From a virus: a DNA stretch of 64,000 nt. The notes beneath the pieces are model-generated. The model was given only the letters and a program-made list of their open reading frames with translations, made no database searches and was not told the DNA's origin. Location of the stretch: IMG/VR virus record IMGVR_UViG_3300044981_000021, positions 1 to 64,000 of that record; one strand, written 5' to 3'. A program made the position numbers and the translations under genes. Below are positions 1 through 64,000 of the stretch, piece by piece. Positions within the stretch are counted from its first letter, which is position 1; each line of letters begins with the position of its first letter.

Positions 1-960
1 TTTGCCTTTTTGTGGTCCTAGTTTCTTAGCCCATGCAGCCATGCGGCTCAACCCATCTTCAAGCGTTACCTTGGGTTTATAGCCAAAAACCGACTCGCAT
101 TTACGATGATCGCTGATGGCGTGTGTGACTTCATTGCGCTTGTCTAGGTGGGTTACGGGAAGATTGGTTCCCATGGCTTGTTGGACCGCTTCTGCAAGCC
201 TATTAACCGAGTAGGGTATATCGGCACCTACATTAAATGTATTGTTGTATGCCGTTGTCACATTAACTGAATTGGCAATAAGCGGGGCTACGTCGGATAC
301 GTGTGTAAAAGCTCGTGTCTGTGTACCATCCCCAAAGATTGTAAGGGGTTCGTGTTTCATGCACTGATTCATAAATATTCCAACCACGTTACGGTATGGG
401 TCTGCCATGTTCTGGCGCTCTCCATAGACATTAAACGGACGGAAGACTATGTAATTCAAACCGAACATTTCGTTCGCGGCCTTAAGGTCTAGCTCTACTG
501 CAAGTTTGCTTATGCCATACGGATCACGTGGCTCAGGAAGCGTGGCTTCAGTATATGGAATTTGATTCGGGCCATAGACGGCGATGGACGATGTAAATAC
601 AAAACACTTTACCCCGCCATGATTCACGGCGGCGTTGATTAGATTGATTGAGCCGATCAAGTTATTTGTGTAGTTGTAGCGGCGAATGAAGTGAGACAAG
701 CCTTCAGCCGCGTAAGCCCCGAGATGAAAAACGTAGTCTATATGGTGCGATACGAATATCTCGGCAAGCACGCTTAGGTCGGTTATAGAGCCACGTAGAA
801 GCGTGGCACTGGGATTAACGTTGTCCGCGTATCCACCCGATAGATCGTCGAGAACTAGAACGTCGTGACCTAGTTCTATTAGCGTATCCACGACGTGACT
901 CCCTAGGAAACCGGCACCCCCGGTAACAAGTGAGCGGAAAAGTCCACGTTGTCTAATCAT
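1..960 (-). CDS. NAD-dependent epimerase/dehydratase (GalE-like), 3' end runs off the window
   Basis: Not in ORF track. Manual translation from ATG at 960 gives MIRQRGLFRSLVTGGAGFLGSHVVDTLIELGHDVLVLDDLSGG (TGGAGFLG Rossmann motif), later DPYGIAK (YxxxK). ATGA overlap with the upstream gene. Confidence 0.9.
   Translation of the reverse strand, partial: MIRQRGLFRSLVTGGAGFLGSHVVDTLIELGHDVLVLDDLSGGYADNVNPSATLLRGSITDLSVLAEIFVSHHIDYVFHLGAYAAEGLSHFIRRYNYTNNLIGSINLINAAVNHGGVKCFVFTSSIAVYGPNQIPYTEATLPEPRDPYGISKLAVELDLKAANEMFGLNYIVFRPFNVYGERQNMADPYRNVVGIFMNQCMKHEPLTIFGDGTQTRAFTHVSDVAPLIANSVNVTTAYNNTFNVGADIPYSVNRLAEAVQQAMGTNLPVTHLDKRNEVTHAISDHRKCESVFGYKPKVTLEDGLSRMAAWAKKLGPQKGK
229..241. repeat. 13-bp palindrome TACATTAAATGTA
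   Basis: Member of TACRTTNAAYGTA family. Confidence 0.85.
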
Positions 961-1442
961 TGTTGTTTTAGTCCATCCGACAAATCTAGCGCAGCGGCGT
1001 TAATTATCTTTGTACTTCTCTGTAAGTCTATATTGTCCAAATTAAGTCTGCGCGAATGAAACGACAACTCTTGCTTTCCGCTAGAACTAGAGAATAAATA
1101 TCTCCACCTTACCCTGTGCGGGCAAATCCAAGAACCAAGAGATAGCTTGGTGTCGTCTTTTATTTCTAACAATAAAGAAAACAGCCTTGGGTTAATTTGG
1201 GACTCTAGGTAACCATGCGAACAATCGCATCGTTTCGCGGCTTCATCATATTCTGGGGTATTTTCAAGTAATGATGTTGTCATTGTTTCTTCGCTTTCAA
1301 CATTTCCGTGCTCTACTCCGTGGCACCACGATATATACATCGCAATAATAATACTACGGTTGTTATCTTTCCACGATGGAGCGGCCATATCCAAAAAGTC
1401 CATAAATTCTATGTCTTTGCAAAAGTCCTCTGCTGCATTCAT
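957..1442 (-). CDS. hypothetical protein
   Basis: ORF with ATGA overlaps at both ends. Confidence 0.55.
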   Translation of the reverse strand: MNAAEDFCKDIEFMDFLDMAAPSWKDNNRSIIIAMYISWCHGVEHGNVESEETMTTSLLENTPEYDEAAKRCDCSHGYLESQINPRLFSLLLEIKDDTKLSLGSWICPHRVRWRYLFSSSSGKQELSFHSRRLNLDNIDLQRSTKIINAAALDLSDGLKQQ

Positions 1443-2794
1443 TTCTTCACGACCAAAACACCCATTCCCTGTTCCCCGGGCAATTCAAAGTTTACCACCT
1501 GCTTCTCTCCTGCAAACTTTCTATATTCTTGGCCAACTGTTAAGCTCGGGAAGTCTCCCCCACAAGATTCAAAACTTTGGCTAGGTTCTATGTCGTGACA
1601 TGCGATAAATCCTCCACTTCTAACCCAACGATAACAGTTATGAAGGTCTGCCAAAAAGCCTTCTTTGGTATGATCGCCGTCTATTAGTGCCATATCAAAT
1701 TCATTATCGGGAAACTTGGCTAGTTTGCTATCTCCACACTCAAAGGTCCAACGCGGGTGTTTCCATAATTCAGAACAATCGGCGGTGTCTATAGAATGCA
1801 GGTGACCACCATGTTCTTCTAGTCCAAGCAATATAGCCGCCGTACTTGCGCCATCCCTCACCCCAATCTCTAAGATTCTGCCATAAGCATTTTTTCTTAG
1901 CCACGGCAAATATTCTTTCATGTCGCCCTCCTTGCATCCGTTTTCGTAACGCTGAAGGATTGGATTAGGCGTAGATGTAAATTCTAATGCTCCGGCGACA
2001 GTAGAAACGTAGTCGCGCCTACTGAAAGCATCGAAGGCTTCGTATTCTAGTGATGTGCGATAGTTCTCTTTCTTGATTAAGTCTACGCAGGTTTCTACGA
2101 GTTGATCGTATCTAGCCATTTTCATATACGACAGCAAATCATCGTAGTCATGCATGTCGCTAGAAGTTTCCGACACGATACATTTCGAGTTGGCCATCCA
2201 GAACGATAGACGCTGAATGTTGGTAAGCGTTCTGCCGTCGTGGTTGATGTTGAGACAAACCTTAGAGCGCGATATCAAATTATCCCGCGATCCGCCGTAA
2301 ATGGAATCTACCGCCTCAACCTTCAACCCGGCATCGCGAAGTTCGTTGAGTATTTTCTTGCGGCGCGGAGTCAACCAGCCCGAGAAGAAAACGTCAATAT
2401 CTTGGATTGCTGCTTTGGATATTTTCGTCAGATTAGGCGTGTATCCGAACGGAACATGTTGGGCCTCGTATCCCAACCGCTTCCATTCTAGGTAGTTTTG
2501 CTTGTTATAATCCCAAACCTGTTTGCCCTTGGCTAGCCGTTTGATGTTGGGGAAACTAGGGTGTTCGGGCTGTTCGAGATTGTAAATAATCGTATTGTCG
2601 GGCAACTCTTGCTCTTTGGATAGCAGTTCAGCGCCAAAAAGGATATTCATTCCATCGGGGGAGAATGTATTTTCACGGATAACAACTTGGTGACCTAATT
2701 CCGCCAAGCTCCAACTGAGCGAATCAATCAGTTCGGCAAAACCAGAACTATGTAGGAATTGTGGAGGGCGGATAGAAGAAATATGAAACTTCAT
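1439..2794 (-). CDS. glycosyltransferase (GT-B/CgeB-like) fused to class I SAM methyltransferase (Methyltransf_24-like)
   Basis: N-terminal DVFFSGWLTPRR...SKVCLNIN...CIVSE; C-terminal ILEIGVRDGAST, IDGDHT, GGFIACHD. Confidence 0.8.
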   Translation of the reverse strand: MKFHISSIRPPQFLHSSGFAELIDSLSWSLAELGHQVVIRENTFSPDGMNILFGAELLSKEQELPDNTIIYNLEQPEHPSFPNIKRLAKGKQVWDYNKQNYLEWKRLGYEAQHVPFGYTPNLTKISKAAIQDIDVFFSGWLTPRRKKILNELRDAGLKVEAVDSIYGGSRDNLISRSKVCLNINHDGRTLTNIQRLSFWMANSKCIVSETSSDMHDYDDLLSYMKMARYDQLVETCVDLIKKENYRTSLEYEAFDAFSRRDYVSTVAGALEFTSTPNPILQRYENGCKEGDMKEYLPWLRKNAYGRILEIGVRDGASTAAILLGLEEHGGHLHSIDTADCSELWKHPRWTFECGDSKLAKFPDNEFDMALIDGDHTKEGFLADLHNCYRWVRSGGFIACHDIEPSQSFESCGGDFPSLTVGQEYRKFAGEKQVVNFELPGEQGMGVLVVKK

Positions 2795-2808
2795 GCGAAA
2801 GGATTATA

Positions 2809-3453
2809 TCAGTGGCGATAGGATTTTACATTCAAATGCCAGTGTTTGGCTCGCACGTCTGATAGGTGGACATCCCCGAACGTGTCCAGTAATTGCTGCC
2901 AAGAAATGGCGTTACATTTTAGCAGCCTAACCAACACGGTACGCCAGCCATATTGAATCTTGGTCGGCAAATCGGCGGTATCGGTGGAGATTATACTGAA
3001 CTCGGGAATGTGTCCCTTGCGGAAGCTAGCATTAGTCCATTCCTTAACTCCGTTGCGCACTAGATAGAATCCGGCACATCCCGACACGGCCTTACTATCC
3101 TCTACGATTAGATCGGGATTAAGTTTCTGAATGCGCCGCACTAGTTCAGATGAATGCATTAGCTTGCCCATCTGTTTCTCTGCATTCTTGAATGATTCCT
3201 GGTCCTCGTATCTTTGGCCATCAATCATCTTGTCGGTGTCCTCCCAGAGTTTAAGTAGTTCTTCTCTGTCTCCCGCAGGCAATAAATTCTCGCGGTGGAG
3301 CGGCTCAACGTAGGATGCCTTCATCCACGCATAGCAATCGACCGTATAGCGTTCTTTTTGCGAAGGAATTGGGGTATAGGTAGTTGCTTCGACAATCTTA
3401 CTCGCCAACGTTTGAACCGTCCAAAATCTTAGGTTTGAATCCATTGCGCCCAA
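2809..3453 (-). CDS. hypothetical protein (start uncertain)
   Basis: 214-aa ORF in operon context. Confidence 0.55.
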   Translation of the reverse strand: MGAMDSNLRFWTVQTLASKIVEATTYTPIPSQKERYTVDCYAWMKASYVEPLHRENLLPAGDREELLKLWEDTDKMIDGQRYEDQESFKNAEKQMGKLMHSSELVRRIQKLNPDLIVEDSKAVSGCAGFYLVRNGVKEWTNASFRKGHIPEFSIISTDTADLPTKIQYGWRTVLVRLLKCNAISWQQLLDTFGDVHLSDVRAKHWHLNVKSYRH

Positions 3454-4096
3454 GAACGATGCTGACTATCCCGGCTGGTCCAACCGGAATAGCGGCATAG
3501 CTTTGGTCAATCTTTTCTCCGAGATGCTGAAATACGGCCTGAATGAAAGAGCCGTGACTAACGATTACCCACGGCTTCCCGCCCATGGAGCGCATTAGAT
3601 ATTTATTGAACGCCTCTACGCATTCATCGTAGAACTCGCCATAGGATTCTCCGCCTATCGGAAGTTTGTCGGGATGATTCTTGAGGTCTAGAATATCGGC
3701 GTCTACTTCTTCTATGGGATGGTCTTCGATTTCACTGCCAAGGTGCCAAGAACGCAAATGGGGGTCCATCTCTAATTCTTCATCTTTTTCTATGGCAATC
3801 GGTAGGGCCGTTTCTTTGGTACGGTCAAGATCGTCCGTAACCACGCCGCCCACGTCAATATTCTTAAAAAAATCTGCCATCTTTTTGGCATCTTTTTTCC
3901 CTTTGTCGTTTAGGGATTGGTTTACAAGGCCACGCACTACGTGCTGCTTGTCGTTATCGACTTCACCATGGCGAACAATGTACATCACCGTAGTTCCAAG
4001 TTTCGACAGCACGGAGGTCGGTGAGTAGGAGTTTAGAATGCCGTCTACGGTCGGGGCCATGTCGGGCATTAACATGCTAGCGGGGTAGTAACTCAT
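3398..4096 (-). CDS. histidine phosphatase (phosphoglycerate mutase superfamily) with N-terminal extension
   Basis: IVRHGE motif, DLDRTKETA, GGES, VSHG. Confidence 0.9.
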   Translation of the reverse strand: MSYYPASMLMPDMAPTVDGILNSYSPTSVLSKLGTTVMYIVRHGEVDNDKQHVVRGLVNQSLNDKGKKDAKKMADFFKNIDVGGVVTDDLDRTKETALPIAIEKDEELEMDPHLRSWHLGSEIEDHPIEEVDADILDLKNHPDKLPIGGESYGEFYDECVEAFNKYLMRSMGGKPWVIVSHGSFIQAVFQHLGEKIDQSYAAIPVGPAGIVSIVLGRNGFKPKILDGSNVGE

Positions 4097-4107
4097 CTAG
4101 AAATACT

Positions 4108-4398
4108 TTAACGAAGATTAGTGAAGATTGTGCTGTGCTTGAAATAGCCCTCACGGTAGTTGGCGTGCCAATGGTCAAGCATGGCTTTTTGTTGTTCGTG
4201 ATATAGGTGGTCGGCGGTTAGATCAAGTTGGTATTCGGGGCTATGCCGAAGCCATGCGAACCATTCGTCGTTGATCCATTCATGTTTCGCGTTACTCCAC
4301 GCGGCGGTAGTAGACTTACCTCGCGGCCAATTCGCTATGGCGCTACGTGCTCCCATAACATTCTCCACATGGACCTGGGGTTGGTACAGGATAGCCAC
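4108..4398 (-). CDS. hypothetical protein
   Basis: ORF in operon context. Confidence 0.5.
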   Translation of the reverse strand: MAILYQPQVHVENVMGARSAIANWPRGKSTTAAWSNAKHEWINDEWFAWLRHSPEYQLDLTADHLYHEQQKAMLDHWHANYREGYFKHSTIFTNLR

Positions 4399-4516
4399 AA
4401 CCGCGTTCGCAAGTGTAGGGTAATCGGAAATCTTCTAAGTAGGCGATCAACTTGGGCGTCGATTACTGATTGCTCTATGGTCATTTCTTCCTTGGTCATA
4501 GAGCAATTTTACCAAA

Positions 4517-4765
4517 CTAGACGTTTGGCTTAGTTGGGTTGTAATCTTTAACGAGATAGCTTCCACTGTGTTTTGGTGGTGGTCCCCAACCTAAATCATC
4601 ATCGACTTCAATCCCCGTCTTGCGGTCGAAGGTCCAACCGCAATCAATTAAATCATCGGTGATAGATTGCACGTTTAACTGCATTGGGATTTCTCCCGCG
4701 AGCATCCTAGTTACTGTGTCGCCTGCCTTTATATCCTCAAATGTTACCGATGGCCACGTCTTCAT
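4517..4765 (-). CDS. hypothetical protein (MKTWPSVTF...)
   Basis: Start reassigned to ATG overlapping the upstream stop. Confidence 0.55.
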   Translation of the reverse strand: MKTWPSVTFEDIKAGDTVTRMLAGEIPMQLNVQSITDDLIDCGWTFDRKTGIEVDDDLGWGPPPKHSGSYLVKDYNPTKPNV

Positions 4766-4943
4766 ATCTTCCCTTTGGTTGTCTTGTAGGCGCGGACACG
4801 CCAATTCTCTACGGCTTCGATTAGCGCGTCTTCTAGGTCTTCGCAGGCATCGCAAGTTCCGTCCAGAGCGGCAACATCGTGTGCATCGCCGCAAAGATGC
4901 GCTAAGACTACGCGAATATTTTGTCGGAGCAGGGTTACGTTTT

Positions 4944-5222
4944 TCATACCACCAACCTCGTGGCTAATAGGCCAATAAACGTTCCGAGCACTTGTGCCCA
5001 CGAATCAATCCAAAACTCTGGCCATACTTGGGTGATAGTCCAGTTCTCGATCAGTTCCTTTAGGAAGGCACAGATGCATCCCAAGATGCACGGGATCAGC
5101 ATGTAGTGATGCTTGCCCATAACCCACAGCACGTAAGATAGCGTTCCCGTTGGTCCAGCGAAGCCCAGGGCGTGCAACGGAATGCGGCGAATGGCCTTCT
5201 TGATGTAGATTTCATCCTTCAT
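4944..5222 (-). CDS. small membrane protein
   Basis: Hydrophobic segments, ATGA overlaps. Confidence 0.55.
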   Translation of the reverse strand: MKDEIYIKKAIRRIPLHALGFAGPTGTLSYVLWVMGKHHYMLIPCILGCICAFLKELIENWTITQVWPEFWIDSWAQVLGTFIGLLATRLVV

Positions 5223-5626
5223 TTGTGCTTCGCAATAAAATCGTCAATCACTTGGGCTACTATTTCGGCACGTTCCTTTGGGTCGGTAGAGTTCTCGAAA
5301 TCTTCACTCAGATCGGCGTCGGGCCATGAATCAGTAAAGAATAGATCACAGGGGGCGTTTTCAAGGCCCAAAAGTTCCGTTGCCCTAACTTTAGGGGTCA
5401 AAGTGACAACGGTATTCATTCCGTCAGACAGCAAGATACACCATCCTGCAATACAGCCAACCGTGCCGCACTTCGGCGTCTCAACGCGGCCTTCGTAATC
5501 GTAAACCCCGGTCCCGGGCCTGTTGCGCACAACCCAATTACCCATAATTAGGCGATTCGGTTCTTCGAGGATGTGCTTCTTAACTTTTTCGAGCAGAGCT
5601 ACATTTAATGTACTTTTGGTTTTCAT
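5219..5626 (-). CDS. hypothetical protein, paralog of 48152..48643
   Basis: Shared EPxR-x-xM-xxW, CxTxxC(I/L)AG and LF-xxD-xW...ID-xFI motifs. Confidence 0.7.
   Translation of the reverse strand: MKTKSTLNVALLEKVKKHILEEPNRLIMGNWVVRNRPGTGVYDYEGRVETPKCGTVGCIAGWCILLSDGMNTVVTLTPKVRATELLGLENAPCDLFFTDSWPDADLSEDFENSTDPKERAEIVAQVIDDFIAKHK
5600..5612. repeat. 13-bp palindrome TACATTTAATGTA
   Basis: Family member. Confidence 0.85.
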
Positions 5627-6212
5627 GATTCCTCCCGTTATTTCGTCTCGATTGGCTTTTGCTGTCTCTTAACATAGTTGAACAATGCATTAAGCACTTC
5701 TGGCTCAAGAAAGATCGTGTTGCTTGGGCCGTAGCCGTTTTCGGTAGTCAGTACCCCTACCGATAATCGCAATCGGGAAAAGTGAGTTCAATTGCTTAAC
5801 AAACATTGCTTCGTCGAAGTCCCCGGCTACGAGATCCGAATAGAGACTCTCGACACTATAAGCAAGCGTCTTGGTTTCAATATCTGTGCGTGGTGTGTCA
5901 AGTAGGAATGGAACGAACTGTTCCCGGAAGCTCTTGAGCGTGATTTTGCCGCCCGTGTACTGAAGAATAATGTCCTGAATTTGGGTATATAAATACATGT
6001 CAAAGCCCACAAAACACGTTAGTTTAGCGCAAAAAGAGATTATTAACAAGTATTACGATGGTAACTGGGATGACCGTCGTAAATCGTTGAAAGAGGACGT
6101 TTACAGGCAAAAAGTAAACAATCCTTCTGGCCCCAAGAGCACAGTCAAAAAACGGTACATCTCGTATTCCGACGATGCTGACGAAATAGTTCTCATGCTC
6201 CGTGAGTTATAG

Positions 6213-6252
6213 CAAAGAAAACAGGCACCGACTACAACTATTTTCGGTGCCT
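6213..6252 (-). terminator. intrinsic terminator after major capsid gene
   Basis: AGGCACCGA/TCGGTGCCT stem followed by GTTTTCTTT on the minus strand, 16 nt after the capsid stop. Confidence 0.7.
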
Positions 6253-6268
6253 ATAAGTTCTTTGTTTA

Positions 6269-7887
6269 CTATGAGATGGACGCTTCCGCTTTAATTAGTC
6301 TAAAGCGGGGGTGTAACGCCGCACTCTGTGGAACACGCCATTTATTGTTGCTCGCTTTCGCGGAGTCAGTCATTTCTGCTGACTTCTTACGGTTTGCTGT
6401 TCCCGTAAGATCGGACTATCGCATCGCCTTTCGGCGTCTTCTCGCTTAGTCTCTCACGGTGCTTTCGCTTCCGCCTTGTTCCCGTCGCAGGGTTCAAGTC
6501 AATCAGAGAAGATTTTACTGCCACACTTAACTTGTAAAAATGGCAGCGTACTTGAAATTATCTTAAGTTATTTGTTATCAATGCTTTACGTGCATTGAGC
6601 TAGATCATTTCTGTCTAGCTCTGCATGTCGCCATGCAGAACGGACTATCTCTTCACCCTCGCGGGTGCTGCCTACATAGTCTCTACACGTTCCGATTTTG
6701 CATCGGCTTCGCTCGGGATTGTCCCTGTGGGAGTTTCCCCGAATTCAAGCAGTTATCGCAGCCCAATTTCTTGAGTGCGGCCCTATTTTCAGTAAGGCAC
6801 AACTTGCGCCTACAACGCGGGCTGGGTCGGCCACTGATGGCTCCCAGTTCCGCACGATCAACTGATAATTCCGCTGTTCCGGGATTTCAGTTGCGCCAAG
6901 CGACACAGAGAAAACGGCATCCTGTCCAACAACATAGGTGCCATAGCCGGTCTTGGTACCGCTTGGGAAGTTGGCGAAAGTGCTAGCCGTAGTCGTTTCA
7001 ATGAAACGTGCTCCGGCGACATCAATGACACGGTATCCTTGGACTCCGCGCATCAATTCTTCGCTTCCTTCTTTGTGGTACTTCAGGATATCAATCACGC
7101 CACCCGCAGTATTATCGTTCAAACAATCTGTTACCCCGCATTTCTGCGTGGCTACGGCGTTTCCGCGTAGCTCTGCATGTCGCCATGCAGTTCGGACTGG
7201 CTCTTGGCTTTTGGCCTCTCCTGTACAGTCTCTACACATTCCAACTTGCGTTGGCTTAGCTCGGTTTTTACTCGATGAGTGGTTAACCGAATTAGGGAGA
7301 TTACGACCCCGTGAAAGGTCGAACGCTGCGAAGGGGTGAATAATCCCGGCAAACAAGCCATCCGTCTGTGGTCTAACGTCTGCGCCACGAAGGCTCATTA
7401 CGGCCTGGCGGGTCAACGAAGCAGAAAGAAATTCGTTGTCCGTGCAGGAAATAACGATGGTGGTATCGGCGGTAGCCTCAGCTTCAAACTCGGTACGGGC
7501 CAATGTGTTTGCTGTAAGAGCAGCACGGTAGCCCATCTCGGCAGCAGTATTTTCTACGATGGGATCAATTGCTGTTTCGACCAAGATATCCGAGAAGGAG
7601 GCGAAGTCGAAATACTGGTTAGCGGCGACGTTCCTTACGGAAGTCGTAGGGTTAATCCCGGTTCCAACGGTACCTTCTGTGCCCGGCGTGGTGTTTGCAG
7701 CGAAAAGATCGTAACCATAGAGTTGAATTACTCGGCCATTACGGTCTGGAAGTTTACGGCGGCTGGTGACGGCCACAAAGGGCAAATTAGCTTTCAAGTT
7801 TTCTACGGCCACCCGGTCGTAGTAAATACTTGCAAGATGGGTAAGCCCTGCTGTGGTAGTTAAAACACTGGCTGGTTGATAGCTCAA
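6269..7887 (-). CDS. major capsid protein (N4-gp56 type), spliced: exons 7887-7316, 7123-6795, 6561-6540, 6338-6269 (330 aa)
   Basis: Capsid-like motifs (LPDRNGR, FSDILVETAIDP, IIHP, RFIETT, GQDA, DP). Removing three group I introns joins an open frame ending GASCAYNFKYAAMRVPQSAALHPRFRLIKAEASIS*. TTG start after AGGTG; lies downstream of the scaffold gene. Confidence 0.88.
6339..6539 (-). mobile_element. group I intron 3 of capsid gene (201 nt, no ORF)
   Basis: P1 CTGCCAT/GTGGCAG with U.G at the 5' splice site; P7 GAGAGACTA...ATAGTCC; terminal G. Confidence 0.85.
6562..6794 (-). mobile_element. group I intron 2 of capsid gene (233 nt, no ORF)
   Basis: P1 GCCTTA/TAGGGC with U.G; P7 GTAGAGACTA...AAGAGATAGTCC; P9 CTGCATGGCGACATGCAG; terminal G; removal restores the frame. 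Confidence 0.88.
7124..7315 (-). mobile_element. group I intron 1 of capsid gene (192 nt, in frame, stop-free)
   Basis: P1 CGACCT/GGGTCG with U.G; P7 GTAGAGACTG...CCAGTCC; P9 identical to intron 2. Splice could alternatively be 7120-7314. Confidence 0.82.
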
Positions 7888-8087
7888 TGTTTTCACCTAT
7901 TGCTGATGAGATGACAAGCCCCGGGCCGCGCTATCTGGTCTTGCGGGATCGCCGCGCACAGTAAGATTGGCTAACGTGCTTGCACTAACACTCCCAACGG
8001 GTTGCCAACTTTACGTTCACAATTATGGTCGCTATTGGTCGTAGCGTTCACTTTTATGAACCTTATCGGCCTATCCGTGTTCTAGAG

Positions 8088-9260
8088 TTACCTTCCGGCA
8101 GCGGGACCGCGCTTCAACGAGGCAGCAATGCGCTGTCGCATTTCGTGAAGCGGTAGGTTCTGCCATCCGGCGACATCGATCCCTCCCTCGGGTTCAGGCG
8201 TCGGAGGCCGCTGACCAGAGCGGTCTGAGAGCATGACGGGTGGAGGCGATACGGGCGGCACCACGGGTTGTGGTGCAACAACTTGGGGTACGGGCGTAGG
8301 CGCAACTACAACTGGGGTAGGCGCAACTATTGGCACCGTAGGCGCAACAACGGGAGCAGATTCGGGGATTGGCGCGGGTTTGTCCATAAACGCCATTCCC
8401 TGTTCGGTTAAAGTTTCAAAAGCGTATTCGAGGTTGTTTTTTGTGGTTTGTAGTGGCAGATCGTGAATCTTGCCGCAACGCTTGCAATTGAAGCCACCAT
8501 CGGTTACTGCTCGCGTACAACCAGCCAAGAAGGCGTAAATAGCGTTTCCGCTCTTGGGGGTACAGTCAAAATCGTCTATATGGTCGGCAATGAATTCGGC
8601 TTCGGCTCGTTGTGCCGCTTCTTTTTCTTGGAATTGTTGGCTAGTGTAAACGGTGCGACCCAAGGAATCAGGTTTTGTCCCCGTTTCGGCTTCGTATAAA
8701 CGTCTCCAAGCGGCAACAATATCAGTTTTTGCGAGTTCGTTAATTTCTTTGATTTCGGCTTCATTTAATGTATGTGGCTGATAAACCAACTGTTCTTGTG
8801 GTCGCGTGGTATCTGGTTTTGCCTTGGCTTTTTCCTTGAGTTGGCGAATTCGCAAAGTGGCGTTCTTTTGGGCGTCTACTAACTTGTCAATCAGCCCTTG
8901 TTGGCTGTCGGACTTGAATACTTGTGGGCCAGAGCCATCACCAAGGTCAACCTTAGCCGTAAATTCTTTGGGTGGCTCGGGAGTCGCGTTAGGAGCCACT
9001 ACGGGAGCAGGTTGCGGGGCTGGGATAGGGTCGGGCTGCGGGACAACCTGAACGGGCGCTGTTGGGGCTGTAATAGGCTCAGGCGTTAGTTCTAGCGGGA
9101 CTGGTGGGATAGGAACAGCAAAATCGTCGGTCAATTGATATGATCGAGAAATTGGCGGTTTTCCTTGCCCAGCCTCAACCGGCGGAAATCCGTAAAGTTT
9201 ATCTAGTGTCGGATCAGAAATTTGCAATTCTGTTGGTACAGGAGGAGCAGATGTGGACAT
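8088..9260 (-). CDS. putative capsid scaffolding protein (Pro-rich)
   Basis: Immediately upstream of capsid; Pro-rich arms with a coiled-coil core. Confidence 0.65.
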   Translation of the reverse strand: MSTSAPPVPTELQISDPTLDKLYGFPPVEAGQGKPPISRSYQLTDDFAVPIPPVPLELTPEPITAPTAPVQVVPQPDPIPAPQPAPVVAPNATPEPPKEFTAKVDLGDGSGPQVFKSDSQQGLIDKLVDAQKNATLRIRQLKEKAKAKPDTTRPQEQLVYQPHTLNEAEIKEINELAKTDIVAAWRRLYEAETGTKPDSLGRTVYTSQQFQEKEAAQRAEAEFIADHIDDFDCTPKSGNAIYAFLAGCTRAVTDGGFNCKRCGKIHDLPLQTTKNNLEYAFETLTEQGMAFMDKPAPIPESAPVVAPTVPIVAPTPVVVAPTPVPQVVAPQPVVPPVSPPPVMLSDRSGQRPPTPEPEGGIDVAGWQNLPLHEMRQRIAASLKRGPAAGR

Positions 9261-9338
9261 TAATGTGCCGTAATTAAAGAATCAAGAAGTTATACGAACT
9301 TATGCAACCCCGCGTCGTTTTGTGGCATCATATCAAAC

Positions 9339-9362
9339 TGTGATGTTCCCGCAGGAGCCAGA
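9339..9362 (+). repeat. 24-bp direct repeat copy 1 (TGTGATGTTCCCGCAGGAGCCAGA)
   Basis: Exact copy at 10296-10319. Confidence 0.9.
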
Positions 9363-9521
9363 GCAATGAATTTACGCGAGTTATGCGTTCGTAGCCAAGA
9401 CTTCGGCCTGTCTATCGTCTGGATTCATCTGCGAGCCTTCGCGGGGCACAAAAAGGGACGCGCACAAGGGCAAGGAAGTGCCGAGTTGCCCCGCCTGTAA
9501 AGAGATCAAGGAGAAGCTGAA

Positions 9522-9848
9522 ATGAGGAGCAAGCTTAGACCAGAATGCGTAGATTCACAAAACAACGCCCTTCCCGATGACACGGCGTTATTTCTCATTC
9601 GGGATTCGGTATCGCGGCGACGAGCATTAATTCATGGCCGCCTACACTTCAGGGGGGAACATTGTGCCCTTGGGTGCTTCTGGGCAGACAACCCCAAGGC
9701 TCTCTTGAACAATAGCCTCGTTGACGAAGTTGCTGCGGTCAACGACGCAGTTCCACCTTCTGCAACTCCGCACGAGCGATGGAAGAAAGTTAACAGCTGG
9801 CTGCGATTCAAGATCAAGGCCTTGGCTGGCGGTAAGGCGGTGAGGTAA
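9522..9848 (+). CDS. hypothetical protein
   Basis: AGGAG RBS, 108 aa. Confidence 0.6.
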   Translation: MRSKLRPECVDSQNNALPDDTALFLIRDSVSRRRALIHGRLHFRGEHCALGCFWADNPKALLNNSLVDEVAAVNDAVPPSATPHERWKKVNSWLRFKIKALAGGKAVR

Positions 9849-9896
9849 TGGCAACCCAGATTGAGTTACCCAGCGCACGGGAGATGGAGGATCAAA

Positions 9897-10300
9897 ATGA
9901 AAGTATTAAGTCTGACGCAACCGTGGGCAACGCCGGTCTGCTTGGGCGCAAAGGAGATCGAGACGCGATCATGGGAAACACTGTATCGTGGCCCGCTCCT
10001 CATTCATGCGAGCAAATCATTTCCGAAGTGGGCGAAAGAATGCTGCGAAGAGGAACCGTTTTATTCGGCCCTGCGACCGCATTTTACGCATACCCGGAAC
10101 TTGCCTGCGGGCACGTCATCGGACAGGTTGAGTTGCATAAGTGTATTCGCACGGCGGACGTGACGGACATAAGCCAAGCAGAAAGAGAATTCGGAGACTA
10201 TGGACCGGGGCGCTTCGCATGGTTGCTGTACAATCCGCGATTTCTGCCAAAACCAATTCCCGCGCGTGGAAGTCTTGGTCTATGGAACTTTGAATTGTGA
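9897..10300 (+). pseudogene. ASCH domain protein with one frameshift near 10075-10090
   Basis: MKVLSLTQPWA...KEIETRSW..YRGPLLIHAS in one frame; GHVIGQVEL...FGDYGPGRFAWLL...PIPARGSLGLW in the -1 frame. Confidence 0.8.
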
Positions 10301-10319
10301 TGTTCCCGCAGGAGCCAGA
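10296..10319 (+). repeat. 24-bp direct repeat copy 2
   Basis: Exact copy of 9339-9362. Confidence 0.9.
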
Positions 10320-10554
10320 AGGGAGTTAGAGAATATGAACCTGGGTGATCTGAAACGGTTGGCGCAGTATTTTATACCGGAACAGGGCAATCCGCAGAAG
10401 AAACAGCCTGATTGCTGGCGATGCGGCAGGCCGTGTACGTCGGGCAGCCAAGGTTCATGGATGTGCGATTGCACTTCAACGCCATTCGACCAGCAAGTTG
10501 AGGAGCCAGAACTTTGAAGTTGCAAATTGGAGAAGGCTGAGAATCTAGGAGATT

Positions 10555-11196
10555 ATGACACGCGCGACCAATCAGAAGTTATTCGCAGGATGGACGCATC
10601 AGCAATTATGTGACCGCGCATTGCGATGGCTGTCTGGCACGCGGCGGTGTGAGCCAGTTTTTGCCGGCATTGCATCCTGTTCAGAGGTTCCAGATGCGAT
10701 TGGTTGGTCAAGTTGCTATAGCCATAAAGGTAGCACCGTGATCGAGTGTAAAACATCGCGGACTGACTTTTACGCGGAGAATAGAAAGCGGTTTGTTTGG
10801 AAGCATCCCGAATGGAACTACTTTGTGTCAGCGCGGCGGTACTCGGAGAAATCGGCCATCGCTCAAGGATTCAAGAAAGAGGTACGTGCCCAGATGGGCC
10901 ATTATCGTTTTTTCATGTGCGAACCTGAAATTATAACTCCTGAGATGGTGCAAGAAAACGCGCCGGACCATGGTCTCCTCTGGGTCAAAGGCAGAAGTGT
11001 AAGCGTCATAGTGAACGCTCCACGCCGCACAAATATTGCATTTGAGACAGAAATTCGTTACCTCCGCTTCGCCATCATAAACAGCAAAACACCGCACGTT
11101 TTATGGCCGGAAGAAGCGACCGCTCAGCTTGCGGGCTTGGGACGACCCACAGGGGTCACGCAGGAGAAAGAATTCCGGGGGTTAAAAAAGGGTTGA
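10555..11196 (+). CDS. PD-(D/E)XK nuclease-fold protein, MmcB-like
   Basis: EVPDAIGW...VIECKTSRTDF...GHYRFF...GLL. Confidence 0.7.
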   Translation: MTRATNQKLFAGWTHQQLCDRALRWLSGTRRCEPVFAGIASCSEVPDAIGWSSCYSHKGSTVIECKTSRTDFYAENRKRFVWKHPEWNYFVSARRYSEKSAIAQGFKKEVRAQMGHYRFFMCEPEIITPEMVQENAPDHGLLWVKGRSVSVIVNAPRRTNIAFETEIRYLRFAIINSKTPHVLWPEEATAQLAGLGRPTGVTQEKEFRGLKKG

Positions 11197-11226
11197 GAAT
11201 CTAGGATTGGGAGAATTGAGGAAACG

Positions 11227-11451
11227 ATGAGCGACCAACCATACAAGCAGTATCGCAGAACGCAAATCGCGGAAATGGCCGATTGGGAGCTGGGCTTCGA
11301 TATGAAAAACGTCTCCATCAGTGGAGCGGACGCAGCGAATGGTTCACCAAAACTGGGCGACAAAATCGCCCGAAATCCAGCAAACCACGAAGACCGTTGG
11401 CTAGTCGCCAAAGCGTATTTCGACGCAAACTTTGAGGAAATTGAACGATGA
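11227..11451 (+). CDS. hypothetical protein (MSDQP N-terminus)
   Basis: GAGG RBS; ATGA overlap with the next gene. Confidence 0.65.
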   Translation: MSDQPYKQYRRTQIAEMADWELGFDMKNVSISGADAANGSPKLGDKIARNPANHEDRWLVAKAYFDANFEEIER

Positions 11452-11786
11452 GCAACCAACCATTTCCGCCCGCTAGAACGACATCTCTACCAGACGATAA
11501 ATCGGGCAACGTCGGAGGCCCCAGCCAAGGCGGGCAGAGCCGAAGTCTGAGGGCGAATCAAGCACTCGCGGCGATTACTAATCCGCAAGTGATCTACGTG
11601 GTGATGGTTAAGCGGCCCAACAGTGAAACTTTCGTTCCATGCTGGGGAGAATGGTCGCTATCCGCTCACGGAGTCCATGCCAAGGGATTTGCCAACAAGA
11701 TAGACGCTGGCAAGCAATGTCAAGAATTCCGCATTCGTTATGGCAAGAAGAATGCCTACGTCCAGCAATACGGGCCGTATGCTTGA
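11448..11786 (+). CDS. hypothetical protein (MSNQP N-terminus)
   Basis: ATGA overlap. Confidence 0.55.
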   Translation: MSNQPFPPARTTSLPDDKSGNVGGPSQGGQSRSLRANQALAAITNPQVIYVVMVKRPNSETFVPCWGEWSLSAHGVHAKGFANKIDAGKQCQEFRIRYGKKNAYVQQYGPYA

Positions 11787-11800
11787 TTGAAGGAGTTACG

Positions 11801-12340
11801 ATGAGCGACCAACCAGTAGAGCCGTTAGTTGTCGAGTCGTTAGTTGTCGACCTTGCACGAGAACTCTACGACGCCTTTGCAATGGGGGGACTGGAGCCGC
11901 GGCAAGTTTACGGAGACATTCGAGCCATTCTTGCTCGGTACGCTTGCCCTAAACTGGAGAACGCAAAGAGCGAGTTTGAGCGGTTATTTGTTCACAAGGG
12001 TGAAGCCGTTGCCTACCCCGCCTGCCGAGAAAGGAAGGACGCCACGACGACTGACGGACTGCGGTCTTCCATTTTGCAGATGATGGCGAAGCGAAAGTGG
12101 TCAACTCATTGGATTCACCGCAGCGCCTATCTGCATCTGGAATCAGCGGAGCTGGCTGAAGCGGTTCGCGGGAAGCGCGGCGACACCTTGGATGAATCCG
12201 CCGATGTTCTAATTACGCTGTTGGCCCTTAGTCCGCATGAACTGGATCAGATCATTGAAGCTGCCAAACGGAAGGTTGCTCTTTTAATGATTAAGCCGCC
12301 TTACGCCGGAGAACAGGGGACGACAACGGATGGCGACTGA
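11801..12340 (+). CDS. MazG-like NTP pyrophosphatase domain protein (MSDQP N-terminus)
   Basis: AAGGAG RBS; LESAELAEAV...DESADVL acidic MazG-type motif. Confidence 0.6.
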   Translation: MSDQPVEPLVVESLVVDLARELYDAFAMGGLEPRQVYGDIRAILARYACPKLENAKSEFERLFVHKGEAVAYPACRERKDATTTDGLRSSILQMMAKRKWSTHWIHRSAYLHLESAELAEAVRGKRGDTLDESADVLITLLALSPHELDQIIEAAKRKVALLMIKPPYAGEQGTTTDGD

Positions 12341-12521
12341 TTCACTGCGGGAGATCGCGGAGCAGTTAGAAAGAGAAGTCCGAAATTCCAGCGATCCGTC
12401 AGCTTATCGACAGCAGCTTGAACGGGCGATGCGTCTGCGCGACCAGGCGTGGCACATGATAATCACCAGCGGTGTAACCGAAGAAGAACTGAACGAAGTT
12501 ACGGCGGAGTTGCTGAAATGA
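12330..12521 (+). CDS. hypothetical protein (LREIAE...LERAMRL family)
   Basis: Tandem paralog of 12518..12721. Confidence 0.55.
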   Translation: MATDSLREIAEQLEREVRNSSDPSAYRQQLERAMRLRDQAWHMIITSGVTEEELNEVTAELLK

Positions 12522-12721
12522 CTACATTGCGGGAGATCGCGGAGCGACTGGCGATGAGTTGGTGGGACATCCACCAAGCGGATCATGCTGAATCTGTATC
12601 TATGCTACTTGAGCGGGCAATGCGTCTGGCGATTGAGGCGTCCAAGCAAAGTTATTTTGGCACCGAATCGGAAATCTGCGCTCGCATGGCGGAATTACTG
12701 AAGGCGGATGCACACAAATGA
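12518..12721 (+). CDS. hypothetical protein (LREIAE...LERAMRL family)
   Basis: ATGA overlap; paralog of the previous gene. Confidence 0.55.
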   Translation: MTTLREIAERLAMSWWDIHQADHAESVSMLLERAMRLAIEASKQSYFGTESEICARMAELLKADAHK

Positions 12722-13103
12722 GGATTCCGGTAACCAAGGCGCAGATCGCATGGGCTAAAGACGCTGCCAAGCGCGGCAAGGTTTTGAAAATTGATTTGCG
12801 GACATTCAGAATTAGGGAAGTGAAGGCGGAGGCCAGGAAATGACCCTTGACGCTGAAGACCGGAAATGGATTCTCTTGCTCTGTGGCAAGTTGCTTCAAA
12901 TGGAAGCAAGCATTTCCTTGTCTACAGGGACGCAACGGCTGGCAGATGCTTTCTCTCTGGAGTTAATACATCCCGACACAGACAAAGCTATGTGTGAGAA
13001 GATTAAAGAGTTGGCAAACTGACAAATGAAAACTCTCTTGGTCGCGCTCGCGCTGCCGCCTGCGGCGTTGGCTGTGGCCATTGGAGGGGGAAACGATGAA
13101 CGA

Positions 13104-13445
13104 CTAGCGCACCAAGTCTCCATCTAGGTCGGCAGGATTAGGGTTTAAACCATCGATAATTCTCTGCACCGATTCAGGTTCTAATGTTTCTACGGAATTC
13201 ATTACAGTTTCATGCCACGCCTCGCTAAAAGAAATTATCCCATCTAGCCGTATCTGCATAGCCCACAGTGCGTCTTTGTCTACCCGAGCACGCATAAATT
13301 GCTCCTTAATTTGAGAAATGCGAAGATCGCGCAAGTCTAGATATACGCGCCAGCCTGGATGTTTTATTAAATCAGCCAAATGCCGTGCACGTTCAAAATC
13401 GCGCAGGATGGCTAACTCTTGTTCGCTTAATTGCTCATTGTCCAT
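13104..13445 (-). CDS. hypothetical protein of portal operon
   Basis: Start MDNEQL after AGGA; helical 113 aa. Confidence 0.6.
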   Translation of the reverse strand: MDNEQLSEQELAILRDFERARHLADLIKHPGWRVYLDLRDLRISQIKEQFMRARVDKDALWAMQIRLDGIISFSEAWHETVMNSVETLEPESVQRIIDGLNPNPADLDGDLVR

Positions 13446-13986
13446 TGTAATTTCCTGGCGATGGCGGTTGATTCTTGATGTCCTGTTCGACGGGATAAAC
13501 ATAAACCGCAGGCCCACTAGAACGCAATGGGCGTTGATGAACTTGTTCCGCATAGGCATCGGCGTGTTCGGGAGTGTCAAATATTCCCATATGCTCGCCG
13601 GTATTGAGGTAATGTTGCCATGCTTCATCTTGCGATAAAACTCTACCATTTACAACCTGCGGCACCAACACTTCGCCTTGGTCTGTTCCGCGACTAAAAG
13701 ATATTTCGGAAGAATGATATCCTGGCTGCCCGGGGGTTGGAATGATGGGGCGGCCAGTAAGATTGATTGTTCCCGGATTGCGCATTCCTACGGGGCGTGG
13801 AGGAGCGGCAGAGCGTGGAGTATGACCAGATTGCAAGGCCATTCGCAACCCCTGATCGCCAATCGCCTTCGCATATCCAGGGTGGGCATGGACGAGTGCA
13901 GCTAGTAATTTTCCATCATCAATCCCGCGATATTCAGGATTATTGGTACGCAGATTCTCTAGAATTTTAAGATGTTCGTCGGCCAT
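13435..13986 (-). CDS. putative internal virion protein
   Basis: Portal operon; N-terminal PxY...DxxL module shared with the neighbouring gene. Confidence 0.55.
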   Translation of the reverse strand: MADEHLKILENLRTNNPEYRGIDDGKLLAALVHAHPGYAKAIGDQGLRMALQSGHTPRSAAPPRPVGMRNPGTINLTGRPIIPTPGQPGYHSSEISFSRGTDQGEVLVPQVVNGRVLSQDEAWQHYLNTGEHMGIFDTPEHADAYAEQVHQRPLRSSGPAVYVYPVEQDIKNQPPSPGNYNGQ

Positions 13987-14951
13987 TATTTTACCGGGAG
14001 CGCAAAATCCATTATATTTGGGTCGCCTGAAATGTATCCCGTGGCTTCGTATCCCGGGACGCTGGGAGGCGGCGGAGCACTAATCGGCTTGTATAAATCT
14101 TCGTCCGTTGGCACGCCTGCTAGTTGGCGAATGAATGGACCGTAGGCTTTTTTAATTTCCTCGAAATCGGCAGCAGTCGATTTGGTTAGTTTTCCTTGGC
14201 TAGCTAAATTTACCATGTCGCGGTGGGCGTCGTAATAATGCTTAACCATTTCCGCTTGTTGCTCGACAGTGAAGTTGGCGATGGTTTTATGGTCTGCTCG
14301 CGCTTTAACTAGCCCAGGCATTCCGCCGTAATCGTAAGTCTTGTCATCGTGCTCGTAGTCTGGGTCTGGTGAGGTAAATTCCCTAGTGCGTGTATTCTGG
14401 TAAATGTGCGACAACTCATGTGCCAAGGTGCCACGGTCAAACCATTGCGGATTATCAATGTCGATATCGGTCCCGCCGCCCATTACCCGTGCCACATACT
14501 TTCCTTGTGGATTTTTTGCTAATCCCATACCCGATGTTCTGGCCTGCTCTTGTAGGAATTTTGGCATCTCGGATATTTCCTTGCCAGTAAACGGACGATG
14601 TTGTAAGGCTATTGGAGATGTTGGGTCTTCTACCAACCTTTCCCCTAGGTAGGTATCTCCCTTGCCGTTAACCAAGCTAAGCAACTTATCGTCCGACCAA
14701 TTCTTGATGTCGGGATACTTTTGGCGCAATGCGTTGATAGATGTTTGAGGATCAAGTATGCCCAGGGGGTCGTGCTTGCCCGCCCATACATCCGCTATAG
14801 CTTTGCCGTATGGGGTGAGCGTGCGGACATACTGTGGATACTTCTTGATTAACGCTTTGGTTAGGTCCGCGTCCGAAACGTTCTTGTACTGGGGATACTT
14901 GATTCGGGCATTGGTCAAGATTACGTCAAGACCAACTTGCTGATCGGGCAT
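13986..14951 (-). CDS. putative virion protein with zincin HExxH motif (DUF4157-like)
   Basis: TLAHELSHIYQ...EQQAE; repeated KYP modules at the N-terminus. Confidence 0.6.
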   Translation of the reverse strand: MPDQQVGLDVILTNARIKYPQYKNVSDADLTKALIKKYPQYVRTLTPYGKAIADVWAGKHDPLGILDPQTSINALRQKYPDIKNWSDDKLLSLVNGKGDTYLGERLVEDPTSPIALQHRPFTGKEISEMPKFLQEQARTSGMGLAKNPQGKYVARVMGGGTDIDIDNPQWFDRGTLAHELSHIYQNTRTREFTSPDPDYEHDDKTYDYGGMPGLVKARADHKTIANFTVEQQAEMVKHYYDAHRDMVNLASQGKLTKSTAADFEEIKKAYGPFIRQLAGVPTDEDLYKPISAPPPPSVPGYEATGYISGDPNIMDFALPVK

Positions 14952-17093
14952 TTACTTCTGCGCTCCGAGAATACCGAGCGGATCGTCACTAGGCGCAGAG
15001 CCTTGCTGTGGCTGCTGCTGATTCTGTTGCTGGTTGTTCTGGATATCGCCTAGAGTTTGAAGTAGCGCGATCTTATGATCTGGAGTCATAGTTTCCTGAT
15101 CGACAAGCGACTTGATAATATGTGTTCCCGCTTGAGCTTGTCCTTTGGCCTCAATCTCCCCAAGTTTTGCCTGATGTTGTTGTGCAATTACGCTCATCTG
15201 CTGTGCCATTTCCGCCTTCTGTGCCAATGCTTGCTTTTCTTCGGGAGTCAACTTAACAACCAACTCCTGTTGCCCCGGCCATCCCGAAGCATCTAAAACT
15301 TGTTGAAAGAACTTACCAAACTCAAACTTCTCTCCCGCATCTTGCAAGGCCGTTAGTACAGGCTGCTGACTGACAAATTGCATAATCGGCATAGCCAACT
15401 GCATCATGCCTTGCTGTGCCCGCATCTTGGTCCCGGCCTGCATATTGAACTTCACGTTCGCATTCTTAATCTCAATCGCATCGCCTTTGTAGGCTTCTTC
15501 TAATTCTTCATCTAGAACCGCCCGCAAATCTTCAATGGGAAGCCAACGCGAGTTCATTTCATGTACTAATTCTAGGAATGGAACGATGAATAAACGAGAT
15601 ACGAAGTCTACAAAGTAAGCCGACCTAGCCCCCACGCCTGCGGCAAGAGTATTAATCCCCGATGCCGTTCTACCAATCGAAGATGGATGGGAAATAGCTC
15701 CTTGGGTAACGATTTCATTCGCTCCCGACCTACGCTGGGCACGAGAATCCGAAGCTTCTACTTCAGTAAACGCATCCACGATAGCAGGTGGATACTGAAT
15801 CATCTGCACACCTTTATCGTCGTCGGAATCAATGATTCCGCCGGGGCGAAGTCTCAACTGCTGAGTCGGCGTGTTAGCTCCGCGTTTACGCAGGAACGTA
15901 CCCGATAGGCGCAGGGAAAGATCGTCTAGGCGGGAGTTGATGATGCCTTGCTGGAGTCGCTGTTCGCCGGAGAGAAGCTTGACGATTCCCAACCCATACC
16001 AGCTATCGAGCACGTCGATTGGAGGAACAGAAAAGAAGTTGATGCAGCCGAATTCGTTGATGTCGTTCTTGATGCAGAGTTTGCGATTAAGAACGACAAT
16101 ATTTCTAGTCGGAGTCACGTACTCCAACATCTCAAGCGGCTGAAGATTTGGGTCTTCGGACGGCGACTGCCATCTTGGCATCGCTTTGAATTCCATGTTG
16201 ATATCTAAAGACGAAATACCCGTATTGAGAACTGAAGTAGTAGAGCGTCCTTCCATCACCGACCGTTCCGCGCTTTCCTTTGGCGGGTCGTAGAGCGAAC
16301 GCAAGAAAGCTTCATCGGGAAGATTGAACCCCGGTTGGTTCTTGAGTTGCAGCAGGGCGTTTAAATCTGGATAGGTGCGATGAATTAGGTATTTCGCTTG
16401 TCTGATATCGGGAACCCGTAGCGATGGATCAACCAAGATATGACGAATATGGATTTTTTCTATGCATGGCTGATTAATTTCGTACTCTTCTAGTTCTTCG
16501 ATTACACGACGGGAATCTTCAGTCGGCGTAATAATTGTCATGCCTGCCCCTACGGACCTAGCTTCAGGTTGGCCTGCATACTTATAAACCCTGCGATATC
16601 TTTTCTCGCGCTTCCACCCCACCTTCCATACACCCATGCCGTACATCAGGGCTTCTTTCAGCCCAAGCCTTAATTCTTCCTCAAAGTTCATGTCCTTGAG
16701 TTGCTTCGAGATAAGCATAGTTACCGCCTTGGCGGCTTCTATTTTCGTCTTCGCTCTAGGCGTGCAAGAGAATGGCGGATCGTCTGAGTAGAGCGCCTGC
16801 ATGTATTGCGGTAACAAACTTTCTATGTGTTCCAAGGTTAAGGGTATACCTAAACTGCTCCTTGGAACGGAAGACCCCTCCCAGAACGCAGTTGGCATTC
16901 TAAAAAGATATAGTCTGTCGTCGCGGTCAAACTCTATAGTTAATCCTTTAGAAAGTGTGTACCACTCTGATCTTTGCAGGTCTTTTAGAACTAGGTTTAA
17001 TGCGATTACATCTTTAGGCAATTGTGGCGCGGGAGGAAGTTGCTCGCTAAGTATTTCGTGAGCCATACTGATCGGACTATTGAGTAAAGCCAA
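14952..17093 (-). CDS. portal protein
   Basis: 713 aa; YGMGVWKVGW, LVDP, WYGLG, RPGGII, RTASG, Q-rich C-terminal barrel typical of P22/T7-like portals. Confidence 0.85.
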   Translation of the reverse strand: MALLNSPISMAHEILSEQLPPAPQLPKDVIALNLVLKDLQRSEWYTLSKGLTIEFDRDDRLYLFRMPTAFWEGSSVPRSSLGIPLTLEHIESLLPQYMQALYSDDPPFSCTPRAKTKIEAAKAVTMLISKQLKDMNFEEELRLGLKEALMYGMGVWKVGWKREKRYRRVYKYAGQPEARSVGAGMTIITPTEDSRRVIEELEEYEINQPCIEKIHIRHILVDPSLRVPDIRQAKYLIHRTYPDLNALLQLKNQPGFNLPDEAFLRSLYDPPKESAERSVMEGRSTTSVLNTGISSLDINMEFKAMPRWQSPSEDPNLQPLEMLEYVTPTRNIVVLNRKLCIKNDINEFGCINFFSVPPIDVLDSWYGLGIVKLLSGEQRLQQGIINSRLDDLSLRLSGTFLRKRGANTPTQQLRLRPGGIIDSDDDKGVQMIQYPPAIVDAFTEVEASDSRAQRRSGANEIVTQGAISHPSSIGRTASGINTLAAGVGARSAYFVDFVSRLFIVPFLELVHEMNSRWLPIEDLRAVLDEELEEAYKGDAIEIKNANVKFNMQAGTKMRAQQGMMQLAMPIMQFVSQQPVLTALQDAGEKFEFGKFFQQVLDASGWPGQQELVVKLTPEEKQALAQKAEMAQQMSVIAQQHQAKLGEIEAKGQAQAGTHIIKSLVDQETMTPDHKIALLQTLGDIQNNQQQNQQQPQQGSAPSDDPLGILGAQK

Positions 17094-17173
17094 ATCAGTT
17101 CACGCTCGCATTATTTTGGGTAGAAAAATGCCGCAGGTATTTCACGGCTAAATTGTAGGGGAGTTGCGACTAG

Positions 17174-17512
17174 CTATGCGACGGCGTTGCGCCGTTCGTT
17201 CTTGATTCTGTTAGCACAATCTTTGCATTCATTAGCATAGTGCCATCTTCCAAGTTCCGGAAATCTGACACTTTTAGACCACGATCTTTTCATCTGTTTG
17301 ATTGGTTTGACGGCGTGGCAATGCTTGCATTCTTTTTCTGTTGGTTGTGGCTTTGGAATATACGGTCCTAGTTTAGCTAATGCGGCCTCACTTCCAATCC
17401 TAGCTAGTTCTGATCGTTTCTCGGGGGATAGTTTTTCTTGTCGTTTTTGATTTGCTAATGCCGATAGGGCTGACTTATATTCTGGAGTTCTTGCCGCAGA
17501 CGCTTCACGCAT
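17174..17512 (-). CDS. hypothetical basic Zn-finger protein
   Basis: CxxC...CxxC; resembles endonuclease-associated DNA-binding modules. Confidence 0.45.
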   Translation of the reverse strand: MREASAARTPEYKSALSALANQKRQEKLSPEKRSELARIGSEAALAKLGPYIPKPQPTEKECKHCHAVKPIKQMKRSWSKSVRFPELGRWHYANECKDCANRIKNERRNAVA

Positions 17513-17916
17513 CCTTTGTTTGGTTTCTTCTGATTTTGGTTTTCCCTTAGCAGATAGGATTGCAATGCGTTGCGCTTTAGCTCTCGCGTACAGTGGGGGA
17601 ACGGTTTGTTGGGTATTCCGTATTTCTTGATTACTTCCTCAAATGGTTCCCCGTTACGCGCCGCAGTCTCGAAAGAAACAATCTTGTGTCCGCTAGATTT
17701 GCGCTGGTCATGATTTACGAGAGCTTCTACCCATACGAGATTTAAGCCCCACTCGCGGTCACACCGATCAACAAATACTAATGTTTCTTCGCGTTCTTTG
17801 CCCGTATTGGCAAATCCAAAGATTATTTGATACGCGCCGGAATACCGTCGTTTAATTTCCCAAGCCATTTTCCCCGATGTCCTTCCACCAGAGAAACTAA
17901 CGAATAAACGATTCAT
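17455..17916 (-). pseudogene. PAPS reductase-like (PP-loop) protein, C-terminally truncated
   Basis: VSFSGGRTS, FANTGKE, CTRELK; similarity ends at about residue 122. Confidence 0.7.
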
Positions 17917-17918
17917 GT

Positions 17919-18263
17919 TTATCCCTCGAAAGATTCATACATCTCGGTAACGGCGGGGAACACAATACTAACCTTGCCTTGCTTAAACAAGCCTAGCAGT
18001 TCTTTGGCGATGGTTCTTGCGCGTTCCTGAATTGTTTCAGGATCAGACGGAAAGCGTGGGTAGTTAATCAATCCAACCGAAAATCCGCGTTCATTTCCGT
18101 TGGCGTAGATGTATTCGGTTTCGGTAAGCGTTACACAGATAGGAAATTCATCACAATGCTTTTGTAGCCATTGCCGTGCAAGGTCAATCGGCAGAGATTC
18201 GCCGGTTTCGTGAACTTTGGTACCGACATAAATTGTGGCTGTGAACGTTGGGACGGATTTCAT
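17919..18263 (-). CDS. hypothetical protein
   Basis: 114-aa ORF between terminase and PAPS-like gene. Confidence 0.6.
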   Translation of the reverse strand: MKSVPTFTATIYVGTKVHETGESLPIDLARQWLQKHCDEFPICVTLTETEYIYANGNERGFSVGLINYPRFPSDPETIQERARTIAKELLGLFKQGKVSIVFPAVTEMYESFEG

Positions 18264-18275
18264 TTGGCGATTATA

Positions 18276-19997
18276 TCACGCAACTATGCCCGCACCGCAC
18301 ACGGGTTCCGGTCCATACGCCATCGCCCCGCCAATCTCAACCGGGCCTTGATAGCTCAAGGCCGTACTAGTCATCCCCTGCCCATGGTAGCGCAAGAGTA
18401 ACGAGCAAGCCCGGCAAATATCATCATGGCTATACCCACCCCCAAATCGGGCAAACTCGGTGTAAAGTTCGGCTAGGTAAGGCAAATCGCTACAAAAGAA
18501 CAATTTCCCAATCGGCGGCGTAGGTACATTTAATGTATCTTCTGGGCGAAGGTTTGACAATGCCTGCTGCTGTTGGGTCAGGTTGTTAGGCTGCACGGGA
18601 GCGGTTTTCCCGAGCAAGGTAGCCAAAGACAGGATTTCGTTAGCGGGACCGTTTTTCTTGTTCCCAACCTTCAGCCAATCTATCGGTATCATCAATCCTA
18701 GCTCCCTCATGCGCATATTTAGCCCTGGACCTAGCAAAGTAGTCCCCACGGCCTCTTCGATGCCCATACGCTGTATTGGCCACTTTTTCCATGCAGCGAT
18801 GAAGTTGTCTATGATCTGCGGGGGGTTCCAACGGCCACGGAACAGGTCGATGACATAGATATTCTTCATCTCATCAAACGCCCCAATAGCTCCTACTGTG
18901 TAGTCGTTCCTACTGCTAGCTTTGTAGGCTAAGTCCCAAACCCCGAAGATGACGCAATTCAGCGGCACTTTCTGTCGTGGAATGGTTTGTTTCTGAAGTA
19001 GCTCGATTGGGAAATAGTCGCGCTCCGTACCAATCGGGTGATTCATGTACTGGGCGTTAAAGTGGGTAGGATTCTCTTCCCATGCTTCTTGCAGGTTAAA
19101 CTTGTCTGAGTTGGCTATTTCTTCTTCTGGCGTAGTGGCGTTGATGCAGAACTTTTCGGGGAAAAGAATGTTTTCCTTGTTGAAGAGGTTGCCGTTCTCG
19201 TTCTTCGTTAGTGCGGGATATACCGCTATCTTCCATCCCTTGACTGTTTCTTCTAACGGAACCCCGAAGTTCATGTGGTCTGACAACTGGAGTCGGTCTA
19301 GTATTTTCCCGTAAAGGCACTGAAAGTTGTAGAACGTTCCAATAATTTGCGTGTATCCACCGGGATTCAGTAACGGTTTAGTCGCGGCCCAATCATCGGC
19401 AACTTTGTCATTCTGGTTAATCTTGGCGCTCATGTTAATCTTACTGTTGACTTCCGTCACCACGTCATCGGCTAGCCGGAGGTCCCAGTGCCCTGATGCT
19501 TTTACGGAGTCGAAGGTAGAGATACTAAGCGTTGGCTCTCTGCGAATACGAGTACGAACATTGCGCGGCAACCAGAACTCTCCCTTGCCGCCAAATTCTC
19601 TGACGTTATCTGTGGGAATGTAATCTGGATATAGCGCCCTGAAATCTTCGCAACTCAAGAATACTTGCTTCAATTCTTCGACCATCCTTGTAGCGACTTC
19701 TTGACTACCAGAAAGTAGAAGAATGGTTATATTTGGGAAACATAGCATCCATTGCAAAACATCGCAGAGATGAATTGAAGTTTTGAAGTGTCCCCTCGGC
19801 CCCATTAGTAAACGATTCTTAATCGTATCCTGCAAGAAGAATGATTTATTGGGATTCTTGTGAACGAAAAAATCGCAGATAGGGCCGTGGCAGTGCGGCT
19901 GGAGGTCGCTATAGACTGAGCCTAAAATTTGGGATGCGAGGAAGAAAAGATCGGTTTTGCCGCGTTGGGCTACGGGGGATATTGGCACACTACTCAC
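18276..19997 (-). CDS. terL: terminase large subunit
   Basis: PRGHFKTS Walker A, LADD Walker B, IIGT, AQYMNHP, nuclease WDLA...DYT...HDDICR. Confidence 0.92.
   Translation of the reverse strand: MSSVPISPVAQRGKTDLFFLASQILGSVYSDLQPHCHGPICDFFVHKNPNKSFFLQDTIKNRLLMGPRGHFKTSIHLCDVLQWMLCFPNITILLLSGSQEVATRMVEELKQVFLSCEDFRALYPDYIPTDNVREFGGKGEFWLPRNVRTRIRREPTLSISTFDSVKASGHWDLRLADDVVTEVNSKINMSAKINQNDKVADDWAATKPLLNPGGYTQIIGTFYNFQCLYGKILDRLQLSDHMNFGVPLEETVKGWKIAVYPALTKNENGNLFNKENILFPEKFCINATTPEEEIANSDKFNLQEAWEENPTHFNAQYMNHPIGTERDYFPIELLQKQTIPRQKVPLNCVIFGVWDLAYKASSRNDYTVGAIGAFDEMKNIYVIDLFRGRWNPPQIIDNFIAAWKKWPIQRMGIEEAVGTTLLGPGLNMRMRELGLMIPIDWLKVGNKKNGPANEILSLATLLGKTAPVQPNNLTQQQQALSNLRPEDTLNVPTPPIGKLFFCSDLPYLAELYTEFARFGGGYSHDDICRACSLLLRYHGQGMTSTALSYQGPVEIGGAMAYGPEPVCGAGIVA
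18525..18537. repeat. 13-bp palindrome TACATTTAATGTA
   Basis: Family member, inside terminase. Confidence 0.85.
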
Positions 19998-20163
19998 CGC
20001 CTACGGCGCGGCGGGCTTGGCTGAGGGCCACTGCCACAGCTTGTTTTCTGTTCTTGATGCGTGGCCCCGTTTTAGAACCTGAACGTAGTTTGCCATGCTT
20101 GAACTCGTGCATGGTTTTTTCGATCTTCGCCTTAGCCTTTGGCGAGGACAGAAGCTTGGCCAT
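19990..20163 (-). CDS. DUF6496-like small basic protein
   Basis: Not in ORF track. KIEKTMHEFKHGKLRSGSKTGPRIKNRKQAVAVALSQAR. Confidence 0.8.
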   Translation of the reverse strand: MAKLLSSPKAKAKIEKTMHEFKHGKLRSGSKTGPRIKNRKQAVAVALSQARRAVGGE

Positions 20164-20165
20164 GA

Positions 20166-20447
20166 TTACCGATCAGAAACCTTCTGGGTCATACGCTGCG
20201 AATCGCCAAAGCCTTCGCGGTACGATTCCTGGAGTTCCTTGCCGGAAAGCATTGCCATGTCGTTGAGCGACTGTTCCTTGGGACCGCCACCATGGGAGTC
20301 GAAGTTCTCCAATGAAATCACGGGACCAGAAGGAAATGCCATGTCCTTGGTTTTGCCGATTATTTCGTCTTGAACTCCACCGCCTGCGGGCGAACTTCCG
20401 CCGTCGCCAAGGGGAGTTTTATTGCCGGGATGATATAGCATAGCCAT
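20166..20447 (-). CDS. hypothetical low-complexity protein
   Basis: GGAG RBS, operon context. Confidence 0.55.
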   Translation of the reverse strand: MAMLYHPGNKTPLGDGGSSPAGGGVQDEIIGKTKDMAFPSGPVISLENFDSHGGGPKEQSLNDMAMLSGKELQESYREGFGDSQRMTQKVSDR

Positions 20448-20459
20448 GTTGTTTTTCTC

Positions 20460-20750
20460 CTAGACTATCGGCCCGAAGCCAGTTTTCTTGCCGGGGTTTT
20501 TGCCAACTGTTTTCTGTACTGGCATAAAAGATTTCGTGGGCGCATTCTCGCGGTGGGCGTTCTTGCCGAGAGGGTGCATGTAGCTCAAATTATCCGCGCC
20601 CATCGGTGAAGCAGCAGGCACCTTGTAGGACTCGTTTAAAGCATGGCCCCCAAGGAATGCGGCGTCTTGCGGGTGATTCTGGTGGTCCATGGGGTTTTCG
20701 ATATTACCCCATTTCGTCATCTTTCGAGCTTCGCCAAACTGCTTTTTCAC
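20460..20750 (-). CDS. hypothetical low-complexity protein
   Basis: Operon context. Confidence 0.5.
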   Translation of the reverse strand: MKKQFGEARKMTKWGNIENPMDHQNHPQDAAFLGGHALNESYKVPAASPMGADNLSYMHPLGKNAHRENAPTKSFMPVQKTVGKNPGKKTGFGPIV

Positions 20751-20791
20751 AATTTGAATTGTAGGGAAGGTTACCGAGCGATTGAAAGTAG

Positions 20792-21259
20792 TTAGAAATT
20801 AGTGCAAGCAAATTCGCCAAACAACTTAATAGCTGCTGCATCGTAAGCTCTAGCGGCTTCTTTTGGATCAGAAAATCTTCCTAGGTTATATTGTTTACCA
20901 TTCTTGTTGATATACGCCCTATACCTAAGACGTTCAGGGGACCAGCTAACGCCCTTATATCCGCTAGCATTATTGCGGGGCGTTTTTCTGTTCATCTTGT
21001 TCTGCGATGGCGTGGCTAGTCTAAGGTTGGATTTTTGGTTATTGAATTTATTTTGGTCTTTGTGGTCCCACTGAAATCCAACAGGAGGATTACCGCAAAT
21101 CGCGAAATGTATATATTCCTTCTTGGCGTTTCTTATGCCGCGAATCCACGGGTCTTTCTTGTTGGTAATAACATACCATTTTTGGTTCGCAAGTTTGTTG
21201 TAATCTTCGTCGTCAACTTGGGCTAGAATATCGGAATTGGTAAGCCGTATTTCCTTCAT
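20792..21259 (-). CDS. HNH-AP2 homing endonuclease
   Basis: VDDED, DHKDQNKFNNQKSNLR, SGYKGV, AARAYDAAA..LFGEFA. Confidence 0.9.
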   Translation of the reverse strand: MKEIRLTNSDILAQVDDEDYNKLANQKWYVITNKKDPWIRGIRNAKKEYIHFAICGNPPVGFQWDHKDQNKFNNQKSNLRLATPSQNKMNRKTPRNNASGYKGVSWSPERLRYRAYINKNGKQYNLGRFSDPKEAARAYDAAAIKLFGEFACTNF

Positions 21260-21947
21260 TTACAGCATTATATCATGGGTCACGCGAGGTAGGTCAAGCG
21301 GCTTTCTTGAATACGGTCTTGGTCTTGGTAATAACCAATCGAACTATGCGCTTGATCTTGGCCATAAACATAGAGAACTCGCTAGGGTTCCACATGTGGT
21401 GAATCTGGCCGATATTGTAGCCCTGAATCATTGAGCCTGCTTACGGTCCCACAAAGTACGTGCATGGAATTTTGCAGCTTTCATACTCATTGGCGGTTCC
21501 GCTTTAATGCAAAGCGCCACCGCTGTCTTTTTGATGAATGCTTGGCGACCCGTGCGTTCATGTTTTCTTTTGGGGAGATAACAGAATTTACACGTTGGAC
21601 TACCGGCAAACTTATGCCGCTTGTACTGCACGCCGTTCCTTAAACATGTACTCATTTAGTCTTCGCAACCCCGAATCATGGCCTAGTCTGCTATCTTGGC
21701 CATGGTAATTACGCCAAAAAATGTACCGATTAAAAAACCGATCAAAATACCAAGAATAAACACTGGATTAGTCTTTCTGTGCCAGCCAACTCTGTGCCGA
21801 ATTTCGGTTCTGATAAACGGCGAAGACCACACCATCGCCCTCATATGCGGCTACGGCTTCCTGTAGTGACCCGGCAGGGGCGTTGTGAGTCTCGATTTCC
21901 CCTTTGGGGTTGCGGCTAACGAAGGTGAAGACGAATTGCTTGGCCAT

Positions 21948-22376
21948 TTACTTTTTCTCCTGCGTCGATTTTACGGGTTCTGCTTTAGGTACAGCAACCC
22001 ATTCATAACCAGGACCAAGTTTCCACTTAGTTTGATCGACGGTTTTCATAACTTCGCTGATCGCCGTCGCATATTCATCGGCAGCCTTGATGTAGTTCTT
22101 GCCTTCTTCGGTACCCTTAATTTTGTTTGTGGCTGCATCGACGGCAGCGTTAGCTTTTCTTTGGTCTGCCAATGCGGCTTGATATTCAGCCCACACGGGA
22201 AGTGCTTGTACCTTGCTTAATGCAGGGTCAACCTTGTCGCGCTGCGTGTAGAGTTCTAGTTTCTTTTCCGCGCTTAATGGAGCGGGGGTTGAAGCAATGG
22301 CTTTATTGGTTGGTAACTCTAAGTTTTGAGCAAACAAAGAAATGGCGAACAGGAGAAACGGTATTAATTTTCGCAT
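21948..22376 (-). CDS. secreted coiled-coil protein
   Basis: Signal peptide MRKLIPFLLFAISLFA-Q. Confidence 0.65.
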   Translation of the reverse strand: MRKLIPFLLFAISLFAQNLELPTNKAIASTPAPLSAEKKLELYTQRDKVDPALSKVQALPVWAEYQAALADQRKANAAVDAATNKIKGTEEGKNYIKAADEYATAISEVMKTVDQTKWKLGPGYEWVAVPKAEPVKSTQEKK

Positions 22377-22411
22377 TCAGAAATCCTAATTGATGTTAAA
22401 TTTTATTGCAA

Positions 22412-22717
22412 CTAAGCGGGACATTCTCTCGTCGGTCCTAGGTGTTGTTCAAGTTTGTATCCGCACTGCTTACATGGCGGAGGATTTGTGGCCGATTGCT
22501 TTACCTGTTGGTCGAGTTGGCAAAGCTTACATTGCGGGTCTTTGGAGGTTCGATGATTGGTTCGATGCCAGCGAGTATAGTTCCACGTCTGTTCTTCGGT
22601 GGAAATCTCAAACTCGCTATTGACTGCATTGATAGCAGTCCCACGCAAACTCTGCGCGTTCCATGAAGAAACTTCATCTTGCGTAGCTGGTCGGACAAAT
22701 CCTTCTTGGTCAGACAT
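22412..22717 (-). CDS. hypothetical Zn-binding protein
   Basis: CxxC motifs. Confidence 0.5.
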   Translation of the reverse strand: MSDQEGFVRPATQDEVSSWNAQSLRGTAINAVNSEFEISTEEQTWNYTRWHRTNHRTSKDPQCKLCQLDQQVKQSATNPPPCKQCGYKLEQHLGPTRECPA

Positions 22718-22729
22718 ACATTAAATGTA
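22717..22729. repeat. 13-bp palindrome TACATTAAATGTA
   Basis: Family member, abuts a start codon. Confidence 0.85.
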
Positions 22730-22855
22730 GTCGGCTAGGCATGATTCATGGGGCTAGAAAACCAGAGGGAACATCTTGAGCCTGTCGCGGACTCTCTCCG
22801 CGCACCACTTACCTAACCGAGAAATAAGTATAGAACAGCGTGCAGAAACAAGCAA

Positions 22856-24151
22856 CTACCAAGAAACAATGAGTCCGTTTGAGGAACCGCCCGCTCCTAT
22901 CTGTGAATCTCCCGCTTCGTTGCCGCCCCCTCCGCCATCCCAGCCATATTCCGGTTCGCAATAAATAACCGCTTGCTTAGCTATGGCCTCCGTCATCGCG
23001 TTACCCATACTAACCGATAGACCTAGCAACCACGGGATGTTCGGCGTACCGCCTGTGTTGATTAATCCTTCGTTGCCCAACGTTTCTTCATCGTACCCAG
23101 TGAATCCCGTGTGCCACCAAATTACATCGGCGGTTGAGTTACCGAAGTCGGTAGTAATCGTCCCGGCTTGCAGCGGCGCAACTACTACTTGAATAATTGT
23201 TGGAGACGTGCTGCCCGCGTAAGTCGAATCTCCCGAATAAACCGCATAAACGGAATGACTACCAACCGCCAAGATGCTAGTTTGATAAGACGCCGTAGCC
23301 ATTCCCGCACCATTAGCAATCGCGGGTACCGTTGCTACATTTGATCCATCTACGTTGAATGTAACCGTCCCCGATGGTGATGGTGTTCCTGCGCCACTAA
23401 TTCCAACGCTAAAAACTACATTAATCCCGAATGCAGATGGATTTGGGTTGCTAGTTATCCCGGTCGTGGTTGGGATGAGAGTTGGTGTACTATCTTGAGC
23501 GAAGATGCCGCTAGCATCCATTGACGAAGAAGTGCTTCCCCTCGTAAATGTTGGCTGTTGCGTCCCAGAAGAAGATATGTACGCACTTCCGGATTGAAGA
23601 GTAAGCCCGCCGCCACCACCATAATTTGTCTGATCTAGCGTCCAACCATTCGTTATCGTAAACGCTGTGGTTGTAGCATCGGCGGCAGTACATCCTGAAA
23701 AATAAACGGTTGTTCCAGAAGATGGTCCAGCCATCGCCGCGAGGGTGGCGTTAGTAGCGGTCGTGGCAGTTTCAAACGCATGAGTGCTGTGTGAATTACC
23801 GCCGTTAATCCCGCCTTGGTTGACATATTGTAGATTGATACCGCTAGTTTCAAAGACGCCAACGTAATAGACTTTATTGGAGCCAATATGGGTGCTTGTG
23901 AAGGTAACACTAGAACAAGTCTGCGTAGTTTGGCATAACCAAAATCCACCATTGGAGTTCCCTGCCGTAGTTACGCCTATATTTGTAAACGATTCCCCTT
24001 GATCCGTAACCAATGTCCATTGGCGAGGAAAATCAGCAGTTATATAAAGTACAAGCCAATTACCCGAAGTAGAAGACGTGGATAACGACACTACCGGATT
24101 TACCGTACCCGCCGAACTGTGCAGGTATGTTGTATTAACTATTGTTGCCAT
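22856..24151 (-). CDS. virion/surface protein with Ig-like (Big_3-type) domain
   Basis: TTTGITSNPNPS...PSGTVTF...GSHSVYAVYSGDSTYAGSTS. Confidence 0.75.
   Translation of the reverse strand: MATIVNTTYLHSSAGTVNPVVSLSTSSTSGNWLVLYITADFPRQWTLVTDQGESFTNIGVTTAGNSNGGFWLCQTTQTCSSVTFTSTHIGSNKVYYVGVFETSGINLQYVNQGGINGGNSHSTHAFETATTATNATLAAMAGPSSGTTVYFSGCTAADATTTAFTITNGWTLDQTNYGGGGGLTLQSGSAYISSSGTQQPTFTRGSTSSSMDASGIFAQDSTPTLIPTTTGITSNPNPSAFGINVVFSVGISGAGTPSPSGTVTFNVDGSNVATVPAIANGAGMATASYQTSILAVGSHSVYAVYSGDSTYAGSTSPTIIQVVVAPLQAGTITTDFGNSTADVIWWHTGFTGYDEETLGNEGLINTGGTPNIPWLLGLSVSMGNAMTEAIAKQAVIYCEPEYGWDGGGGGNEAGDSQIGAGGSSNGLIVSW
23351..23363. repeat. 13-bp palindrome TACGTTGAATGTA
   Basis: Family member. 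Confidence 0.75.
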
Positions 24152-24278
24152 TTTTGATTATTTTTTAGGCTGCGTCATTTTATTGAGTAAGGTTTCTCGC
24201 AGGACTAATAGCCTTAAACGCTATTAGTGACCGCCTAGTTTGCTCCTATTTTGGCGGCAACCCTCGCAGCCTAAACCC

Positions 24279-24584
24279 TTATCCTGAATATCCGCTAGTA
24301 GCGCTTACTGGTCCTGCATCGGCGGTTGGATCGACGGAACCCGGGGCTGGATTGGAAACACTGCCGAATCCACGATTGGCTGAACGACCTACGGTATTGC
24401 CGCTACCCATAGCAGAAAATGTAGGAGCGTGGATTACAGACGAAGAATGAGACGGTCCGCGCATTGGTAGGCGTCCTGCAATCGGTCCTGGATTTGAGGA
24501 CCAGTTGTGGGGCGAATCCAGTGGTTCCAAACCTTTGGGATTGTCATTAGCTAAATCCGTCATTTGGCGATATGGTTCGCACAT
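24279..24584 (-). CDS. hypothetical low-complexity protein
   Basis: GGAGG RBS upstream of MCEPY. Confidence 0.55.
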   Translation of the reverse strand: MCEPYRQMTDLANDNPKGLEPLDSPHNWSSNPGPIAGRLPMRGPSHSSSVIHAPTFSAMGSGNTVGRSANRGFGSVSNPAPGSVDPTADAGPVSATSGYSG

Positions 24585-24585
24585 A

Positions 24586-24840
24586 TTATTTGCCTCCGAC
24601 AATCTTAACCGCGTGCTGTTCGGGGCCACGGTTACCATACTGAAATTCATTGGCATTGCTATCAGTATTCTGGTTAACAACTCCGAATTTCTGGTCTTCC
24701 TCTGCGGCTTCGTGAACAATGTCATTAAAACGTGCATCTGCTCCCATCGCCCAATTTCCTGCTCTAGCCACATAATCTGAATATTCTGCTGCGGCGTTGC
24801 CCTGTCCCCCCTTGGCTGCGCGTTGTTCTTTTATGTCCAT
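24586..24840 (-). CDS. hypothetical protein
   Basis: AGGAG RBS. Confidence 0.55.
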   Translation of the reverse strand: MDIKEQRAAKGGQGNAAAEYSDYVARAGNWAMGADARFNDIVHEAAEEDQKFGVVNQNTDSNANEFQYGNRGPEQHAVKIVGGK

Positions 24841-24842
24841 CG

Positions 24843-25151
24843 TTATTCTCCTAGTGAAGCTAATCTCTTCGCCAGTTCCGGCGTTATTTCCGATTCTTTC
24901 GGTGCGGCCTCTGCTTCCTTGGCCGCTTTCTGCTTGCTTCTGCGCTCCTTGACTGATGCGGCCCTTTGTTCCTTGCGGGCTTTATCTATGTCTAGGATGT
25001 ATTTTACGCTCATCTCTAGAATACGTGGGGTAGACTGAAGTTTTCCCGAAACTACATCTCTAGCATATTGCTCGGCAAATGTAACTGCTCCGCCACGTTG
25101 CTGATTGACTGCGCGGGCGTTATGTATTCCAACTACTTTAGTTTCACTCAT
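24843..25151 (-). CDS. hypothetical basic protein
   Basis: ATGA overlap. Confidence 0.55.
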   Translation of the reverse strand: MSETKVVGIHNARAVNQQRGGAVTFAEQYARDVVSGKLQSTPRILEMSVKYILDIDKARKEQRAASVKERRSKQKAAKEAEAAPKESEITPELAKRLASLGE

Positions 25152-25413
25152 TTCCGTTCAACGATACCATCCTTGCAGAAATAATTGTTTGGGCCAGAAA
25201 AGAAACGGCTCGGGTGATCGTAGGAAAACAACTTGCGAGTGGCTGGGATGTTGGGATTGTGTCGAATACTTCCCGACTCGAATTCTTTCTGTCCTTGCTC
25301 GCACCCCGTATCGCCACACGATGCTACCGAATCCCCGAAACGATTGTCTGAGCAATTCATTGGCTTGCCGCATTGTCCGCAGTGGAGTTGACCGTTTATA
25401 TAGGTTGGATTCT

Positions 25414-25779
25414 TCACTTAATAACACAACCAGTAGATTGACAATTAACAGTAGTAGGCGGAGAGCTAAGCTGAGCGTAGCTATAATCTCCCGATGTGGC
25501 AACTACCGCTCCCGTTCTTCCGAATACCGACGTAACCGCCCCTGCTGCTACTAGTGGGGCATATGCGCCGCCATTATAGGAAACGTACATTTGATAAGTA
25601 GTCCCCGATCCGACTGGACAAAGCATGGCTAGTCCGGTTTGTCCTGCGGGACAATTTGCCACGGTGGGAGCAATGGGACCGGAGCCAAGCGCCCCATAGG
25701 ACTGTGCATGTAATAAACTCACAATTCCAGCCGCAAGAAGAATGCAAATACCAACAAAATACATTCCATGGTTTTTCAT
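25414..25779 (-). CDS. secreted fibre-associated protein
   Basis: Signal peptide; VTSVFGRTGAVV fibre motif. Confidence 0.65.
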   Translation of the reverse strand: MKNHGMYFVGICILLAAGIVSLLHAQSYGALGSGPIAPTVANCPAGQTGLAMLCPVGSGTTYQMYVSYNGGAYAPLVAAGAVTSVFGRTGAVVATSGDYSYAQLSSPPTTVNCQSTGCVIK

Positions 25780-25792
25780 TTTTATCTCCTTT

Positions 25793-27937
25793 TTAATGAA
25801 TTGCAATATTTACCCCGACCCCTATGTTAGCTCCAAATCCTGCCCCTAGCGGCGTAAAACTATACACATACGATACTTCAGAACTATCGGTGAGTCCGCT
25901 AGCTCCCGCCACAATATTTAGGGTTTCCCCCGGATAGGCGACGGAAATTGTAGTTGTGTATTGGGTTCCCGTGGTACATCCCGTACCAAGCCCATTTGTG
26001 ACGGGAACTGTTGATCCCGTGGCATAACACATGACCGTAGTGCCTGAGTTCGGATTGGTACACGTCACCGTTTGCGTCTGTGAATACAGCCCGGTTCCCG
26101 GGGAACAAGACGGAGCCGTAGCTGGAATACCACCCGTGTCTAGCGGGTGCGGATAAGTGTAGGGTGTGTACCAGGAAGTCCATGTGTTCGTCGCCGTGCA
26201 GACGTAGAGCGTACTGTTTGCCGTGTCCCACCATCCGACGCCGGGAGCACCGCTGTTGTAGAGCGTCGGCGTCGCGCTGTTTGGGGTACAAGAATCAAAT
26301 CCGCTGGTGGGAGAACTCACGGGAGCGCGGCTCGTCTGATTGATTCCGACCGTGATATTGCAGCCCGAAGAGGCGGTGCAGTTCGATCCGGTTTCGCAGC
26401 CTGTGCCGTATTGCTGATAGAAATCCCGGTTGTCTACTTCCGTATTGGTGCTATCAACACCTACACAGGCACCGCCGCTGTAGCTATTTGTATTATTCCA
26501 AATGTAACTAGGGTCTATCGCCTCACGCGGCCATGTCACCGTTCCGGTCGCGCTATCTTTCCGGTTGCCTCCGCCAAATGTTCCAGTAATTAGATCGCCT
26601 TGACCTTTCCCTGGTTGGTCGTAGCAGGCCCAGCCGGTCGAGTTCGTGTTCTGATCCCATAGGCTTGGTGTATACCATGCCACGCCGGAATTCGAGCCAG
26701 TGAGTCCAGTAAGCGTACAACTTGTGGCGCTGGAGCAAGAGGCGATTGGATAAGAGGTTCCGTTGAATACCATATTCGGAGAGGATACGCTCGGCCAACC
26801 TGTATAGAATTGCACTCCGCCTTCTCCAGAAACCCACGTCACCGCCGTACCGCTGTTGTTCGCGGTGCCACTCGCACCTTGACCGCACAGCCCGAGAGGT
26901 TCACTGACTGCGAGGTTCTGGATGTTTGTCCGATCAATCTGCGGGGTAAAGATCGTCTTCCAAGAACCTACATTTCCCCAAACTAGGCCGCTGCCTGACC
27001 GGACGCCTTGCAGCACTCCGGGGCTATTTGAACCTGTTGGCGTGCTCGTATTGTTATAAGTCTCAGTTGTTCGGCATCCTCGATTGTCTGAAGCCCCCTC
27101 ATGTGCCTGAATACCGTTGCTGGGACTTTGGAAGGTGTTATAGCGGAAGACTTCGCGTGCTCCGTCGTTGCAATCGTTGACGTATACGCCAAAAGAGATT
27201 TGATCGGGAGGAAAACTGTTGTTCTCCACGAAAAACGCCTGACTCGATCCCCAGTTAGATGCAGCGGCCCACGACCCGTTGCCTTGTCCGTTGGTGGCAT
27301 TGCTCCAGGTTCCACCGTTCGACATATTCAACCAGTTTGCATCAGCCAGAAACAAGTCAACGAGGTTATGATCCGCGACTCCAAACGGCCCCCAGCCGTA
27401 GACCTGTATCCAGTGTCCTGCATATCCATAGAAGTGATTGTGGTCGATGCGGAGCAGGCACGTTCCATCGTTACACTCAAAGAGAAACTGCCCGTCTGTG
27501 CCCTTGTTGGTGTTGCTGTTCGGGAAGATATACTCGATACCGGTCCAGCGGAAAGTTTTGTTAGACGCGATTGTTGCTATGAACATTCTGTTGCCACCGG
27601 ACGTTCCATCCGTAATGATCGTCAGGTCTGTACCTTGCGTCGTGGTGCAGGCCGAACCCGGCGCGAAGGTGCAACTGCTTGATGGGATCACGGCTCCCGC
27701 GCCCTGAAAGGTCAACGTTTTATTGGGCGAAAAAGTCCACTGACTTGACCATGTAGCTGATCCAGCCGGGATTGAAATAATATCCCCATCAAGCGGACTC
27801 ACCTGTTCCAAGGTGTAACACGCCTGCACGTCAGTTTCGGCCACAGATGCAGCCGTGTACGTTTGGCCCGCTTGAGTACAGGCGGCCCATGCCGAAACTG
27901 GGAGGGCAAACAGTAACAGAACGAGAAAATGTTTCAT
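25793..27937 (-). CDS. secreted beta-helix (pectin-lyase-like) adhesin/depolymerase with C-terminal Fn3/chitobiase-like domain
   Basis: Signal peptide MKHFLVLLLFALPVSAWA; RIDHNHF, FVENNSF, FRYNTF repeats; YTPYTYPHPL; APSCSPGTGLY...YTTTISV. Confidence 0.7.
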   Translation of the reverse strand: MKHFLVLLLFALPVSAWAACTQAGQTYTAASVAETDVQACYTLEQVSPLDGDIISIPAGSATWSSQWTFSPNKTLTFQGAGAVIPSSSCTFAPGSACTTTQGTDLTIITDGTSGGNRMFIATIASNKTFRWTGIEYIFPNSNTNKGTDGQFLFECNDGTCLLRIDHNHFYGYAGHWIQVYGWGPFGVADHNLVDLFLADANWLNMSNGGTWSNATNGQGNGSWAAASNWGSSQAFFVENNSFPPDQISFGVYVNDCNDGAREVFRYNTFQSPSNGIQAHEGASDNRGCRTTETYNNTSTPTGSNSPGVLQGVRSGSGLVWGNVGSWKTIFTPQIDRTNIQNLAVSEPLGLCGQGASGTANNSGTAVTWVSGEGGVQFYTGWPSVSSPNMVFNGTSYPIASCSSATSCTLTGLTGSNSGVAWYTPSLWDQNTNSTGWACYDQPGKGQGDLITGTFGGGNRKDSATGTVTWPREAIDPSYIWNNTNSYSGGACVGVDSTNTEVDNRDFYQQYGTGCETGSNCTASSGCNITVGINQTSRAPVSSPTSGFDSCTPNSATPTLYNSGAPGVGWWDTANSTLYVCTATNTWTSWYTPYTYPHPLDTGGIPATAPSCSPGTGLYSQTQTVTCTNPNSGTTVMCYATGSTVPVTNGLGTGCTTGTQYTTTISVAYPGETLNIVAGASGLTDSSEVSYVYSFTPLGAGFGANIGVGVNIAIH

Positions 27938-28728
27938 TTCAGTACCATCGCCATAGAGTTCCATGTACCTGTACCATTGCTGATCGTCATATTCATAGCT
28001 GTAGAACTTCCTGAAGCACTAAGAATCATCTCGGTGCCTTGGGCGCATGGACAGCTACCAGCGGAATTGCTGGAGATTGGTCCCATCGTGGTATTCGACC
28101 AAGGAGAGTTGGCTGACCCCCCACTGTTTAACCCCGCCGAGGCGTAAACTGCGGCAAACTCCAATTCTCCCGCTACCGATGCCGTAATGCTCGGAGTGTT
28201 GACCGTAGTCCCGCTAGAGCCATTGCCAGCCACGTCCGTATCGAACGTCCACGTGCCGCTGGAACGGTGAAATTCTTCGCAGCCAATTGCACTGGCGAAG
28301 GTAATTGTTCCGCTCGCTGTCATTGTGATTGTTTTAGTCGCGTTGGATGGGGCATTCAAAAGGTAGAACAAGAAAACAGGGACCGAGCTTGACTGCACGT
28401 TAGAAGGGGAATGCGCCGACTGCGTATAGGCATTGCTATTGCTATCTAAAACACTTGTGACCGTCAGCGAAGATGGATAGAGGTAGACTAGACAAATGAC
28501 TGCATTCCCGGTTGCTGGATTTGAAGTTAGAGTGACGGTAGCCGTGGTGCCGCTGCTTACGATGGTTCCCAACGCACCCTGAATATCGGTGAAGGTTGGT
28601 TCGCTCGAACTAGTACTTCCTATTGCCGCCTTGCCACCAATTACTGCCTTCCCGCCAATTACCGCTTGTCCTTCGAGCGCAAGCACGGCGGCGAGGATCA
28701 GTCCGAGATGTAGCCAGATGAGTTTCAT
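27934..28728 (-). CDS. secreted Ser/Thr-rich beta-sandwich protein
   Basis: Signal peptide; AVIGGK repeats; resembles the N-terminal domain of 22856..24151. Confidence 0.65.
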   Translation of the reverse strand: MKLIWLHLGLILAAVLALEGQAVIGGKAVIGGKAAIGSTSSSEPTFTDIQGALGTIVSSGTTATVTLTSNPATGNAVICLVYLYPSSLTVTSVLDSNSNAYTQSAHSPSNVQSSSVPVFLFYLLNAPSNATKTITMTASGTITFASAIGCEEFHRSSGTWTFDTDVAGNGSSGTTVNTPSITASVAGELEFAAVYASAGLNSGGSANSPWSNTTMGPISSNSAGSCPCAQGTEMILSASGSSTAMNMTISNGTGTWNSMAMVLK

Positions 28729-29277
28729 TTAATAATTTCTTCTCGTTGGACCGTTGCTGCGTTCAATAACCACCATGCTATCGTAACAATGGAATGATCG
28801 GGTAGTGTCCCATTTAAGCAATGGCATCAGTCGATCCATAAATTTACAGTGATCCTTATAATCGTGTAAATCTTCAATCATGTAGACGCCATTCTTTGGC
28901 AATTTTGGATAAAGAAAATTAAAGGTGCGCAAAATCGCATCTTGGTTATGTCCACCGTCATCCAAAACACAATCTGGCGGACCACATTCGTTGACTACTG
29001 TGCCTAGAAATATTTCATCTTCTTGGCGACCAATGCGAATTCTAATCTGGTGGCAATGTTCCGCTCGGTCTTGATTGCTATCTATACCGACAAGTTGAGA
29101 ATCAGGACCAAAATAATTTCTCCATCCACGAAGATCGTTTAGGCTGACCCCAATCTCATAGAAGGTTACTGGCTGATACACAAATTTTGAGAAGTGGCGT
29201 TCGTATACCGGGACATAGACACTATGCCCGTTATGCTTTTGGTCCGAATTGCCTTGCCAATCTTGCCATAGACTCAA
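28729..29277 (-). CDS. class I SAM methyltransferase (sugar O-methyltransferase-like)
   Basis: YEIGV, VGID, LDDGGH, GVYMIEDL. Confidence 0.8.
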   Translation of the reverse strand: MSLWQDWQGNSDQKHNGHSVYVPVYERHFSKFVYQPVTFYEIGVSLNDLRGWRNYFGPDSQLVGIDSNQDRAEHCHQIRIRIGRQEDEIFLGTVVNECGPPDCVLDDGGHNQDAILRTFNFLYPKLPKNGVYMIEDLHDYKDHCKFMDRLMPLLKWDTTRSFHCYDSMVVIERSNGPTRRNY

Positions 29278-29278
29278 G

Positions 29279-29749
29279 TTAGTTAGCCTTTTTTGTTAGC
29301 GTTAATTGCGCTGCGATAATGGCGTTTGTGTAATGCTTAGCCGCGAACATTCTTGTTTCTTCTGCTCGCTGTGCTATCCCGCCTTCGATTTCATATCCTC
29401 CCGTGTAATCGAAATTACACTTTATATTACGATCCATCTTTAACCGTTCACGAACTTCTTTGTTGAAGAACGAAAAACTGTCATCTGTCCACGGTGGCCA
29501 TTCATATAAATAGTCGGCTATACCTCCGGCACTAGACCAATACGGAATTCTAACTAAGGCCGTTCCGCCAACAGTTAAGATTCGATAGAGTTCTTCAAAA
29601 AATTTGGGGCGACTCTTCCCTGGGATAAACTCTAAGAGTTTGGTAATTACTACCGACTCCACGCTTTCGTCTGTCCATTTCCACGGATAGCGGCGAGTGT
29701 TGTCTACAGTTAATTCTAGTTTCTCGATTAGCTTTTTCTGTTTCTTCAA
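29279..29749 (-). CDS. methyltransferase-fold protein (partial type 11-like)
   Basis: PWKWTDESVE...FFEELYRILTVGG...PYW; canonical SAM motif I not evident. Confidence 0.6.
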   Translation of the reverse strand: MKKQKKLIEKLELTVDNTRRYPWKWTDESVESVVITKLLEFIPGKSRPKFFEELYRILTVGGTALVRIPYWSSAGGIADYLYEWPPWTDDSFSFFNKEVRERLKMDRNIKCNFDYTGGYEIEGGIAQRAEETRMFAAKHYTNAIIAAQLTLTKKAN

Positions 29750-30484
29750 CTACCACACCATCCCAGTATTAACGTCTAAATGCCCACATTTTGCCCGCGT
29801 ATCACAGGCACACTTAAAGCCAAATTTTGCGGCGTTGGAAAAAAAGTATAGGTCTTGGGTTGCTGCCCCAGTTCTCTCTTGTAAGGTTTTAAAGTATGGC
29901 TTGTCCATGTCTTTCAATTTCTTTTTAAATGAAGAAATTTTCCAAAGATTACAACCCATACCCAGCCCATTGCATGGTTGAACTTGATTCATTAGCGGGG
30001 CTTGTGGAATGAAATTCATCGGCTTTTCGTTAACGTTTCCGTATATCATGGGCTGACTAAAGCAATCACTTGTAGAGTTGGATTTCGTCCAATAAAGTGC
30101 CCCAACACAATCAAAATCTTTTATGCTTTCGTATAACTTTAATAGTGTATCTGATTCTGGGACATTATCTTCCTCGCAAGTAAAAATATAGCCCCACTTG
30201 CTCAATTCGGGGTGATCTAGCACCATTTCAAAAGCTTTTTGGTAGGCAACCCCAACTTCTTCGTTTTCGATAAACATGGGACCAAAGAATTTTTGGTTCA
30301 TTGGCTTTTGAAGAGACAACCAAGAACTTACAACTCTTGGTTTTATGCTGCCGCGAGTAGGTGTTATCCAAACCGTAGATAGATCGCGATAGCTCTGTCC
30401 TCTGTGTAGGCGAGAGATGGAACTCTCTAGGTTTTGGTTATTCCACCCATAATCTATTTGTAGAGATTTCTTAAACTTTCTCAA
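29750..30484 (-). CDS. GT-A (GT2-like) glycosyltransferase
   Basis: PTRG, EEDN (DxD-like), GLGMGC, TQDLYF, CGHLD. Confidence 0.75.
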   Translation of the reverse strand: MRKFKKSLQIDYGWNNQNLESSISRLHRGQSYRDLSTVWITPTRGSIKPRVVSSWLSLQKPMNQKFFGPMFIENEEVGVAYQKAFEMVLDHPELSKWGYIFTCEEDNVPESDTLLKLYESIKDFDCVGALYWTKSNSTSDCFSQPMIYGNVNEKPMNFIPQAPLMNQVQPCNGLGMGCNLWKISSFKKKLKDMDKPYFKTLQERTGAATQDLYFFSNAAKFGFKCACDTRAKCGHLDVNTGMVW

Positions 30485-30486
30485 GC

Positions 30487-31572
30487 CTAAGCACCAACCA
30501 ACGCGAAATACGGCTGTGCCGCAGCTACAGAGCCGACCGTAGTCAAAGACGCCGTAGCGGTCAAAGTAATCGCCGCAGGTACAGCCCCGGTTGAATAAAT
30601 TCCGTTCATAAAAATTCCTGGGACGGATAATGTGCTTACCTGAGAGCCGAGATAGTTGAATGCTGGGACGGAATTTGTATTGGCGCTAATCGTACTATTG
30701 GCTGCCGCCCCGGTACCCATGGTTACCGCTACAGTGCTTGTATTCAGCGTTACGGCTGAAGATTTCATACTTACGCTAGACACAATATTAGAATTGGCGC
30801 TAGCTCCTATTAAACTGAAACTCTCAGATACGCTTGCTCCTGTAACGGATACGGATAGAGCAGAGTTGAAAGAAGATGCCAACGAAGACGATGCGCTGAT
30901 TGTAAACGCCGTAAAATCCCCGGCAGTAGAAAGAGCCAAAAATGCCGCCCCGTAAGAACTTACAGAAATGGTTCCCGTACCGACCGTCATCGCCGCACTC
31001 CCAGTTGCAAGACTAACGGCAGACGTAGCTTGTGTAGTTACAGTCTGCGCTGCTGCGGGAACGTTATTGTTCGCTCCGAATATAGAAATGCTTGCATTGG
31101 CCGAGCCAGAGAACGACATCAGGTTACCGAAAACGTAATCCCCGGGAGCTAGTTCACTAGAAGCAAACGTCATTGGGAAGATAACCCCACCTGCCTGAGT
31201 CCAGCCCGGAACAATGTTACTGAAGTTAGTAAGCGCCCCACTAGTTACGCTAGTTCCGACAAACGTTACGCCCTGCGATGTGCTGTAAAGGGAAGCTAGT
31301 TTGGTTGAGTTGGAGAATGTATAAACAACTAGCGTTCTAGCAAACGAACCATAGCTCCCCGTCGAGGATGCAGCCGTAGCCATGGCCATTGATAACGCCA
31401 TGTCGCATTCTGACAAGTTCATCGGCCCGGGAATATACATACGATTCAGAAACAAACTGCTTCCGAACGCCATCGCTACGCCTGACGTAGTAGAAGCCGA
31501 GACTAGGGGTATCCCAACCTGCTGTAGTGGGCTGTTCTGCGTAAACGATAATTGTGTTGGGGCGTATGCCAT
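30487..31572 (-). CDS. Ser/Thr/Ala-rich putative virion protein
   Basis: Extremely S/T/A-rich, few charged residues. Confidence 0.65.
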   Translation of the reverse strand: MAYAPTQLSFTQNSPLQQVGIPLVSASTTSGVAMAFGSSLFLNRMYIPGPMNLSECDMALSMAMATAASSTGSYGSFARTLVVYTFSNSTKLASLYSTSQGVTFVGTSVTSGALTNFSNIVPGWTQAGGVIFPMTFASSELAPGDYVFGNLMSFSGSANASISIFGANNNVPAAAQTVTTQATSAVSLATGSAAMTVGTGTISVSSYGAAFLALSTAGDFTAFTISASSSLASSFNSALSVSVTGASVSESFSLIGASANSNIVSSVSMKSSAVTLNTSTVAVTMGTGAAANSTISANTNSVPAFNYLGSQVSTLSVPGIFMNGIYSTGAVPAAITLTATASLTTVGSVAAAQPYFALVGA

Positions 31573-31583
31573 TAATTATTCCT

Positions 31584-34500
31584 TTAGAACAGCCAATACT
31601 GGGTTCCGTCAAATTTTAACGTAATTGCCTGATTTTGACCTAGTGCGGTTGTTGTTCCCGAGTCAATCTTGACGGTACCCCCAGCAGACACAGTGCAAGT
31701 CGCTGCGTTTATATTCTTTACGTGGAATGTCTTCCCCGTGGGAATGCTAGACGATGGCAGGGTTACGGTAAACGCTGTAGATGCCGCGTTGCACAGAATT
31801 GTAGAATCGCTTATGCTTGCGCTGTAGGTCGTTGTCTGCGTATTCAGCGAATCTAGTTCAACAGGGAAGAACGATCCATTGTTGTCGGAACATAGGATTT
31901 GATGATAGGTAGAATCTGCATAGCAAATATCATAAGCAGACTTTGCCGATGCCGCCGTTCCTTCACCTAAGCAAGCCGAACCACCCGTTCCCGAAGTACA
32001 AGAACCTCCGTCAATAGCTAGCGAGGTTGCTAGGGTGGCGTTGCCTTGATAATCAACCGCGAACTCAGAAGTCGTGCTAGATTGTAGGTCGATTAACTTA
32101 CTCGCTGCTCCTTCTGCGGTTGTCGTGATATTTTCAAAAATACCAGCATCTACTACGCCCGTGGTATTCCATGTCCCGGTGATGTTTAAGAATGGCGTCG
32201 TATTGGCGGCCCCAACGGTCCCCGCAGCAATTTCAAACTGTCCCGGAGCGCCTGCCGTGCCAGTTCCACCCGCGCTTCCGAGGGTAAATACTGCATTCCC
32301 GCCTCGACCAGTAGTGCTTCCTGCTGTTGCCGATCCACCCGTACCCGTTGTAACTAGGAAATCAGTTCCCACTCCGCCCGTCCCTGAAGTAGCTCCACCC
32401 GCTCCGCCCGCGCCTCCTGTGATCGTGAACGTCCCTGCGGCTCCGCCGTTTCCTGTAGCTCCGCCCGCTGCACCCGCTCCTATAGTTGTTGTGAAGGCTC
32501 CACCTGCTCCGCCGGTATTCGCAGAACCATTTGCTACCGACCCTGCTCCCGTAAGCAGCGTAATTGGCGCTCCGACATATCCCGCGTGAGACGATGCGGC
32601 TCCTCCTGCTGCTGCCGCCGTTATGTTGATAAGTGGCGGAGCATTGGCTGCCGCTGGCCCTGCCGCACCTTGCGTAAGTTGTAATACGGCAGCAGTAGTG
32701 GTTGTAAGCGTGGTTAACTGTAAATCAACATCACTTGTACCAGTAGCCGCCGTGGTTTCCCCAAAAGTTACACAAGCCTGAGTATTTGAAGTTTGAGCAC
32801 AGTTAAGCGTTAATGGGTTATTGCCGTCTGCGAGTGTGGCGATTGATCCCGTAGCGCTTATTACGCTGCTAATCGGTATGGTTCCTGTATTAATTACTCC
32901 GCCCGCCCCGACAGCAAATTCCTTGGTTCCACCACTAAGTGTTCCGTTGGTTATGATTGAAGCTACATACAGCCTAAATAAGTCTCCCGTTCCTGAAACG
33001 CTATTCCCAACCAGCCCAATGCACCCCGTAGACGTACCCGCACAATTAGCAATCAAGCCAATACTAGTATTGTTGTTTGTCGAGTTGGTGTCTTGGATGG
33101 TGATGTACGAGGTAAGAGAAGAAGTCTCGACTCCGTTAAATGTATAGTTATCGCCTGCCGCAGATTCGGACCTAGAAACCTGATTAGCTGAACCCGTAAC
33201 CGCATCAAGAGAGGGGCTGCTGCCCGCAGCAGTCAAGGTGCTAGCCGTATTCATATCAATCAATGGCAACGTGGTACTTAAGGCTTGCGATGTTCCGTCA
33301 CCCAAGATAAAGGTGCCCGACACTGCGACAACGGTTCCAACCGTTGCTCCTTGACTATTAGTACAAGAAGAAGTACCCGTGCTATCTGTAACTTGACCCG
33401 CCGTAGAACCCGCGCACACGGTATCTCCAACCGTAACAGCCCCAGAGGCATTAATTGGGGTTTGGCTAGGAGGGGAAAGGACAATATCTGTATTGCTGTT
33501 AACTGTCTCGATAACCCCTAACCAATTCTGTGGGCTAGCACCGCAGTTCTTTACGGTCATTGCCGTGGTAGATGAGATACAAGCCAAATCCCACTGAGTA
33601 GAGGTAGCGGCCTTGATATACTGCTTTGCGAAGCCAAGAATACCCTGCAATCCCTGCGTAGCTCCCGTGCTAGCACCAGCTTCGATCATTACACTACCGG
33701 CAGACGAACTAGCATTGGTTGCAGCATTCGACCCACCAATGATGAATACTGGGCCACCTGCGGATGATGCTCCACCTGCTCCAGTTTCGTTGGCTCCGCG
33801 AAGCGTTAATCCACCAAGGGCAGAGTTGGCCGAAGCGTCTTTGCCGCCCATAATTGTAAGCAGTTGTGTAGTGGTAGCATCGCTCAGTAAGTTGCTTGAT
33901 TCAAGAAGATCAGAAACAACGCTATTTCCGTTTGAATCAAACTTCATAAGAGCGTTAGTTGTCGGACTACCCGTAGACAACTGAAGCAAGGCACCATTTC
34001 CCTGTTCTCCCGTTACCCCGGAAATAGACAATGTATTCGTAGACAAGCTTAATGGAGCGCTGATTGTAGCCGTCAAATCGCTGAATGCGGGTTGGGCACA
34101 AGTAAACACTCCTGCCGTGGATAAAACGTCCATCCATTGATGAGATGCGCATGTTTTAGCTACGGAAGTTGTTCCTACGGTGGCAGCATTGCCGATTTCG
34201 TGTACTCTTAGGTCGGTAGAGTCGAACCAAATCAAGGTACCCGAAGCTGGGGCGCTAGGAGCAGCACTAGATGGTAGAGAGATTTCCCCAGTCCCGGGTA
34301 CCGATGCCGAACCGGATGCAAACCCATTAGCAAACAGATTTCCCGTGGCGGCACATGATCCTCCACTAGAAACATCAACTTGCCCTGCTGCACCACGGCA
34401 TAGTCCCGTATCGGCCACGTTGCCCGAAGTGGTCCAAATTATGCTTCCGCCAAGATATTCATTTCTCCAGCGAAGAGACGCCGAACCAAGATCAATAGCA

Positions 34501-37500
34501 TTATCTGATCCCGGTATTAGCGACGAGTTTACGGCCACGGCAGACAAATTGCTTAAGGCTTGATTGGCTCCCGATGCACCTGAGTTCAATTGTTGTACCC
34601 AAGTGTTCCCCGAGTAGCATTCGTTAATGCTTTGTCCGTGGGTTTGGTCGGTAGCGAAATATAAATCTCCCGGAGTACAGGTTGCAGGAATGGCCGCTAT
34701 CAGGCCCGTCTGTATCGACCCTGTATGTGCTGCGCCACGGAAGTTTATGGTTCCCGTGGCGGTAATATTGGCAACATCTAGCGTTCCGCTTTTGTCACCT
34801 TGGGTTCCGTTGCCAACGTCGATCACGCCTGCCGAGTCGCGAGATATCCCGGTATCGCTTGCTCCAACTTGAAACAAGCTTGCCAAGACACCGTTGCCAA
34901 ATCTAGAAACAAAGTTTGTTGCAGTAGAAATTTCGGCAATTGTTCCGTTGTTGTCGTCGAAGTGATACATCGCCACTTGATTGTCGGTCCCCGTATTGTC
35001 GGTGGTGATGTTGTTTCTTATCACCGTATTTCCATTGCCTTGTGCCTGCAAAGAGAATCCAATCACATTGATATCGGCGGTGGTGAAATTCGCGCTAATT
35101 TCTATTCCATTTTGAGCACACTGCGGAGAATCGTTGCTTGCCCCGCAATAACCGTTAATTATGTTGATGTCATGTGCCGCCGCCTGAGAACCAATCAGGA
35201 TTCCATCAATGGCACCGGCTAGGTAATTTGTGTCGATGTTAATACCTTGCGAATCAATTACCATGGCCGCGTTTGCATATTCGATAGCCGTGGCCGTGCC
35301 CGACCCACCTGAAGTGGCCCCGTGAGTTACGGTACCCTCAAACTGATTGCCATTCAGTCCCGTAAGGATGATTACAACTTCAAGTCCATTTAGGAAAGTA
35401 TCTGCCCCCGTGAATCCCGACAGCGTTACGGGCTGACCGACAGTATAGTTATTCGTGGCGGTAAACGTTGCCGTATTGCTGCCGTTGATGGAATAGGCCG
35501 TGATCGCGGCTTGATCGTTGGTGTTGGTACACCCTCCTGCTGCTTCGTTGAAGGTTGCTCCACGGAATCCGCGCAACGCTCCAGCCTTTTGAATCCATGC
35601 GTAGCCGTGACCGCCACAACCCGTAATGAACGCCCCGGAAGTATCTTCTTGACTATCGACCGGACCCCAATTCTGCGCATGGTTGGTGCGAATTGTGTAT
35701 CCCCACGCAACGTTTTGAAAGCCTATGTGATCTGTTCCACCGCGTTCTTCGCCAAACTTGTTTTCCCATCCAATAATGCCTTCATAAGTTGATCCATCGA
35801 GTGCTACGTTTTGAAGGTAGCAACCATAACAAACTGATGAGGCAGAATTCGATTTAACATACGGCACACTAGAGCCATTAAACAAATCTCCATTGGCGAA
35901 TCCAAGAATTGGGGTTGGGAGATAAAACGTTCCACATCCAGAAGCGCAATTTAGGCTAGCATTTGTTACCGCATCGGGGACTGCTGCTGTACAGGTAAAC
36001 GAAGTCGCACCAACCGCCGTGATTCCGCAGGCAAAGTCATTAATGGTAGCCGATGCCCCGGATATCCAACCCATTACACCATTGTTTACGTCTTGAGTTG
36101 AGATGGCTGATCCTGAATTTGGAGCGCAACTAGCAGCGTTCCCGCACGATGTTGCAGTCGAAGGGGTTACATTGATGGTACAGACGTGCTTAATGGTTCC
36201 TGATGTTGTACACCCCGATACCGTTATGCTTGGGTATGAACGTTGCGGTACACCTTCTGTGCAAGAAGCAAACGGGGTTCCCGCCCCTGTACACATGCTG
36301 AAAGTAGTACCGTAAGCACCATCGGAACGCTTGGTAGTACCGCGTACCAAGACACGTTCAGGAATAAGAATTGCAGGCGTCCCGGGCAGTTGACCGCTAG
36401 GATTAACCCCCGTCGTAGAACCATCCCCGAAAGAATAGTTGGTTGTTTGGCTTGTGGAACACGGGGTAGCCGCACATGGACCGTCAATGTAAAACTGAGC
36501 ACTCCCTAGCCAAAGTTCTCCACCTGAACCATTTAGTGCAGATAAAGCTTGAGTAATGTTTGCGGGCTTTACTAATTGCTTGCCATAGAAACCGCGAGCA
36601 TCAATGATTGTAGACGTACCCGAAGCAGCAGAAGCGGCAGCGGTGATTGCTGAAAATGCATCACCTGTCGTACAGTGCCCGACCCCGCCTGAAGTGCTAT
36701 AAGAGTTGCTCGTACAAAAAGCGGTTGCATCGTAGAACTTCGGGCTGACCGCAGCGTAGGTATTGCTCCCGCTAGTGTTGTTTAAATCTAGACCTTGAGT
36801 TCCTGAAGGTAGGCTCCCGCCTGAACCGCAATCTGCTGCTGTAATATGCAGGTTTCCACTTGCATCAGTATCTACGCAACGAGAAGCTGTGGTTGCCCCT
36901 GTCCACGTAGCAAACTGAGTCGTATTTCCTGTTACGGTTCCTGTTGATGGATTGGCCCCTGCCCCACCGCCAATTAGAGGCAGATTTAACGTAAACGTTG
37001 GAACGGTAGGAACCCCCGCTCCAGTGGTATTCGATATAAGCCCTGTAGCCAGACCTGATAGCGATGTTCCGTTAAGACCCGTGTTGGTCATCACCCCGGC
37101 GTTGGTTATCGAAGAATCACCACTAAGTGCGACACATTTAGCGAGGTTAGAACCGTTACCTACAACCAAAAACGCAGAAGTACAAGCAGCGGCAATGGCT
37201 TGTGAACTACCGTTGGTAGCAAGAAAAGTTGCAGAAGCAGGAACGGCGGCACCATTGATTCCAGTATTGGTCCATACCCCTCCCGCCGTAACTGAAGCAT
37301 CTTGTGAAATCGCCTGCGCTACGGGAAGATTACCAGCGCTTCCAATGTAAATATCTGTATTTGGCAACGCTGCGGCTACAGGTTGGTTGCTACTATTGGT
37401 CCCCACGATTAGGGCAGAAGCAGGGAACGTTCCGCCATTGGCTTCGTTGGCGTTAACTACTCCTGTACCAGAAAATGTAAGCGTTCCCCCTGTTGGGACC

Positions 37501-37820
37501 GTGCTAGTTCCACCGAGAGAAAGAATGCTGGTGCTGCTTCCAGTCAGGGTCGTTGTTCCGTTGGTTGTCCACTGCGTAATACCACCAAACACCGTAGCGT
37601 TATTCCACTGTATTTGTCCGTTTGAACCACCCGGGTTTGACCCTGCCCCACCGCAAGCTCCGCCTGAGTCTTGAATCGTATTAGAATTTAAAAACGATAC
37701 GCAGTGCCCCGCAGTAACCGCCCCATTAACCGATACGGTACCTCCACCAGAAATTTGGGCTAGAGCAGCGCACTGAAGCAGCAGCAGAACACAAACTACA
37801 TTTAATGTACGTTTTACCAT
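31584..37820 (-). CDS. very long fibre/adhesin-like protein (2078 aa) with signal peptide
   Basis: MVKRTLNVVCVLLLLQCAALA-Q; PGGSNGQIQWNN, DTGISRDSAG, DLGSASLRW and Gly-rich fibre motifs; C-terminal TVTLP...FDGTQYW. Confidence 0.8.
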   Translation of the reverse strand: MVKRTLNVVCVLLLLQCAALAQISGGGTVSVNGAVTAGHCVSFLNSNTIQDSGGACGGAGSNPGGSNGQIQWNNATVFGGITQWTTNGTTTLTGSSTSILSLGGTSTVPTGGTLTFSGTGVVNANEANGGTFPASALIVGTNSSNQPVAAALPNTDIYIGSAGNLPVAQAISQDASVTAGGVWTNTGINGAAVPASATFLATNGSSQAIAAACTSAFLVVGNGSNLAKCVALSGDSSITNAGVMTNTGLNGTSLSGLATGLISNTTGAGVPTVPTFTLNLPLIGGGAGANPSTGTVTGNTTQFATWTGATTASRCVDTDASGNLHITAADCGSGGSLPSGTQGLDLNNTSGSNTYAAVSPKFYDATAFCTSNSYSTSGGVGHCTTGDAFSAITAAASAASGTSTIIDARGFYGKQLVKPANITQALSALNGSGGELWLGSAQFYIDGPCAATPCSTSQTTNYSFGDGSTTGVNPSGQLPGTPAILIPERVLVRGTTKRSDGAYGTTFSMCTGAGTPFASCTEGVPQRSYPSITVSGCTTSGTIKHVCTINVTPSTATSCGNAASCAPNSGSAISTQDVNNGVMGWISGASATINDFACGITAVGATSFTCTAAVPDAVTNASLNCASGCGTFYLPTPILGFANGDLFNGSSVPYVKSNSASSVCYGCYLQNVALDGSTYEGIIGWENKFGEERGGTDHIGFQNVAWGYTIRTNHAQNWGPVDSQEDTSGAFITGCGGHGYAWIQKAGALRGFRGATFNEAAGGCTNTNDQAAITAYSINGSNTATFTATNNYTVGQPVTLSGFTGADTFLNGLEVVIILTGLNGNQFEGTVTHGATSGGSGTATAIEYANAAMVIDSQGINIDTNYLAGAIDGILIGSQAAAHDINIINGYCGASNDSPQCAQNGIEISANFTTADINVIGFSLQAQGNGNTVIRNNITTDNTGTDNQVAMYHFDDNNGTIAEISTATNFVSRFGNGVLASLFQVGASDTGISRDSAGVIDVGNGTQGDKSGTLDVANITATGTINFRGAAHTGSIQTGLIAAIPATCTPGDLYFATDQTHGQSINECYSGNTWVQQLNSGASGANQALSNLSAVAVNSSLIPGSDNAIDLGSASLRWRNEYLGGSIIWTTSGNVADTGLCRGAAGQVDVSSGGSCAATGNLFANGFASGSASVPGTGEISLPSSAAPSAPASGTLIWFDSTDLRVHEIGNAATVGTTSVAKTCASHQWMDVLSTAGVFTCAQPAFSDLTATISAPLSLSTNTLSISGVTGEQGNGALLQLSTGSPTTNALMKFDSNGNSVVSDLLESSNLLSDATTTQLLTIMGGKDASANSALGGLTLRGANETGAGGASSAGGPVFIIGGSNAATNASSSAGSVMIEAGASTGATQGLQGILGFAKQYIKAATSTQWDLACISSTTAMTVKNCGASPQNWLGVIETVNSNTDIVLSPPSQTPINASGAVTVGDTVCAGSTAGQVTDSTGTSSCTNSQGATVGTVVAVSGTFILGDGTSQALSTTLPLIDMNTASTLTAAGSSPSLDAVTGSANQVSRSESAAGDNYTFNGVETSSLTSYITIQDTNSTNNNTSIGLIANCAGTSTGCIGLVGNSVSGTGDLFRLYVASIITNGTLSGGTKEFAVGAGGVINTGTIPISSVISATGSIATLADGNNPLTLNCAQTSNTQACVTFGETTAATGTSDVDLQLTTLTTTTAAVLQLTQGAAGPAAANAPPLINITAAAAGGAASSHAGYVGAPITLLTGAGSVANGSANTGGAGGAFTTTIGAGAAGGATGNGGAAGTFTITGGAGGAGGATSGTGGVGTDFLVTTGTGGSATAGSTTGRGGNAVFTLGSAGGTGTAGAPGQFEIAAGTVGAANTTPFLNITGTWNTTGVVDAGIFENITTTAEGAASKLIDLQSSTTSEFAVDYQGNATLATSLAIDGGSCTSGTGGSACLGEGTAASAKSAYDICYADSTYHQILCSDNNGSFFPVELDSLNTQTTTYSASISDSTILCNAASTAFTVTLPSSSIPTGKTFHVKNINAATCTVSAGGTVKIDSGTTTALGQNQAITLKFDGTQYWLF
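37797..37809. repeat. 13-bp palindrome TACATTTAATGTA
   Basis: Family member, in the 5' end of the fibre gene. Confidence 0.85.
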
Positions 37821-38224
37821 TATCCGGCAACCCTACCCGGTGCCCATGAAACCGAATACTCAACAAATACCTGACAAACTTGCTGAGCGTTGCAATTCAA
37901 GGTTAGATCGAATCCTGCCCCGCTAGACGTATTGCGGGTAGTCTCAAATAAGAATCCGGGCGGGCTAGCGCGTTCTGTCCAGTTTCCCGTACCGCCCGCC
38001 GATGGAATCAAGAACGGACCAGCAATATTAGAAAAGTTGGAGTCCTGCCACGTAACAAGCACCGGATTGCTAACATTTTGATTCTGAACGTTGTAACTGT
38101 GAATACGAACTACGGCTCCGCGCTGTTGGCCGTGGACAGGTCCAGTCTTGTAGGGGTTTGTAACTATCGTAGACGAGTTACTTGAGTTGATCGTAACGTT
38201 CGCCGTTTGGATGAAAGGAGCCAT
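37820..38224 (-). CDS. putative virion structural protein
   Basis: GAGG RBS; beta-rich; coupled to the fibre gene. Confidence 0.6.
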   Translation of the reverse strand: MAPFIQTANVTINSSNSSTIVTNPYKTGPVHGQQRGAVVRIHSYNVQNQNVSNPVLVTWQDSNFSNIAGPFLIPSAGGTGNWTERASPPGFLFETTRNTSSGAGFDLTLNCNAQQVCQVFVEYSVSWAPGRVAG

Positions 38225-38234
38225 AATTACCTCA

Positions 38235-38660
38235 CTACATCAATTGGTTTGACGATTGGAGCCATGGCTCATCGTTTGGTGCGTTGTCCTCTTTTTCATA
38301 ATCGCGCTGGATAGTTAAAGTTAGCAGGCTTACCGCAAGCATTAACTTCCCGAACTTTTCTTCCACGTTGCCGCGAAACTCATCGGTCCCCGCCTGTAGG
38401 GCCGGTAGCCTAAATCCTTCGTCGAACACGGTTAATCTTTTGAGGACTTCCCAGCAGTCATCAATTCGCATTCCCATCCATGCCGCGTTATAGGCTTGTT
38501 GGGCGATTTCTTTCTGTTCCTTGGTTAGCTCGCGATCCTTGGCCCACTTTTCAAAACTGCCGACGCGACTGATCTGCAACTTTGCCAGCCGCCTAAATCT
38601 TTCGAGGCGATCATCCGTGGGAAGTGCTTCAGCTATAACGGTTTCTAGTATTTTTGTCAT
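38235..38660 (-). CDS. hypothetical protein
   Basis: Operon context. Confidence 0.55.
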   Translation of the reverse strand: MTKILETVIAEALPTDDRLERFRRLAKLQISRVGSFEKWAKDRELTKEQKEIAQQAYNAAWMGMRIDDCWEVLKRLTVFDEGFRLPALQAGTDEFRGNVEEKFGKLMLAVSLLTLTIQRDYEKEDNAPNDEPWLQSSNQLM

Positions 38661-39049
38661 TAGTTAACGATCCATTCCGACATAAGGTTCGACACGGGAA
38701 GCAAAATACTCGACTGGGCTTCGGAATCATAGAAATGCGTGCGGCAGTGATTGTCTTTGAATGATGGGAACGGGCACCCCTTGGTGCTGCATCTCCCGTC
38801 AATCACGATTTCCACGCGCCGCTCTGGCTTGAACTGGCTGCGGAAGGAACATAAGCCGGAATGGCCGAATGGGCGTTTGCAGGGACACGGGGGCAACTTC
38901 ATCTTGCCGACTGATCGCCGGATAGATTCTGCGCAAAGGTTAAATTCAACGGAAGCGTCGGCAAAGGTGTTTCCAGGTATGGAAACAAAGGCTCTTATTG
39001 CCGAACGTTGAGCATCGGTGAGTGCGTGCGCGATATAACTACCTCGCAC
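38660..39049 (-). CDS. hypothetical HTH/Zn-finger protein
   Basis: N-terminal HTH-like segment, Cys/His clusters. Confidence 0.5.
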   Translation of the reverse strand: MRGSYIAHALTDAQRSAIRAFVSIPGNTFADASVEFNLCAESIRRSVGKMKLPPCPCKRPFGHSGLCSFRSQFKPERRVEIVIDGRCSTKGCPFPSFKDNHCRTHFYDSEAQSSILLPVSNLMSEWIVN

Positions 39050-39249
39050 GTAATATTAAAGGTTATAGGGGAAAACTTACTAGGCAGTACGGCCTTGATA
39101 GAATCCAGCGCGGGATTTTAAAACGTGGTCGTCGTGGAAGTGTTCTTGCAGTTCTTCTAGGGAGAGAAAAGGACGCCCGCCGTCAGGGCACAAATGGCAA
39201 AACGCTTTATAGGGCGGCGGGATTATAAATTCAGTTTTTGGTTCTTCGC

Positions 39250-39528
39250 TCACGCGGCTTCTTCGTCTTCTTTGGCCTTCTTGATTTTTACCTTGACCTT
39301 GATATCTTCGGGAACAAGGTCAATCGTTATTCCGTTGTGCTCGTAGTGCTCTCTCTTGTACTTGGTCATCAGGGCAAGTATTGCCGCCTTCTGCTCTACT
39401 TCCTCGACTAGTAGCGCTTGGCGTTGGTCGCGAGTTTCGGCATATTCTTCGGCTGCCGCCTCTAGTTCCTAAATAGCCGCATCTTCGGTACCAGGTAAAC
39501 GATCTTGCTTAGGCTTTGACTTCGACAT
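39250..39528 (-). pseudogene. hypothetical protein with in-frame TAG at codon 20 (39469-39471)
   Basis: MSKSKPKQDRLPGTEDAAI*ELEAAAEEYAETRDQRQ...EDEEAA; GGAGG RBS; frame continues 72 codons after the stop. Confidence 0.65.
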
Positions 39529-39932
39529 TTTGTGTAACCTCCTGCTCGCAAATTAGTTCTTCGTCTTGGTCTACTGTTGGGTCGATAGACCTGATCCAAT
39601 CCGCAAGTTTTTCCATGGTCCACGGCTCAGCATCGGGAAAACCGTGCAATTGTAATCCCATTGGACCAAGCCTATCTTTACAAACATGTTCATTGAATAG
39701 GTGGGTAATCACGGTTGCAACTTGCCATATGCACCGTCTGTCTAGATTACAACTGCACGGCGAAACCGCTTCCCGTAAAAGCCATGGATATAAATTCTCG
39801 GCAGCTTTTCGTTGTTACGCTCGGCCCTTCTATCATCCCCAGCGCACAGCCAACGCCAACCCCGTAGTGCCGCAAGAATGGTTCCGCTTGCATCAACTTG
39901 CTATTCAGCAACATCTTTTCGTGTGCTCGCAT
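39509..39932 (-). pseudogene. frameshifted paralog of 41507..41896 and 41883..42344
   Basis: MRAHEKMLLNS...GCALG in one frame; LYPWL...ITHLFNEHV...TMEKLADWIRSIDP in the +1 frame. Confidence 0.65.
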
Positions 39933-40075
39933 TACTTTCCTCTCGTCGCAAAATAAATTCCGATTATCCAAAGTACGACATACGCCAATATGTCTAGGTG
40001 TATGCCATAGTCGGATAGCCGCTTGTTCACTTCTTCTCCGTAGTTGCGCCATTGTTCTCTCTCCTTGGAAATTAG

Positions 40076-40104
40076 ATGCTAGGACACAGCTAAAGGATTG
40101 TCAA
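40076..40104 (-). promoter_or_regulatory. sigma70-type promoter TTGACA-17-TAGCAT
   Basis: Consensus match. Confidence 0.55.
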
Positions 40105-40286
40105 GATTTTTTTCTTTACGGAAGTCCTTAGCGTTCGGGCAACTACTCCAGTGAGCAATCAACGTACCTGAGTCGAGCGGAACGAATTTCCCCGTTGGCG
40201 TCCTCCAAAATTCGATCTCGGCTCCGCATCCCGTACGTTTAGTGGACTTCTTGGGCGGTTCGTAGCCCGCTCTTACTAATCCGTCT

Positions 40287-40721
40287 TCAGTGGTCGGAAA
40301 TGGCATATAAACTCCAATACGGCACGATTTTCATGTTCTTTAGGTGATGATCTGAATGGCATTTAGCGTCTAGGCACGCGACATTCTGTAAAACGTCAGA
40401 CCCACCAAGGCTGCGATGTTGTAAATGGTGTAGTTCAAACGTTAGGTAATGAAATGGTTTACCACAACGTTTGCCTTGTTTTACGCTCTCGCACCTGCCA
40501 CCGCTGCGTTGGTAGGCGGCCAGCCTTAAATCCTCCATCCCCCTAGCGTCCAACCTAATCTTGCCGCTTCGCCAAGAAGTCTTAGCCTTCTTTGGTTTTT
40601 TCTTGATCCAACTTCTTTTAAGCGGTTTTTTGGGCTTTTTCACGAAGTTTACTCGCTTGTTTCTCGGCTGTTTTCTTTCGCCTATCCGCAGCCTGTAATT
40701 CTTCCGCGTTGCCAGCTTCAA
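40287..40721 (-). CDS. HNH endonuclease (true start probably downstream)
   Basis: GRCE...ELHHLQHRSLGGSDVLQNVACLDAKCH. Confidence 0.75.
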   Translation of the reverse strand: MKLATRKNYRLRIGERKQPRNKRVNFVKKPKKPLKRSWIKKKPKKAKTSWRSGKIRLDARGMEDLRLAAYQRSGGRCESVKQGKRCGKPFHYLTFELHHLQHRSLGGSDVLQNVACLDAKCHSDHHLKNMKIVPYWSLYAISDH

Positions 40722-41343
40722 AGAAAATCACCAAGGCATAGAGAAACTTAGCTTCCGCCGATATTGATTTATCCGCATCGTGGAACTGCTCCATGTAAAG
40801 CGCCCGAGATTCCAAATCCTTGAACCTTACAACTAGGCTTACGGGGTAGTTCCTCGCAAACAGTACCGTCGCTTCTTTTTGTTCTTCGGGTGGAAGATGT
40901 TTGTTTTTGGCTTCTTGTAAGTCGGTTTTCCACTGTTCTGGACTTGAATCTAGTGCCGACTTTACTAAGTTGATTCGTTCCTTTGGTGGTACGCTAGCTA
41001 GCTCCGCTGCCCGCGTATGGCCGATAGCGTCAATCATGTTTTCAGGGATCGCATATTCGCCTTCGGCTAGACTGCCAATCAAGGCTAAATTGAACAATTT
41101 TGTGTGCGAAATGCTGCCCATGTTCGCCTTAGCGTAAGCTTCCCACGTCCGAAACTCTTTCCCCGTAACAGGATCAGTCAACACCCGCCATAGAGATTTA
41201 TCCTTCATCCGACAAACGCATTTACTAAGCGCAGAGATGTTCTTCTTGAAAGATGAGATTAAGTCTTTGATTTCTGCGTCTAGTATCTTCGCTTCGGCAA
41301 CTAGTAATACTTGCTCGGACGGTAGAACTAACTCAGCCTTCAA
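40618..41343 (-). CDS. hypothetical protein
   Basis: 241-aa ORF. Confidence 0.6.
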   Translation of the reverse strand: MKAELVLPSEQVLLVAEAKILDAEIKDLISSFKKNISALSKCVCRMKDKSLWRVLTDPVTGKEFRTWEAYAKANMGSISHTKLFNLALIGSLAEGEYAIPENMIDAIGHTRAAELASVPPKERINLVKSALDSSPEQWKTDLQEAKNKHLPPEEQKEATVLFARNYPVSLVVRFKDLESRALYMEQFHDADKSISAEAKFLYALVIFFEAGNAEELQAADRRKKTAEKQASKLREKAQKTA

Positions 41344-41506
41344 CCATTAACCCGCCTTGATGAAATGTTTACTACAGATTGTTTTTCAATACCGCTAGGT
41401 TCGCGTTGTACAAACGGCGTGGGGTCGTGATTATCCTTTGACCGATGGAGAAACGCTGCGCGGCCAGAATCCCCACTCCAGCCGCATTTACAGCGCCATA
41501 ACACCG

Positions 41507-41896
41507 TCACTGCTTCACCAAGTTTTCGCAGAAAATCTCTACCGCTTCGCGCGTCTCCTTAGAGGTTTCCTTTGGTTCAATTGTGGACACGAAATCAGCC
41601 AACTCTTCGATTGTCATTTCGCCCTTGCAAACATGCCGATCAAATGGATGCCAAACAATTTCTTGGAAACGTACCGAATGTAAACACTTTGGACATGTGG
41701 CACTAGCAATATTTACATCGTCCATCCATGGGAATTGTCTTTGAAATGCAAACCAAGCATTCGTGTCCCTTTCATCTTCGGCCAAATAGCCATTGGTGGC
41801 GAGGTTTGCCATCGCCATACCGCACGTCCGCAGATCGCCACTTTTGGGCTTGCCAACCAAAAAACTCCCAAGACGGATAGCTTCACTGAGTAACAT
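41507..41896 (-). CDS. hypothetical protein, MxLSEAIxLG family
   Basis: Tandem paralog. Confidence 0.7.
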   Translation of the reverse strand: MLLSEAIRLGSFLVGKPKSGDLRTCGMAMANLATNGYLAEDERDTNAWFAFQRQFPWMDDVNIASATCPKCLHSVRFQEIVWHPFDRHVCKGEMTIEELADFVSTIEPKETSKETREAVEIFCENLVKQ

Positions 41897-42344
41897 GGAT
41901 ATCGACCTCCGTTTCCGTTTTAACTTCGGGTTGAATTTCTGCTTCTTGTGGCTCGTTCTCGCGAATCCAGTCCACGGCTTGTTCGAGAGTCATATTTCCA
42001 AGTTTTATTTGCACGGCCATGATGGAAATAATCCCCTTAGCAAAGTAAGGTGATTGGCAATTTTGCGTTACATATCCAAATGGATGAGTGTCGTCGTAAG
42101 GCGGAAGGTCTTTCAGGAATTTCGGTATCTCAAACTTATCGTTTATCCATGGCCAGATAGCGGTTATTTGACCTATTTCGTCTACGTGCTCATCTAGAAT
42201 GCGCTTGTTGTAGTCAGCTTCATATCTTACGCCAAGAGCGTAACCACCAAGCCCCAGCAAACAGCCGCCATCTTCGCACATCCAATACTTTGGCTCAAAT
42301 CGCAATTGGGTTGAACCCAACATAATCGCTTCTGAAAGTTTCAT
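41883..42344 (-). CDS. hypothetical protein, MxLSEAIxLG family
   Basis: Tandem paralog; GGAG RBS. Confidence 0.7.
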   Translation of the reverse strand: MKLSEAIMLGSTQLRFEPKYWMCEDGGCLLGLGGYALGVRYEADYNKRILDEHVDEIGQITAIWPWINDKFEIPKFLKDLPPYDDTHPFGYVTQNCQSPYFAKGIISIMAVQIKLGNMTLEQAVDWIRENEPQEAEIQPEVKTETEVDIHVTQ

Positions 42345-42355
42345 TTTTCTCTCTC

Positions 42356-44002
42356 CTAAAATGGTGTCTGGTCGTTAACCGCATTTCGTTTCCGCCCATT
42401 ACTAGGCGGGGTGTACTCGATACGCTCTAGTTTAATCGCTCCATCGGCTGTGTCAAGAACTTTAAAAAAGAATTTCTCCGGAGCCATCGCGGCCTTGATT
42501 TCGCAAAGGAACTCTCGTGTCCACGTGTCCTCATCCTCAACCCTGATTCCCAATACGAATTCTGCATATCCAGCGATTGATCCCGCCCCGCGTATGCTTT
42601 CTGTCAGTGTGGCGTCGGCAGTTTTGTTGCTGTGGTGAATCACGCATATAGATGCCCCGGTTTCGTTTTGGATGTGATTTAACACATCAATTACGCCTTT
42701 TTGCATGTCGGTCGGGGAATTCTCGTCTTGTCCATGCAAGACCCGCATAACGTCTAAGATGAGAAATTCGGCTTGATGATGCTTTAAATCTGCAATCAAT
42801 TTGGTTACGTCTTCGGGATAATCGAGCATTATTTTAGGACGTAACCCCTTAGCGTTTACAAATAACCAACCATCTAGATCGGCGGCAGTCAATTGGCGAT
42901 GAGCGCGGAGTTTCTTGAGTCTCCACTGAGTTAATGCGGCATTATCCTCGCGGCTCACTAGCGCGACCTTGGCTCGCTTAGGAACGAAGAAATCTAGCCA
43001 TTTCTGCCCACTCGCGATAGCCAACGCCATGTCTAGTGAAACGATAGACTTTCCAGCCTTAGGACGAGCCACAAAAATTCCATTGGAGCCGCGTTGAATA
43101 ACGCCTTCGATAAGCCAATCAATATATTCCGCCGACCGTTCCTCGAATTGAGTAATAGTCATAAACAGCGTGGCCGTTGGTTCTTCTGGTTTCCATGTCG
43201 GCGTATTCTTGACCAATTGAATCAGTTCTTGAACGGTATGCGCGGCGAGATAGTCCGACACGTCTTTTACGTCAGGACAGGAAACAATCTTCACACCATT
43301 GGCATACCGATAGACGGAGTTAGCTACTTGGAGGGCGTGGGCACGACCGGGATCGTCGTTGTCCTGAAAGATGATGACTTTTTTGCCCGTAAAAAATGGA
43401 GAAAAGCGGTCCTGCCATTTTCCTGCCCCTCGCGGCGAAGTCGTCGCCGTAAACTTCCCGCTTTGATTGCGGAGTATAGTTCGCAAATTATCGGCATCGC
43501 GTTCCCCTTCCGCGCAAGCTACCTCGCTCGCGCATATAATTTCATCCAAGTGATAGGGCACCATCGGAATGTCTTGCGTTTTATATTCCCACGTCCCATC
43601 GTCTTTTTTGTGGCGCTGCGTAAATCGCTTGCCTGGGTATCGAACGACTTGGAAGATTTCTTTGCCATTGGCGTCTACATAGGAATAGATTGCTTCGGGT
43701 TCTTTCCCGGTCGATAGGAACAACTGCGGTTGGCCGACAATCTCGGCTATCTGCTTCAATGCCGCCTGTTTGTCGCATGAGGAAAATTTTTGCTCGAAAT
43801 CTAAAATTCCACCCTTACCACACCCCGCATGACAAAACCATACCCCGGATTGCATGTTGACAGAAAATGCTGGAGTGTTAGTGTTGTCGTGGAATGGACA
43901 TAGCGCCATCCATCCGCGTCCAGACCTGCGCAGCCTTCGATCTTGAAGTCTTGCTTCAAAAAAGCGAGTGAATTCCTGTTCTGATAGCTCGCTTATTCGC
44001 AA
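42356..44002 (-). CDS. primase-helicase (CHC2 zinc finger + TOPRIM + AAA_25/RepA-like helicase)
   Basis: CPFH...WFCHAGC, EGERDA, DNDDPG, ARPKAGKS Walker A, LILD, IHHSNK, RGAG. Confidence 0.9.
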   Translation of the reverse strand: MRISELSEQEFTRFFEARLQDRRLRRSGRGWMALCPFHDNTNTPAFSVNMQSGVWFCHAGCGKGGILDFEQKFSSCDKQAALKQIAEIVGQPQLFLSTGKEPEAIYSYVDANGKEIFQVVRYPGKRFTQRHKKDDGTWEYKTQDIPMVPYHLDEIICASEVACAEGERDADNLRTILRNQSGKFTATTSPRGAGKWQDRFSPFFTGKKVIIFQDNDDPGRAHALQVANSVYRYANGVKIVSCPDVKDVSDYLAAHTVQELIQLVKNTPTWKPEEPTATLFMTITQFEERSAEYIDWLIEGVIQRGSNGIFVARPKAGKSIVSLDMALAIASGQKWLDFFVPKRAKVALVSREDNAALTQWRLKKLRAHRQLTAADLDGWLFVNAKGLRPKIMLDYPEDVTKLIADLKHHQAEFLILDVMRVLHGQDENSPTDMQKGVIDVLNHIQNETGASICVIHHSNKTADATLTESIRGAGSIAGYAEFVLGIRVEDEDTWTREFLCEIKAAMAPEKFFFKVLDTADGAIKLERIEYTPPSNGRKRNAVNDQTPF

Positions 44003-44460
44003 AAAAATTCTCCGTGGTATGCGAGCGCATATTTCCTGTAAGCGTCGGCGGCTTCGCGTTCGTCGCTAAACGATCCGAGGTAGTGACTTTTCCCATCAAC
44101 CCTGATGTTAGCAATCCATTTTTGGGCCTTTTTGTTCCACGCAACACCCTTAAATTTTGAACTGCTAGGATGTTCTCGGTGCAAGTTGAATTGATTTTGC
44201 TGGCGGGTGGCGATTCGTAGATTCTCTCTTCTGCAATTTAACCCATTGTGGTCCTTGTGGTCTACGACTAACTTTTTATCAGCAACCCCCATAATCACGC
44301 GATGCAACATGTGTAATTTTAAACTAGGCCAATCGGGGCGATAGGCGTATTTATGCTTGTTCCTCACAACAAGCAGGGACCATTTCCATTGAGATAAATA
44401 TTGGTAATCTTCGTCGTCTACTATGGCAACCAAACCACGACTGAGGGGAAGTTCTTTCAT
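43993..44460 (-). CDS. HNH-AP2 homing endonuclease
   Basis: VDDED, VDHKDHNGLNCRRENLR, SKFKGV, YHGEF. Confidence 0.9.
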   Translation of the reverse strand: MKELPLSRGLVAIVDDEDYQYLSQWKWSLLVVRNKHKYAYRPDWPSLKLHMLHRVIMGVADKKLVVDHKDHNGLNCRRENLRIATRQQNQFNLHREHPSSSKFKGVAWNKKAQKWIANIRVDGKSHYLGSFSDEREAADAYRKYALAYHGEFFCE

Positions 44461-44486
44461 GGGGAATGAGACAATCTACCACGAGT

Positions 44487-44702
44487 TCACAAAGAAGCAA
44501 CAGAATTATTTTTCACGAACCACATGGCCAACTCCACGCGATTTGAGTGGCCCGTTTTGTCTAGGATGCGGCGAACGTAGTTCTTGATGACATGTCTGGT
44601 TGTACCCAAGATGTTGGCGATGTCTTTGTTGTTCTCGCCTGCCGCTATCAGCCGAAGAACTGCCAATTCTTTGGGCTGAAAATGAATGTCGCCTAGTCGC
44701 AT
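44487..44702 (-). CDS. LuxR-type HTH transcriptional regulator
   Basis: ELAVLRLIAAGENNKDIANILG...IKNYVRRILDKTG..NRVELA. Confidence 0.85.
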   Translation of the reverse strand: MRLGDIHFQPKELAVLRLIAAGENNKDIANILGTTRHVIKNYVRRILDKTGHSNRVELAMWFVKNNSVASL

Positions 44703-45031
44703 GTGTCCTGGATAGCCCGCATGGCCATGGCCGCAATCTTAATCAACTCGCGCTTCATCCGTTCTTTATCGCGGACACCCGGTTTTTGCATAACTTCCTT
44801 CCAATATTCGTCCATTTTTTCAAGGATGACCGCGTAGGCTTCATGTGGACTAGTCATTGGACCGTAACGCTTGACGGCGGTTTCTAGTTCGTTGGCTACG
44901 GCAGACAGGATGTACTCGGTGGATAGCGTAGTGCGGGATTTAATCATTTCATCTCCAGATACATTTAATGTATTTTCGACTTTTTCTGTTTGGCTTCCTT
45001 GGCGGTTGGGATTTGCTTCTTCAACCGCCAC
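44693..45031 (-). CDS. MazG/NTP-PPase-like protein (start uncertain)
   Basis: SPHEAYAVILEKMDE...ELIKIAAMAMRAI. Confidence 0.55.
   Translation of the reverse strand: MAVEEANPNRQGSQTEKVENTLNVSGDEMIKSRTTLSTEYILSAVANELETAVKRYGPMTSPHEAYAVILEKMDEYWKEVMQKPGVRDKERMKRELIKIAAMAMRAIQDTCD
44960..44972. repeat. 13-bp palindrome TACATTTAATGTA
   Basis: Family member. Confidence 0.85.
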
Positions 45032-45165
45032 GTCGCAACTTGAGATTCCACGAGTTCCGTCAAAAACCTATCGGGTTCAATGTCGAGACTCTGGGCTACC
45101 AATTTCGCATCTCTTAATAAGACCGGGTTTATATGCAGGGTTACGGTCGCAATCTTTTCGGACAT
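44965..45165 (-). CDS. putative ribbon-helix-helix DNA-binding protein
   Basis: TVTLHINP-helix-helix pattern. Confidence 0.45.
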   Translation of the reverse strand: MSEKIATVTLHINPVLLRDAKLVAQSLDIEPDRFLTELVESQVATWRLKKQIPTAKEAKQKKSKIH

Positions 45166-45368
45166 GCGGCGATTCTATCAGTGCATCGTGCAAGTTAATA
45201 GCGGAAAATTAATTCCATGCTTTTCTGATAGGTGATTGAAGATCATCCACTCCCGCTTGAAGTTTTCTTCGGGAACCATTAGCACGATTTCCCAACCACA
45301 TTCACACGATATGGTTTCTATTCCCGCAACTCCTGTCGGCGGATTTTTCTCTAAATCGCCAAGAAGTG

Positions 45369-45842
45369 TCACAGTATCCTCCGCTTCTGCACGACTAGCG
45401 GCTTGCCGTACTTGTCTAATGGACCATTAGCATAGCTCGTTATATTTGGCAAGAACTTTCTTGGTCGATCAGGAAAATTCACATTTTGTGAATCCATGTA
45501 GTTCAGCAGCCATTCCCGAAATTCTTCCTTTGTCAATTCGGGTCGTGCCTTGAGCAGATTGTTCAACTGCTTCGCATCTCCCGCATCCCAAACTGGGGCT
45601 TTACCGAAGTTGATGTGTTTGTAAAACTTTACTAGCATTTCTTTGAATTGCTCAAATCGCGACCTAACATCAGTCGGCGGCGGTAGTAGTTCTAGATTCA
45701 CTAGCTTTGGGGTTAGGGCTTCAATCTTCTTGTTGGCTTCTTTTAGGGCTTGTTTGGTTGCTAGTAGCCTTTGCCTTAGTTCGTGAATCTCTTTATCTTT
45801 ACCAACCGTTTCCGAAATCATAAAGTCTTCAAATGTACTCAT
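45369..45842 (-). CDS. hypothetical protein, possibly replication-associated
   Basis: AGGAGG RBS; coiled coil plus helical domain. Confidence 0.55.
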   Translation of the reverse strand: MSTFEDFMISETVGKDKEIHELRQRLLATKQALKEANKKIEALTPKLVNLELLPPPTDVRSRFEQFKEMLVKFYKHINFGKAPVWDAGDAKQLNNLLKARPELTKEEFREWLLNYMDSQNVNFPDRPRKFLPNITSYANGPLDKYGKPLVVQKRRIL

Positions 45843-46642
45843 TGCACCCTCCTAGACTAAATAGATGCTCAGTAATGCCCGATTGGCTCAGATTTGAGGC
45901 ACACGAGAACCATAGCCATGATTCCCGTGATTATGCCGTCTTGGACGAGTCCTCGGCTTTCAACGTGTACAGTTCTGGTGTAATTTCCGTTCTCAGAGAG
46001 AACTAGGCTTAACGACACACACCAACGCTTCTGCAATCTTATTATCGCCTCGGTCATGTTCCCAAGGAAGGTTCGGAAAGCTCTTGTTTTGGCTTCGTAC
46101 AGCATAAGATTGGCCCTTGCGGACTACAGCGCCATAGCTGCCGCCACCCCTCGCGAGATGGCTTAATAGCATCAAATTTTGGTCTTTCTCTTGTATGAAG
46201 ATACCGAAATCTGAATTTTGGGTTAGCAAAATACGGTGGTCGTGGCGGGTGCGGATTTCGGTACGCGAAGCCCGCCAGCGACCAAGGATTTTACTGAATC
46301 CCTAAAAGAACTATAAAACGACAGACCAAGAAATGCAAGCACTAGTCTGGCGGAAATATGGGTTTAATGAACCCTATTACGTGCTTGGCCAATTCACCGC
46401 CAAGCCAAAGCGCAATTCCTAGCGAGAAAACGATAACGACAAAGCGGACTGTCGGGCTATTTTTTAGCACGTTCATTCACAAACTCCAACTACTTGTTTC
46501 GTAACCGCATTGATTTCTTCGTGGAACTTCTTAGGATCGCATTCGCACACCATTCGCCCAAAGTTGTGGGTGCAGGTTTTAAACACCAGCACCCCATAGG
46601 GCACCGTCTTGGGTTTTTGGTGGGCACAGCCAACCATAACTA

Positions 46643-47254
46643 TCAGCGAGAAGATGAGTAAACGCCGCACTTGATAAATTCTTCGTATTCTTTGGCTAGA
46701 CGAGCACAATCTTCGGCTAATCCGGGGTACCGCTTCTGAATCAGTGTATGGTGTTGCGTTACCTCAAAGCAATGTTCGCCCCGTTCTGCGATCACAAACA
46801 CTTCGTACTTGAAAGTATCGCATTCCAGGATGTCGAGATACAGCCGCCACTGATAGCTCGCCATAAACCGATCCGCGTCGAATTGCGAGGTTGTTTTGTA
46901 GTCGGTTACTTCTTTTCCGTTCAGCCCATCCACCCTACCGCGAACCAAGATATTCCCGTATTGTTTTTCAATTGGCAACTCGTGAATCTCCAACTTTTCG
47001 ATATTGGCATCGCAATTGAAGTCAAAACGGTAATCTCCCAATGCCAACGTCCCTAATTCTCCCTCGCTAGCGCGTTCTAGGGCCTCGTGGAACGCATTTC
47101 CCGCCTTCATGGCGTCTGTCTGCTCATCGGTACCCAAAAGTCGCGCCAGGAACACGGAAAGTGGCATATCCTCGTCGGTTTGCCACGTCCTAAAGAAGTC
47201 GAGATTAGAAACACTGATCCGTTCACCCAAAGATGGCTTCTGTAGTTGGGACAT
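46643..47254 (-). CDS. PD-(D/E)XK (Cas4-like) exonuclease
   Basis: GNAFH, GRVDG, DYKTT, QWRLY. Confidence 0.8.
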   Translation of the reverse strand: MSQLQKPSLGERISVSNLDFFRTWQTDEDMPLSVFLARLLGTDEQTDAMKAGNAFHEALERASEGELGTLALGDYRFDFNCDANIEKLEIHELPIEKQYGNILVRGRVDGLNGKEVTDYKTTSQFDADRFMASYQWRLYLDILECDTFKYEVFVIAERGEHCFEVTQHHTLIQKRYPGLAEDCARLAKEYEEFIKCGVYSSSR

Positions 47255-48149
47255 GGGCGGCTATTTTCCCTTCTTTTATCTCGTACAGGTTGCTTGTTTT
47301 GTTGTAGATGAAATCCAAATCCTTGGCTCGCTTGGCAGCTATGGCCTGAATGCTCTTTGGAGCCTTGCGAAGTTCGGCCAATAGACTATTGAAATCGGCT
47401 ACGGTTTTCAGCCCAGCAATTGTTTCTGCCCACTCAGTAAGCAGGCTTTGTGCTTCTTTCTGTTCCGCCGATTGATGGTTTATCCTTTCCTTCATTAAAC
47501 GTATCGTAACCCCTAGTAAATCATGGTCATTTAAGGTGAAAGAAATTGGATCAAAACCACAGGGATTCTTACCAAAGGCGTTCTCGCGGGGAGAGAAATC
47601 AATGATGCGATCTTTGCCCCTGATAAAGATGCGGCCCATAGCATCTACCGACTTGTAAATCTCAGCTTTTGACCCACCTTGAACATCGAGCCGCTCGACA
47701 ATATCATCTCCCGAACGCTGTTCGTCCATGTGGGCAATTAAAACAACGTCTTTACCGAACGTATTCAACATCTTAAGCCATGCGGCGAAGCGAGATTTAA
47801 GTGCCCCGAAACCTTGTAAAGTCAACGCCCCGCCACGACCCAGCTTGGGATTGTCCGCGATAATATCGGCAGTCAGGTAATCCAAGGTTCGTCCTGCGGT
47901 ATCAACGATAATGGTCTTGTAGGGGGCTAGGTCGGCAGCCACGGGATCGGCAATGTCTGACCACGAAGAAACTTTAACCGTATCCTTGCGGTTAGATGCA
48001 CGATGGGAACCGTGATCGGTATCAAGCAACAGCGGGTCATCGGCAGTATAGGCTAGGGTAGTTTTACCTAGTCCCGGCCCCGAATATATGCAGACGTTGA
48101 CATGTTCAATTAACAGCGGTTCGGAAGATTTGGTGATTTTTAGCGTCAT
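47223..48149 (-). CDS. AAA_24 / Sak4-like ATPase (recombinase)
   Basis: YSGPGLGKTT, LLDTDHG, TIIVDT, LIAH; adjacent to the exonuclease. Confidence 0.8.
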   Translation of the reverse strand: MTLKITKSSEPLLIEHVNVCIYSGPGLGKTTLAYTADDPLLLDTDHGSHRASNRKDTVKVSSWSDIADPVAADLAPYKTIIVDTAGRTLDYLTADIIADNPKLGRGGALTLQGFGALKSRFAAWLKMLNTFGKDVVLIAHMDEQRSGDDIVERLDVQGGSKAEIYKSVDAMGRIFIRGKDRIIDFSPRENAFGKNPCGFDPISFTLNDHDLLGVTIRLMKERINHQSAEQKEAQSLLTEWAETIAGLKTVADFNSLLAELRKAPKSIQAIAAKRAKDLDFIYNKTSNLYEIKEGKIAAHVPTTEAIFG

Positions 48150-48151
48150 TT

Positions 48152-48643
48152 TTATTCTCCAGTCTCGATAAAATGGTCGATGCGTTCACATGCGCGTTCA
48201 ACTTGTTTTTGTGGCGATAGACGCTCAAACCCCGAAGCGAACTTACCCCAACCATCAATATAGAAAAGCAGGTTCGTGTCTTCGTAGTCTAGGCCAAGAT
48301 ATTCGGCTGCTATTTCTGGGGTGTCGTCACTAAAATTAAACACGGCTACTTCTCCGTCTTCAACGTCGTCCGAGAATATTGGTTCTATGAGTTTGCCCAT
48401 TATTAGCGCCGACCCGGCCAAACATGCCATGGTATTACATGGCGGCTTTAATTTAAGAAATCGTTTTACGTTAAGATCGTAGTTTAGCGAATCGTCTTGG
48501 TCGATTAAGTCACAATGCGCAGTTAGCGCTTCCAGGTTTTTTACTACCGTTCCCCACCGTGACATATCAAACCTACGCGGCTCTTTGTGGATAAAAGTTT
48601 GTAGTTTGCGAAGTTTCTTGATTGTTTCTTTTGATGGTTTCAT
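48152..48643 (-). CDS. hypothetical protein, paralog of 5219..5626
   Basis: Shared motifs. Confidence 0.7.
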   Translation of the reverse strand: MKPSKETIKKLRKLQTFIHKEPRRFDMSRWGTVVKNLEALTAHCDLIDQDDSLNYDLNVKRFLKLKPPCNTMACLAGSALIMGKLIEPIFSDDVEDGEVAVFNFSDDTPEIAAEYLGLDYEDTNLLFYIDGWGKFASGFERLSPQKQVERACERIDHFIETGE

Positions 48644-49203
48644 GCGACTCTCCTTTGTTTTCTTTCAAGTTGTTCCCACGCATTCAGGTAATTGATATAG
48701 TCGTGGCGCTTGGAATATGCCCCAGGTTTACGCCTATCCCGTAACGCGATGCACGTAGAGTCTTTCGGTTGCTTGTTCTTGGGGATGATTAAGAATCCTA
48801 CAGGGGTAGACCAAATATAGAAATCTACCGCACTAGCCGGGGATCGCCTGATTGTCCAATAGGTATTCTTACCCAAAACCCGGCGAGAACTTGTAAACAA
48901 CCCGCAGCGAAATCCGTTAATCAAAATTCGGCACTTCGATGGACGGAGATTGCCAAGGGCTACAGCTTCTACCTTGTATCCACGTTCTTGTGCCAAGGTA
49001 ACAAACGGATGCGATGGTGGAATTTTTGATTCCTCAACCCGCCGCATCTTGCACCGTTCGCGACCCGTAAGACCAAAATACTTGAAGTCGAGTTGCCTGA
49101 TTCTCTCCCGCGAGCAGCCCATTATCCTAGCTACTTCGGTTGGCTTCACGCCATCATCGAGTAAACTCTTGATTCGTTCGTGGTCAAATTGTTTGTTGCT
49201 CAC
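48640..49203 (-). CDS. HTH DNA-binding protein with possible nuclease-like C-terminus
   Basis: PTEVARIMGCSRERIRQL. Confidence 0.65.
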   Translation of the reverse strand: MSNKQFDHERIKSLLDDGVKPTEVARIMGCSRERIRQLDFKYFGLTGRERCKMRRVEESKIPPSHPFVTLAQERGYKVEAVALGNLRPSKCRILINGFRCGLFTSSRRVLGKNTYWTIRRSPASAVDFYIWSTPVGFLIIPKNKQPKDSTCIALRDRRKPGAYSKRHDYINYLNAWEQLERKQRRVA

Positions 49204-49377
49204 ATGTCCTCCAGTTTTAACATTCCGTAATTATGGCGAATTATTTCTTGCACTCACACCCACCAAACTTCATCACTAAGCGTTTCTAAACGGTTCTTGT
49301 CTAAACCATAGGTTTTCAATCTACGGTCGGCATGATCGCCAAGTATCCCCGTAGACCAAAGGAAAAACAGGCGCTCC

Positions 49378-49692
49378 CTATAGCGTTGTGAGACGTTTGA
49401 GGAATGCTTTGGCAGTACCATTTAGTATCTCTCCTGTACTGAAACGATACACATTGAATCCTAGAATTGTAGCTTCGCGGTACTTTTCTAGGTCTTTCTC
49501 GTAGCCAGCACCCCTAGTATGCCTTCCGCGAGCGTAGATTCCACCTTCAATCTCGACAGCAACCAACGGCAAGATCAAGTAATCAAATCGCCACTTACGG
49601 GTCGGATGAAACTTGAACTCGGGTACAAAGTTATCAAATCCTAGTTCGCGAAGATGAATTTCTAATAATGTGTGCGCGGGCTGTTTACTCAT
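49378..49692 (-). CDS. Vsr/DUF559-like endonuclease
   Basis: EFKFHPTRKWRFDY...AVEIEGG...GRHTRG...DLEKY. Confidence 0.8.
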   Translation of the reverse strand: MSKQPAHTLLEIHLRELGFDNFVPEFKFHPTRKWRFDYLILPLVAVEIEGGIYARGRHTRGAGYEKDLEKYREATILGFNVYRFSTGEILNGTAKAFLKRLTTL

Positions 49693-49908
49693 GCTTCGAG
49701 CATACTAGCATTTCTTTGCTAATAGCCCAACCTACGCCACCGGGGTCATCTTTAACCTTCCACGCCCCTTCTTCGTTTTGGTAATGGTGGGCATTGGGAA
49801 TGCGAGGATAGGCAATCTCCCGCCACTCCGTCACGATCCGTCTAGCCTTTTCCTTGGACCTGCTCGACTTCTTGCATATCCCGCAGATGAACATCGTAAA
49901 AATCCCCC

Positions 49909-50313
49909 TTATGTAGACATTTCTACGAGTTCTTGTTTCCACTCGGATTGTTGACGGATGCGATCACGGCGGCGGAATTCTGCACGAATCATGGGTATCA
50001 TAATGCGACGGCGAGTAGCGTCATCATCGGCAAGATACAGATAAGCATTTTCGGCCTCGTTGGCACCGATTAAATCTTTGGCGTGGTCGTAATGTGGAAC
50101 CTCTCCATGCTTTAAAATGTCCATGTTTAGAACATTCTTTACTTCGTTTTTCAGGCTACGAGATTTTAGCGCATGATCGGCGGTAGAAATGCCAATAAAA
50201 CAGCAGCAACTAAAATACGCCAATTTGCCGTCTTGGGCATGTACCAAGAGTTGAGCTAGGCGTTCATCAGTATAATGTCTTTGCATGAAATCTCTGATTG
50301 GTTGTTTGTTCAT
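49909..50313 (-). CDS. hypothetical protein
   Basis: Start MNKQP after AAGGA. Confidence 0.6.
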   Translation of the reverse strand: MNKQPIRDFMQRHYTDERLAQLLVHAQDGKLAYFSCCCFIGISTADHALKSRSLKNEVKNVLNMDILKHGEVPHYDHAKDLIGANEAENAYLYLADDDATRRRIMIPMIRAEFRRRDRIRQQSEWKQELVEMST

Positions 50314-50365
50314 TTTCCTTCTCCCTTCGGAAAAATTGGGGCGAGCATTGCACTCGCCCGCAGGC

Positions 50366-50824
50366 TTATGCAACTTCTTGAAATGAATGAGTGGGTATGT
50401 CGGTACTGGTTTCTGTAACGACATTGCGGAACCGCTCCAAAAAGGCGATGCTTTGGTTGAGTTCGCTGATTTGGGATTGAAGGTTCTCAACTTCCGTCTT
50501 TTTGCCGTAAATCATGGTATCGAGCTTGGTGGCAAATTGCGATGGGTTGTTGAGCAGTTCGATGAGCGGGTTGACCTTCGCTTTGTTGTACGGTCCACGA
50601 GAAGTACGTTTAACGTAGGTCCGCGACTTTGCGACGGTTTCTTTGTGGGATACCTTGCCGAGCCTGTATGCCTTAGACCCTGTGCTTGTTCCTGAGACGC
50701 CGTGTTGCAATCGGTGAGTGCCCAATTTGGGACGCTTGTCGAAAGTCGTGCGCTTCCCGTCTGCGGCACATTCAGGACATGGAAACGGCGGTCCCTGAAT
50801 TTCGTTGGTTGAAATGTGATTCAT
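50366..50824 (-). CDS. C2H2 Zn-finger/coiled-coil protein
   Basis: CPEC...HRLQH; AGGAG RBS. Confidence 0.6.
   Translation of the reverse strand: MNHISTNEIQGPPFPCPECAADGKRTTFDKRPKLGTHRLQHGVSGTSTGSKAYRLGKVSHKETVAKSRTYVKRTSRGPYNKAKVNPLIELLNNPSQFATKLDTMIYGKKTEVENLQSQISELNQSIAFLERFRNVVTETSTDIPTHSFQEVA
50605..50617. repeat. 13-bp palindrome TACGTTTAACGTA
   Basis: Family member. Confidence 0.8.
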
Positions 50825-50871
50825 TGATTTTCTCTCTCCTGTGCAAGTTGCACATTAACTCAGATGAAGAG

Positions 50872-50900
50872 AGATTAAACAGCGATTCATTATTTGTCAA
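50872..50900 (-). promoter_or_regulatory. sigma70-type promoter TTGACA-17-TAATCT
   Basis: Consensus match. Confidence 0.55.
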
Positions 50901-50906
50901 GAGATT

Positions 50907-50993
50907 TGGTCCTGGCAGCAGGAGTTCAACCCGCACGCCCATTACGAGCACTGCATCCTAAGTGCAGCGTGTCTAGCATTCCACCATGCCGGG
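50907..50993 (-). tRNA. tRNA-Leu(TAG)
   Basis: Cloverleaf, loop CTTAGGA, long variable arm, CCA. Confidence 0.85.
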
Positions 50994-50995
50994 AC

Positions 50996-51079
50996 TGGTG
51001 CCCATGGAGCGATTTGCACGCTCACGCCTTGCGGCAGCGGGTCTTAAATCCGCCGTGTATCCTATTCCACCACATGGGC
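50996..51079 (-). tRNA. tRNA-Leu(TAA)
   Basis: Loop TTTAAGA, long arm, CCA. Confidence 0.85.
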
Positions 51080-51085
51080 AAAATC

Positions 51086-51174
51086 TGGTGCATTGGGAGA
51101 GATTTCAACTCTCATTACCCGTAGGGTAGATCGTTTTACAGACGATTGCGACCAAGCGTATTCGCCTCCAATGC
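51086..51174 (-). tRNA. tRNA-Tyr(GTA)
   Basis: Loop CTGTAAA, long arm, CCA. Confidence 0.88.
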
Positions 51175-51175
51175 A

Positions 51176-51261
51176 TGGAGGAAGGTAGAGGAGTTTAACC
51201 CCCATCCCCGTAGGGAGCGACTGGGTTCAGGCCAGTTTGACACACGGTGTCCGTACCTTCC
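51176..51261 (-). tRNA. tRNA-Ser(TGA), C33
   Basis: Loop CCTGAAC, long arm, CCA. Confidence 0.8.
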
Positions 51262-51262
51262 A

Positions 51263-51350
51263 TGGCGGAGAATATGCGAGTCGAACGCATTCGCCCCTTG
51301 CGGGTGCTCTTGTTTAGCAGACAAGCCCCTTGCCGTCCGGGTCATTCTCC
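51263..51350 (-). tRNA. tRNA-Ser(GCT)
   Basis: Loop CTGCTAA, long arm, CCA. Confidence 0.88.
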
Positions 51351-51752
51351 GATAATAAATTCTTTATATTTATTGCCTACAACAATCATCCATTTGTTGC
51401 CCTTTAATTTACCGTAGGGAATTTCATAACAGTCGCCATCGTTGGTGACCACAAACAACACGTCCGCCGCGTTTACGTTAAACGTGGCATATCTAGCCTT
51501 ACCGTCGGCCCGCATTGATGTTGAGCACAAACGAACAACCCACTTAATTCCACGCTTGCCAATTTTCTTTTGGCAGGTAACTCGTACTTGTATTCGAGAA
51601 AATTTTCCATGCGCAAAAACCACAAGATCGAACGGCTGACTATCGGTCAACGGTATGCATACGGTATGGCCTAGCGATGTATAGTGGGCGATGGCCACAC
51701 CTATACCGTGGTCGCCTTTTTGTTTCGAGCCTCGATGTTCATTTGGCTTCAT
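51342..51752 (-). CDS. PD-(D/E)XK endonuclease (group I intron-associated type)
   Basis: KGDHGI...IPLTDSQPFDLVV...IQVR...YEIP. Confidence 0.8.
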   Translation of the reverse strand: MKPNEHRGSKQKGDHGIGVAIAHYTSLGHTVCIPLTDSQPFDLVVFAHGKFSRIQVRVTCQKKIGKRGIKWVVRLCSTSMRADGKARYATFNVNAADVLFVVTNDGDCYEIPYGKLKGNKWMIVVGNKYKEFIIGE

Positions 51753-51775
51753 ATCGTTAATCTAACATCTAATCT

Positions 51776-51863
51776 TGGTCCGGCCTCTCGGACTCGAACC
51801 GAGAATGCTTTTTAGGGCGGATGATCTTGAGCCATCTGCGGCTTCCAGTTTCGCCAAGGCCGG
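51776..51863 (-). tRNA. tRNA-Leu(CAA)
   Basis: Loop CTCAAGA, long arm, CCA. Confidence 0.88.
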
Positions 51864-51871
51864 ATAAATTG

Positions 51872-51943
51872 TTATAGGGATAAACTATACGACAGCCATG
51901 AACGGCTGAGGTTCGAGAGTCGCAATGAGCGTAGAAGAGTCAT
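51872..51943 (-). CDS. leader peptide 3 MTLLRSLRLSNLSRSWLSYSLSL (Leu/Ser/Tyr codon sensor); may be the tail of ORF 51872..52078
   Basis: All 6 Leu codons, 5 of 6 Ser codons and TAT; stop lies 8 nt upstream of the Leu/Ser/Tyr tRNA block. Confidence 0.7.
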   Translation of the reverse strand: MTLLRSLRLSNLSRSWLSYSLSL

Positions 51944-52207
51944 TGGGGTTACTATGACCGCGCCGATTGCTGTCATGTGAATCAGCGCAGACCGTGCATC
52001 ATTGGCGATTGACCTATCCTCGCGAAAGCCATCTGAGACTTGAATTCCCGTTTCGCTTAACTCAATGTGACAGCCCATTATAGAGTTAATGTCGGCACCC
52101 TTTACTCTCAGCCGCCTCGGGTGCGAAATGTCCGGTGAAGCAATCGTTCGGTCGTACAGGTCTTTCTATTGGGTGGAATGTCTATCGCGACGTTCCGCGT
52201 TTAAAAT

Positions 52208-52282
52208 TGGGAGCAGGTACCGGATTTGCACCGGGTCTAAGCGTTATGAGCGCTTCGTATTGTCCTGCGCTACTAACCTGCT
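52208..52282 (-). tRNA. tRNA-CAT (Met; initiator/elongator/Ile2 identity unresolved)
   Basis: Loop CTCATAA, CCA. Confidence 0.75.
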
Positions 52283-52288
52283 TCGATG

Positions 52289-52318
52289 ATTAAAGCATGA
52301 GCGCGGGACGCGAGTCAA
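52289..52318 (-). promoter_or_regulatory. promoter for tRNA block 3 (TTGACT-18-TTTAAT, extended -10)
   Basis: Consensus match directly upstream of tRNA-CAT. Confidence 0.55.
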
Positions 52319-52321
52319 GTT

Positions 52322-52885
52322 TTATTCCGTGTCGAACTCAACCATTTCTTCGCCCTTGAATTTTACTTGTTGAAGAATTTCTAGTGGAATCAATCCATTC
52401 CTATATGCGACGATTACGCGATATTCTTCGAGTTTCAACTGACCCTTGAGTTTGTTGCACTCTAGGCAACAAGGAACTTTGAGTTTTCCGCCAAGACTTC
52501 GGGGCGTAACGTGGTCCTTGGTCCTAATAGCGTCCTTGGTGCAGTCTGTCATGTCCCGTCCGCAGTAAAAGCAACTGCTGTAATACTGCCGTGGCGTGAT
52601 ATTCGGGAAAAGCTTAATTCCAGGAATTTTGGGGGCCGATAACTGTATCGACTTAGGTTTTTTATCAGGAGCTAGGCGAATAAGGTGTTTTTCGCCAACG
52701 GTATGCGGAAGTACACAGGTTCCGTTCGGAGCAACACATTCTACTGGTTCTACCGAAATACCGCCACGGGGAACATTTCCAAAATGATATTGGAAGCGTT
52801 GATCGGCTTCTGTGATATCTTCGGCATCACAGGCAAGAATAATCTTGCCCCCGCTATAGCGGTCGCGATAGATGTAGTGCTTCAT
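52322..52885 (-). CDS. HNH endonuclease
   Basis: CFYCG...TKDHVTPRSLGG...CCLECNKLKG. Confidence 0.85.
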   Translation of the reverse strand: MKHYIYRDRYSGGKIILACDAEDITEADQRFQYHFGNVPRGGISVEPVECVAPNGTCVLPHTVGEKHLIRLAPDKKPKSIQLSAPKIPGIKLFPNITPRQYYSSCFYCGRDMTDCTKDAIRTKDHVTPRSLGGKLKVPCCLECNKLKGQLKLEEYRVIVAYRNGLIPLEILQQVKFKGEEMVEFDTE

Positions 52886-53057
52886 GGTTGGGCTAGGTTA
52901 ATTTATGGTCAGCGGCAAGTCAAGTTTCTCGCTTTAACATTTTAGTTATAACGCCATCGTTATTTTTACAACCTGAGCTATTTTGCTCAGTATTGGCTCC
53001 CCAAACTTTATAGCCTTGTCACAGATCGTGACATTCCAACCAAGAGAGGAAAACACA

Positions 53058-53327
53058 ATGAACGTGCAAACACTGGCTGAAATCATCGAAAACCTGAGAG
53101 CGCAAGGCAAAGCATTCAACGAAGCCGCCGATACGCTTCAGGACAACAGGGGAAACCAGCAGAACGGAAATGGCCGCGCTAACGGCTTTTTAAGGCTGCC
53201 TCCACACGGAAACGCTGGGCGGCACATGAGCGCGGAGACTCGCAAGAAAATGTCGGCATCGCAGAAGGCGCGACATGCTTCCAAGCATATCCCTGCGATA
53301 GTGTCGGTTGATGATATGGTTGCCTAG
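53058..53327 (+). CDS. small protein with NUMOD3-like DNA-binding motif
   Basis: GRHMSAETRKKMSASQKAR; GAGG RBS. Confidence 0.6.
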   Translation: MNVQTLAEIIENLRAQGKAFNEAADTLQDNRGNQQNGNGRANGFLRLPPHGNAGRHMSAETRKKMSASQKARHASKHIPAIVSVDDMVA

Positions 53328-53477
53328 GCAACTAATTCATCTTCGGGTTCTGGCGTAGGTATGTATTCATCGTATCCGCCCCAGAACCCGTCGTCCTTTG
53401 CGACAGGGGGTGCGTAGGACCACAGGATGATCCACGCTAGGATTAGGGCAACGGTGATTAGGTAGGCAAGCATAAAA

Positions 53478-53552
53478 TGGTCGGGGTAGCTGATTCTGCC
53501 ACAGCAACCCCTCGGTCCCAGGCCGAGTGCTCTGCTTTTGAGCTATACCCCG
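53478..53552 (-). tRNA. tRNA-Pro(TGG), C33, atypical T arm
   Basis: Loop CCTGGGA, CCA. Confidence 0.8.
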
Positions 53553-53557
53553 AAATT

Positions 53558-53633
53558 TGGTGGGACGGGCCAGAATCGGACTGGCTACCACATGGGCTTC
53601 AGCCATGCACTCTACCGGCGAGTTCCACGTCCC
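53558..53633 (-). tRNA. tRNA-Phe(GAA)
   Basis: Loop CTGAAGC, CCA. Confidence 0.8.
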
Positions 53634-53687
53634 AAAATATTTTAGTGCGCTTGATAAAGTTTACGCAACCACGTCATAATAACACTT

Positions 53688-54227
53688 ATGAAGATAGCCA
53701 TCCATCATGGTAAACGCCGCAAACTTTATGAAACAAATTGCCAACACTGCAAGATATCGTTTTATACGCCAAAACATAAACTAGACAAACAGTTGTCAAA
53801 GTATTGCTCCTTGCCGTGTTTCCACGCGGCCTCACGAACGGCAACAATAAAACCGTGCGCCATATGCGAAAAACAAATCACGAGAACTCTAACGGCCTTG
53901 TCGCGATGCAAAAGTGGCCTATTTTTCTGCTCACGTAAATGTAAATCCATAGGCCAAAGATTTGAAAATACAACCATGGCCGCCTGCCATCCTGCGCATT
54001 ACAAGGATGGTTCTTCGGCCTACGGTAGAATTGCGATTCGCCACCACGGTAATCACTGCAATCGTTGTGGCTACAAAGAACATATTGAAATACTCCGCAC
54101 TCACCATAAAGACAGAAATAGCGAAAACAACTTGCCGGATAACCTTGAGCGCTTATGCCCAAATTGTCACGAAACTGAACATTTTTTAGCGGGCGATGGT
54201 GTTTATACTGGACACAAACGCCACTAG
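53688..54227 (+). CDS. HNH endonuclease with Zn-finger repeats, inverted within tRNA array
   Basis: CxxC/YCS/FCS repeats; HHKDRN..NN...NLERLCPNCH. Confidence 0.85.
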   Translation: MKIAIHHGKRRKLYETNCQHCKISFYTPKHKLDKQLSKYCSLPCFHAASRTATIKPCAICEKQITRTLTALSRCKSGLFFCSRKCKSIGQRFENTTMAACHPAHYKDGSSAYGRIAIRHHGNHCNRCGYKEHIEILRTHHKDRNSENNLPDNLERLCPNCHETEHFLAGDGVYTGHKRH

Positions 54228-54243
54228 CTCACTGCTCAAAATT

Positions 54244-54318
54244 TGGTGGAGGCGCGGAGAGTCGAACTCCGGATACTTGGTTGCAGGCCAAGTGTGTTCC
54301 CGCTAGCACTACGCCCCC
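54244..54318 (-). tRNA. tRNA-Ala(TGC), C33
   Basis: Loop CCTGCAA, G3.U70 pair, CCA. Confidence 0.88.
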
Positions 54319-54320
54319 AT

Positions 54321-54396
54321 TGGGGTATACGAGGAGGGTCGAACTCCCTAAAGACTGTTCCACAGACAGTCGCCGCACCGTTTGGCTTCGCATACC
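54321..54396 (-). tRNA. tRNA-His(GTG)
   Basis: Loop CTGTGGA, G-1:C73, CCA. Confidence 0.88.
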
Positions 54397-54402
54397 ATAA
54401 CT

Positions 54403-54477
54403 TGGAGCTGAACGTCAGGCTTCAACTGACATCTCCGAATTCACAAGATTCGTGTTCTGGTTTTGAACTAGTTCAGC
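54403..54477 (-). tRNA. tRNA-Thr(TGT), G37
   Basis: Loop CTTGTGA, CCA. Confidence 0.8.
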
Positions 54478-55173
54478 AATTTCTCTAAATTCTCTTGTCC
54501 GTCTTTTCTTTCGCCTAGAAGCACTTGCTTGTTTATTTCGTGATCGAAACGTGGGCGTCAAGGCGTGGCAATTAGGGCATAGCAATTTCAGGTTTTCGTC
54601 CTTATTGTTGTCGGCGTCTCCGTTGATATGTTCTATTTCTAGGGGTATTGGTTTTTGCAGCCACTCGGTCAAGCCGCAACTTTCGCACCGATACCCACGA
54701 GTTCTAAATAAATATCCACGTAATGCATGACTAGTCCTAGCCGTTTCGGGAGAAGTGGTTAGACAATAAATCCGCATTCCGTAACACGAATTACAGAATT
54801 TCCTATGCGTCGAGCACGGCGTTCCACAATGTTCACACTGTCCGGACGTGAGTGCTCGCTTGCGGCGATGTTTTAAGTAACACGCCCGACTACACGACCG
54901 CTGCTTTCGCTTCTCGTATGACATCTTTTCGCCACAATAAATACAACGCTTATTAGCAGCTTTTTCTCTAGCCGCCAAGGAAATCCCAACTCTAAATGCA
55001 GTCAATTTGTCTTTGGCTGCCAACCATCCGATGCGCCCAACATCTTCCCTCGACATTATCGGCTGTTCCCGTGGATCGTTTGTGTATATTCTTCGTGTTG
55101 TTTTTAAGGTGCGATCCCGATTCTTGTAATACCACCTGCGACGAGCCGCACGCCTTTTATCTTGGTTGCGCAT
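54415..55173 (-). CDS. HNH endonuclease (3' end overlaps tRNA-Thr)
   Basis: CESCG..EW...PLEIEHINGDADNN..ENLKLLCPNCHALT. Confidence 0.85.
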   Translation of the reverse strand: MRNQDKRRAARRRWYYKNRDRTLKTTRRIYTNDPREQPIMSREDVGRIGWLAAKDKLTAFRVGISLAAREKAANKRCIYCGEKMSYEKRKQRSCSRACYLKHRRKRALTSGQCEHCGTPCSTHRKFCNSCYGMRIYCLTTSPETARTSHALRGYLFRTRGYRCESCGLTEWLQKPIPLEIEHINGDADNNKDENLKLLCPNCHALTPTFRSRNKQASASRRKKRRTREFREIAELVQNQNTNLVNSEMSVEA

Positions 55174-55181
55174 ATAAATGT

Positions 55182-55255
55182 TGGAGCCAAGAATACGAAT
55201 CGGACGTATGCTTCGGTCGTACCAGGACCGCGTACTGCCACTATACGATCAAGGC
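55182..55255 (-). tRNA. tRNA-Thr(GGT)
   Basis: Loop CTGGTAC, CCA; two acceptor-stem mismatches. Confidence 0.78.
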
Positions 55256-55257
55256 TC

Positions 55258-55332
55258 TGGAGCCGAGACGGCGAATCGAGCGCCGATAACGAGTTTACGA
55301 ATCTCGCATTCTTCCACTTGAATTATCCCGGC
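55258..55332 (-). tRNA. tRNA-Thr(CGT)
   Basis: Loop TTCGTAA, CCA. Confidence 0.82.
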
Positions 55333-55338
55333 CAAACT

Positions 55339-55413
55339 TGGACTGCCGTGAGCGAATCGGACGCTCGTATAAGGTTTTGCAGACCTCAGCCTAAACCACT
55401 CGGCCAACGGCAG
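55339..55413 (-). tRNA. tRNA-Cys(GCA)
   Basis: Loop CTGCAAA, U73, CCA. Confidence 0.88.
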
Positions 55414-55419
55414 TAAAAT

Positions 55420-55520
55420 CTAGGTGTACGGTCCAAGAATCGCCGCGTTCCCGAATCGAACGGACCAACGCCACTGCTGCCTTGCAAGCGACCAGCGCCT
55501 TGTTGCGCACATACACCTAG
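55420..55520 (-). ncRNA. candidate tRNA-like ncRNA (Y RNA/YrlA-like?)
   Basis: 9-bp terminal stem CTAGGTGTA/TACACCTAG, internal T-loop CCG-TTCGATT-CGG, no CCA or anticodon arm. Confidence 0.45.
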
Positions 55521-55524
55521 AACT

Positions 55525-55598
55525 TGGAGCGGGATGCCGTAATCGAAACGGCGTCTGGAGTTTGGAAGACTCCGGCCTTGCCACTAGACGAATCCCGC
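55525..55598 (-). tRNA. tRNA-Gly(TCC)
   Basis: Loop CTTCCAA, U73, CCA. Confidence 0.9.
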
Positions 55599-55844
55599 TT
55601 ACTCAACGCATACACCGTTCATGTTTGTGGCGGTGCATTCTAAACAAAATTCTACCGCATGTTTAACGCATGGATACTGCTTCCAGCCATGCCTAGCCAT
55701 GTAATGATCCCAATGGCTAGCGACCCAATAGCGGGGTCGCGAACTGGCACCAGCGCCGTGAGTCGGACACGGTACATCTGTTTTGGAGACAGATCGAGCA
55801 CCCTTTTCGTCTTCGCTGGCAAAAATCTTCTTGAACAACTTCAT
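55599..55844 (-). CDS. small hypothetical protein in tRNA array
   Basis: AAGGA RBS; fills the gap between tRNAs. Confidence 0.45.
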   Translation of the reverse strand: MKLFKKIFASEDEKGARSVSKTDVPCPTHGAGASSRPRYWVASHWDHYMARHGWKQYPCVKHAVEFCLECTATNMNGVCVE

Positions 55845-55867
55845 TAAACGAACTTCCTTTCGTAATC

Positions 55868-55946
55868 TGGCGGTCGCAGCGGAATTTGAATCCGCGATCT
55901 GTTCCGTGACAGGGAACTGGGGACGGCCTGACTCCCCTATGCGACC
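55868..55946 (-). tRNA. tRNA-Asp(GTC)
   Basis: Loop CTGTCAC, G73, CCA. Confidence 0.88.
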
Positions 55947-56133
55947 GAATCTTTACAATGCGTACAGATGCATCCCCTGCCATGCAATTTAGAGATGCAC
56001 TTACTGCACCAAAGTTGCGCCCAACCACCACAAAGTTTCTCGCCAATCACGTGCTCCTTTGCGTCCATGACGGTCATAACTGCCCCGCTGCACCTGTGGC
56101 AAAACCCGATATGTTTCACGTGCGACATAAAAA

Positions 56134-56207
56134 TGGCCCCGAGTAGTTGAATCGAACAACTGTTGGCTGATCCAGAGTCAGCAGTCTTGCCACTAAACGA
56201 ACTCGGA
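56134..56207 (-). tRNA. tRNA-Gln(CTG)
   Basis: Loop CTCTGGA, CCA. Confidence 0.88.
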
Positions 56208-56212
56208 AATCT

Positions 56213-56246
56213 TGGAGCCGGGAGTATTTTAATGAGCTATCCCGGC
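56213..56246 (-). pseudogene. 34-nt tRNA remnant/minihelix GCCGGGA-TAGCTCATTAAAATAC-TCCCGGC-T-CCA
   Basis: Perfect 7-bp acceptor stem, TAGCTCA D-arm start and CCA; anticodon and T arms absent. Confidence 0.7.
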
Positions 56247-56308
56247 GCGCTCACTCGCGGAGCGTTGTCTGAAAAGGCGATCAACCCTCCAGTCGCAACG
56301 ACGCAAAA

Positions 56309-56382
56309 TGGAAGGGAGTCTGAGAATCGGACTCAGGTCTGATGATCCAAAGTCATCGGCATTGCCATTATGCGAACTCCCT
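56309..56382 (-). tRNA. tRNA-Gln(TTG)
   Basis: Loop CTTTGGA, CCA. Confidence 0.88.
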
Positions 56383-56718
56383 AACTCTTCAACGGAATTG
56401 CGCGTACGCATCTCGCGCAAATCACAAAACTTGAATCTACATCTTTTTCTAGTTTGCGCCGCGCCTCGCGACATTCTTCCACTAGGGCACGATGGTCTGA
56501 TAGCCCCATGCGGCAGTAATCTATCGTCCCGGGCATTACAATCGCGCCTAGAAGTTCATGCTTCATAAATCCTTAACTCAAATGGCCCAAAGCGGTAACT
56601 TGTGTACGGGCTATATCCCCACATAAGCGTCCCGTTCATGCGTAACGTCTTGCCAAAACTCCATGCATCCCAATATGCGTGCCACGTTACGAGTTTGGAG
56701 CCGATAGTCATAAATCCT

Positions 56719-56793
56719 TGGTAGGGCCAACGGAAGTCGAATCCGTATTCACGCCTTGAAAGAGCGTTTACCTAGCCGTTAGTAGATGGCCCC
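56719..56793 (-). tRNA. tRNA-Glu(TTC)
   Basis: Loop CTTTCAA, CCA. Confidence 0.85.
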
Positions 56794-56799
56794 AAAACT

Positions 56800-57144
56800 T
56801 TATACGGTCGCAGAATTGGCTATCACGGCCTCCGCGTATTCCACTAAGGGGCCATAACGCCTGCTATATCTCTTGTTTTTGCTTTGCTCCTTTGGCGTTG
56901 CCCAACGAACATTGCCACGTTCGTAATGACCGTTATTGTTTATCCTTTCTAGTGTTGAACCCTCCGGCCTCGGGCCTAATTCTTACATGAATTCGCCAAA
57001 CGAAACAAATCTAAATTCTATCCCCCTGCCGCCGTAGTACCTGAAATCTTCGCAATTACTATTCATGCAACGGTATCGCGCATGGTCGAAAGATTTATAT
57101 TCCCGCTTAAATTGTTTCGTTAAGCCACTTCCCGAAAATCTCAC
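56800..57144 (-). pseudogene. HNH endonuclease with in-frame TAA (56983-56985)
   Basis: RC...YYGGRGI...FGEFM*ELGPRPEG.TLERINNNGHYERGNVRWAT; AGGAG RBS. Confidence 0.8.
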
Positions 57145-57156
57145 CGTTAATCTCCT

Positions 57157-57193
57157 AAAAAACGTTTAGCCCCGCATTGTTTTTCGGGGCTAA
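57157..57193 (-). terminator. attenuator terminator hairpin after leader 2
   Basis: TTAGCCCCG/CGGGGCTAA stem then ACGTTTTTT. Confidence 0.7.
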
Positions 57194-57199
57194 TTGAAC

Positions 57200-57212
57200 T
57201 ACGTTAAATGTA
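57200..57212. repeat. 13-bp palindrome TACGTTAAATGTA
   Basis: Family member, inside attenuator 2. Confidence 0.85.
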
Positions 57213-57226
57213 CTTTCCCCGATTGT

Positions 57227-57298
57227 TTATGGCGTACCTTCCCCCGCCTGCCATTGGGCTGGTGTCGGGAAGCAATCGGCATGAAATTGAACATTCAT
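57227..57298 (-). CDS. leader peptide 2 MNVQFHADCFPTPAQWQAGEGTP (codon sensor for tRNA block 2)
   Basis: 19 of codons 4-23 specify amino acids of the downstream tRNAs; promoter upstream, terminator downstream. Confidence 0.78.
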   Translation of the reverse strand: MNVQFHADCFPTPAQWQAGEGTP

Positions 57299-57312
57299 TG
57301 GTTAATGAAACA

Positions 57313-57342
57313 AGCCTAAAGCATGTCTGCTTGTTCTGTCAA
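57313..57342 (-). promoter_or_regulatory. promoter for block 2 (TTGACA-18-TAGGCT)
   Basis: Consensus match 14 nt before the leader ATG. Confidence 0.6.
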
Positions 57343-57350
57343 GAAAAAAG

Positions 57351-57427
57351 TGGAAGGCCGGATCGGACTTGAACCGACAACCTCAAGATTCGGAATCTTG
57401 CGCGAGTTCCCTTTTCGCTTCCGGCCC
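57351..57427 (-). tRNA. tRNA-Arg(CCG)
   Basis: Loop TTCCGAA, CCA. Confidence 0.85.
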
Positions 57428-57430
57428 AAA

Positions 57431-57507
57431 TGGTCCTAGCGACAGGATTCAAACCTGCATTCAACTGTTTAGGAAACAGTGCCGTTGTTCAGTTACGGAA
57501 CGCTAGG
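57431..57507 (-). tRNA. tRNA-Arg(CCT)
   Basis: Loop TTCCTAA, CCA. Confidence 0.85.
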
Positions 57508-57512
57508 AAAAT

Positions 57513-57811
57513 CGGCCACAAGTCAAACTGCAAACTTTCGCTAGCTACTTCGTCCTTCTGCGCTGGGCCACTCACGACGGTTAAGCTCTATCTATCCCAG
57601 CCTTCGGTCGGCTCTTTCCTCCGATTAGGGGCGTCATCTTCCAGACTTTTTGCCAACTTCGTTGGTTCCACTAGAACCATTACTGGATTGCATCTAACTT
57701 CGCCAACGCGACACTAGATCGACTTTCGGGAGCGGGTTAGATACCCGTTGCTTGGCCAAGCATCCCCTCGGCTAGTCGTCCAACCGGCAAGCGGCAGTTT
57801 TTTCGTGGCCG
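57513..57811 (-). ncRNA. candidate ~300-nt structured ncRNA in tRNA array
   Basis: Closing stems CGGCCAC/GTGGCCG and AAACTGC/GCAGTTT; many internal hairpins; no sense-strand ORF in the track. Confidence 0.6.
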
Positions 57812-57833
57812 AAATAAATATAACACGGGAAAA

Positions 57834-57911
57834 TGGTGCAGGATAGTGGACTCGAACCACTCGCCTCGGCTTTCGTAGAACCGCGCTCTAGTCCTGATGA
57901 GCTAATCCTGC
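57834..57911 (-). tRNA. tRNA-Arg(ACG)
   Basis: Loop CTACGAA, CCA. Confidence 0.9.
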
Positions 57912-57916
57912 AAACT

Positions 57917-57991
57917 TGGGAGCGCATAACCGGGTCGAACGGTTGTCTCTTAGGTAGAAGCCAAGGCTCTGTCCTGTTGAGCTAATGCGCC
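57917..57991 (-). tRNA. tRNA-Arg(TCT)
   Basis: Loop CTTCTAC, CCA. Confidence 0.82.
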
Positions 57992-57998
57992 ACAATTC

Positions 57999-58074
57999 TG
58001 GTGGAAGTGAGACGATTCAAACGTCCATCGGCCTACTTAAAAGGTAGGGGTCTTAATCGTTAGACGACACTTCC
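57999..58074 (-). tRNA. tRNA-Lys(TTT)
   Basis: Loop CTTTTAA, CCA. Confidence 0.88.
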
Positions 58075-58079
58075 AAAAC

Positions 58080-58154
58080 TGGTGGAGCGCAATGGACTCG
58101 AACCATTGTTTCCCGAGTAAGGGTCGGGTTGCCTAGCCACTGACGGAGCGCTCC
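58080..58154 (-). tRNA. tRNA-Lys(CTT), C33
   Basis: Loop CCCTTAC, CCA. Confidence 0.8.
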
Positions 58155-58160
58155 TAAAAA

Positions 58161-58238
58161 TGGTGCGGAATATTGGAATTGAACCAATGGCCTCGTCCTT
58201 ATCAGAGACGCGCTCTAAGCCAACTGAGCTAATTCCGC
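58161..58238 (-). tRNA. tRNA-Ile(GAT)
   Basis: Loop CTGATAA, CCA. Confidence 0.9.
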
Positions 58239-58239
58239 A

Positions 58240-58315
58240 TGGTGCCGGAGCCAAGACTCGAACTTGGGACTTCCTGCTTGTAGGGCAGGCACTCTGGCCG
58301 CTGAGTTAATCCGGC
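58240..58315 (-). tRNA. tRNA-Val(TAC), C33
   Basis: Loop CCTACAA, CCA. Confidence 0.85.
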
Positions 58316-58317
58316 AC

Positions 58318-58392
58318 TGGTTGAGGGCGATGGAATCGAACCATCCCGAAACAGTGTTTATAAGACGCCGCAGCGCTCCAGTGCTGCCCTCA
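58318..58392 (-). tRNA. tRNA-Ile(TAT)
   Basis: Loop CTTATAA, CCA; irregular D and anticodon stems. Confidence 0.7.
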
Positions 58393-58397
58393 AAATC

Positions 58398-58473
58398 TGG
58401 TACGAGTGGGAGGAATCGAACCTTCCGACACCGTGGTTATGGGCCACGTAATCTACCACTGATCTACACTCGC
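58398..58473 (-). tRNA. tRNA-CAT (Met or Ile2), C33
   Basis: Loop CCCATAA, CCA. Confidence 0.8.
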
Positions 58474-58698
58474 TCAACTTAAACCGCCTACGCGCCATTT
58501 ATCGTTGATTTGCGCGTATTCCTGCTCAATCTTTCCAACCCGAACCACGGTCCAACGGCGTTCATTCATAAGCGATTCTTCGTGGTCGAAGGTTACGACG
58601 TTACCGCGCTTTAATCTCCACGATGCATCTACCCATGCAGTCGTATGGCGAACACCGCCATTTACTTTACGCTCGAATTGGACTTGAACCATCCTCAT
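58474..58698 (-). CDS. small hypothetical protein in tRNA array
   Basis: Fills the gap between tRNA-Asn and tRNA-CAT. Confidence 0.5.
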   Translation of the reverse strand: MRMVQVQFERKVNGGVRHTTAWVDASWRLKRGNVVTFDHEESLMNERRWTVVRVGKIEQEYAQINDKWRVGGLS

Positions 58699-58705
58699 AA
58701 AAATA

Positions 58706-58793
58706 TGGCTGGCACGAGAGGACTCGAACCTCCAGAGGGTTGCCCCACTTCATTAACAGTGAAGCCCGCTACCAAATTACGGTTTACATGCCA
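58706..58793 (-). tRNA. tRNA-Asn(GTT) with long variable arm
   Basis: Loop CTGTTAA, G73, variable arm TGGGGCAACCCTCT, CCA. Confidence 0.82.
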
Positions 58794-58804
58794 ACGTTGT
58801 CTCC

Positions 58805-58844
58805 AAAACCAAATGGGCCTTCAGGTTAAGTTTTGAAGGCCCAT
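58805..58844 (-). terminator. terminator hairpin between leader 1 and tRNA block 1
   Basis: 11-bp stem ATGGGCCTTCA/TGAAGGCCCAT followed by TTGGTTTT. Confidence 0.75.
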
Positions 58845-58875
58845 CAGGAAAGGAGGATGCAATGAAAATGAACTC

Positions 58876-58947
58876 TTATCCCGAACGCGCCCGCACGACT
58901 CGCATTCTAATGCGATTTCGCTTTTCGCGTTTAGGTATCAAGCTCAT
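58876..58947 (-). CDS. leader peptide 1 MSLIPKREKRNRIRMRVVRARSG (codon sensor for tRNA block 1)
   Basis: 14 of codons 6-21 are K/R/N/I/M/V; ATG 6 nt after the -10 box (leaderless); terminator follows. Confidence 0.78.
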   Translation of the reverse strand: MSLIPKREKRNRIRMRVVRARSG

Positions 58948-58953
58948 TGGTCT

Positions 58954-58982
58954 AATCTACATCAGCGATTTGGGAAAAGCAA
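58954..58982 (-). promoter_or_regulatory. promoter for block 1 (TTGCTT-17-TAGATT)
   Basis: Consensus match; predicted TSS at or next to the leader ATG. Confidence 0.6.
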
Positions 58983-59254
58983 GAAGATTATTGAACACCA
59001 TTCCAAGACTGCAATCCTCGCAATCCAGATTGGATATTACTAAATCCTCCGGTAATGGTTGGCGGCCAATATGGCGAAGTATTTGGATAGCCGAACGGAT
59101 ATGGCTGAATCGTTGGCTGGGTTCTGTAGCGGCCACAAGTAGGACAATAACCACAATTAGGACAGACGCTCCCAAAATGTTGTGCATAATCTGGGTTGAT
59201 TCCTTGGGGTTGATAATTTGCTGATTGAAAATCGTTGTACATGCCGTAATTATA

Positions 59255-60043
59255 CTATTTCCAGGGTGACCCAGAGTGGATAATCTTCAAATCGGTTTGC
59301 GGATCATCGAGAACTTGCAATGGCATCCAAAAGAACCCCGATAAGCCCCATCCCGAACCCCACGAATTTTGAATCAATACGGCGGGAGGGCAACCAACGG
59401 GTCGAAGCGTGGGCGTTTCTCCAACGTCGCATCCAACCATTAAAACTTCGTGCCCTCCCATGACTTCTTCCCCTTGGGCGGGAATGGGCATAATCCCCGT
59501 TTGCGCTAGTTCGTCACTCTCGAAAGATGCATAAACCGTGAATCCAACCTCGATTGGCCATGGAGTTGGGTCGCCAATAACACTTAACGCTGTTTGCGAT
59601 CCCGTTAGGCCATGATAAGCGCCAAGTCTAAATTGTGCGGCATTGGCATCCTGCGAAGTTGTTGGCTTTTCGATATCCCCAGCGATATATGGGTAGACGG
59701 ATAATTCGCAGCACCCACTGACGATCATAGTATTACAGAGCGTTGTACCATCTGCTCCAACGTCGTTTGGAAAGTTGCCTTGGGCGATTAATTCCTTGGC
59801 GTAGGTATATTGCGGAGAGAAAATTGGGGATGCGTTGAGATATTTGCGATGAATTAATTCATTGGCCGATGTCCCGGCATGGCCCGTACACGAACCCTCT
59901 TGGCCTTGGTCTTTTATGGGGCCACACCAAATTCTTAGATCGACCACGGGAGAAGCAATCGTGGCACGAGAAAGCATTCTATGGGCGGGAAGCGGCGCGG
60001 GGATATTGCGTCCGTAGCGCCGCCCAATTGTGCTGATAGCCAT
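59255..60043 (-). CDS. papain-like (C1 family) cysteine peptidase
   Basis: VDLR, DQGQEGSCTGH, GGHEV, IQNSWG..WG..GFF. Confidence 0.9.
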   Translation of the reverse strand: MAISTIGRRYGRNIPAPLPAHRMLSRATIASPVVDLRIWCGPIKDQGQEGSCTGHAGTSANELIHRKYLNASPIFSPQYTYAKELIAQGNFPNDVGADGTTLCNTMIVSGCCELSVYPYIAGDIEKPTTSQDANAAQFRLGAYHGLTGSQTALSVIGDPTPWPIEVGFTVYASFESDELAQTGIMPIPAQGEEVMGGHEVLMVGCDVGETPTLRPVGCPPAVLIQNSWGSGWGLSGFFWMPLQVLDDPQTDLKIIHSGSPWK

Positions 60044-60646
60044 TTACTTCGCTATCCCAAGGGTAACGATGCGGGTGAACTTGCTGTGCTGATGATAAAC
60101 CACCAATTTGGAGCACTTTGCCTCGCCGCCACAAACTTCACTCGTCCAACGAGCCTGAATTCCTTCAGGGGTTAATGGCACGGGAGAGCTAGCCGCAATC
60201 TTAGCCTTTTCCTTTAGGCTTGAAGCGCTAGTTAGTTGTGGCAGGAGGGCCAAAACCGCGCTAAGCGTAGAAGTGATGACGGCATCCCAAGCAGTTACGG
60301 TTTTGACCGCTGCGGGGCTTTGGACGTGTACCGCTGCTAGTTCTGCGGGAAGGTTGGCGTTGAATGTAGTGATGGCCGCCTGCAACTTCTGTAGGTCGGT
60401 AGTAGAGTTGCTAGCTTTCCAGGTGTCGTAATCCTGCTTGATTACGTTCAGCCCTGCGGTAGCAGTTGCCACAAACGCACCTAAAAGAACGGCGTCGGGT
60501 GGACTGACAAGCGCCACGGCGGGGGCTAGAGCGTTGGCCATTTGTAGGACGACGTTAATATCTGCCAGCGCCTGATCTACCGTACACGCGACCATGGCAA
60601 AGCAAAGACTGACTGCGAGGATTGACGAAAGAATTTTGTTCTTCAT
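60044..60646 (-). CDS. putative lipoprotein
   Basis: Signal peptide ending MVA-C. Confidence 0.6.
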   Translation of the reverse strand: MKNKILSSILAVSLCFAMVACTVDQALADINVVLQMANALAPAVALVSPPDAVLLGAFVATATAGLNVIKQDYDTWKASNSTTDLQKLQAAITTFNANLPAELAAVHVQSPAAVKTVTAWDAVITSTLSAVLALLPQLTSASSLKEKAKIAASSPVPLTPEGIQARWTSEVCGGEAKCSKLVVYHQHSKFTRIVTLGIAK

Positions 60647-60650
60647 AGAT

Positions 60651-60923
60651 TTATATTTTACCTACATTGATTGGGGTTGTGTTGGACTTTTCGCTAACTG
60701 CTGCAATAGCAGAACTTGGCGGCTTCATATAAAGCGCCTTCAGGGTCACTAACGCCGTAACGATGGCAGTCCTGGCATAGTGCCTGAGACAAATAGCCGT
60801 AAAACACCCGCCTTCGTCAACCGCGTGGGCGAAGGTTGCTAGAAACGTGGCCCCAAACGTGGTGATGGCAGCCTGCCATGGGGCGGGAAGTGAAGCCCAA
60901 AACTTTTTAATCTTAGCGATCAT
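60651..60923 (-). CDS. putative holin
   Basis: Two hydrophobic segments, next to the endolysin. Confidence 0.5.
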   Translation of the reverse strand: MIAKIKKFWASLPAPWQAAITTFGATFLATFAHAVDEGGCFTAICLRHYARTAIVTALVTLKALYMKPPSSAIAAVSEKSNTTPINVGKI

Positions 60924-61278
60924 TTCCCAAGACTAGCGGAGTTATTAGAGCCAATTCGAGTAGCGCCTGTTGCACGCATCCTGCCAATAATCCCAACCGA
61001 AGTAAAGGCTAATTTTGTCGTTGATGCAATTACTGTTAACCCACAATTCTTCCACGTATGGATCAAGTTCGGGGCCAAAAAGAATCTTAGTGTCTTGAAA
61101 TGTGGTGATTTCTATTTGCGAAGGCGATTCTTTAAGGATGATTACCGCTAGCAGCGCGAGGATGATAAAACTGCAAAACCAGCGCATATAGAGAGGCGGG
61201 CTAGGTGGAGGGTTTTTGGTTCGAGAGAGAGCCTAGCCCGCTTGCCTTGTCGGCGTTGTGATAATAACAGAATGGCAA

Positions 61279-61704
61279 TCATGGATGAGTTGATGCAAGT
61301 CGATAAAAGTGCAGACGCCCCAAATCGCAGGTTTTAACCTGACTGCCATCTTCGGCCCATTTCGGGGGATTTAAATCCAGACTCATATCGAAATAAGAAG
61401 TCGCACCATTTGTTGGATCAGATACGCTAGGCATATCACCGCCAACGTCTCCTGCCACGGCTACACATTCTAGCCACGATGGGTCGTTTTCCATGGGCCA
61501 CTTGGTTGCGTTTGGGTCATTGTGATTGAAGGAAGAAAACTGGTATGGCATCAGGATGACCGTCCAGTACGACCTACCCCACCACCCGGGATTGTTCACA
61601 CGATTGCGGATCGTCCACGCTACGGCTTGCTTGGTTAGCAATAATTCTCCCCTAGCTTCTCGCCAGAGACATAGCGCAAGTAAACATTGATCTTGTGGGG
61701 TCAT
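61279..61704 (-). CDS. cell wall hydrolase (SleB/Hydrolase_2-like), putative endolysin
   Basis: WREARGE, AVAWTIRNRV, YQFSSFN, DPTNGATSY, LHFY. Confidence 0.9.
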   Translation of the reverse strand: MTPQDQCLLALCLWREARGELLLTKQAVAWTIRNRVNNPGWWGRSYWTVILMPYQFSSFNHNDPNATKWPMENDPSWLECVAVAGDVGGDMPSVSDPTNGATSYFDMSLDLNPPKWAEDGSQVKTCDLGRLHFYRLASTHP

Positions 61705-62070
61705 GCACCCTTTCGTCTTACCCTATCCCAGAATACTTGGCTGAATCCACAGGTACATTCTTCCCTAGGTGATGGACATGATCTATCGTGCCCCGAGCAG
61801 GGGATTTCACAAACTGGACGGGAAAAATCATCTAGTTGGTATGACTGCCTTTTTTGAATTGGTTCGCCACAATTGGCGCATTTTAGGGTGTTTACTGCCT
61901 TTAAACTTGGACCTGAATTGAACATTATGAAACCACCATGAACAGCTACGATCTTCGTCTGTGTCGATCCAAGGAAGAGAAACCGCCATATCGGACCTCC
62001 GCGAGCGAGATAAGGATTTTCTCGCTAATCGAAGGACTTTTCAAGCATTATTTTATAAGTCGTTGAGCGA

Positions 62071-63264
62071 CTAGCCAATTTTGCTAAGGATGGAATATAC
62101 GCTAGTGCCAATAAGCCCTTCAGTCTTATTCCACACGTAAGCCTCCGCAGACCGAATCGAGCCGACATAGTTATATTCGGAACTCCATGCATCGGGCGGG
62201 CGAAGAGACGGTAGTATTCTTATGGTTACCCCAGGGAACTCGATTGTTCTCTTGTGGTGTTTATCTCCCGTGTGTGCCTCCCGCCATTTCGTTCTTCCCC
62301 ACATCGCGGGTTGCTCCGCAGCCATGGTTTTTCCGTAGTCTTCGATCTTCCCTGCATGGCCATGGGTAAAGAGAAGCATATTAGTACCGAATTCATAATA
62401 TTTTCTGAACGACGGTTCATTGTTCACATTAACAGCGTTGCAGTTTCTATACCACGACTTCAGGCTGTCGCCCAAATGCCACGCAGATAATGGGTCGTGG
62501 TTTCCGGCCACCAAGACAACATCTACGCTTTTATATTGACCAAGCAGTGCATCAATAGCCCAAATAGAACAATCGCGAGATACGCTGAAAACCTTTTGAT
62601 ACCGACCATCCATGTTCTGCGGTGTTCCTCGTTCCGTGGTTCCAATGCGATTGTCTGCATTTTGCTGATCGTTGCCCAATACAAGTAGCGCTTTATCCGG
62701 CCTGTATCCTTCCGTCCGCGACACTAGCGCAGAAAGCGCGTTTTCCCAACACGTCTTAGCAATTTTCAGATCGTAGTCTTCGCCTCCGGTTTCTTTGCCC
62801 CAAATCAAGGCTCCGAAGTGGTGGTCGTTGATGGAGAACTCGGCTAGCGTTTCTGTTCCCTTGCCTTGTTTAGCTAGCGTCGGATATTTGGGGGAGAACT
62901 TCTCGGCCTTTTTGCGGAGTTCATTTAATTCGCCAAGTGCGGCAACGATTACGGTTTTTCTCCGCAAAAACGCCTTCACTTGGTATAACTCAACGATAAC
63001 GGGATTGGTTTTTGTGCGAACCCATATAGGCTTTCCGTTGACGTATTCTGCGACCTTTGGTTGAGACATTCCCACATCCCATTTATTGCAAATGAAGCGC
63101 TCGACTTCCCAAACGGCTAAATCAATTTTGCAATGCTCGATAAGTTGTTCGAGTGTGTGTATGCGAGTTTTGGGGAGAGAAATCGTCCACAAGTCTCCGG
63201 CTATTTCGCTCGTTTCTTTCGGTGTTTTTGTTTGTGGCACAGGACCAACTTCGGTAATCTTCAT
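62071..63264 (-). CDS. calcineurin-like metallophosphoesterase
   Basis: DHHFG, GND, GNHD, HGH, HTGDKH motifs. Confidence 0.85.
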   Translation of the reverse strand: MKITEVGPVPQTKTPKETSEIAGDLWTISLPKTRIHTLEQLIEHCKIDLAVWEVERFICNKWDVGMSQPKVAEYVNGKPIWVRTKTNPVIVELYQVKAFLRRKTVIVAALGELNELRKKAEKFSPKYPTLAKQGKGTETLAEFSINDHHFGALIWGKETGGEDYDLKIAKTCWENALSALVSRTEGYRPDKALLVLGNDQQNADNRIGTTERGTPQNMDGRYQKVFSVSRDCSIWAIDALLGQYKSVDVVLVAGNHDPLSAWHLGDSLKSWYRNCNAVNVNNEPSFRKYYEFGTNMLLFTHGHAGKIEDYGKTMAAEQPAMWGRTKWREAHTGDKHHKRTIEFPGVTIRILPSLRPPDAWSSEYNYVGSIRSAEAYVWNKTEGLIGTSVYSILSKIG

Positions 63265-63557
63265 TGATTCTCCAGTTGTTTTGAGTATTTACGGGCAGCA
63301 ATAATACCGCGAGGATTACCGAAAACATAAAAACATTTACTGCCGCGATGGTCTAGAAAAGAATAAAAGGAAAGTCTGACATTATGCCGCGCCCAATCGT
63401 AGACCGTTTCCCTGCGACCTATTTGAAGAAGTTCCATAACATCCCAAATAGTCAATACTTCATCGTCGGGAAGGGAATCGAGAATTTCTATTAAGCGATC
63501 TATCTTCGTGGGCAACCTTTTAGTTGCACGCATACGGCGGAGTATAAAGCATGGCAC
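63261..63557 (-). CDS. putative HTH DNA-binding protein
   Basis: VLTIWDVMELLQIGRRETVYDW resembles HTH_17. Confidence 0.5.
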   Translation of the reverse strand: MPCFILRRMRATKRLPTKIDRLIEILDSLPDDEVLTIWDVMELLQIGRRETVYDWARHNVRLSFYSFLDHRGSKCFYVFGNPRGIIAARKYSKQLENQ

Positions 63558-63598
63558 ACTATTTTGTGCAAGTTTATTTTTTCGATGGATCAGAAAAG

Positions 63599-63611
63599 TA
63601 CATTTAACGTA
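63599..63611. repeat. 13-bp palindrome TACATTTAACGTA
   Basis: Family member. Confidence 0.85.
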
Positions 63612-63876
63612 GGTGCTGGCGCACTTCCTCTAGCGTGACCAGCTTCTTAACTTCATCTCTAATTTCTCTCAGCGTTTCGCCCATTCCTTGATTTGCTAGT
63701 TCCTCTCTTACGGCGATCCGGAATTCCGTTTTCCAATAATCCACCGACTTCTCCCCTGAATTACCGTTGCCATTCCTGCCGTTTCTAATCTTGGCTACAA
63801 ACGTGAAGGTTTTGTCGAGGACGAGGACGCAGAAGGCGCAAGCCCCCGCTAGTTCTGGCATTGAGATATCGGGCAT
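63604..63876 (-). CDS. small membrane protein
   Basis: One TM segment plus charged tail. Confidence 0.5.
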   Translation of the reverse strand: MPDISMPELAGACAFCVLVLDKTFTFVAKIRNGRNGNGNSGEKSVDYWKTEFRIAVREELANQGMGETLREIRDEVKKLVTLEEVRQHLR

Positions 63877-64000
63877 GGCGAACTCCAATTTGGCGAAGTT
63901 TCTAAAACGCCAAGTAGATGCCATTCTAGGGGAGTTGCTACTTGCGCCATTTGACGGTAACTTCTGGGCGTGGATATAGCACTAGGAGACGTTCACACAT

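Follow-up and report, generated by a model that had tools for sequence, protein, structure and literature searches.

Sequence features of the leader 1 locus

The window was a stretch of 64,000 nucleotides (positions 1 to 64,000 of IMG/VR virus record IMGVR_UViG_3300044981_000021), taken from a soil phage with a 101-kb genome. Leader 1 is situated on the minus strand, ahead of a tRNA array, and the following features were distinguished around it, given in 5' to 3' order along that strand:

58988..59242, minus strand: gene of 84 amino acids, with TATAAT-N6-ATG at its start and TAA at 58990-58988
58977..58982, minus strand: -35-like hexamer TTGCTT, a 3/6 match to TTGACA, without statistical support
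58954..58959, minus strand: -10-like hexamer TAGATT, a 4/6 match, situated 6 nt upstream of the ATG; proposed as the promoter of a transcript with no leader or one of 1 nt
58876..58947, minus strand: leader ORF of 23 codons plus TAA (MSLIPKREKRNRIRMRVVRARSG), without a Shine-Dalgarno sequence, start context CCAATGA
58868..58947, minus strand: helix 1:2, a long imperfect hairpin of the ORF folded on itself, about -33 kcal/mol; putative anti-antiterminator or pause hairpin
58879..58895, minus strand: segment 2, candidate 5' strand of an antiterminator, comprising codons 18-23 and ending at the stop codon; pairs with 58849..58834
58834..58849, minus strand: segment 3, UCCU plus the entire 5' arm of the terminator
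58812..58845, minus strand: predicted terminator hairpin 3:4 (GAUGGGCCUUCA / UGAAGGCCCAUU), 12 bp, 10-nt loop, -18.8 kcal/mol
58805..58813, minus strand: U-tract (UUUGGUUUU), read from the sequence
58706..58793, minus strand: tRNA-Asn(GUU), 88 nt (ARAGORN; Rfam tRNA, 32.3 bits), the first gene behind leader 1
57351..58473, minus strand: rest of block 1, with tRNA genes Met(CAU), Ile(UAU), Val(UAC), Ile(GAU), Lys(CUU), Lys(UUU), Arg(UCU), Arg(ACG), Arg(CCU) and Arg(CCG)

The 84-aa gene had a codon-usage score of +0.15, like real genes, while the antisense 120-aa ORF scored -0.09; transcripts of the 84-aa gene would run into the leader and end at the same terminator. The leader 1 ORF itself scored -0.37, unlike the genes of the phage. 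Its ATG was placed 6 nt 3' of TAGATT on the minus strand, with AGACCA between them, exactly as the initial annotation had reported, and a spacer of 17 nt separated TAGATT from TTGCTT. The proposed promoter, TTGCTT-17-TAGATT, was a weak match, and the spacing TAGATT-N6-ATG did not exceed chance, since TAnnnT N5-8 RTG occurred 325 times in the genome. A leaderless start is only plausible, by analogy with a further four or five phage genes (59242, 21259, 18263, 2794) in which (TGA)TATAAT is followed by ATG after 6-8 nt.

Downstream, tRNA-Asn began 11 nt past the last U of the U-tract and 18 nt past the stem, and the shortness of the former gap leaves no room for a promoter of its own. When this 88-nt gene was aligned with the class II tRNAs of the phage, no clear relationship was found. 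Block 1 also contained an ORF of 74 amino acids.

Codon content of leader 1

Leader 1 consists mostly of Lys, Arg, Asn and Ile codons, and tRNA genes for the same amino acids are located downstream. Counting the 22 codons that follow the start ATG, 15 specified Arg, Lys, Ile, Val, Asn or Met (ATA, AAA, CGC twice, AAG, CGA twice, AAT, ATT, AGA, ATG, GTC, GTG, CGG and CGT). This agreed exactly with the codon list in the initial annotation, including its observation that both Lys codons, ATA as well as ATT, and five of the six Arg codons were represented, with AGG absent.

The match between these codons and the tRNA genes was significantly beyond chance. Among 465 ATG ORFs of 20-40 codons, leader 1 ranked first for N/M/I/V/K/R content, and a score of at least 15 was seen in only 3 of 1508 open windows of ATG plus 22 codons. 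Dinucleotide shuffles of the leader's own 66 nt gave a mean of 9.8 (P(>=15) = 0.006-0.007); as the genome mean was 6.6, part of the Arg/Lys richness is due to local base composition. The other two frames of leader 1 both scored 6 and contained stops, and the enrichment is thus frame-specific. Of the 11 tRNA species encoded downstream, 10 had a cognate codon in leader 1, which was the sole maximum among the 1508 windows (mean 4.3). The core of the earlier proposal, a short ORF that mirrors the tRNA block behind it, followed by a predicted intrinsic terminator, was thereby supported in silico.

Terminator and alternative pairings

The stem of the terminator hairpin comprised 11 Watson-Crick pairs and one G.U, giving 12 bp where 11 bp had been annotated ahead of tRNA-Asn, and was followed by the tail UUUGGUUUUGG. 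Of all U-tailed hairpins on the minus strand of the genome, it ranked in the top two for stability. At 10 nt the loop is unusually large, and GG interrupts the U-tract; the hairpin was missing from a consensus terminator scan because the scan limited loops to 8 nt. Upstream, helix 1:2 was directly followed by UUUUCAUU, and the 197-nt region as a whole was far more stable than expected (z = -4.76), none of 200 shuffled sequences being as stable.

Although no convincing antiterminator had been recognized by eye in the initial annotation, which noted TCGGGA/TCCTGA beside the hairpin base, an extended imperfect pairing between 58895..58879 and 58849..58834 was found here, of which those hexamers form part. 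This duplex of segments 2 and 3 contained two mismatches, one bulge and three G.U pairs, and covered the whole 5' arm of the terminator. Its predicted energy was -18.4 kcal/mol, against a mean of -11.7 kcal/mol for shuffled upstream RNA (P = 0.008); comparison with random genomic 82-mers gave P = 0.016. Folded alone, segments 2 and 3 were no more stable than shuffles (z = -0.4). In silico, the 2:3 pairing excluded both the terminator and helix 1:2.

A ribosome-footprint scan, which is an approximate model, suggested where a stalled ribosome would favour this pairing. The 5' arm of the terminator was free when no ribosome was present or when the ribosome was at the stop codon, and its pairing with segment 2 was confined to stalls at about codons 3-13. 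This productive zone corresponds to Ile, Lys, Arg, Lys, Arg, Asn, Arg and Ile, with Arg14 and Met15 borderline. The matched codons at 16-21 (CGA, GUC, GUG, CGG and CGU) were in or next to segment 2, and in the same model a stall there would favour termination. Since only stalls at about 3-13 release segment 2, leader 1 would most likely act as a sensor of Lys, Arg, Asn and Ile, rather than of all six amino acids as originally annotated; that earlier view agrees with the folding model for these four, is borderline for Met15, and is at odds with it for Val, CGG and CGU, whose codons (17-21) lie inside segment 2. Even with a stalled ribosome, the terminator fold remained more stable by 7-11 kcal/mol, and any switch must therefore be kinetic.

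Two further leaders and the partition of amino acids

Two ORFs of similar construction were identified elsewhere in the array:

57227..57298, minus strand: sister leader L2, 23 codons plus TAA (MNVQFHADCFPTPAQWQAGEGTP), with a predicted terminator downstream, its stem ending near 57166 and its U-tract at about 57162-57157
51872..51943, minus strand: sister leader L3, 23 codons plus TAA (MTLLRSLRLSNLSRSWLSYSLSL), 8 nt before tRNA-Leu(CAA)

Block-2 amino acids accounted for 20 of the 22 codons in L2 (composition-controlled P = 0.00025), while 16 of 22 codons in L3 were Leu, Ser or Tyr. The latter value was the sole maximum among the 1508 windows, and none of 4000 shuffles scored as high (P <0.00025). 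As in leader 1 (hereafter also L1), L2 displayed a hairpin with a U-tract and an alternative pairing that overlapped its 5' arm. L3 had no canonical terminator, which suggests that termination may not be the only output of the family. All three leaders were 23 codons long, ended in TAA and had their start within CCAATGA, their sequences and peptides being otherwise unrelated; the equal length in codons and the common start context argue indirectly for translation.

An unbiased scan of the 43 ATG-to-stop ORFs in the spacers of the array placed L3, L2 and L1 at the top, in that order. The downstream tRNA sets that fitted them best were LSY for L3, ACDEFGHPQTW for L2 and IKMNRV for L1, sets in which each of the 20 amino acids occurs exactly once. 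When amino-acid labels were permuted, the summed score of the three leaders (14.57) was matched in none of 3000 permutations (6.57 +/- 1.38), while the same test on four other phage tRNA arrays, used as controls, produced unremarkable values of 4.8-9.7. Furthermore, an independent terminator after tRNA-Pro (about 53477) was located where the codons of L2 would place the end of block 2.

Relatives and a natural variant

No relatives with the leader 1 spacer were found in IMG/VR, JGI metagenomes or cultured phages. The neighbouring 262-aa papain-like peptidase was used as a query in IMG/VR and in JGI metagenomes, the latter giving 15 loci (61-75% identity), and no locus contained the 84-aa gene, the spacer or a downstream tRNA array. 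The 74-aa ORF had a single homologue (58% identity), without tRNAs, and the 397-aa exonuclease had relatives at 35-43% identity only, without arrays. Searches with exact tRNA-derived patterns returned an unrelated megaphage or no match, and blastn against cultured phages gave generic tRNA-Ile matches only.

The sequencing runs were covered as Logan contigs, and the single RNA run among them contained about 4% of the words. One natural variant was available, as a contig with nine differences, one of which, near a contig end, was left out of account. In this variant the ORF was open, helix 1:2 was maintained by co-varying changes and the 2:3 pairing had a predicted energy of -19.1 kcal/mol. The peptide was altered at two positions, Pro5 to Ser (P5S) and, through replacement of AGA(Arg) with CAC(His), R14H; the latter change indicates that one matched codon is dispensable.

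Proposed mechanism

The evidence obtained directly consisted of sequence features, codon statistics and mutually exclusive foldings. We consider it probable that read-through into block 1 is gated by leader 1 acting as a transcription attenuator of the ribosome-mediated, leader-peptide type, in the style of trp and ilv. Transcripts would begin at the AUG or 1 nt before it, or come from the 84-aa gene, and helix 1:2 would form by self-folding of the ORF RNA. Without translation of the ORF, or once a ribosome had run to the UAA adjoining segment 2, segment 3 would stay free and combine with segment 4 into the 12-bp terminator, halting RNA polymerase 11 nt before tRNA-Asn. Were charged tRNAs scarce, a ribosome would slow at the Lys, Arg, Asn and Ile codons 4-13 and cover segment 1; segment 2 would then be released to pair with segment 3, blocking the terminator and allowing the tRNA block to be transcribed. 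The output of block 1 would replenish the tRNAs being sensed, and so close a loop of supply and demand. In this scheme we infer the promoter and the leaderless start, as well as the steps in which the ORF is translated, transcription terminates and stalling relieves that termination. A codon-matched ORF combined with a stop predicted to be switchable, placed before tRNAs for the same amino acids, means that these tRNAs are probably made only when their codons are read slowly.

We also lean, if by little, towards a broader interpretation, in which the three cassettes of the same build constitute a modular sensor of the tRNA pool for all 20 amino acids, and leader 1 opens only when decoding of Lys, Arg, Asn and Ile is slow. 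The trigger might be, for example, the absence of those tRNAs from the host, or their destruction by an anticodon nuclease of the host. Supply of tRNA would then be on demand and self-limiting, with attenuation acting directly on tRNA genes.

If leader 1 does operate in this way, it would indicate how production of superfluous tRNAs is avoided in phages whose tRNA arrays are large, why genes in such arrays are sorted by amino acid, and how a phage may answer a shortage of host tRNA or tRNA-cleaving defences, codon set by codon set. The leaders would also offer small, naturally occurring elements for reading out how fast selected codons are decoded. Reporters could then be used to test directly a long-open question, that of the manner and timing of phage tRNA gene expression.

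Alternative interpretations

Three other explanations were weighed against attenuation. The most credible, although unlikely, is that the ORF is translated and codon-matched while its output is something other than classical termination: either the position of the ribosome affects the processing or folding of the adjacent pre-tRNA, or RNA stability, or the Arg-rich peptide acts itself, like an arginine-rich RNA-binding peptide. Such an output would suit L3, which ends so close to tRNA-Leu without a canonical terminator, as well as the common length of 23 codons and the distribution of matched codons in L1, which span the entire ORF and extend beyond the productive stall zone. Nevertheless, L1 and L2 each possess a clean hairpin, a U-tract and an alternative pairing over the 5' arm, and the changes P5S and R14H in the variant, together with the absence of a common sequence among the three peptides, count against it as well.

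Less likely again is an arrangement of ordinary features, in which the hairpin is the intrinsic terminator of the 84-aa gene, the ORF a chance frame in a spacer that is structured and rich in CG, and expression of the tRNAs a matter of leaky read-through. The hairpin is positioned 143 nt past the stop codon of the 84-aa gene with no other terminator between, the ORF has neither a Shine-Dalgarno sequence nor a gene-like codon-usage score, the expectation for matched codons rises to 9.8 with local composition, and relatives with the spacer, which might have provided comparative support, were not found. Against this, the codon match persisted under composition control (P = 0.007), the tRNA coverage was a unique maximum, and the antiterminator had P of about 0.01. 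The chief objection is the pattern of three cassettes, which no permutation equalled, with composition-controlled P of 0.007, 0.00025 and <0.00025 for L1, L2 and L3 respectively, and control arrays that were unremarkable.

The least likely explanation is a small structured RNA of about 140 nt, possibly trans-acting, with the ORF as a by-product or in a dual function like rnTrpL: attenuator-derived small RNAs are known (PMC7968998), and this would account for the strong fold (z = -4.76), the layout of a long 5' hairpin, a single-stranded C/U-rich linker resembling an anti-Shine-Dalgarno sequence (UUUUCAUUGCAUCCUCCUUUCCU) and a terminator hairpin, the complementarity of CCUCCU to GGAG/AGGAG motifs ahead of many phage genes, and a variant whose loop swap and helix co-variation are as in a structure-constrained RNA, but it leaves unexplained the frame-specific codon match, the coverage of 10 of 11 tRNA species, and the ORF length, start context and stop shared with L2 and L3, while the L2 linker had no anti-Shine-Dalgarno motif and no Rfam family was matched.

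Comparison with known regulatory systems

Attenuation by leader peptides is familiar from amino-acid biosynthesis, some synthetase genes and resistance genes. Among the enterobacterial attenuators, which also include trpL, hisL, pheL and leuL, multivalent leaders occur in ilvGMEDA (Ile, Leu and Val codons) and thr (Thr and Ile codons). Leader 1 resembles these in having a short ORF rich in codons that report on the regulated product, with several amino acids per leader; in the succession of helix 1:2 and a U-rich stretch, with 2:3 and 3:4 predicted to be mutually exclusive; and in a stop codon that abuts segment 2 and a terminator directly before the regulated genes. The mechanism of pheL attenuation has been described (PMC3082878). 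Unlike those systems, leader 1 would regulate tRNA genes rather than biosynthetic enzymes, such that the output is the molecule sensed. It is phage-borne, without a Shine-Dalgarno sequence and possibly leaderless; its matched codons are interspersed, not clustered in runs, and almost all tRNA species of the block are represented among them; and it is one of three cassettes that jointly cover 20 amino acids. No published case of leader-peptide attenuation of tRNA genes was found in the literature. A Phe-codon leader ahead of E. coli pheV or pheU was rejected as a precedent, there being no such ORF upstream of pheV in MG1655, and published leaders are 3-4 nt.

T-box riboswitches likewise respond to the state of one specific tRNA pool by a choice between terminator and antiterminator; they differ in binding uncharged tRNA directly, without translation, and in controlling aminoacyl-tRNA synthetase and amino-acid genes. 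When 50000-64000 was searched with cmscan at permissive thresholds for T-box and other Rfam families, only tRNA-clan matches were returned, none of them within 58794-58990, which argues against a T-box riboswitch at leader 1.

The nearest published stress-induced tRNA array is the long trn operon of Anabaena sp. PCC 7120, which is reported to be induced under translational stress (PMC8421152, PMC10272220). Like block 1 under the attenuation model, this accessory tRNA array is held at low expression and becomes active once translation is impaired. It differs in being cellular rather than viral, in having one switch for the whole array, and in its control at the promoter, where the RHH protein TrcR acts as a repressor by binding direct repeats; neither 'leader' nor 'attenuat' appears in PMC8421152. 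Finally, the terminated product of the attenuator rnTrpL/peTrpL in Sinorhizobium meliloti is described as a stable small RNA that includes the terminator (PMC7968998, PMC7298713). Leader 1 differs in that a function of its RNA in trans is only possible; the likeness is that a product of about 140 nt would be expected from it, with the same layout.

Codon content of the leaders

The match between Leader 1, a short ORF followed by a terminator hairpin, and the tRNA genes of block 1 behind it (Asn, Met, Ile, Val, Lys, Arg) was confirmed and clearly exceeds chance expectation, above all when the three cassettes are taken together. It is probably explained by a ribosome-mediated attenuator that would open block 1 when Lys, Arg, Asn and Ile codons are decoded slowly. 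All features reported by the initial annotation were recovered at their positions on the minus strand, including TAGATT 6 nt before the ATG and an 11-bp hairpin with T-tract before tRNA-Asn. Its codon list was exact: Lys is represented by both of its codons, Ile by ATA and ATT, and Arg by five of six.

Features of the Leader 1 cassette (all on the minus strand)
58990-58988: TAA stop of an 84-aa ORF upstream of Leader 1
58982-58977: TTGCTT, then a 17-nt spacer to TAGATT
58959-58954: TAGATT, then AGACCA, then the ATG at 58947
58947 to 58876: Leader 1 ORF, 23 codons, MSLIPKREKRNRIRMRVVRARSG, with TAA at 58878-58876
58947..58868: helix 1:2, a long imperfect hairpin of the ORF on itself, about -33 kcal/mol
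58895..58879: segment 2, codons 18-23, pairing with segment 3
Between ORF and hairpin: 30-nt linker
58849..58834: segment 3, including all of the terminator's 5' arm
58845..58812: terminator hairpin, 11 Watson-Crick pairs plus one G.U, 10-nt loop, -18.8 kcal/mol
After the hairpin: tail UUUGGUUUUGG, then the start of tRNA-Asn at 58793

The six amino acids of block 1 accounted for 0.68 of the ORF, the top value among the genome's 465 ATG ORFs with 20-40 codons (mean 0.30), and at least 15 matched codons occurred in only 3 of 1508 ATG-started open windows of 23 codons. Cognate codons were present for 10 of the 11 following tRNAs, AGG for tRNA-Arg(CCU) alone being absent; this coverage was the single maximum among the 1508 windows (mean 4.3). 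The excess was frame-specific, since the other two frames scored 6 and 6, both with stops. Dinucleotide shuffles of Leader 1's own 66 nt retained a mean of 9.8 matched residues (P for at least 15 = 0.006-0.007), so local base composition accounts for part, but not all, of the excess.

Two sister cassettes showed the same pattern. In Leader 2 (MNVQFHADCFPTPAQWQAGEGTP; 57298..57227, minus strand) 20 of 22 codons specified amino acids served by the tRNA block that follows, while Leader 3 (MTLLRSLRLSNLSRSWLSYSLSL; 51943..51872, minus strand), before the Leu/Ser/Tyr block, devoted 16 of 22 codons to Leu, Ser and Tyr (composition-controlled P = 0.00025 and < 0.00025, respectively). An unbiased scan compared every ATG-to-stop ORF of 12-45 codons in the array spacers (43 candidates) with every downstream tRNA run, and the best non-overlapping matches were exactly Leaders 1, 2 and 3. 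Their best-fitting sets, LSY, ACDEFGHPQTW and IKMNRV, divide the 20 amino acids among themselves with none shared; their scores summed to 14.57, compared with 6.57 +/- 1.38 when amino-acid labels were permuted (0 of 3000 as high). Four control arrays (RSP15, Weasels2, YB07 and a megaphage fragment) scored 4.8-9.7 through the same pipeline, with permutation P of 0.02-0.3; these unremarkable values indicate that the scan does not generate such signals by itself.

All three leaders had 23 codons, a TAA stop and the start context CCAATGA, and the pattern TA(A/G)ACC(CC)AATGA, defined after the sites had been seen, occurred genome-wide only at the three leader starts. If the frames were not read, an equal number of codons in otherwise unrelated sequences would be difficult to account for. 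A clean terminator (hairpin plus UUUUUU, about 53440-53480, minus strand, ~53477), directly 3' of tRNA-Pro (53552-53481), marks the end of block 2, the tRNA run behind Leader 2, exactly where the Leader 2 codon set stops. The Leader 3 stop lies 8 nt before tRNA-Leu(CAA) and a canonical terminator is absent, so this cassette may work differently.

A translated and codon-matched ORF with some other output is opposed by the antiterminator pairing described below and is regarded as unlikely. An ordinary terminator preceded by a chance ORF could draw on the compositional part of the excess, and is opposed by its frame specificity and by the permutation result; this was judged less likely again.

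RNA structure and predicted switching

The 197-nt spacer was unusually stable (z = -4.76, 0 of 200 shuffles as stable), and attenuator nomenclature (segments 1 to 4) was applied to it. Helix 1:2 is followed by a U-rich stretch, as at attenuator pause hairpins. Folding was repeated with a ribosome footprint set at each Leader 1 codon in turn. When the RNA carried no ribosome, or one sat at the stop codon, which abuts segment 2, this segment was held by helix 1:2 or by the ribosome, and segment 3 was left available to the terminator. Stalling at codons 3-13 placed the ribosome over segment 1, and the antiterminator 2:3 formed, the best stall zone being codons 6-12 (Lys-Arg-Glu-Lys-Arg-Asn-Arg). 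The 2:3 duplex reached -18.4 kcal/mol, against -11.7 +/- 2.2 for the same arm with dinucleotide-shuffled upstream RNA (P = 0.008; P = 0.016 against random genomic 82-mers). TCGGGA/TCCTGA, initially the sole antiterminator candidate, is present as part of this longer pairing.

The terminator fold was still 7-11 kcal/mol more stable with a stalled ribosome, so that the outcome would depend on folding kinetics, as it does in classical attenuators. Codons 16-21 (CGA, GUC, GUG, CGG, CGU) fall within or beside segment 2, and stalls there gave no relief in the model. For this reason Leader 1 would most likely be a sensor of Lys, Arg, Asn and Ile; the initial annotation had also included Met and Val, and in this model the Val and late Arg codons would not act as sensing positions. 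The U-tract and tRNA-Asn are just 11 nt apart; block 1 lacks a separate promoter past the hairpin and relies on read-through. Under the attenuator, slow decoding would allow 2:3 to form, the terminator would be avoided and block 1 would be transcribed; we infer translation of Leader 1, its transcript start, and termination and its relief.

Natural variation

Neighbour-gene searches of IMG/VR and JGI metagenomes, tRNA-derived patterns and blastn against cultured phages found no relatives carrying the Leader 1 spacer. When contigs of four soil runs were compared with the window, one variant contig was obtained over 58826-58966 (run X3), with 9 differences in 141 nt; adjoining X3 contigs (58675-58825 and 59005-59155) were identical to the window. 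On these contigs, either variation is concentrated locally at Leader 1 or this stretch was exchanged by recombination. Eight differences are described. Three changed the tetraloop from UAGA to UCAC and Arg14 to His, with one matched codon lost; three co-varied in helix 1:2 (CCU/GGG to UAUCC/GGAUA), with Pro5 to Ser and Ser22 synonymous; and two opened the helix at its base, by the AUG. The frame remained open, helix 1:2 was kept (-29.6 kcal/mol) and 2:3 was slightly stronger (-19.1). The variant fits an RNA in which structure matters and peptide sequence does not, as for a leader. This pattern does not discriminate between an attenuator and a purely structural RNA. A structured small RNA, given the frame-specific codon match, was considered the least probable explanation.

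Start of transcription and translation

Leader 1 has no Shine-Dalgarno, which about half of the phage's large genes possess. Genes at 59242, 21259, 18263, 2794 and 45165 (minus strand) carry (TGA)TATAAT or TAGAAT 6-8 nt before the start, without a Shine-Dalgarno; the first four have the extended -10 arrangement (TGA)TATAAT N6-8 ATG. This suggests a class of leaderless genes, and because the extended -10 stands right before several start codons, leaderless expression appears to operate in this phage and its host. TAGATT-N6-ATG of Leader 1 fits the geometry, is a weak match and belongs to an arrangement frequent by chance (325 sites); a leaderless start is plausible by analogy.

Codon usage scored the upstream 84-aa gene as coding (+0.15) and a 120-aa ORF antisense to it (58862-59224, plus strand) as non-coding (-0.09), which argues that transcription also enters Leader 1 from upstream; such transcripts would end at the same hairpin as those of Leader 1. 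The linker contains an anti-Shine-Dalgarno-like CCUCCUU (58851-58858, minus strand), the plus-strand reading of which is the strong AAGGAGG 5 nt before the ATG of the 120-aa ORF.

Comparison with known systems

In logic and anatomy Leader 1 resembles a leader-peptide attenuator, most closely the multivalent ilvGMEDA and thr leaders; here, however, the regulated product would be tRNA genes, in a phage, and the cassette is one of three dividing the genetic code among them. Rfam families, including T-box, gave no match at the spacer, and no relevant paper emerged from full-text searches that paired leader peptides or attenuation with operons or arrays of tRNA genes or with phage tRNAs. E. coli pheV, considered as a precedent, was rejected on inspection of its sequence. 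Among published systems the closest biologically is the Anabaena trn array, which is induced by translational stress under promoter control by the repressor TrcR (PMC8421152, PMC10272220), whereas an attenuator is proposed here.

Other features of the genome and array

The virus record comprises 100,880 bp with direct terminal repeats, the window being its first 64 kb, and several soil metagenomes contain near-identical DNA. Portal, large terminase and primase-helicase are encoded, and the minus strand carries nearly all genes. The tRNA array held 25 genes by ARAGORN default and about 33, for all 20 amino acids, with relaxed thresholds plus Rfam, grouped by amino acid. Homing-type endonuclease genes were dispersed in it, as in the tRNA regions of T4 and T5.

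The tRNA array and genes within it (all on the minus strand)
58793 to 50907: tRNA array (ARAGORN, Rfam)
Part 1, in order: Asn, Met, Ile, Val, Ile, Lys x2, Arg x4
Part 2, in order: Glu, Gln x2, Asp, (Trp), Gly, Cys x2, Thr x3, His, Ala, Phe, Pro
After tRNA-Pro: weak Met, then long-arm Leu, Ser x2, Tyr, Leu x2
58474-58698: 74-aa ORF inside block 1, starting 7 nt past the tRNA-Asn CCA and ending 1 nt before tRNA-Met
56983-57144: HNH fragment, 53 aa, with AGGAG before a GTG start, after Leader 2
54415-55173: HNH endonuclease gene
52322-52885: HNH endonuclease gene
51342-51752: PD-(D/E)XK endonuclease gene

The 74-aa ORF had no family match in Pfam or PHROG; a homologue (58% identity) lies on another viral contig without tRNAs. 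tRNA-Trp(CCA) (55745-55820) and a second tRNA-Cys(GCA) (55441-55517), both on the minus strand, appeared only at relaxed ARAGORN thresholds, were absent from the Rfam list, and may be divergent or decayed copies. tRNA-Asn(GUU) (58706-58793, minus strand) is 88 nt long, with an extra arm of about 15 nt (TGGGGCAACCCTCTG), a G discriminator and an encoded CCA, and had the lowest Rfam score in the array (32.3 bits). A long extra arm is unusual in tRNA-Asn; no clear relationship emerged when this tRNA was aligned with those of the phage for Leu, Ser and Tyr.

Leader 3 forms the in-frame 3' end of a longer ORF of 68 aa (51872-52078, minus strand). In the region around Leader 2 (57157-57342, minus strand), a perfect TTGACA lies upstream of the leader, and one copy of a genome-wide palindrome, TACATTTAACGTA, lies between Leader 2 elements. 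CAAUCGGGG, which follows the Leader 2 ORF, has two alternative pairing partners, CCGAUUG within that ORF and CCCCGA in the arm of the terminator.
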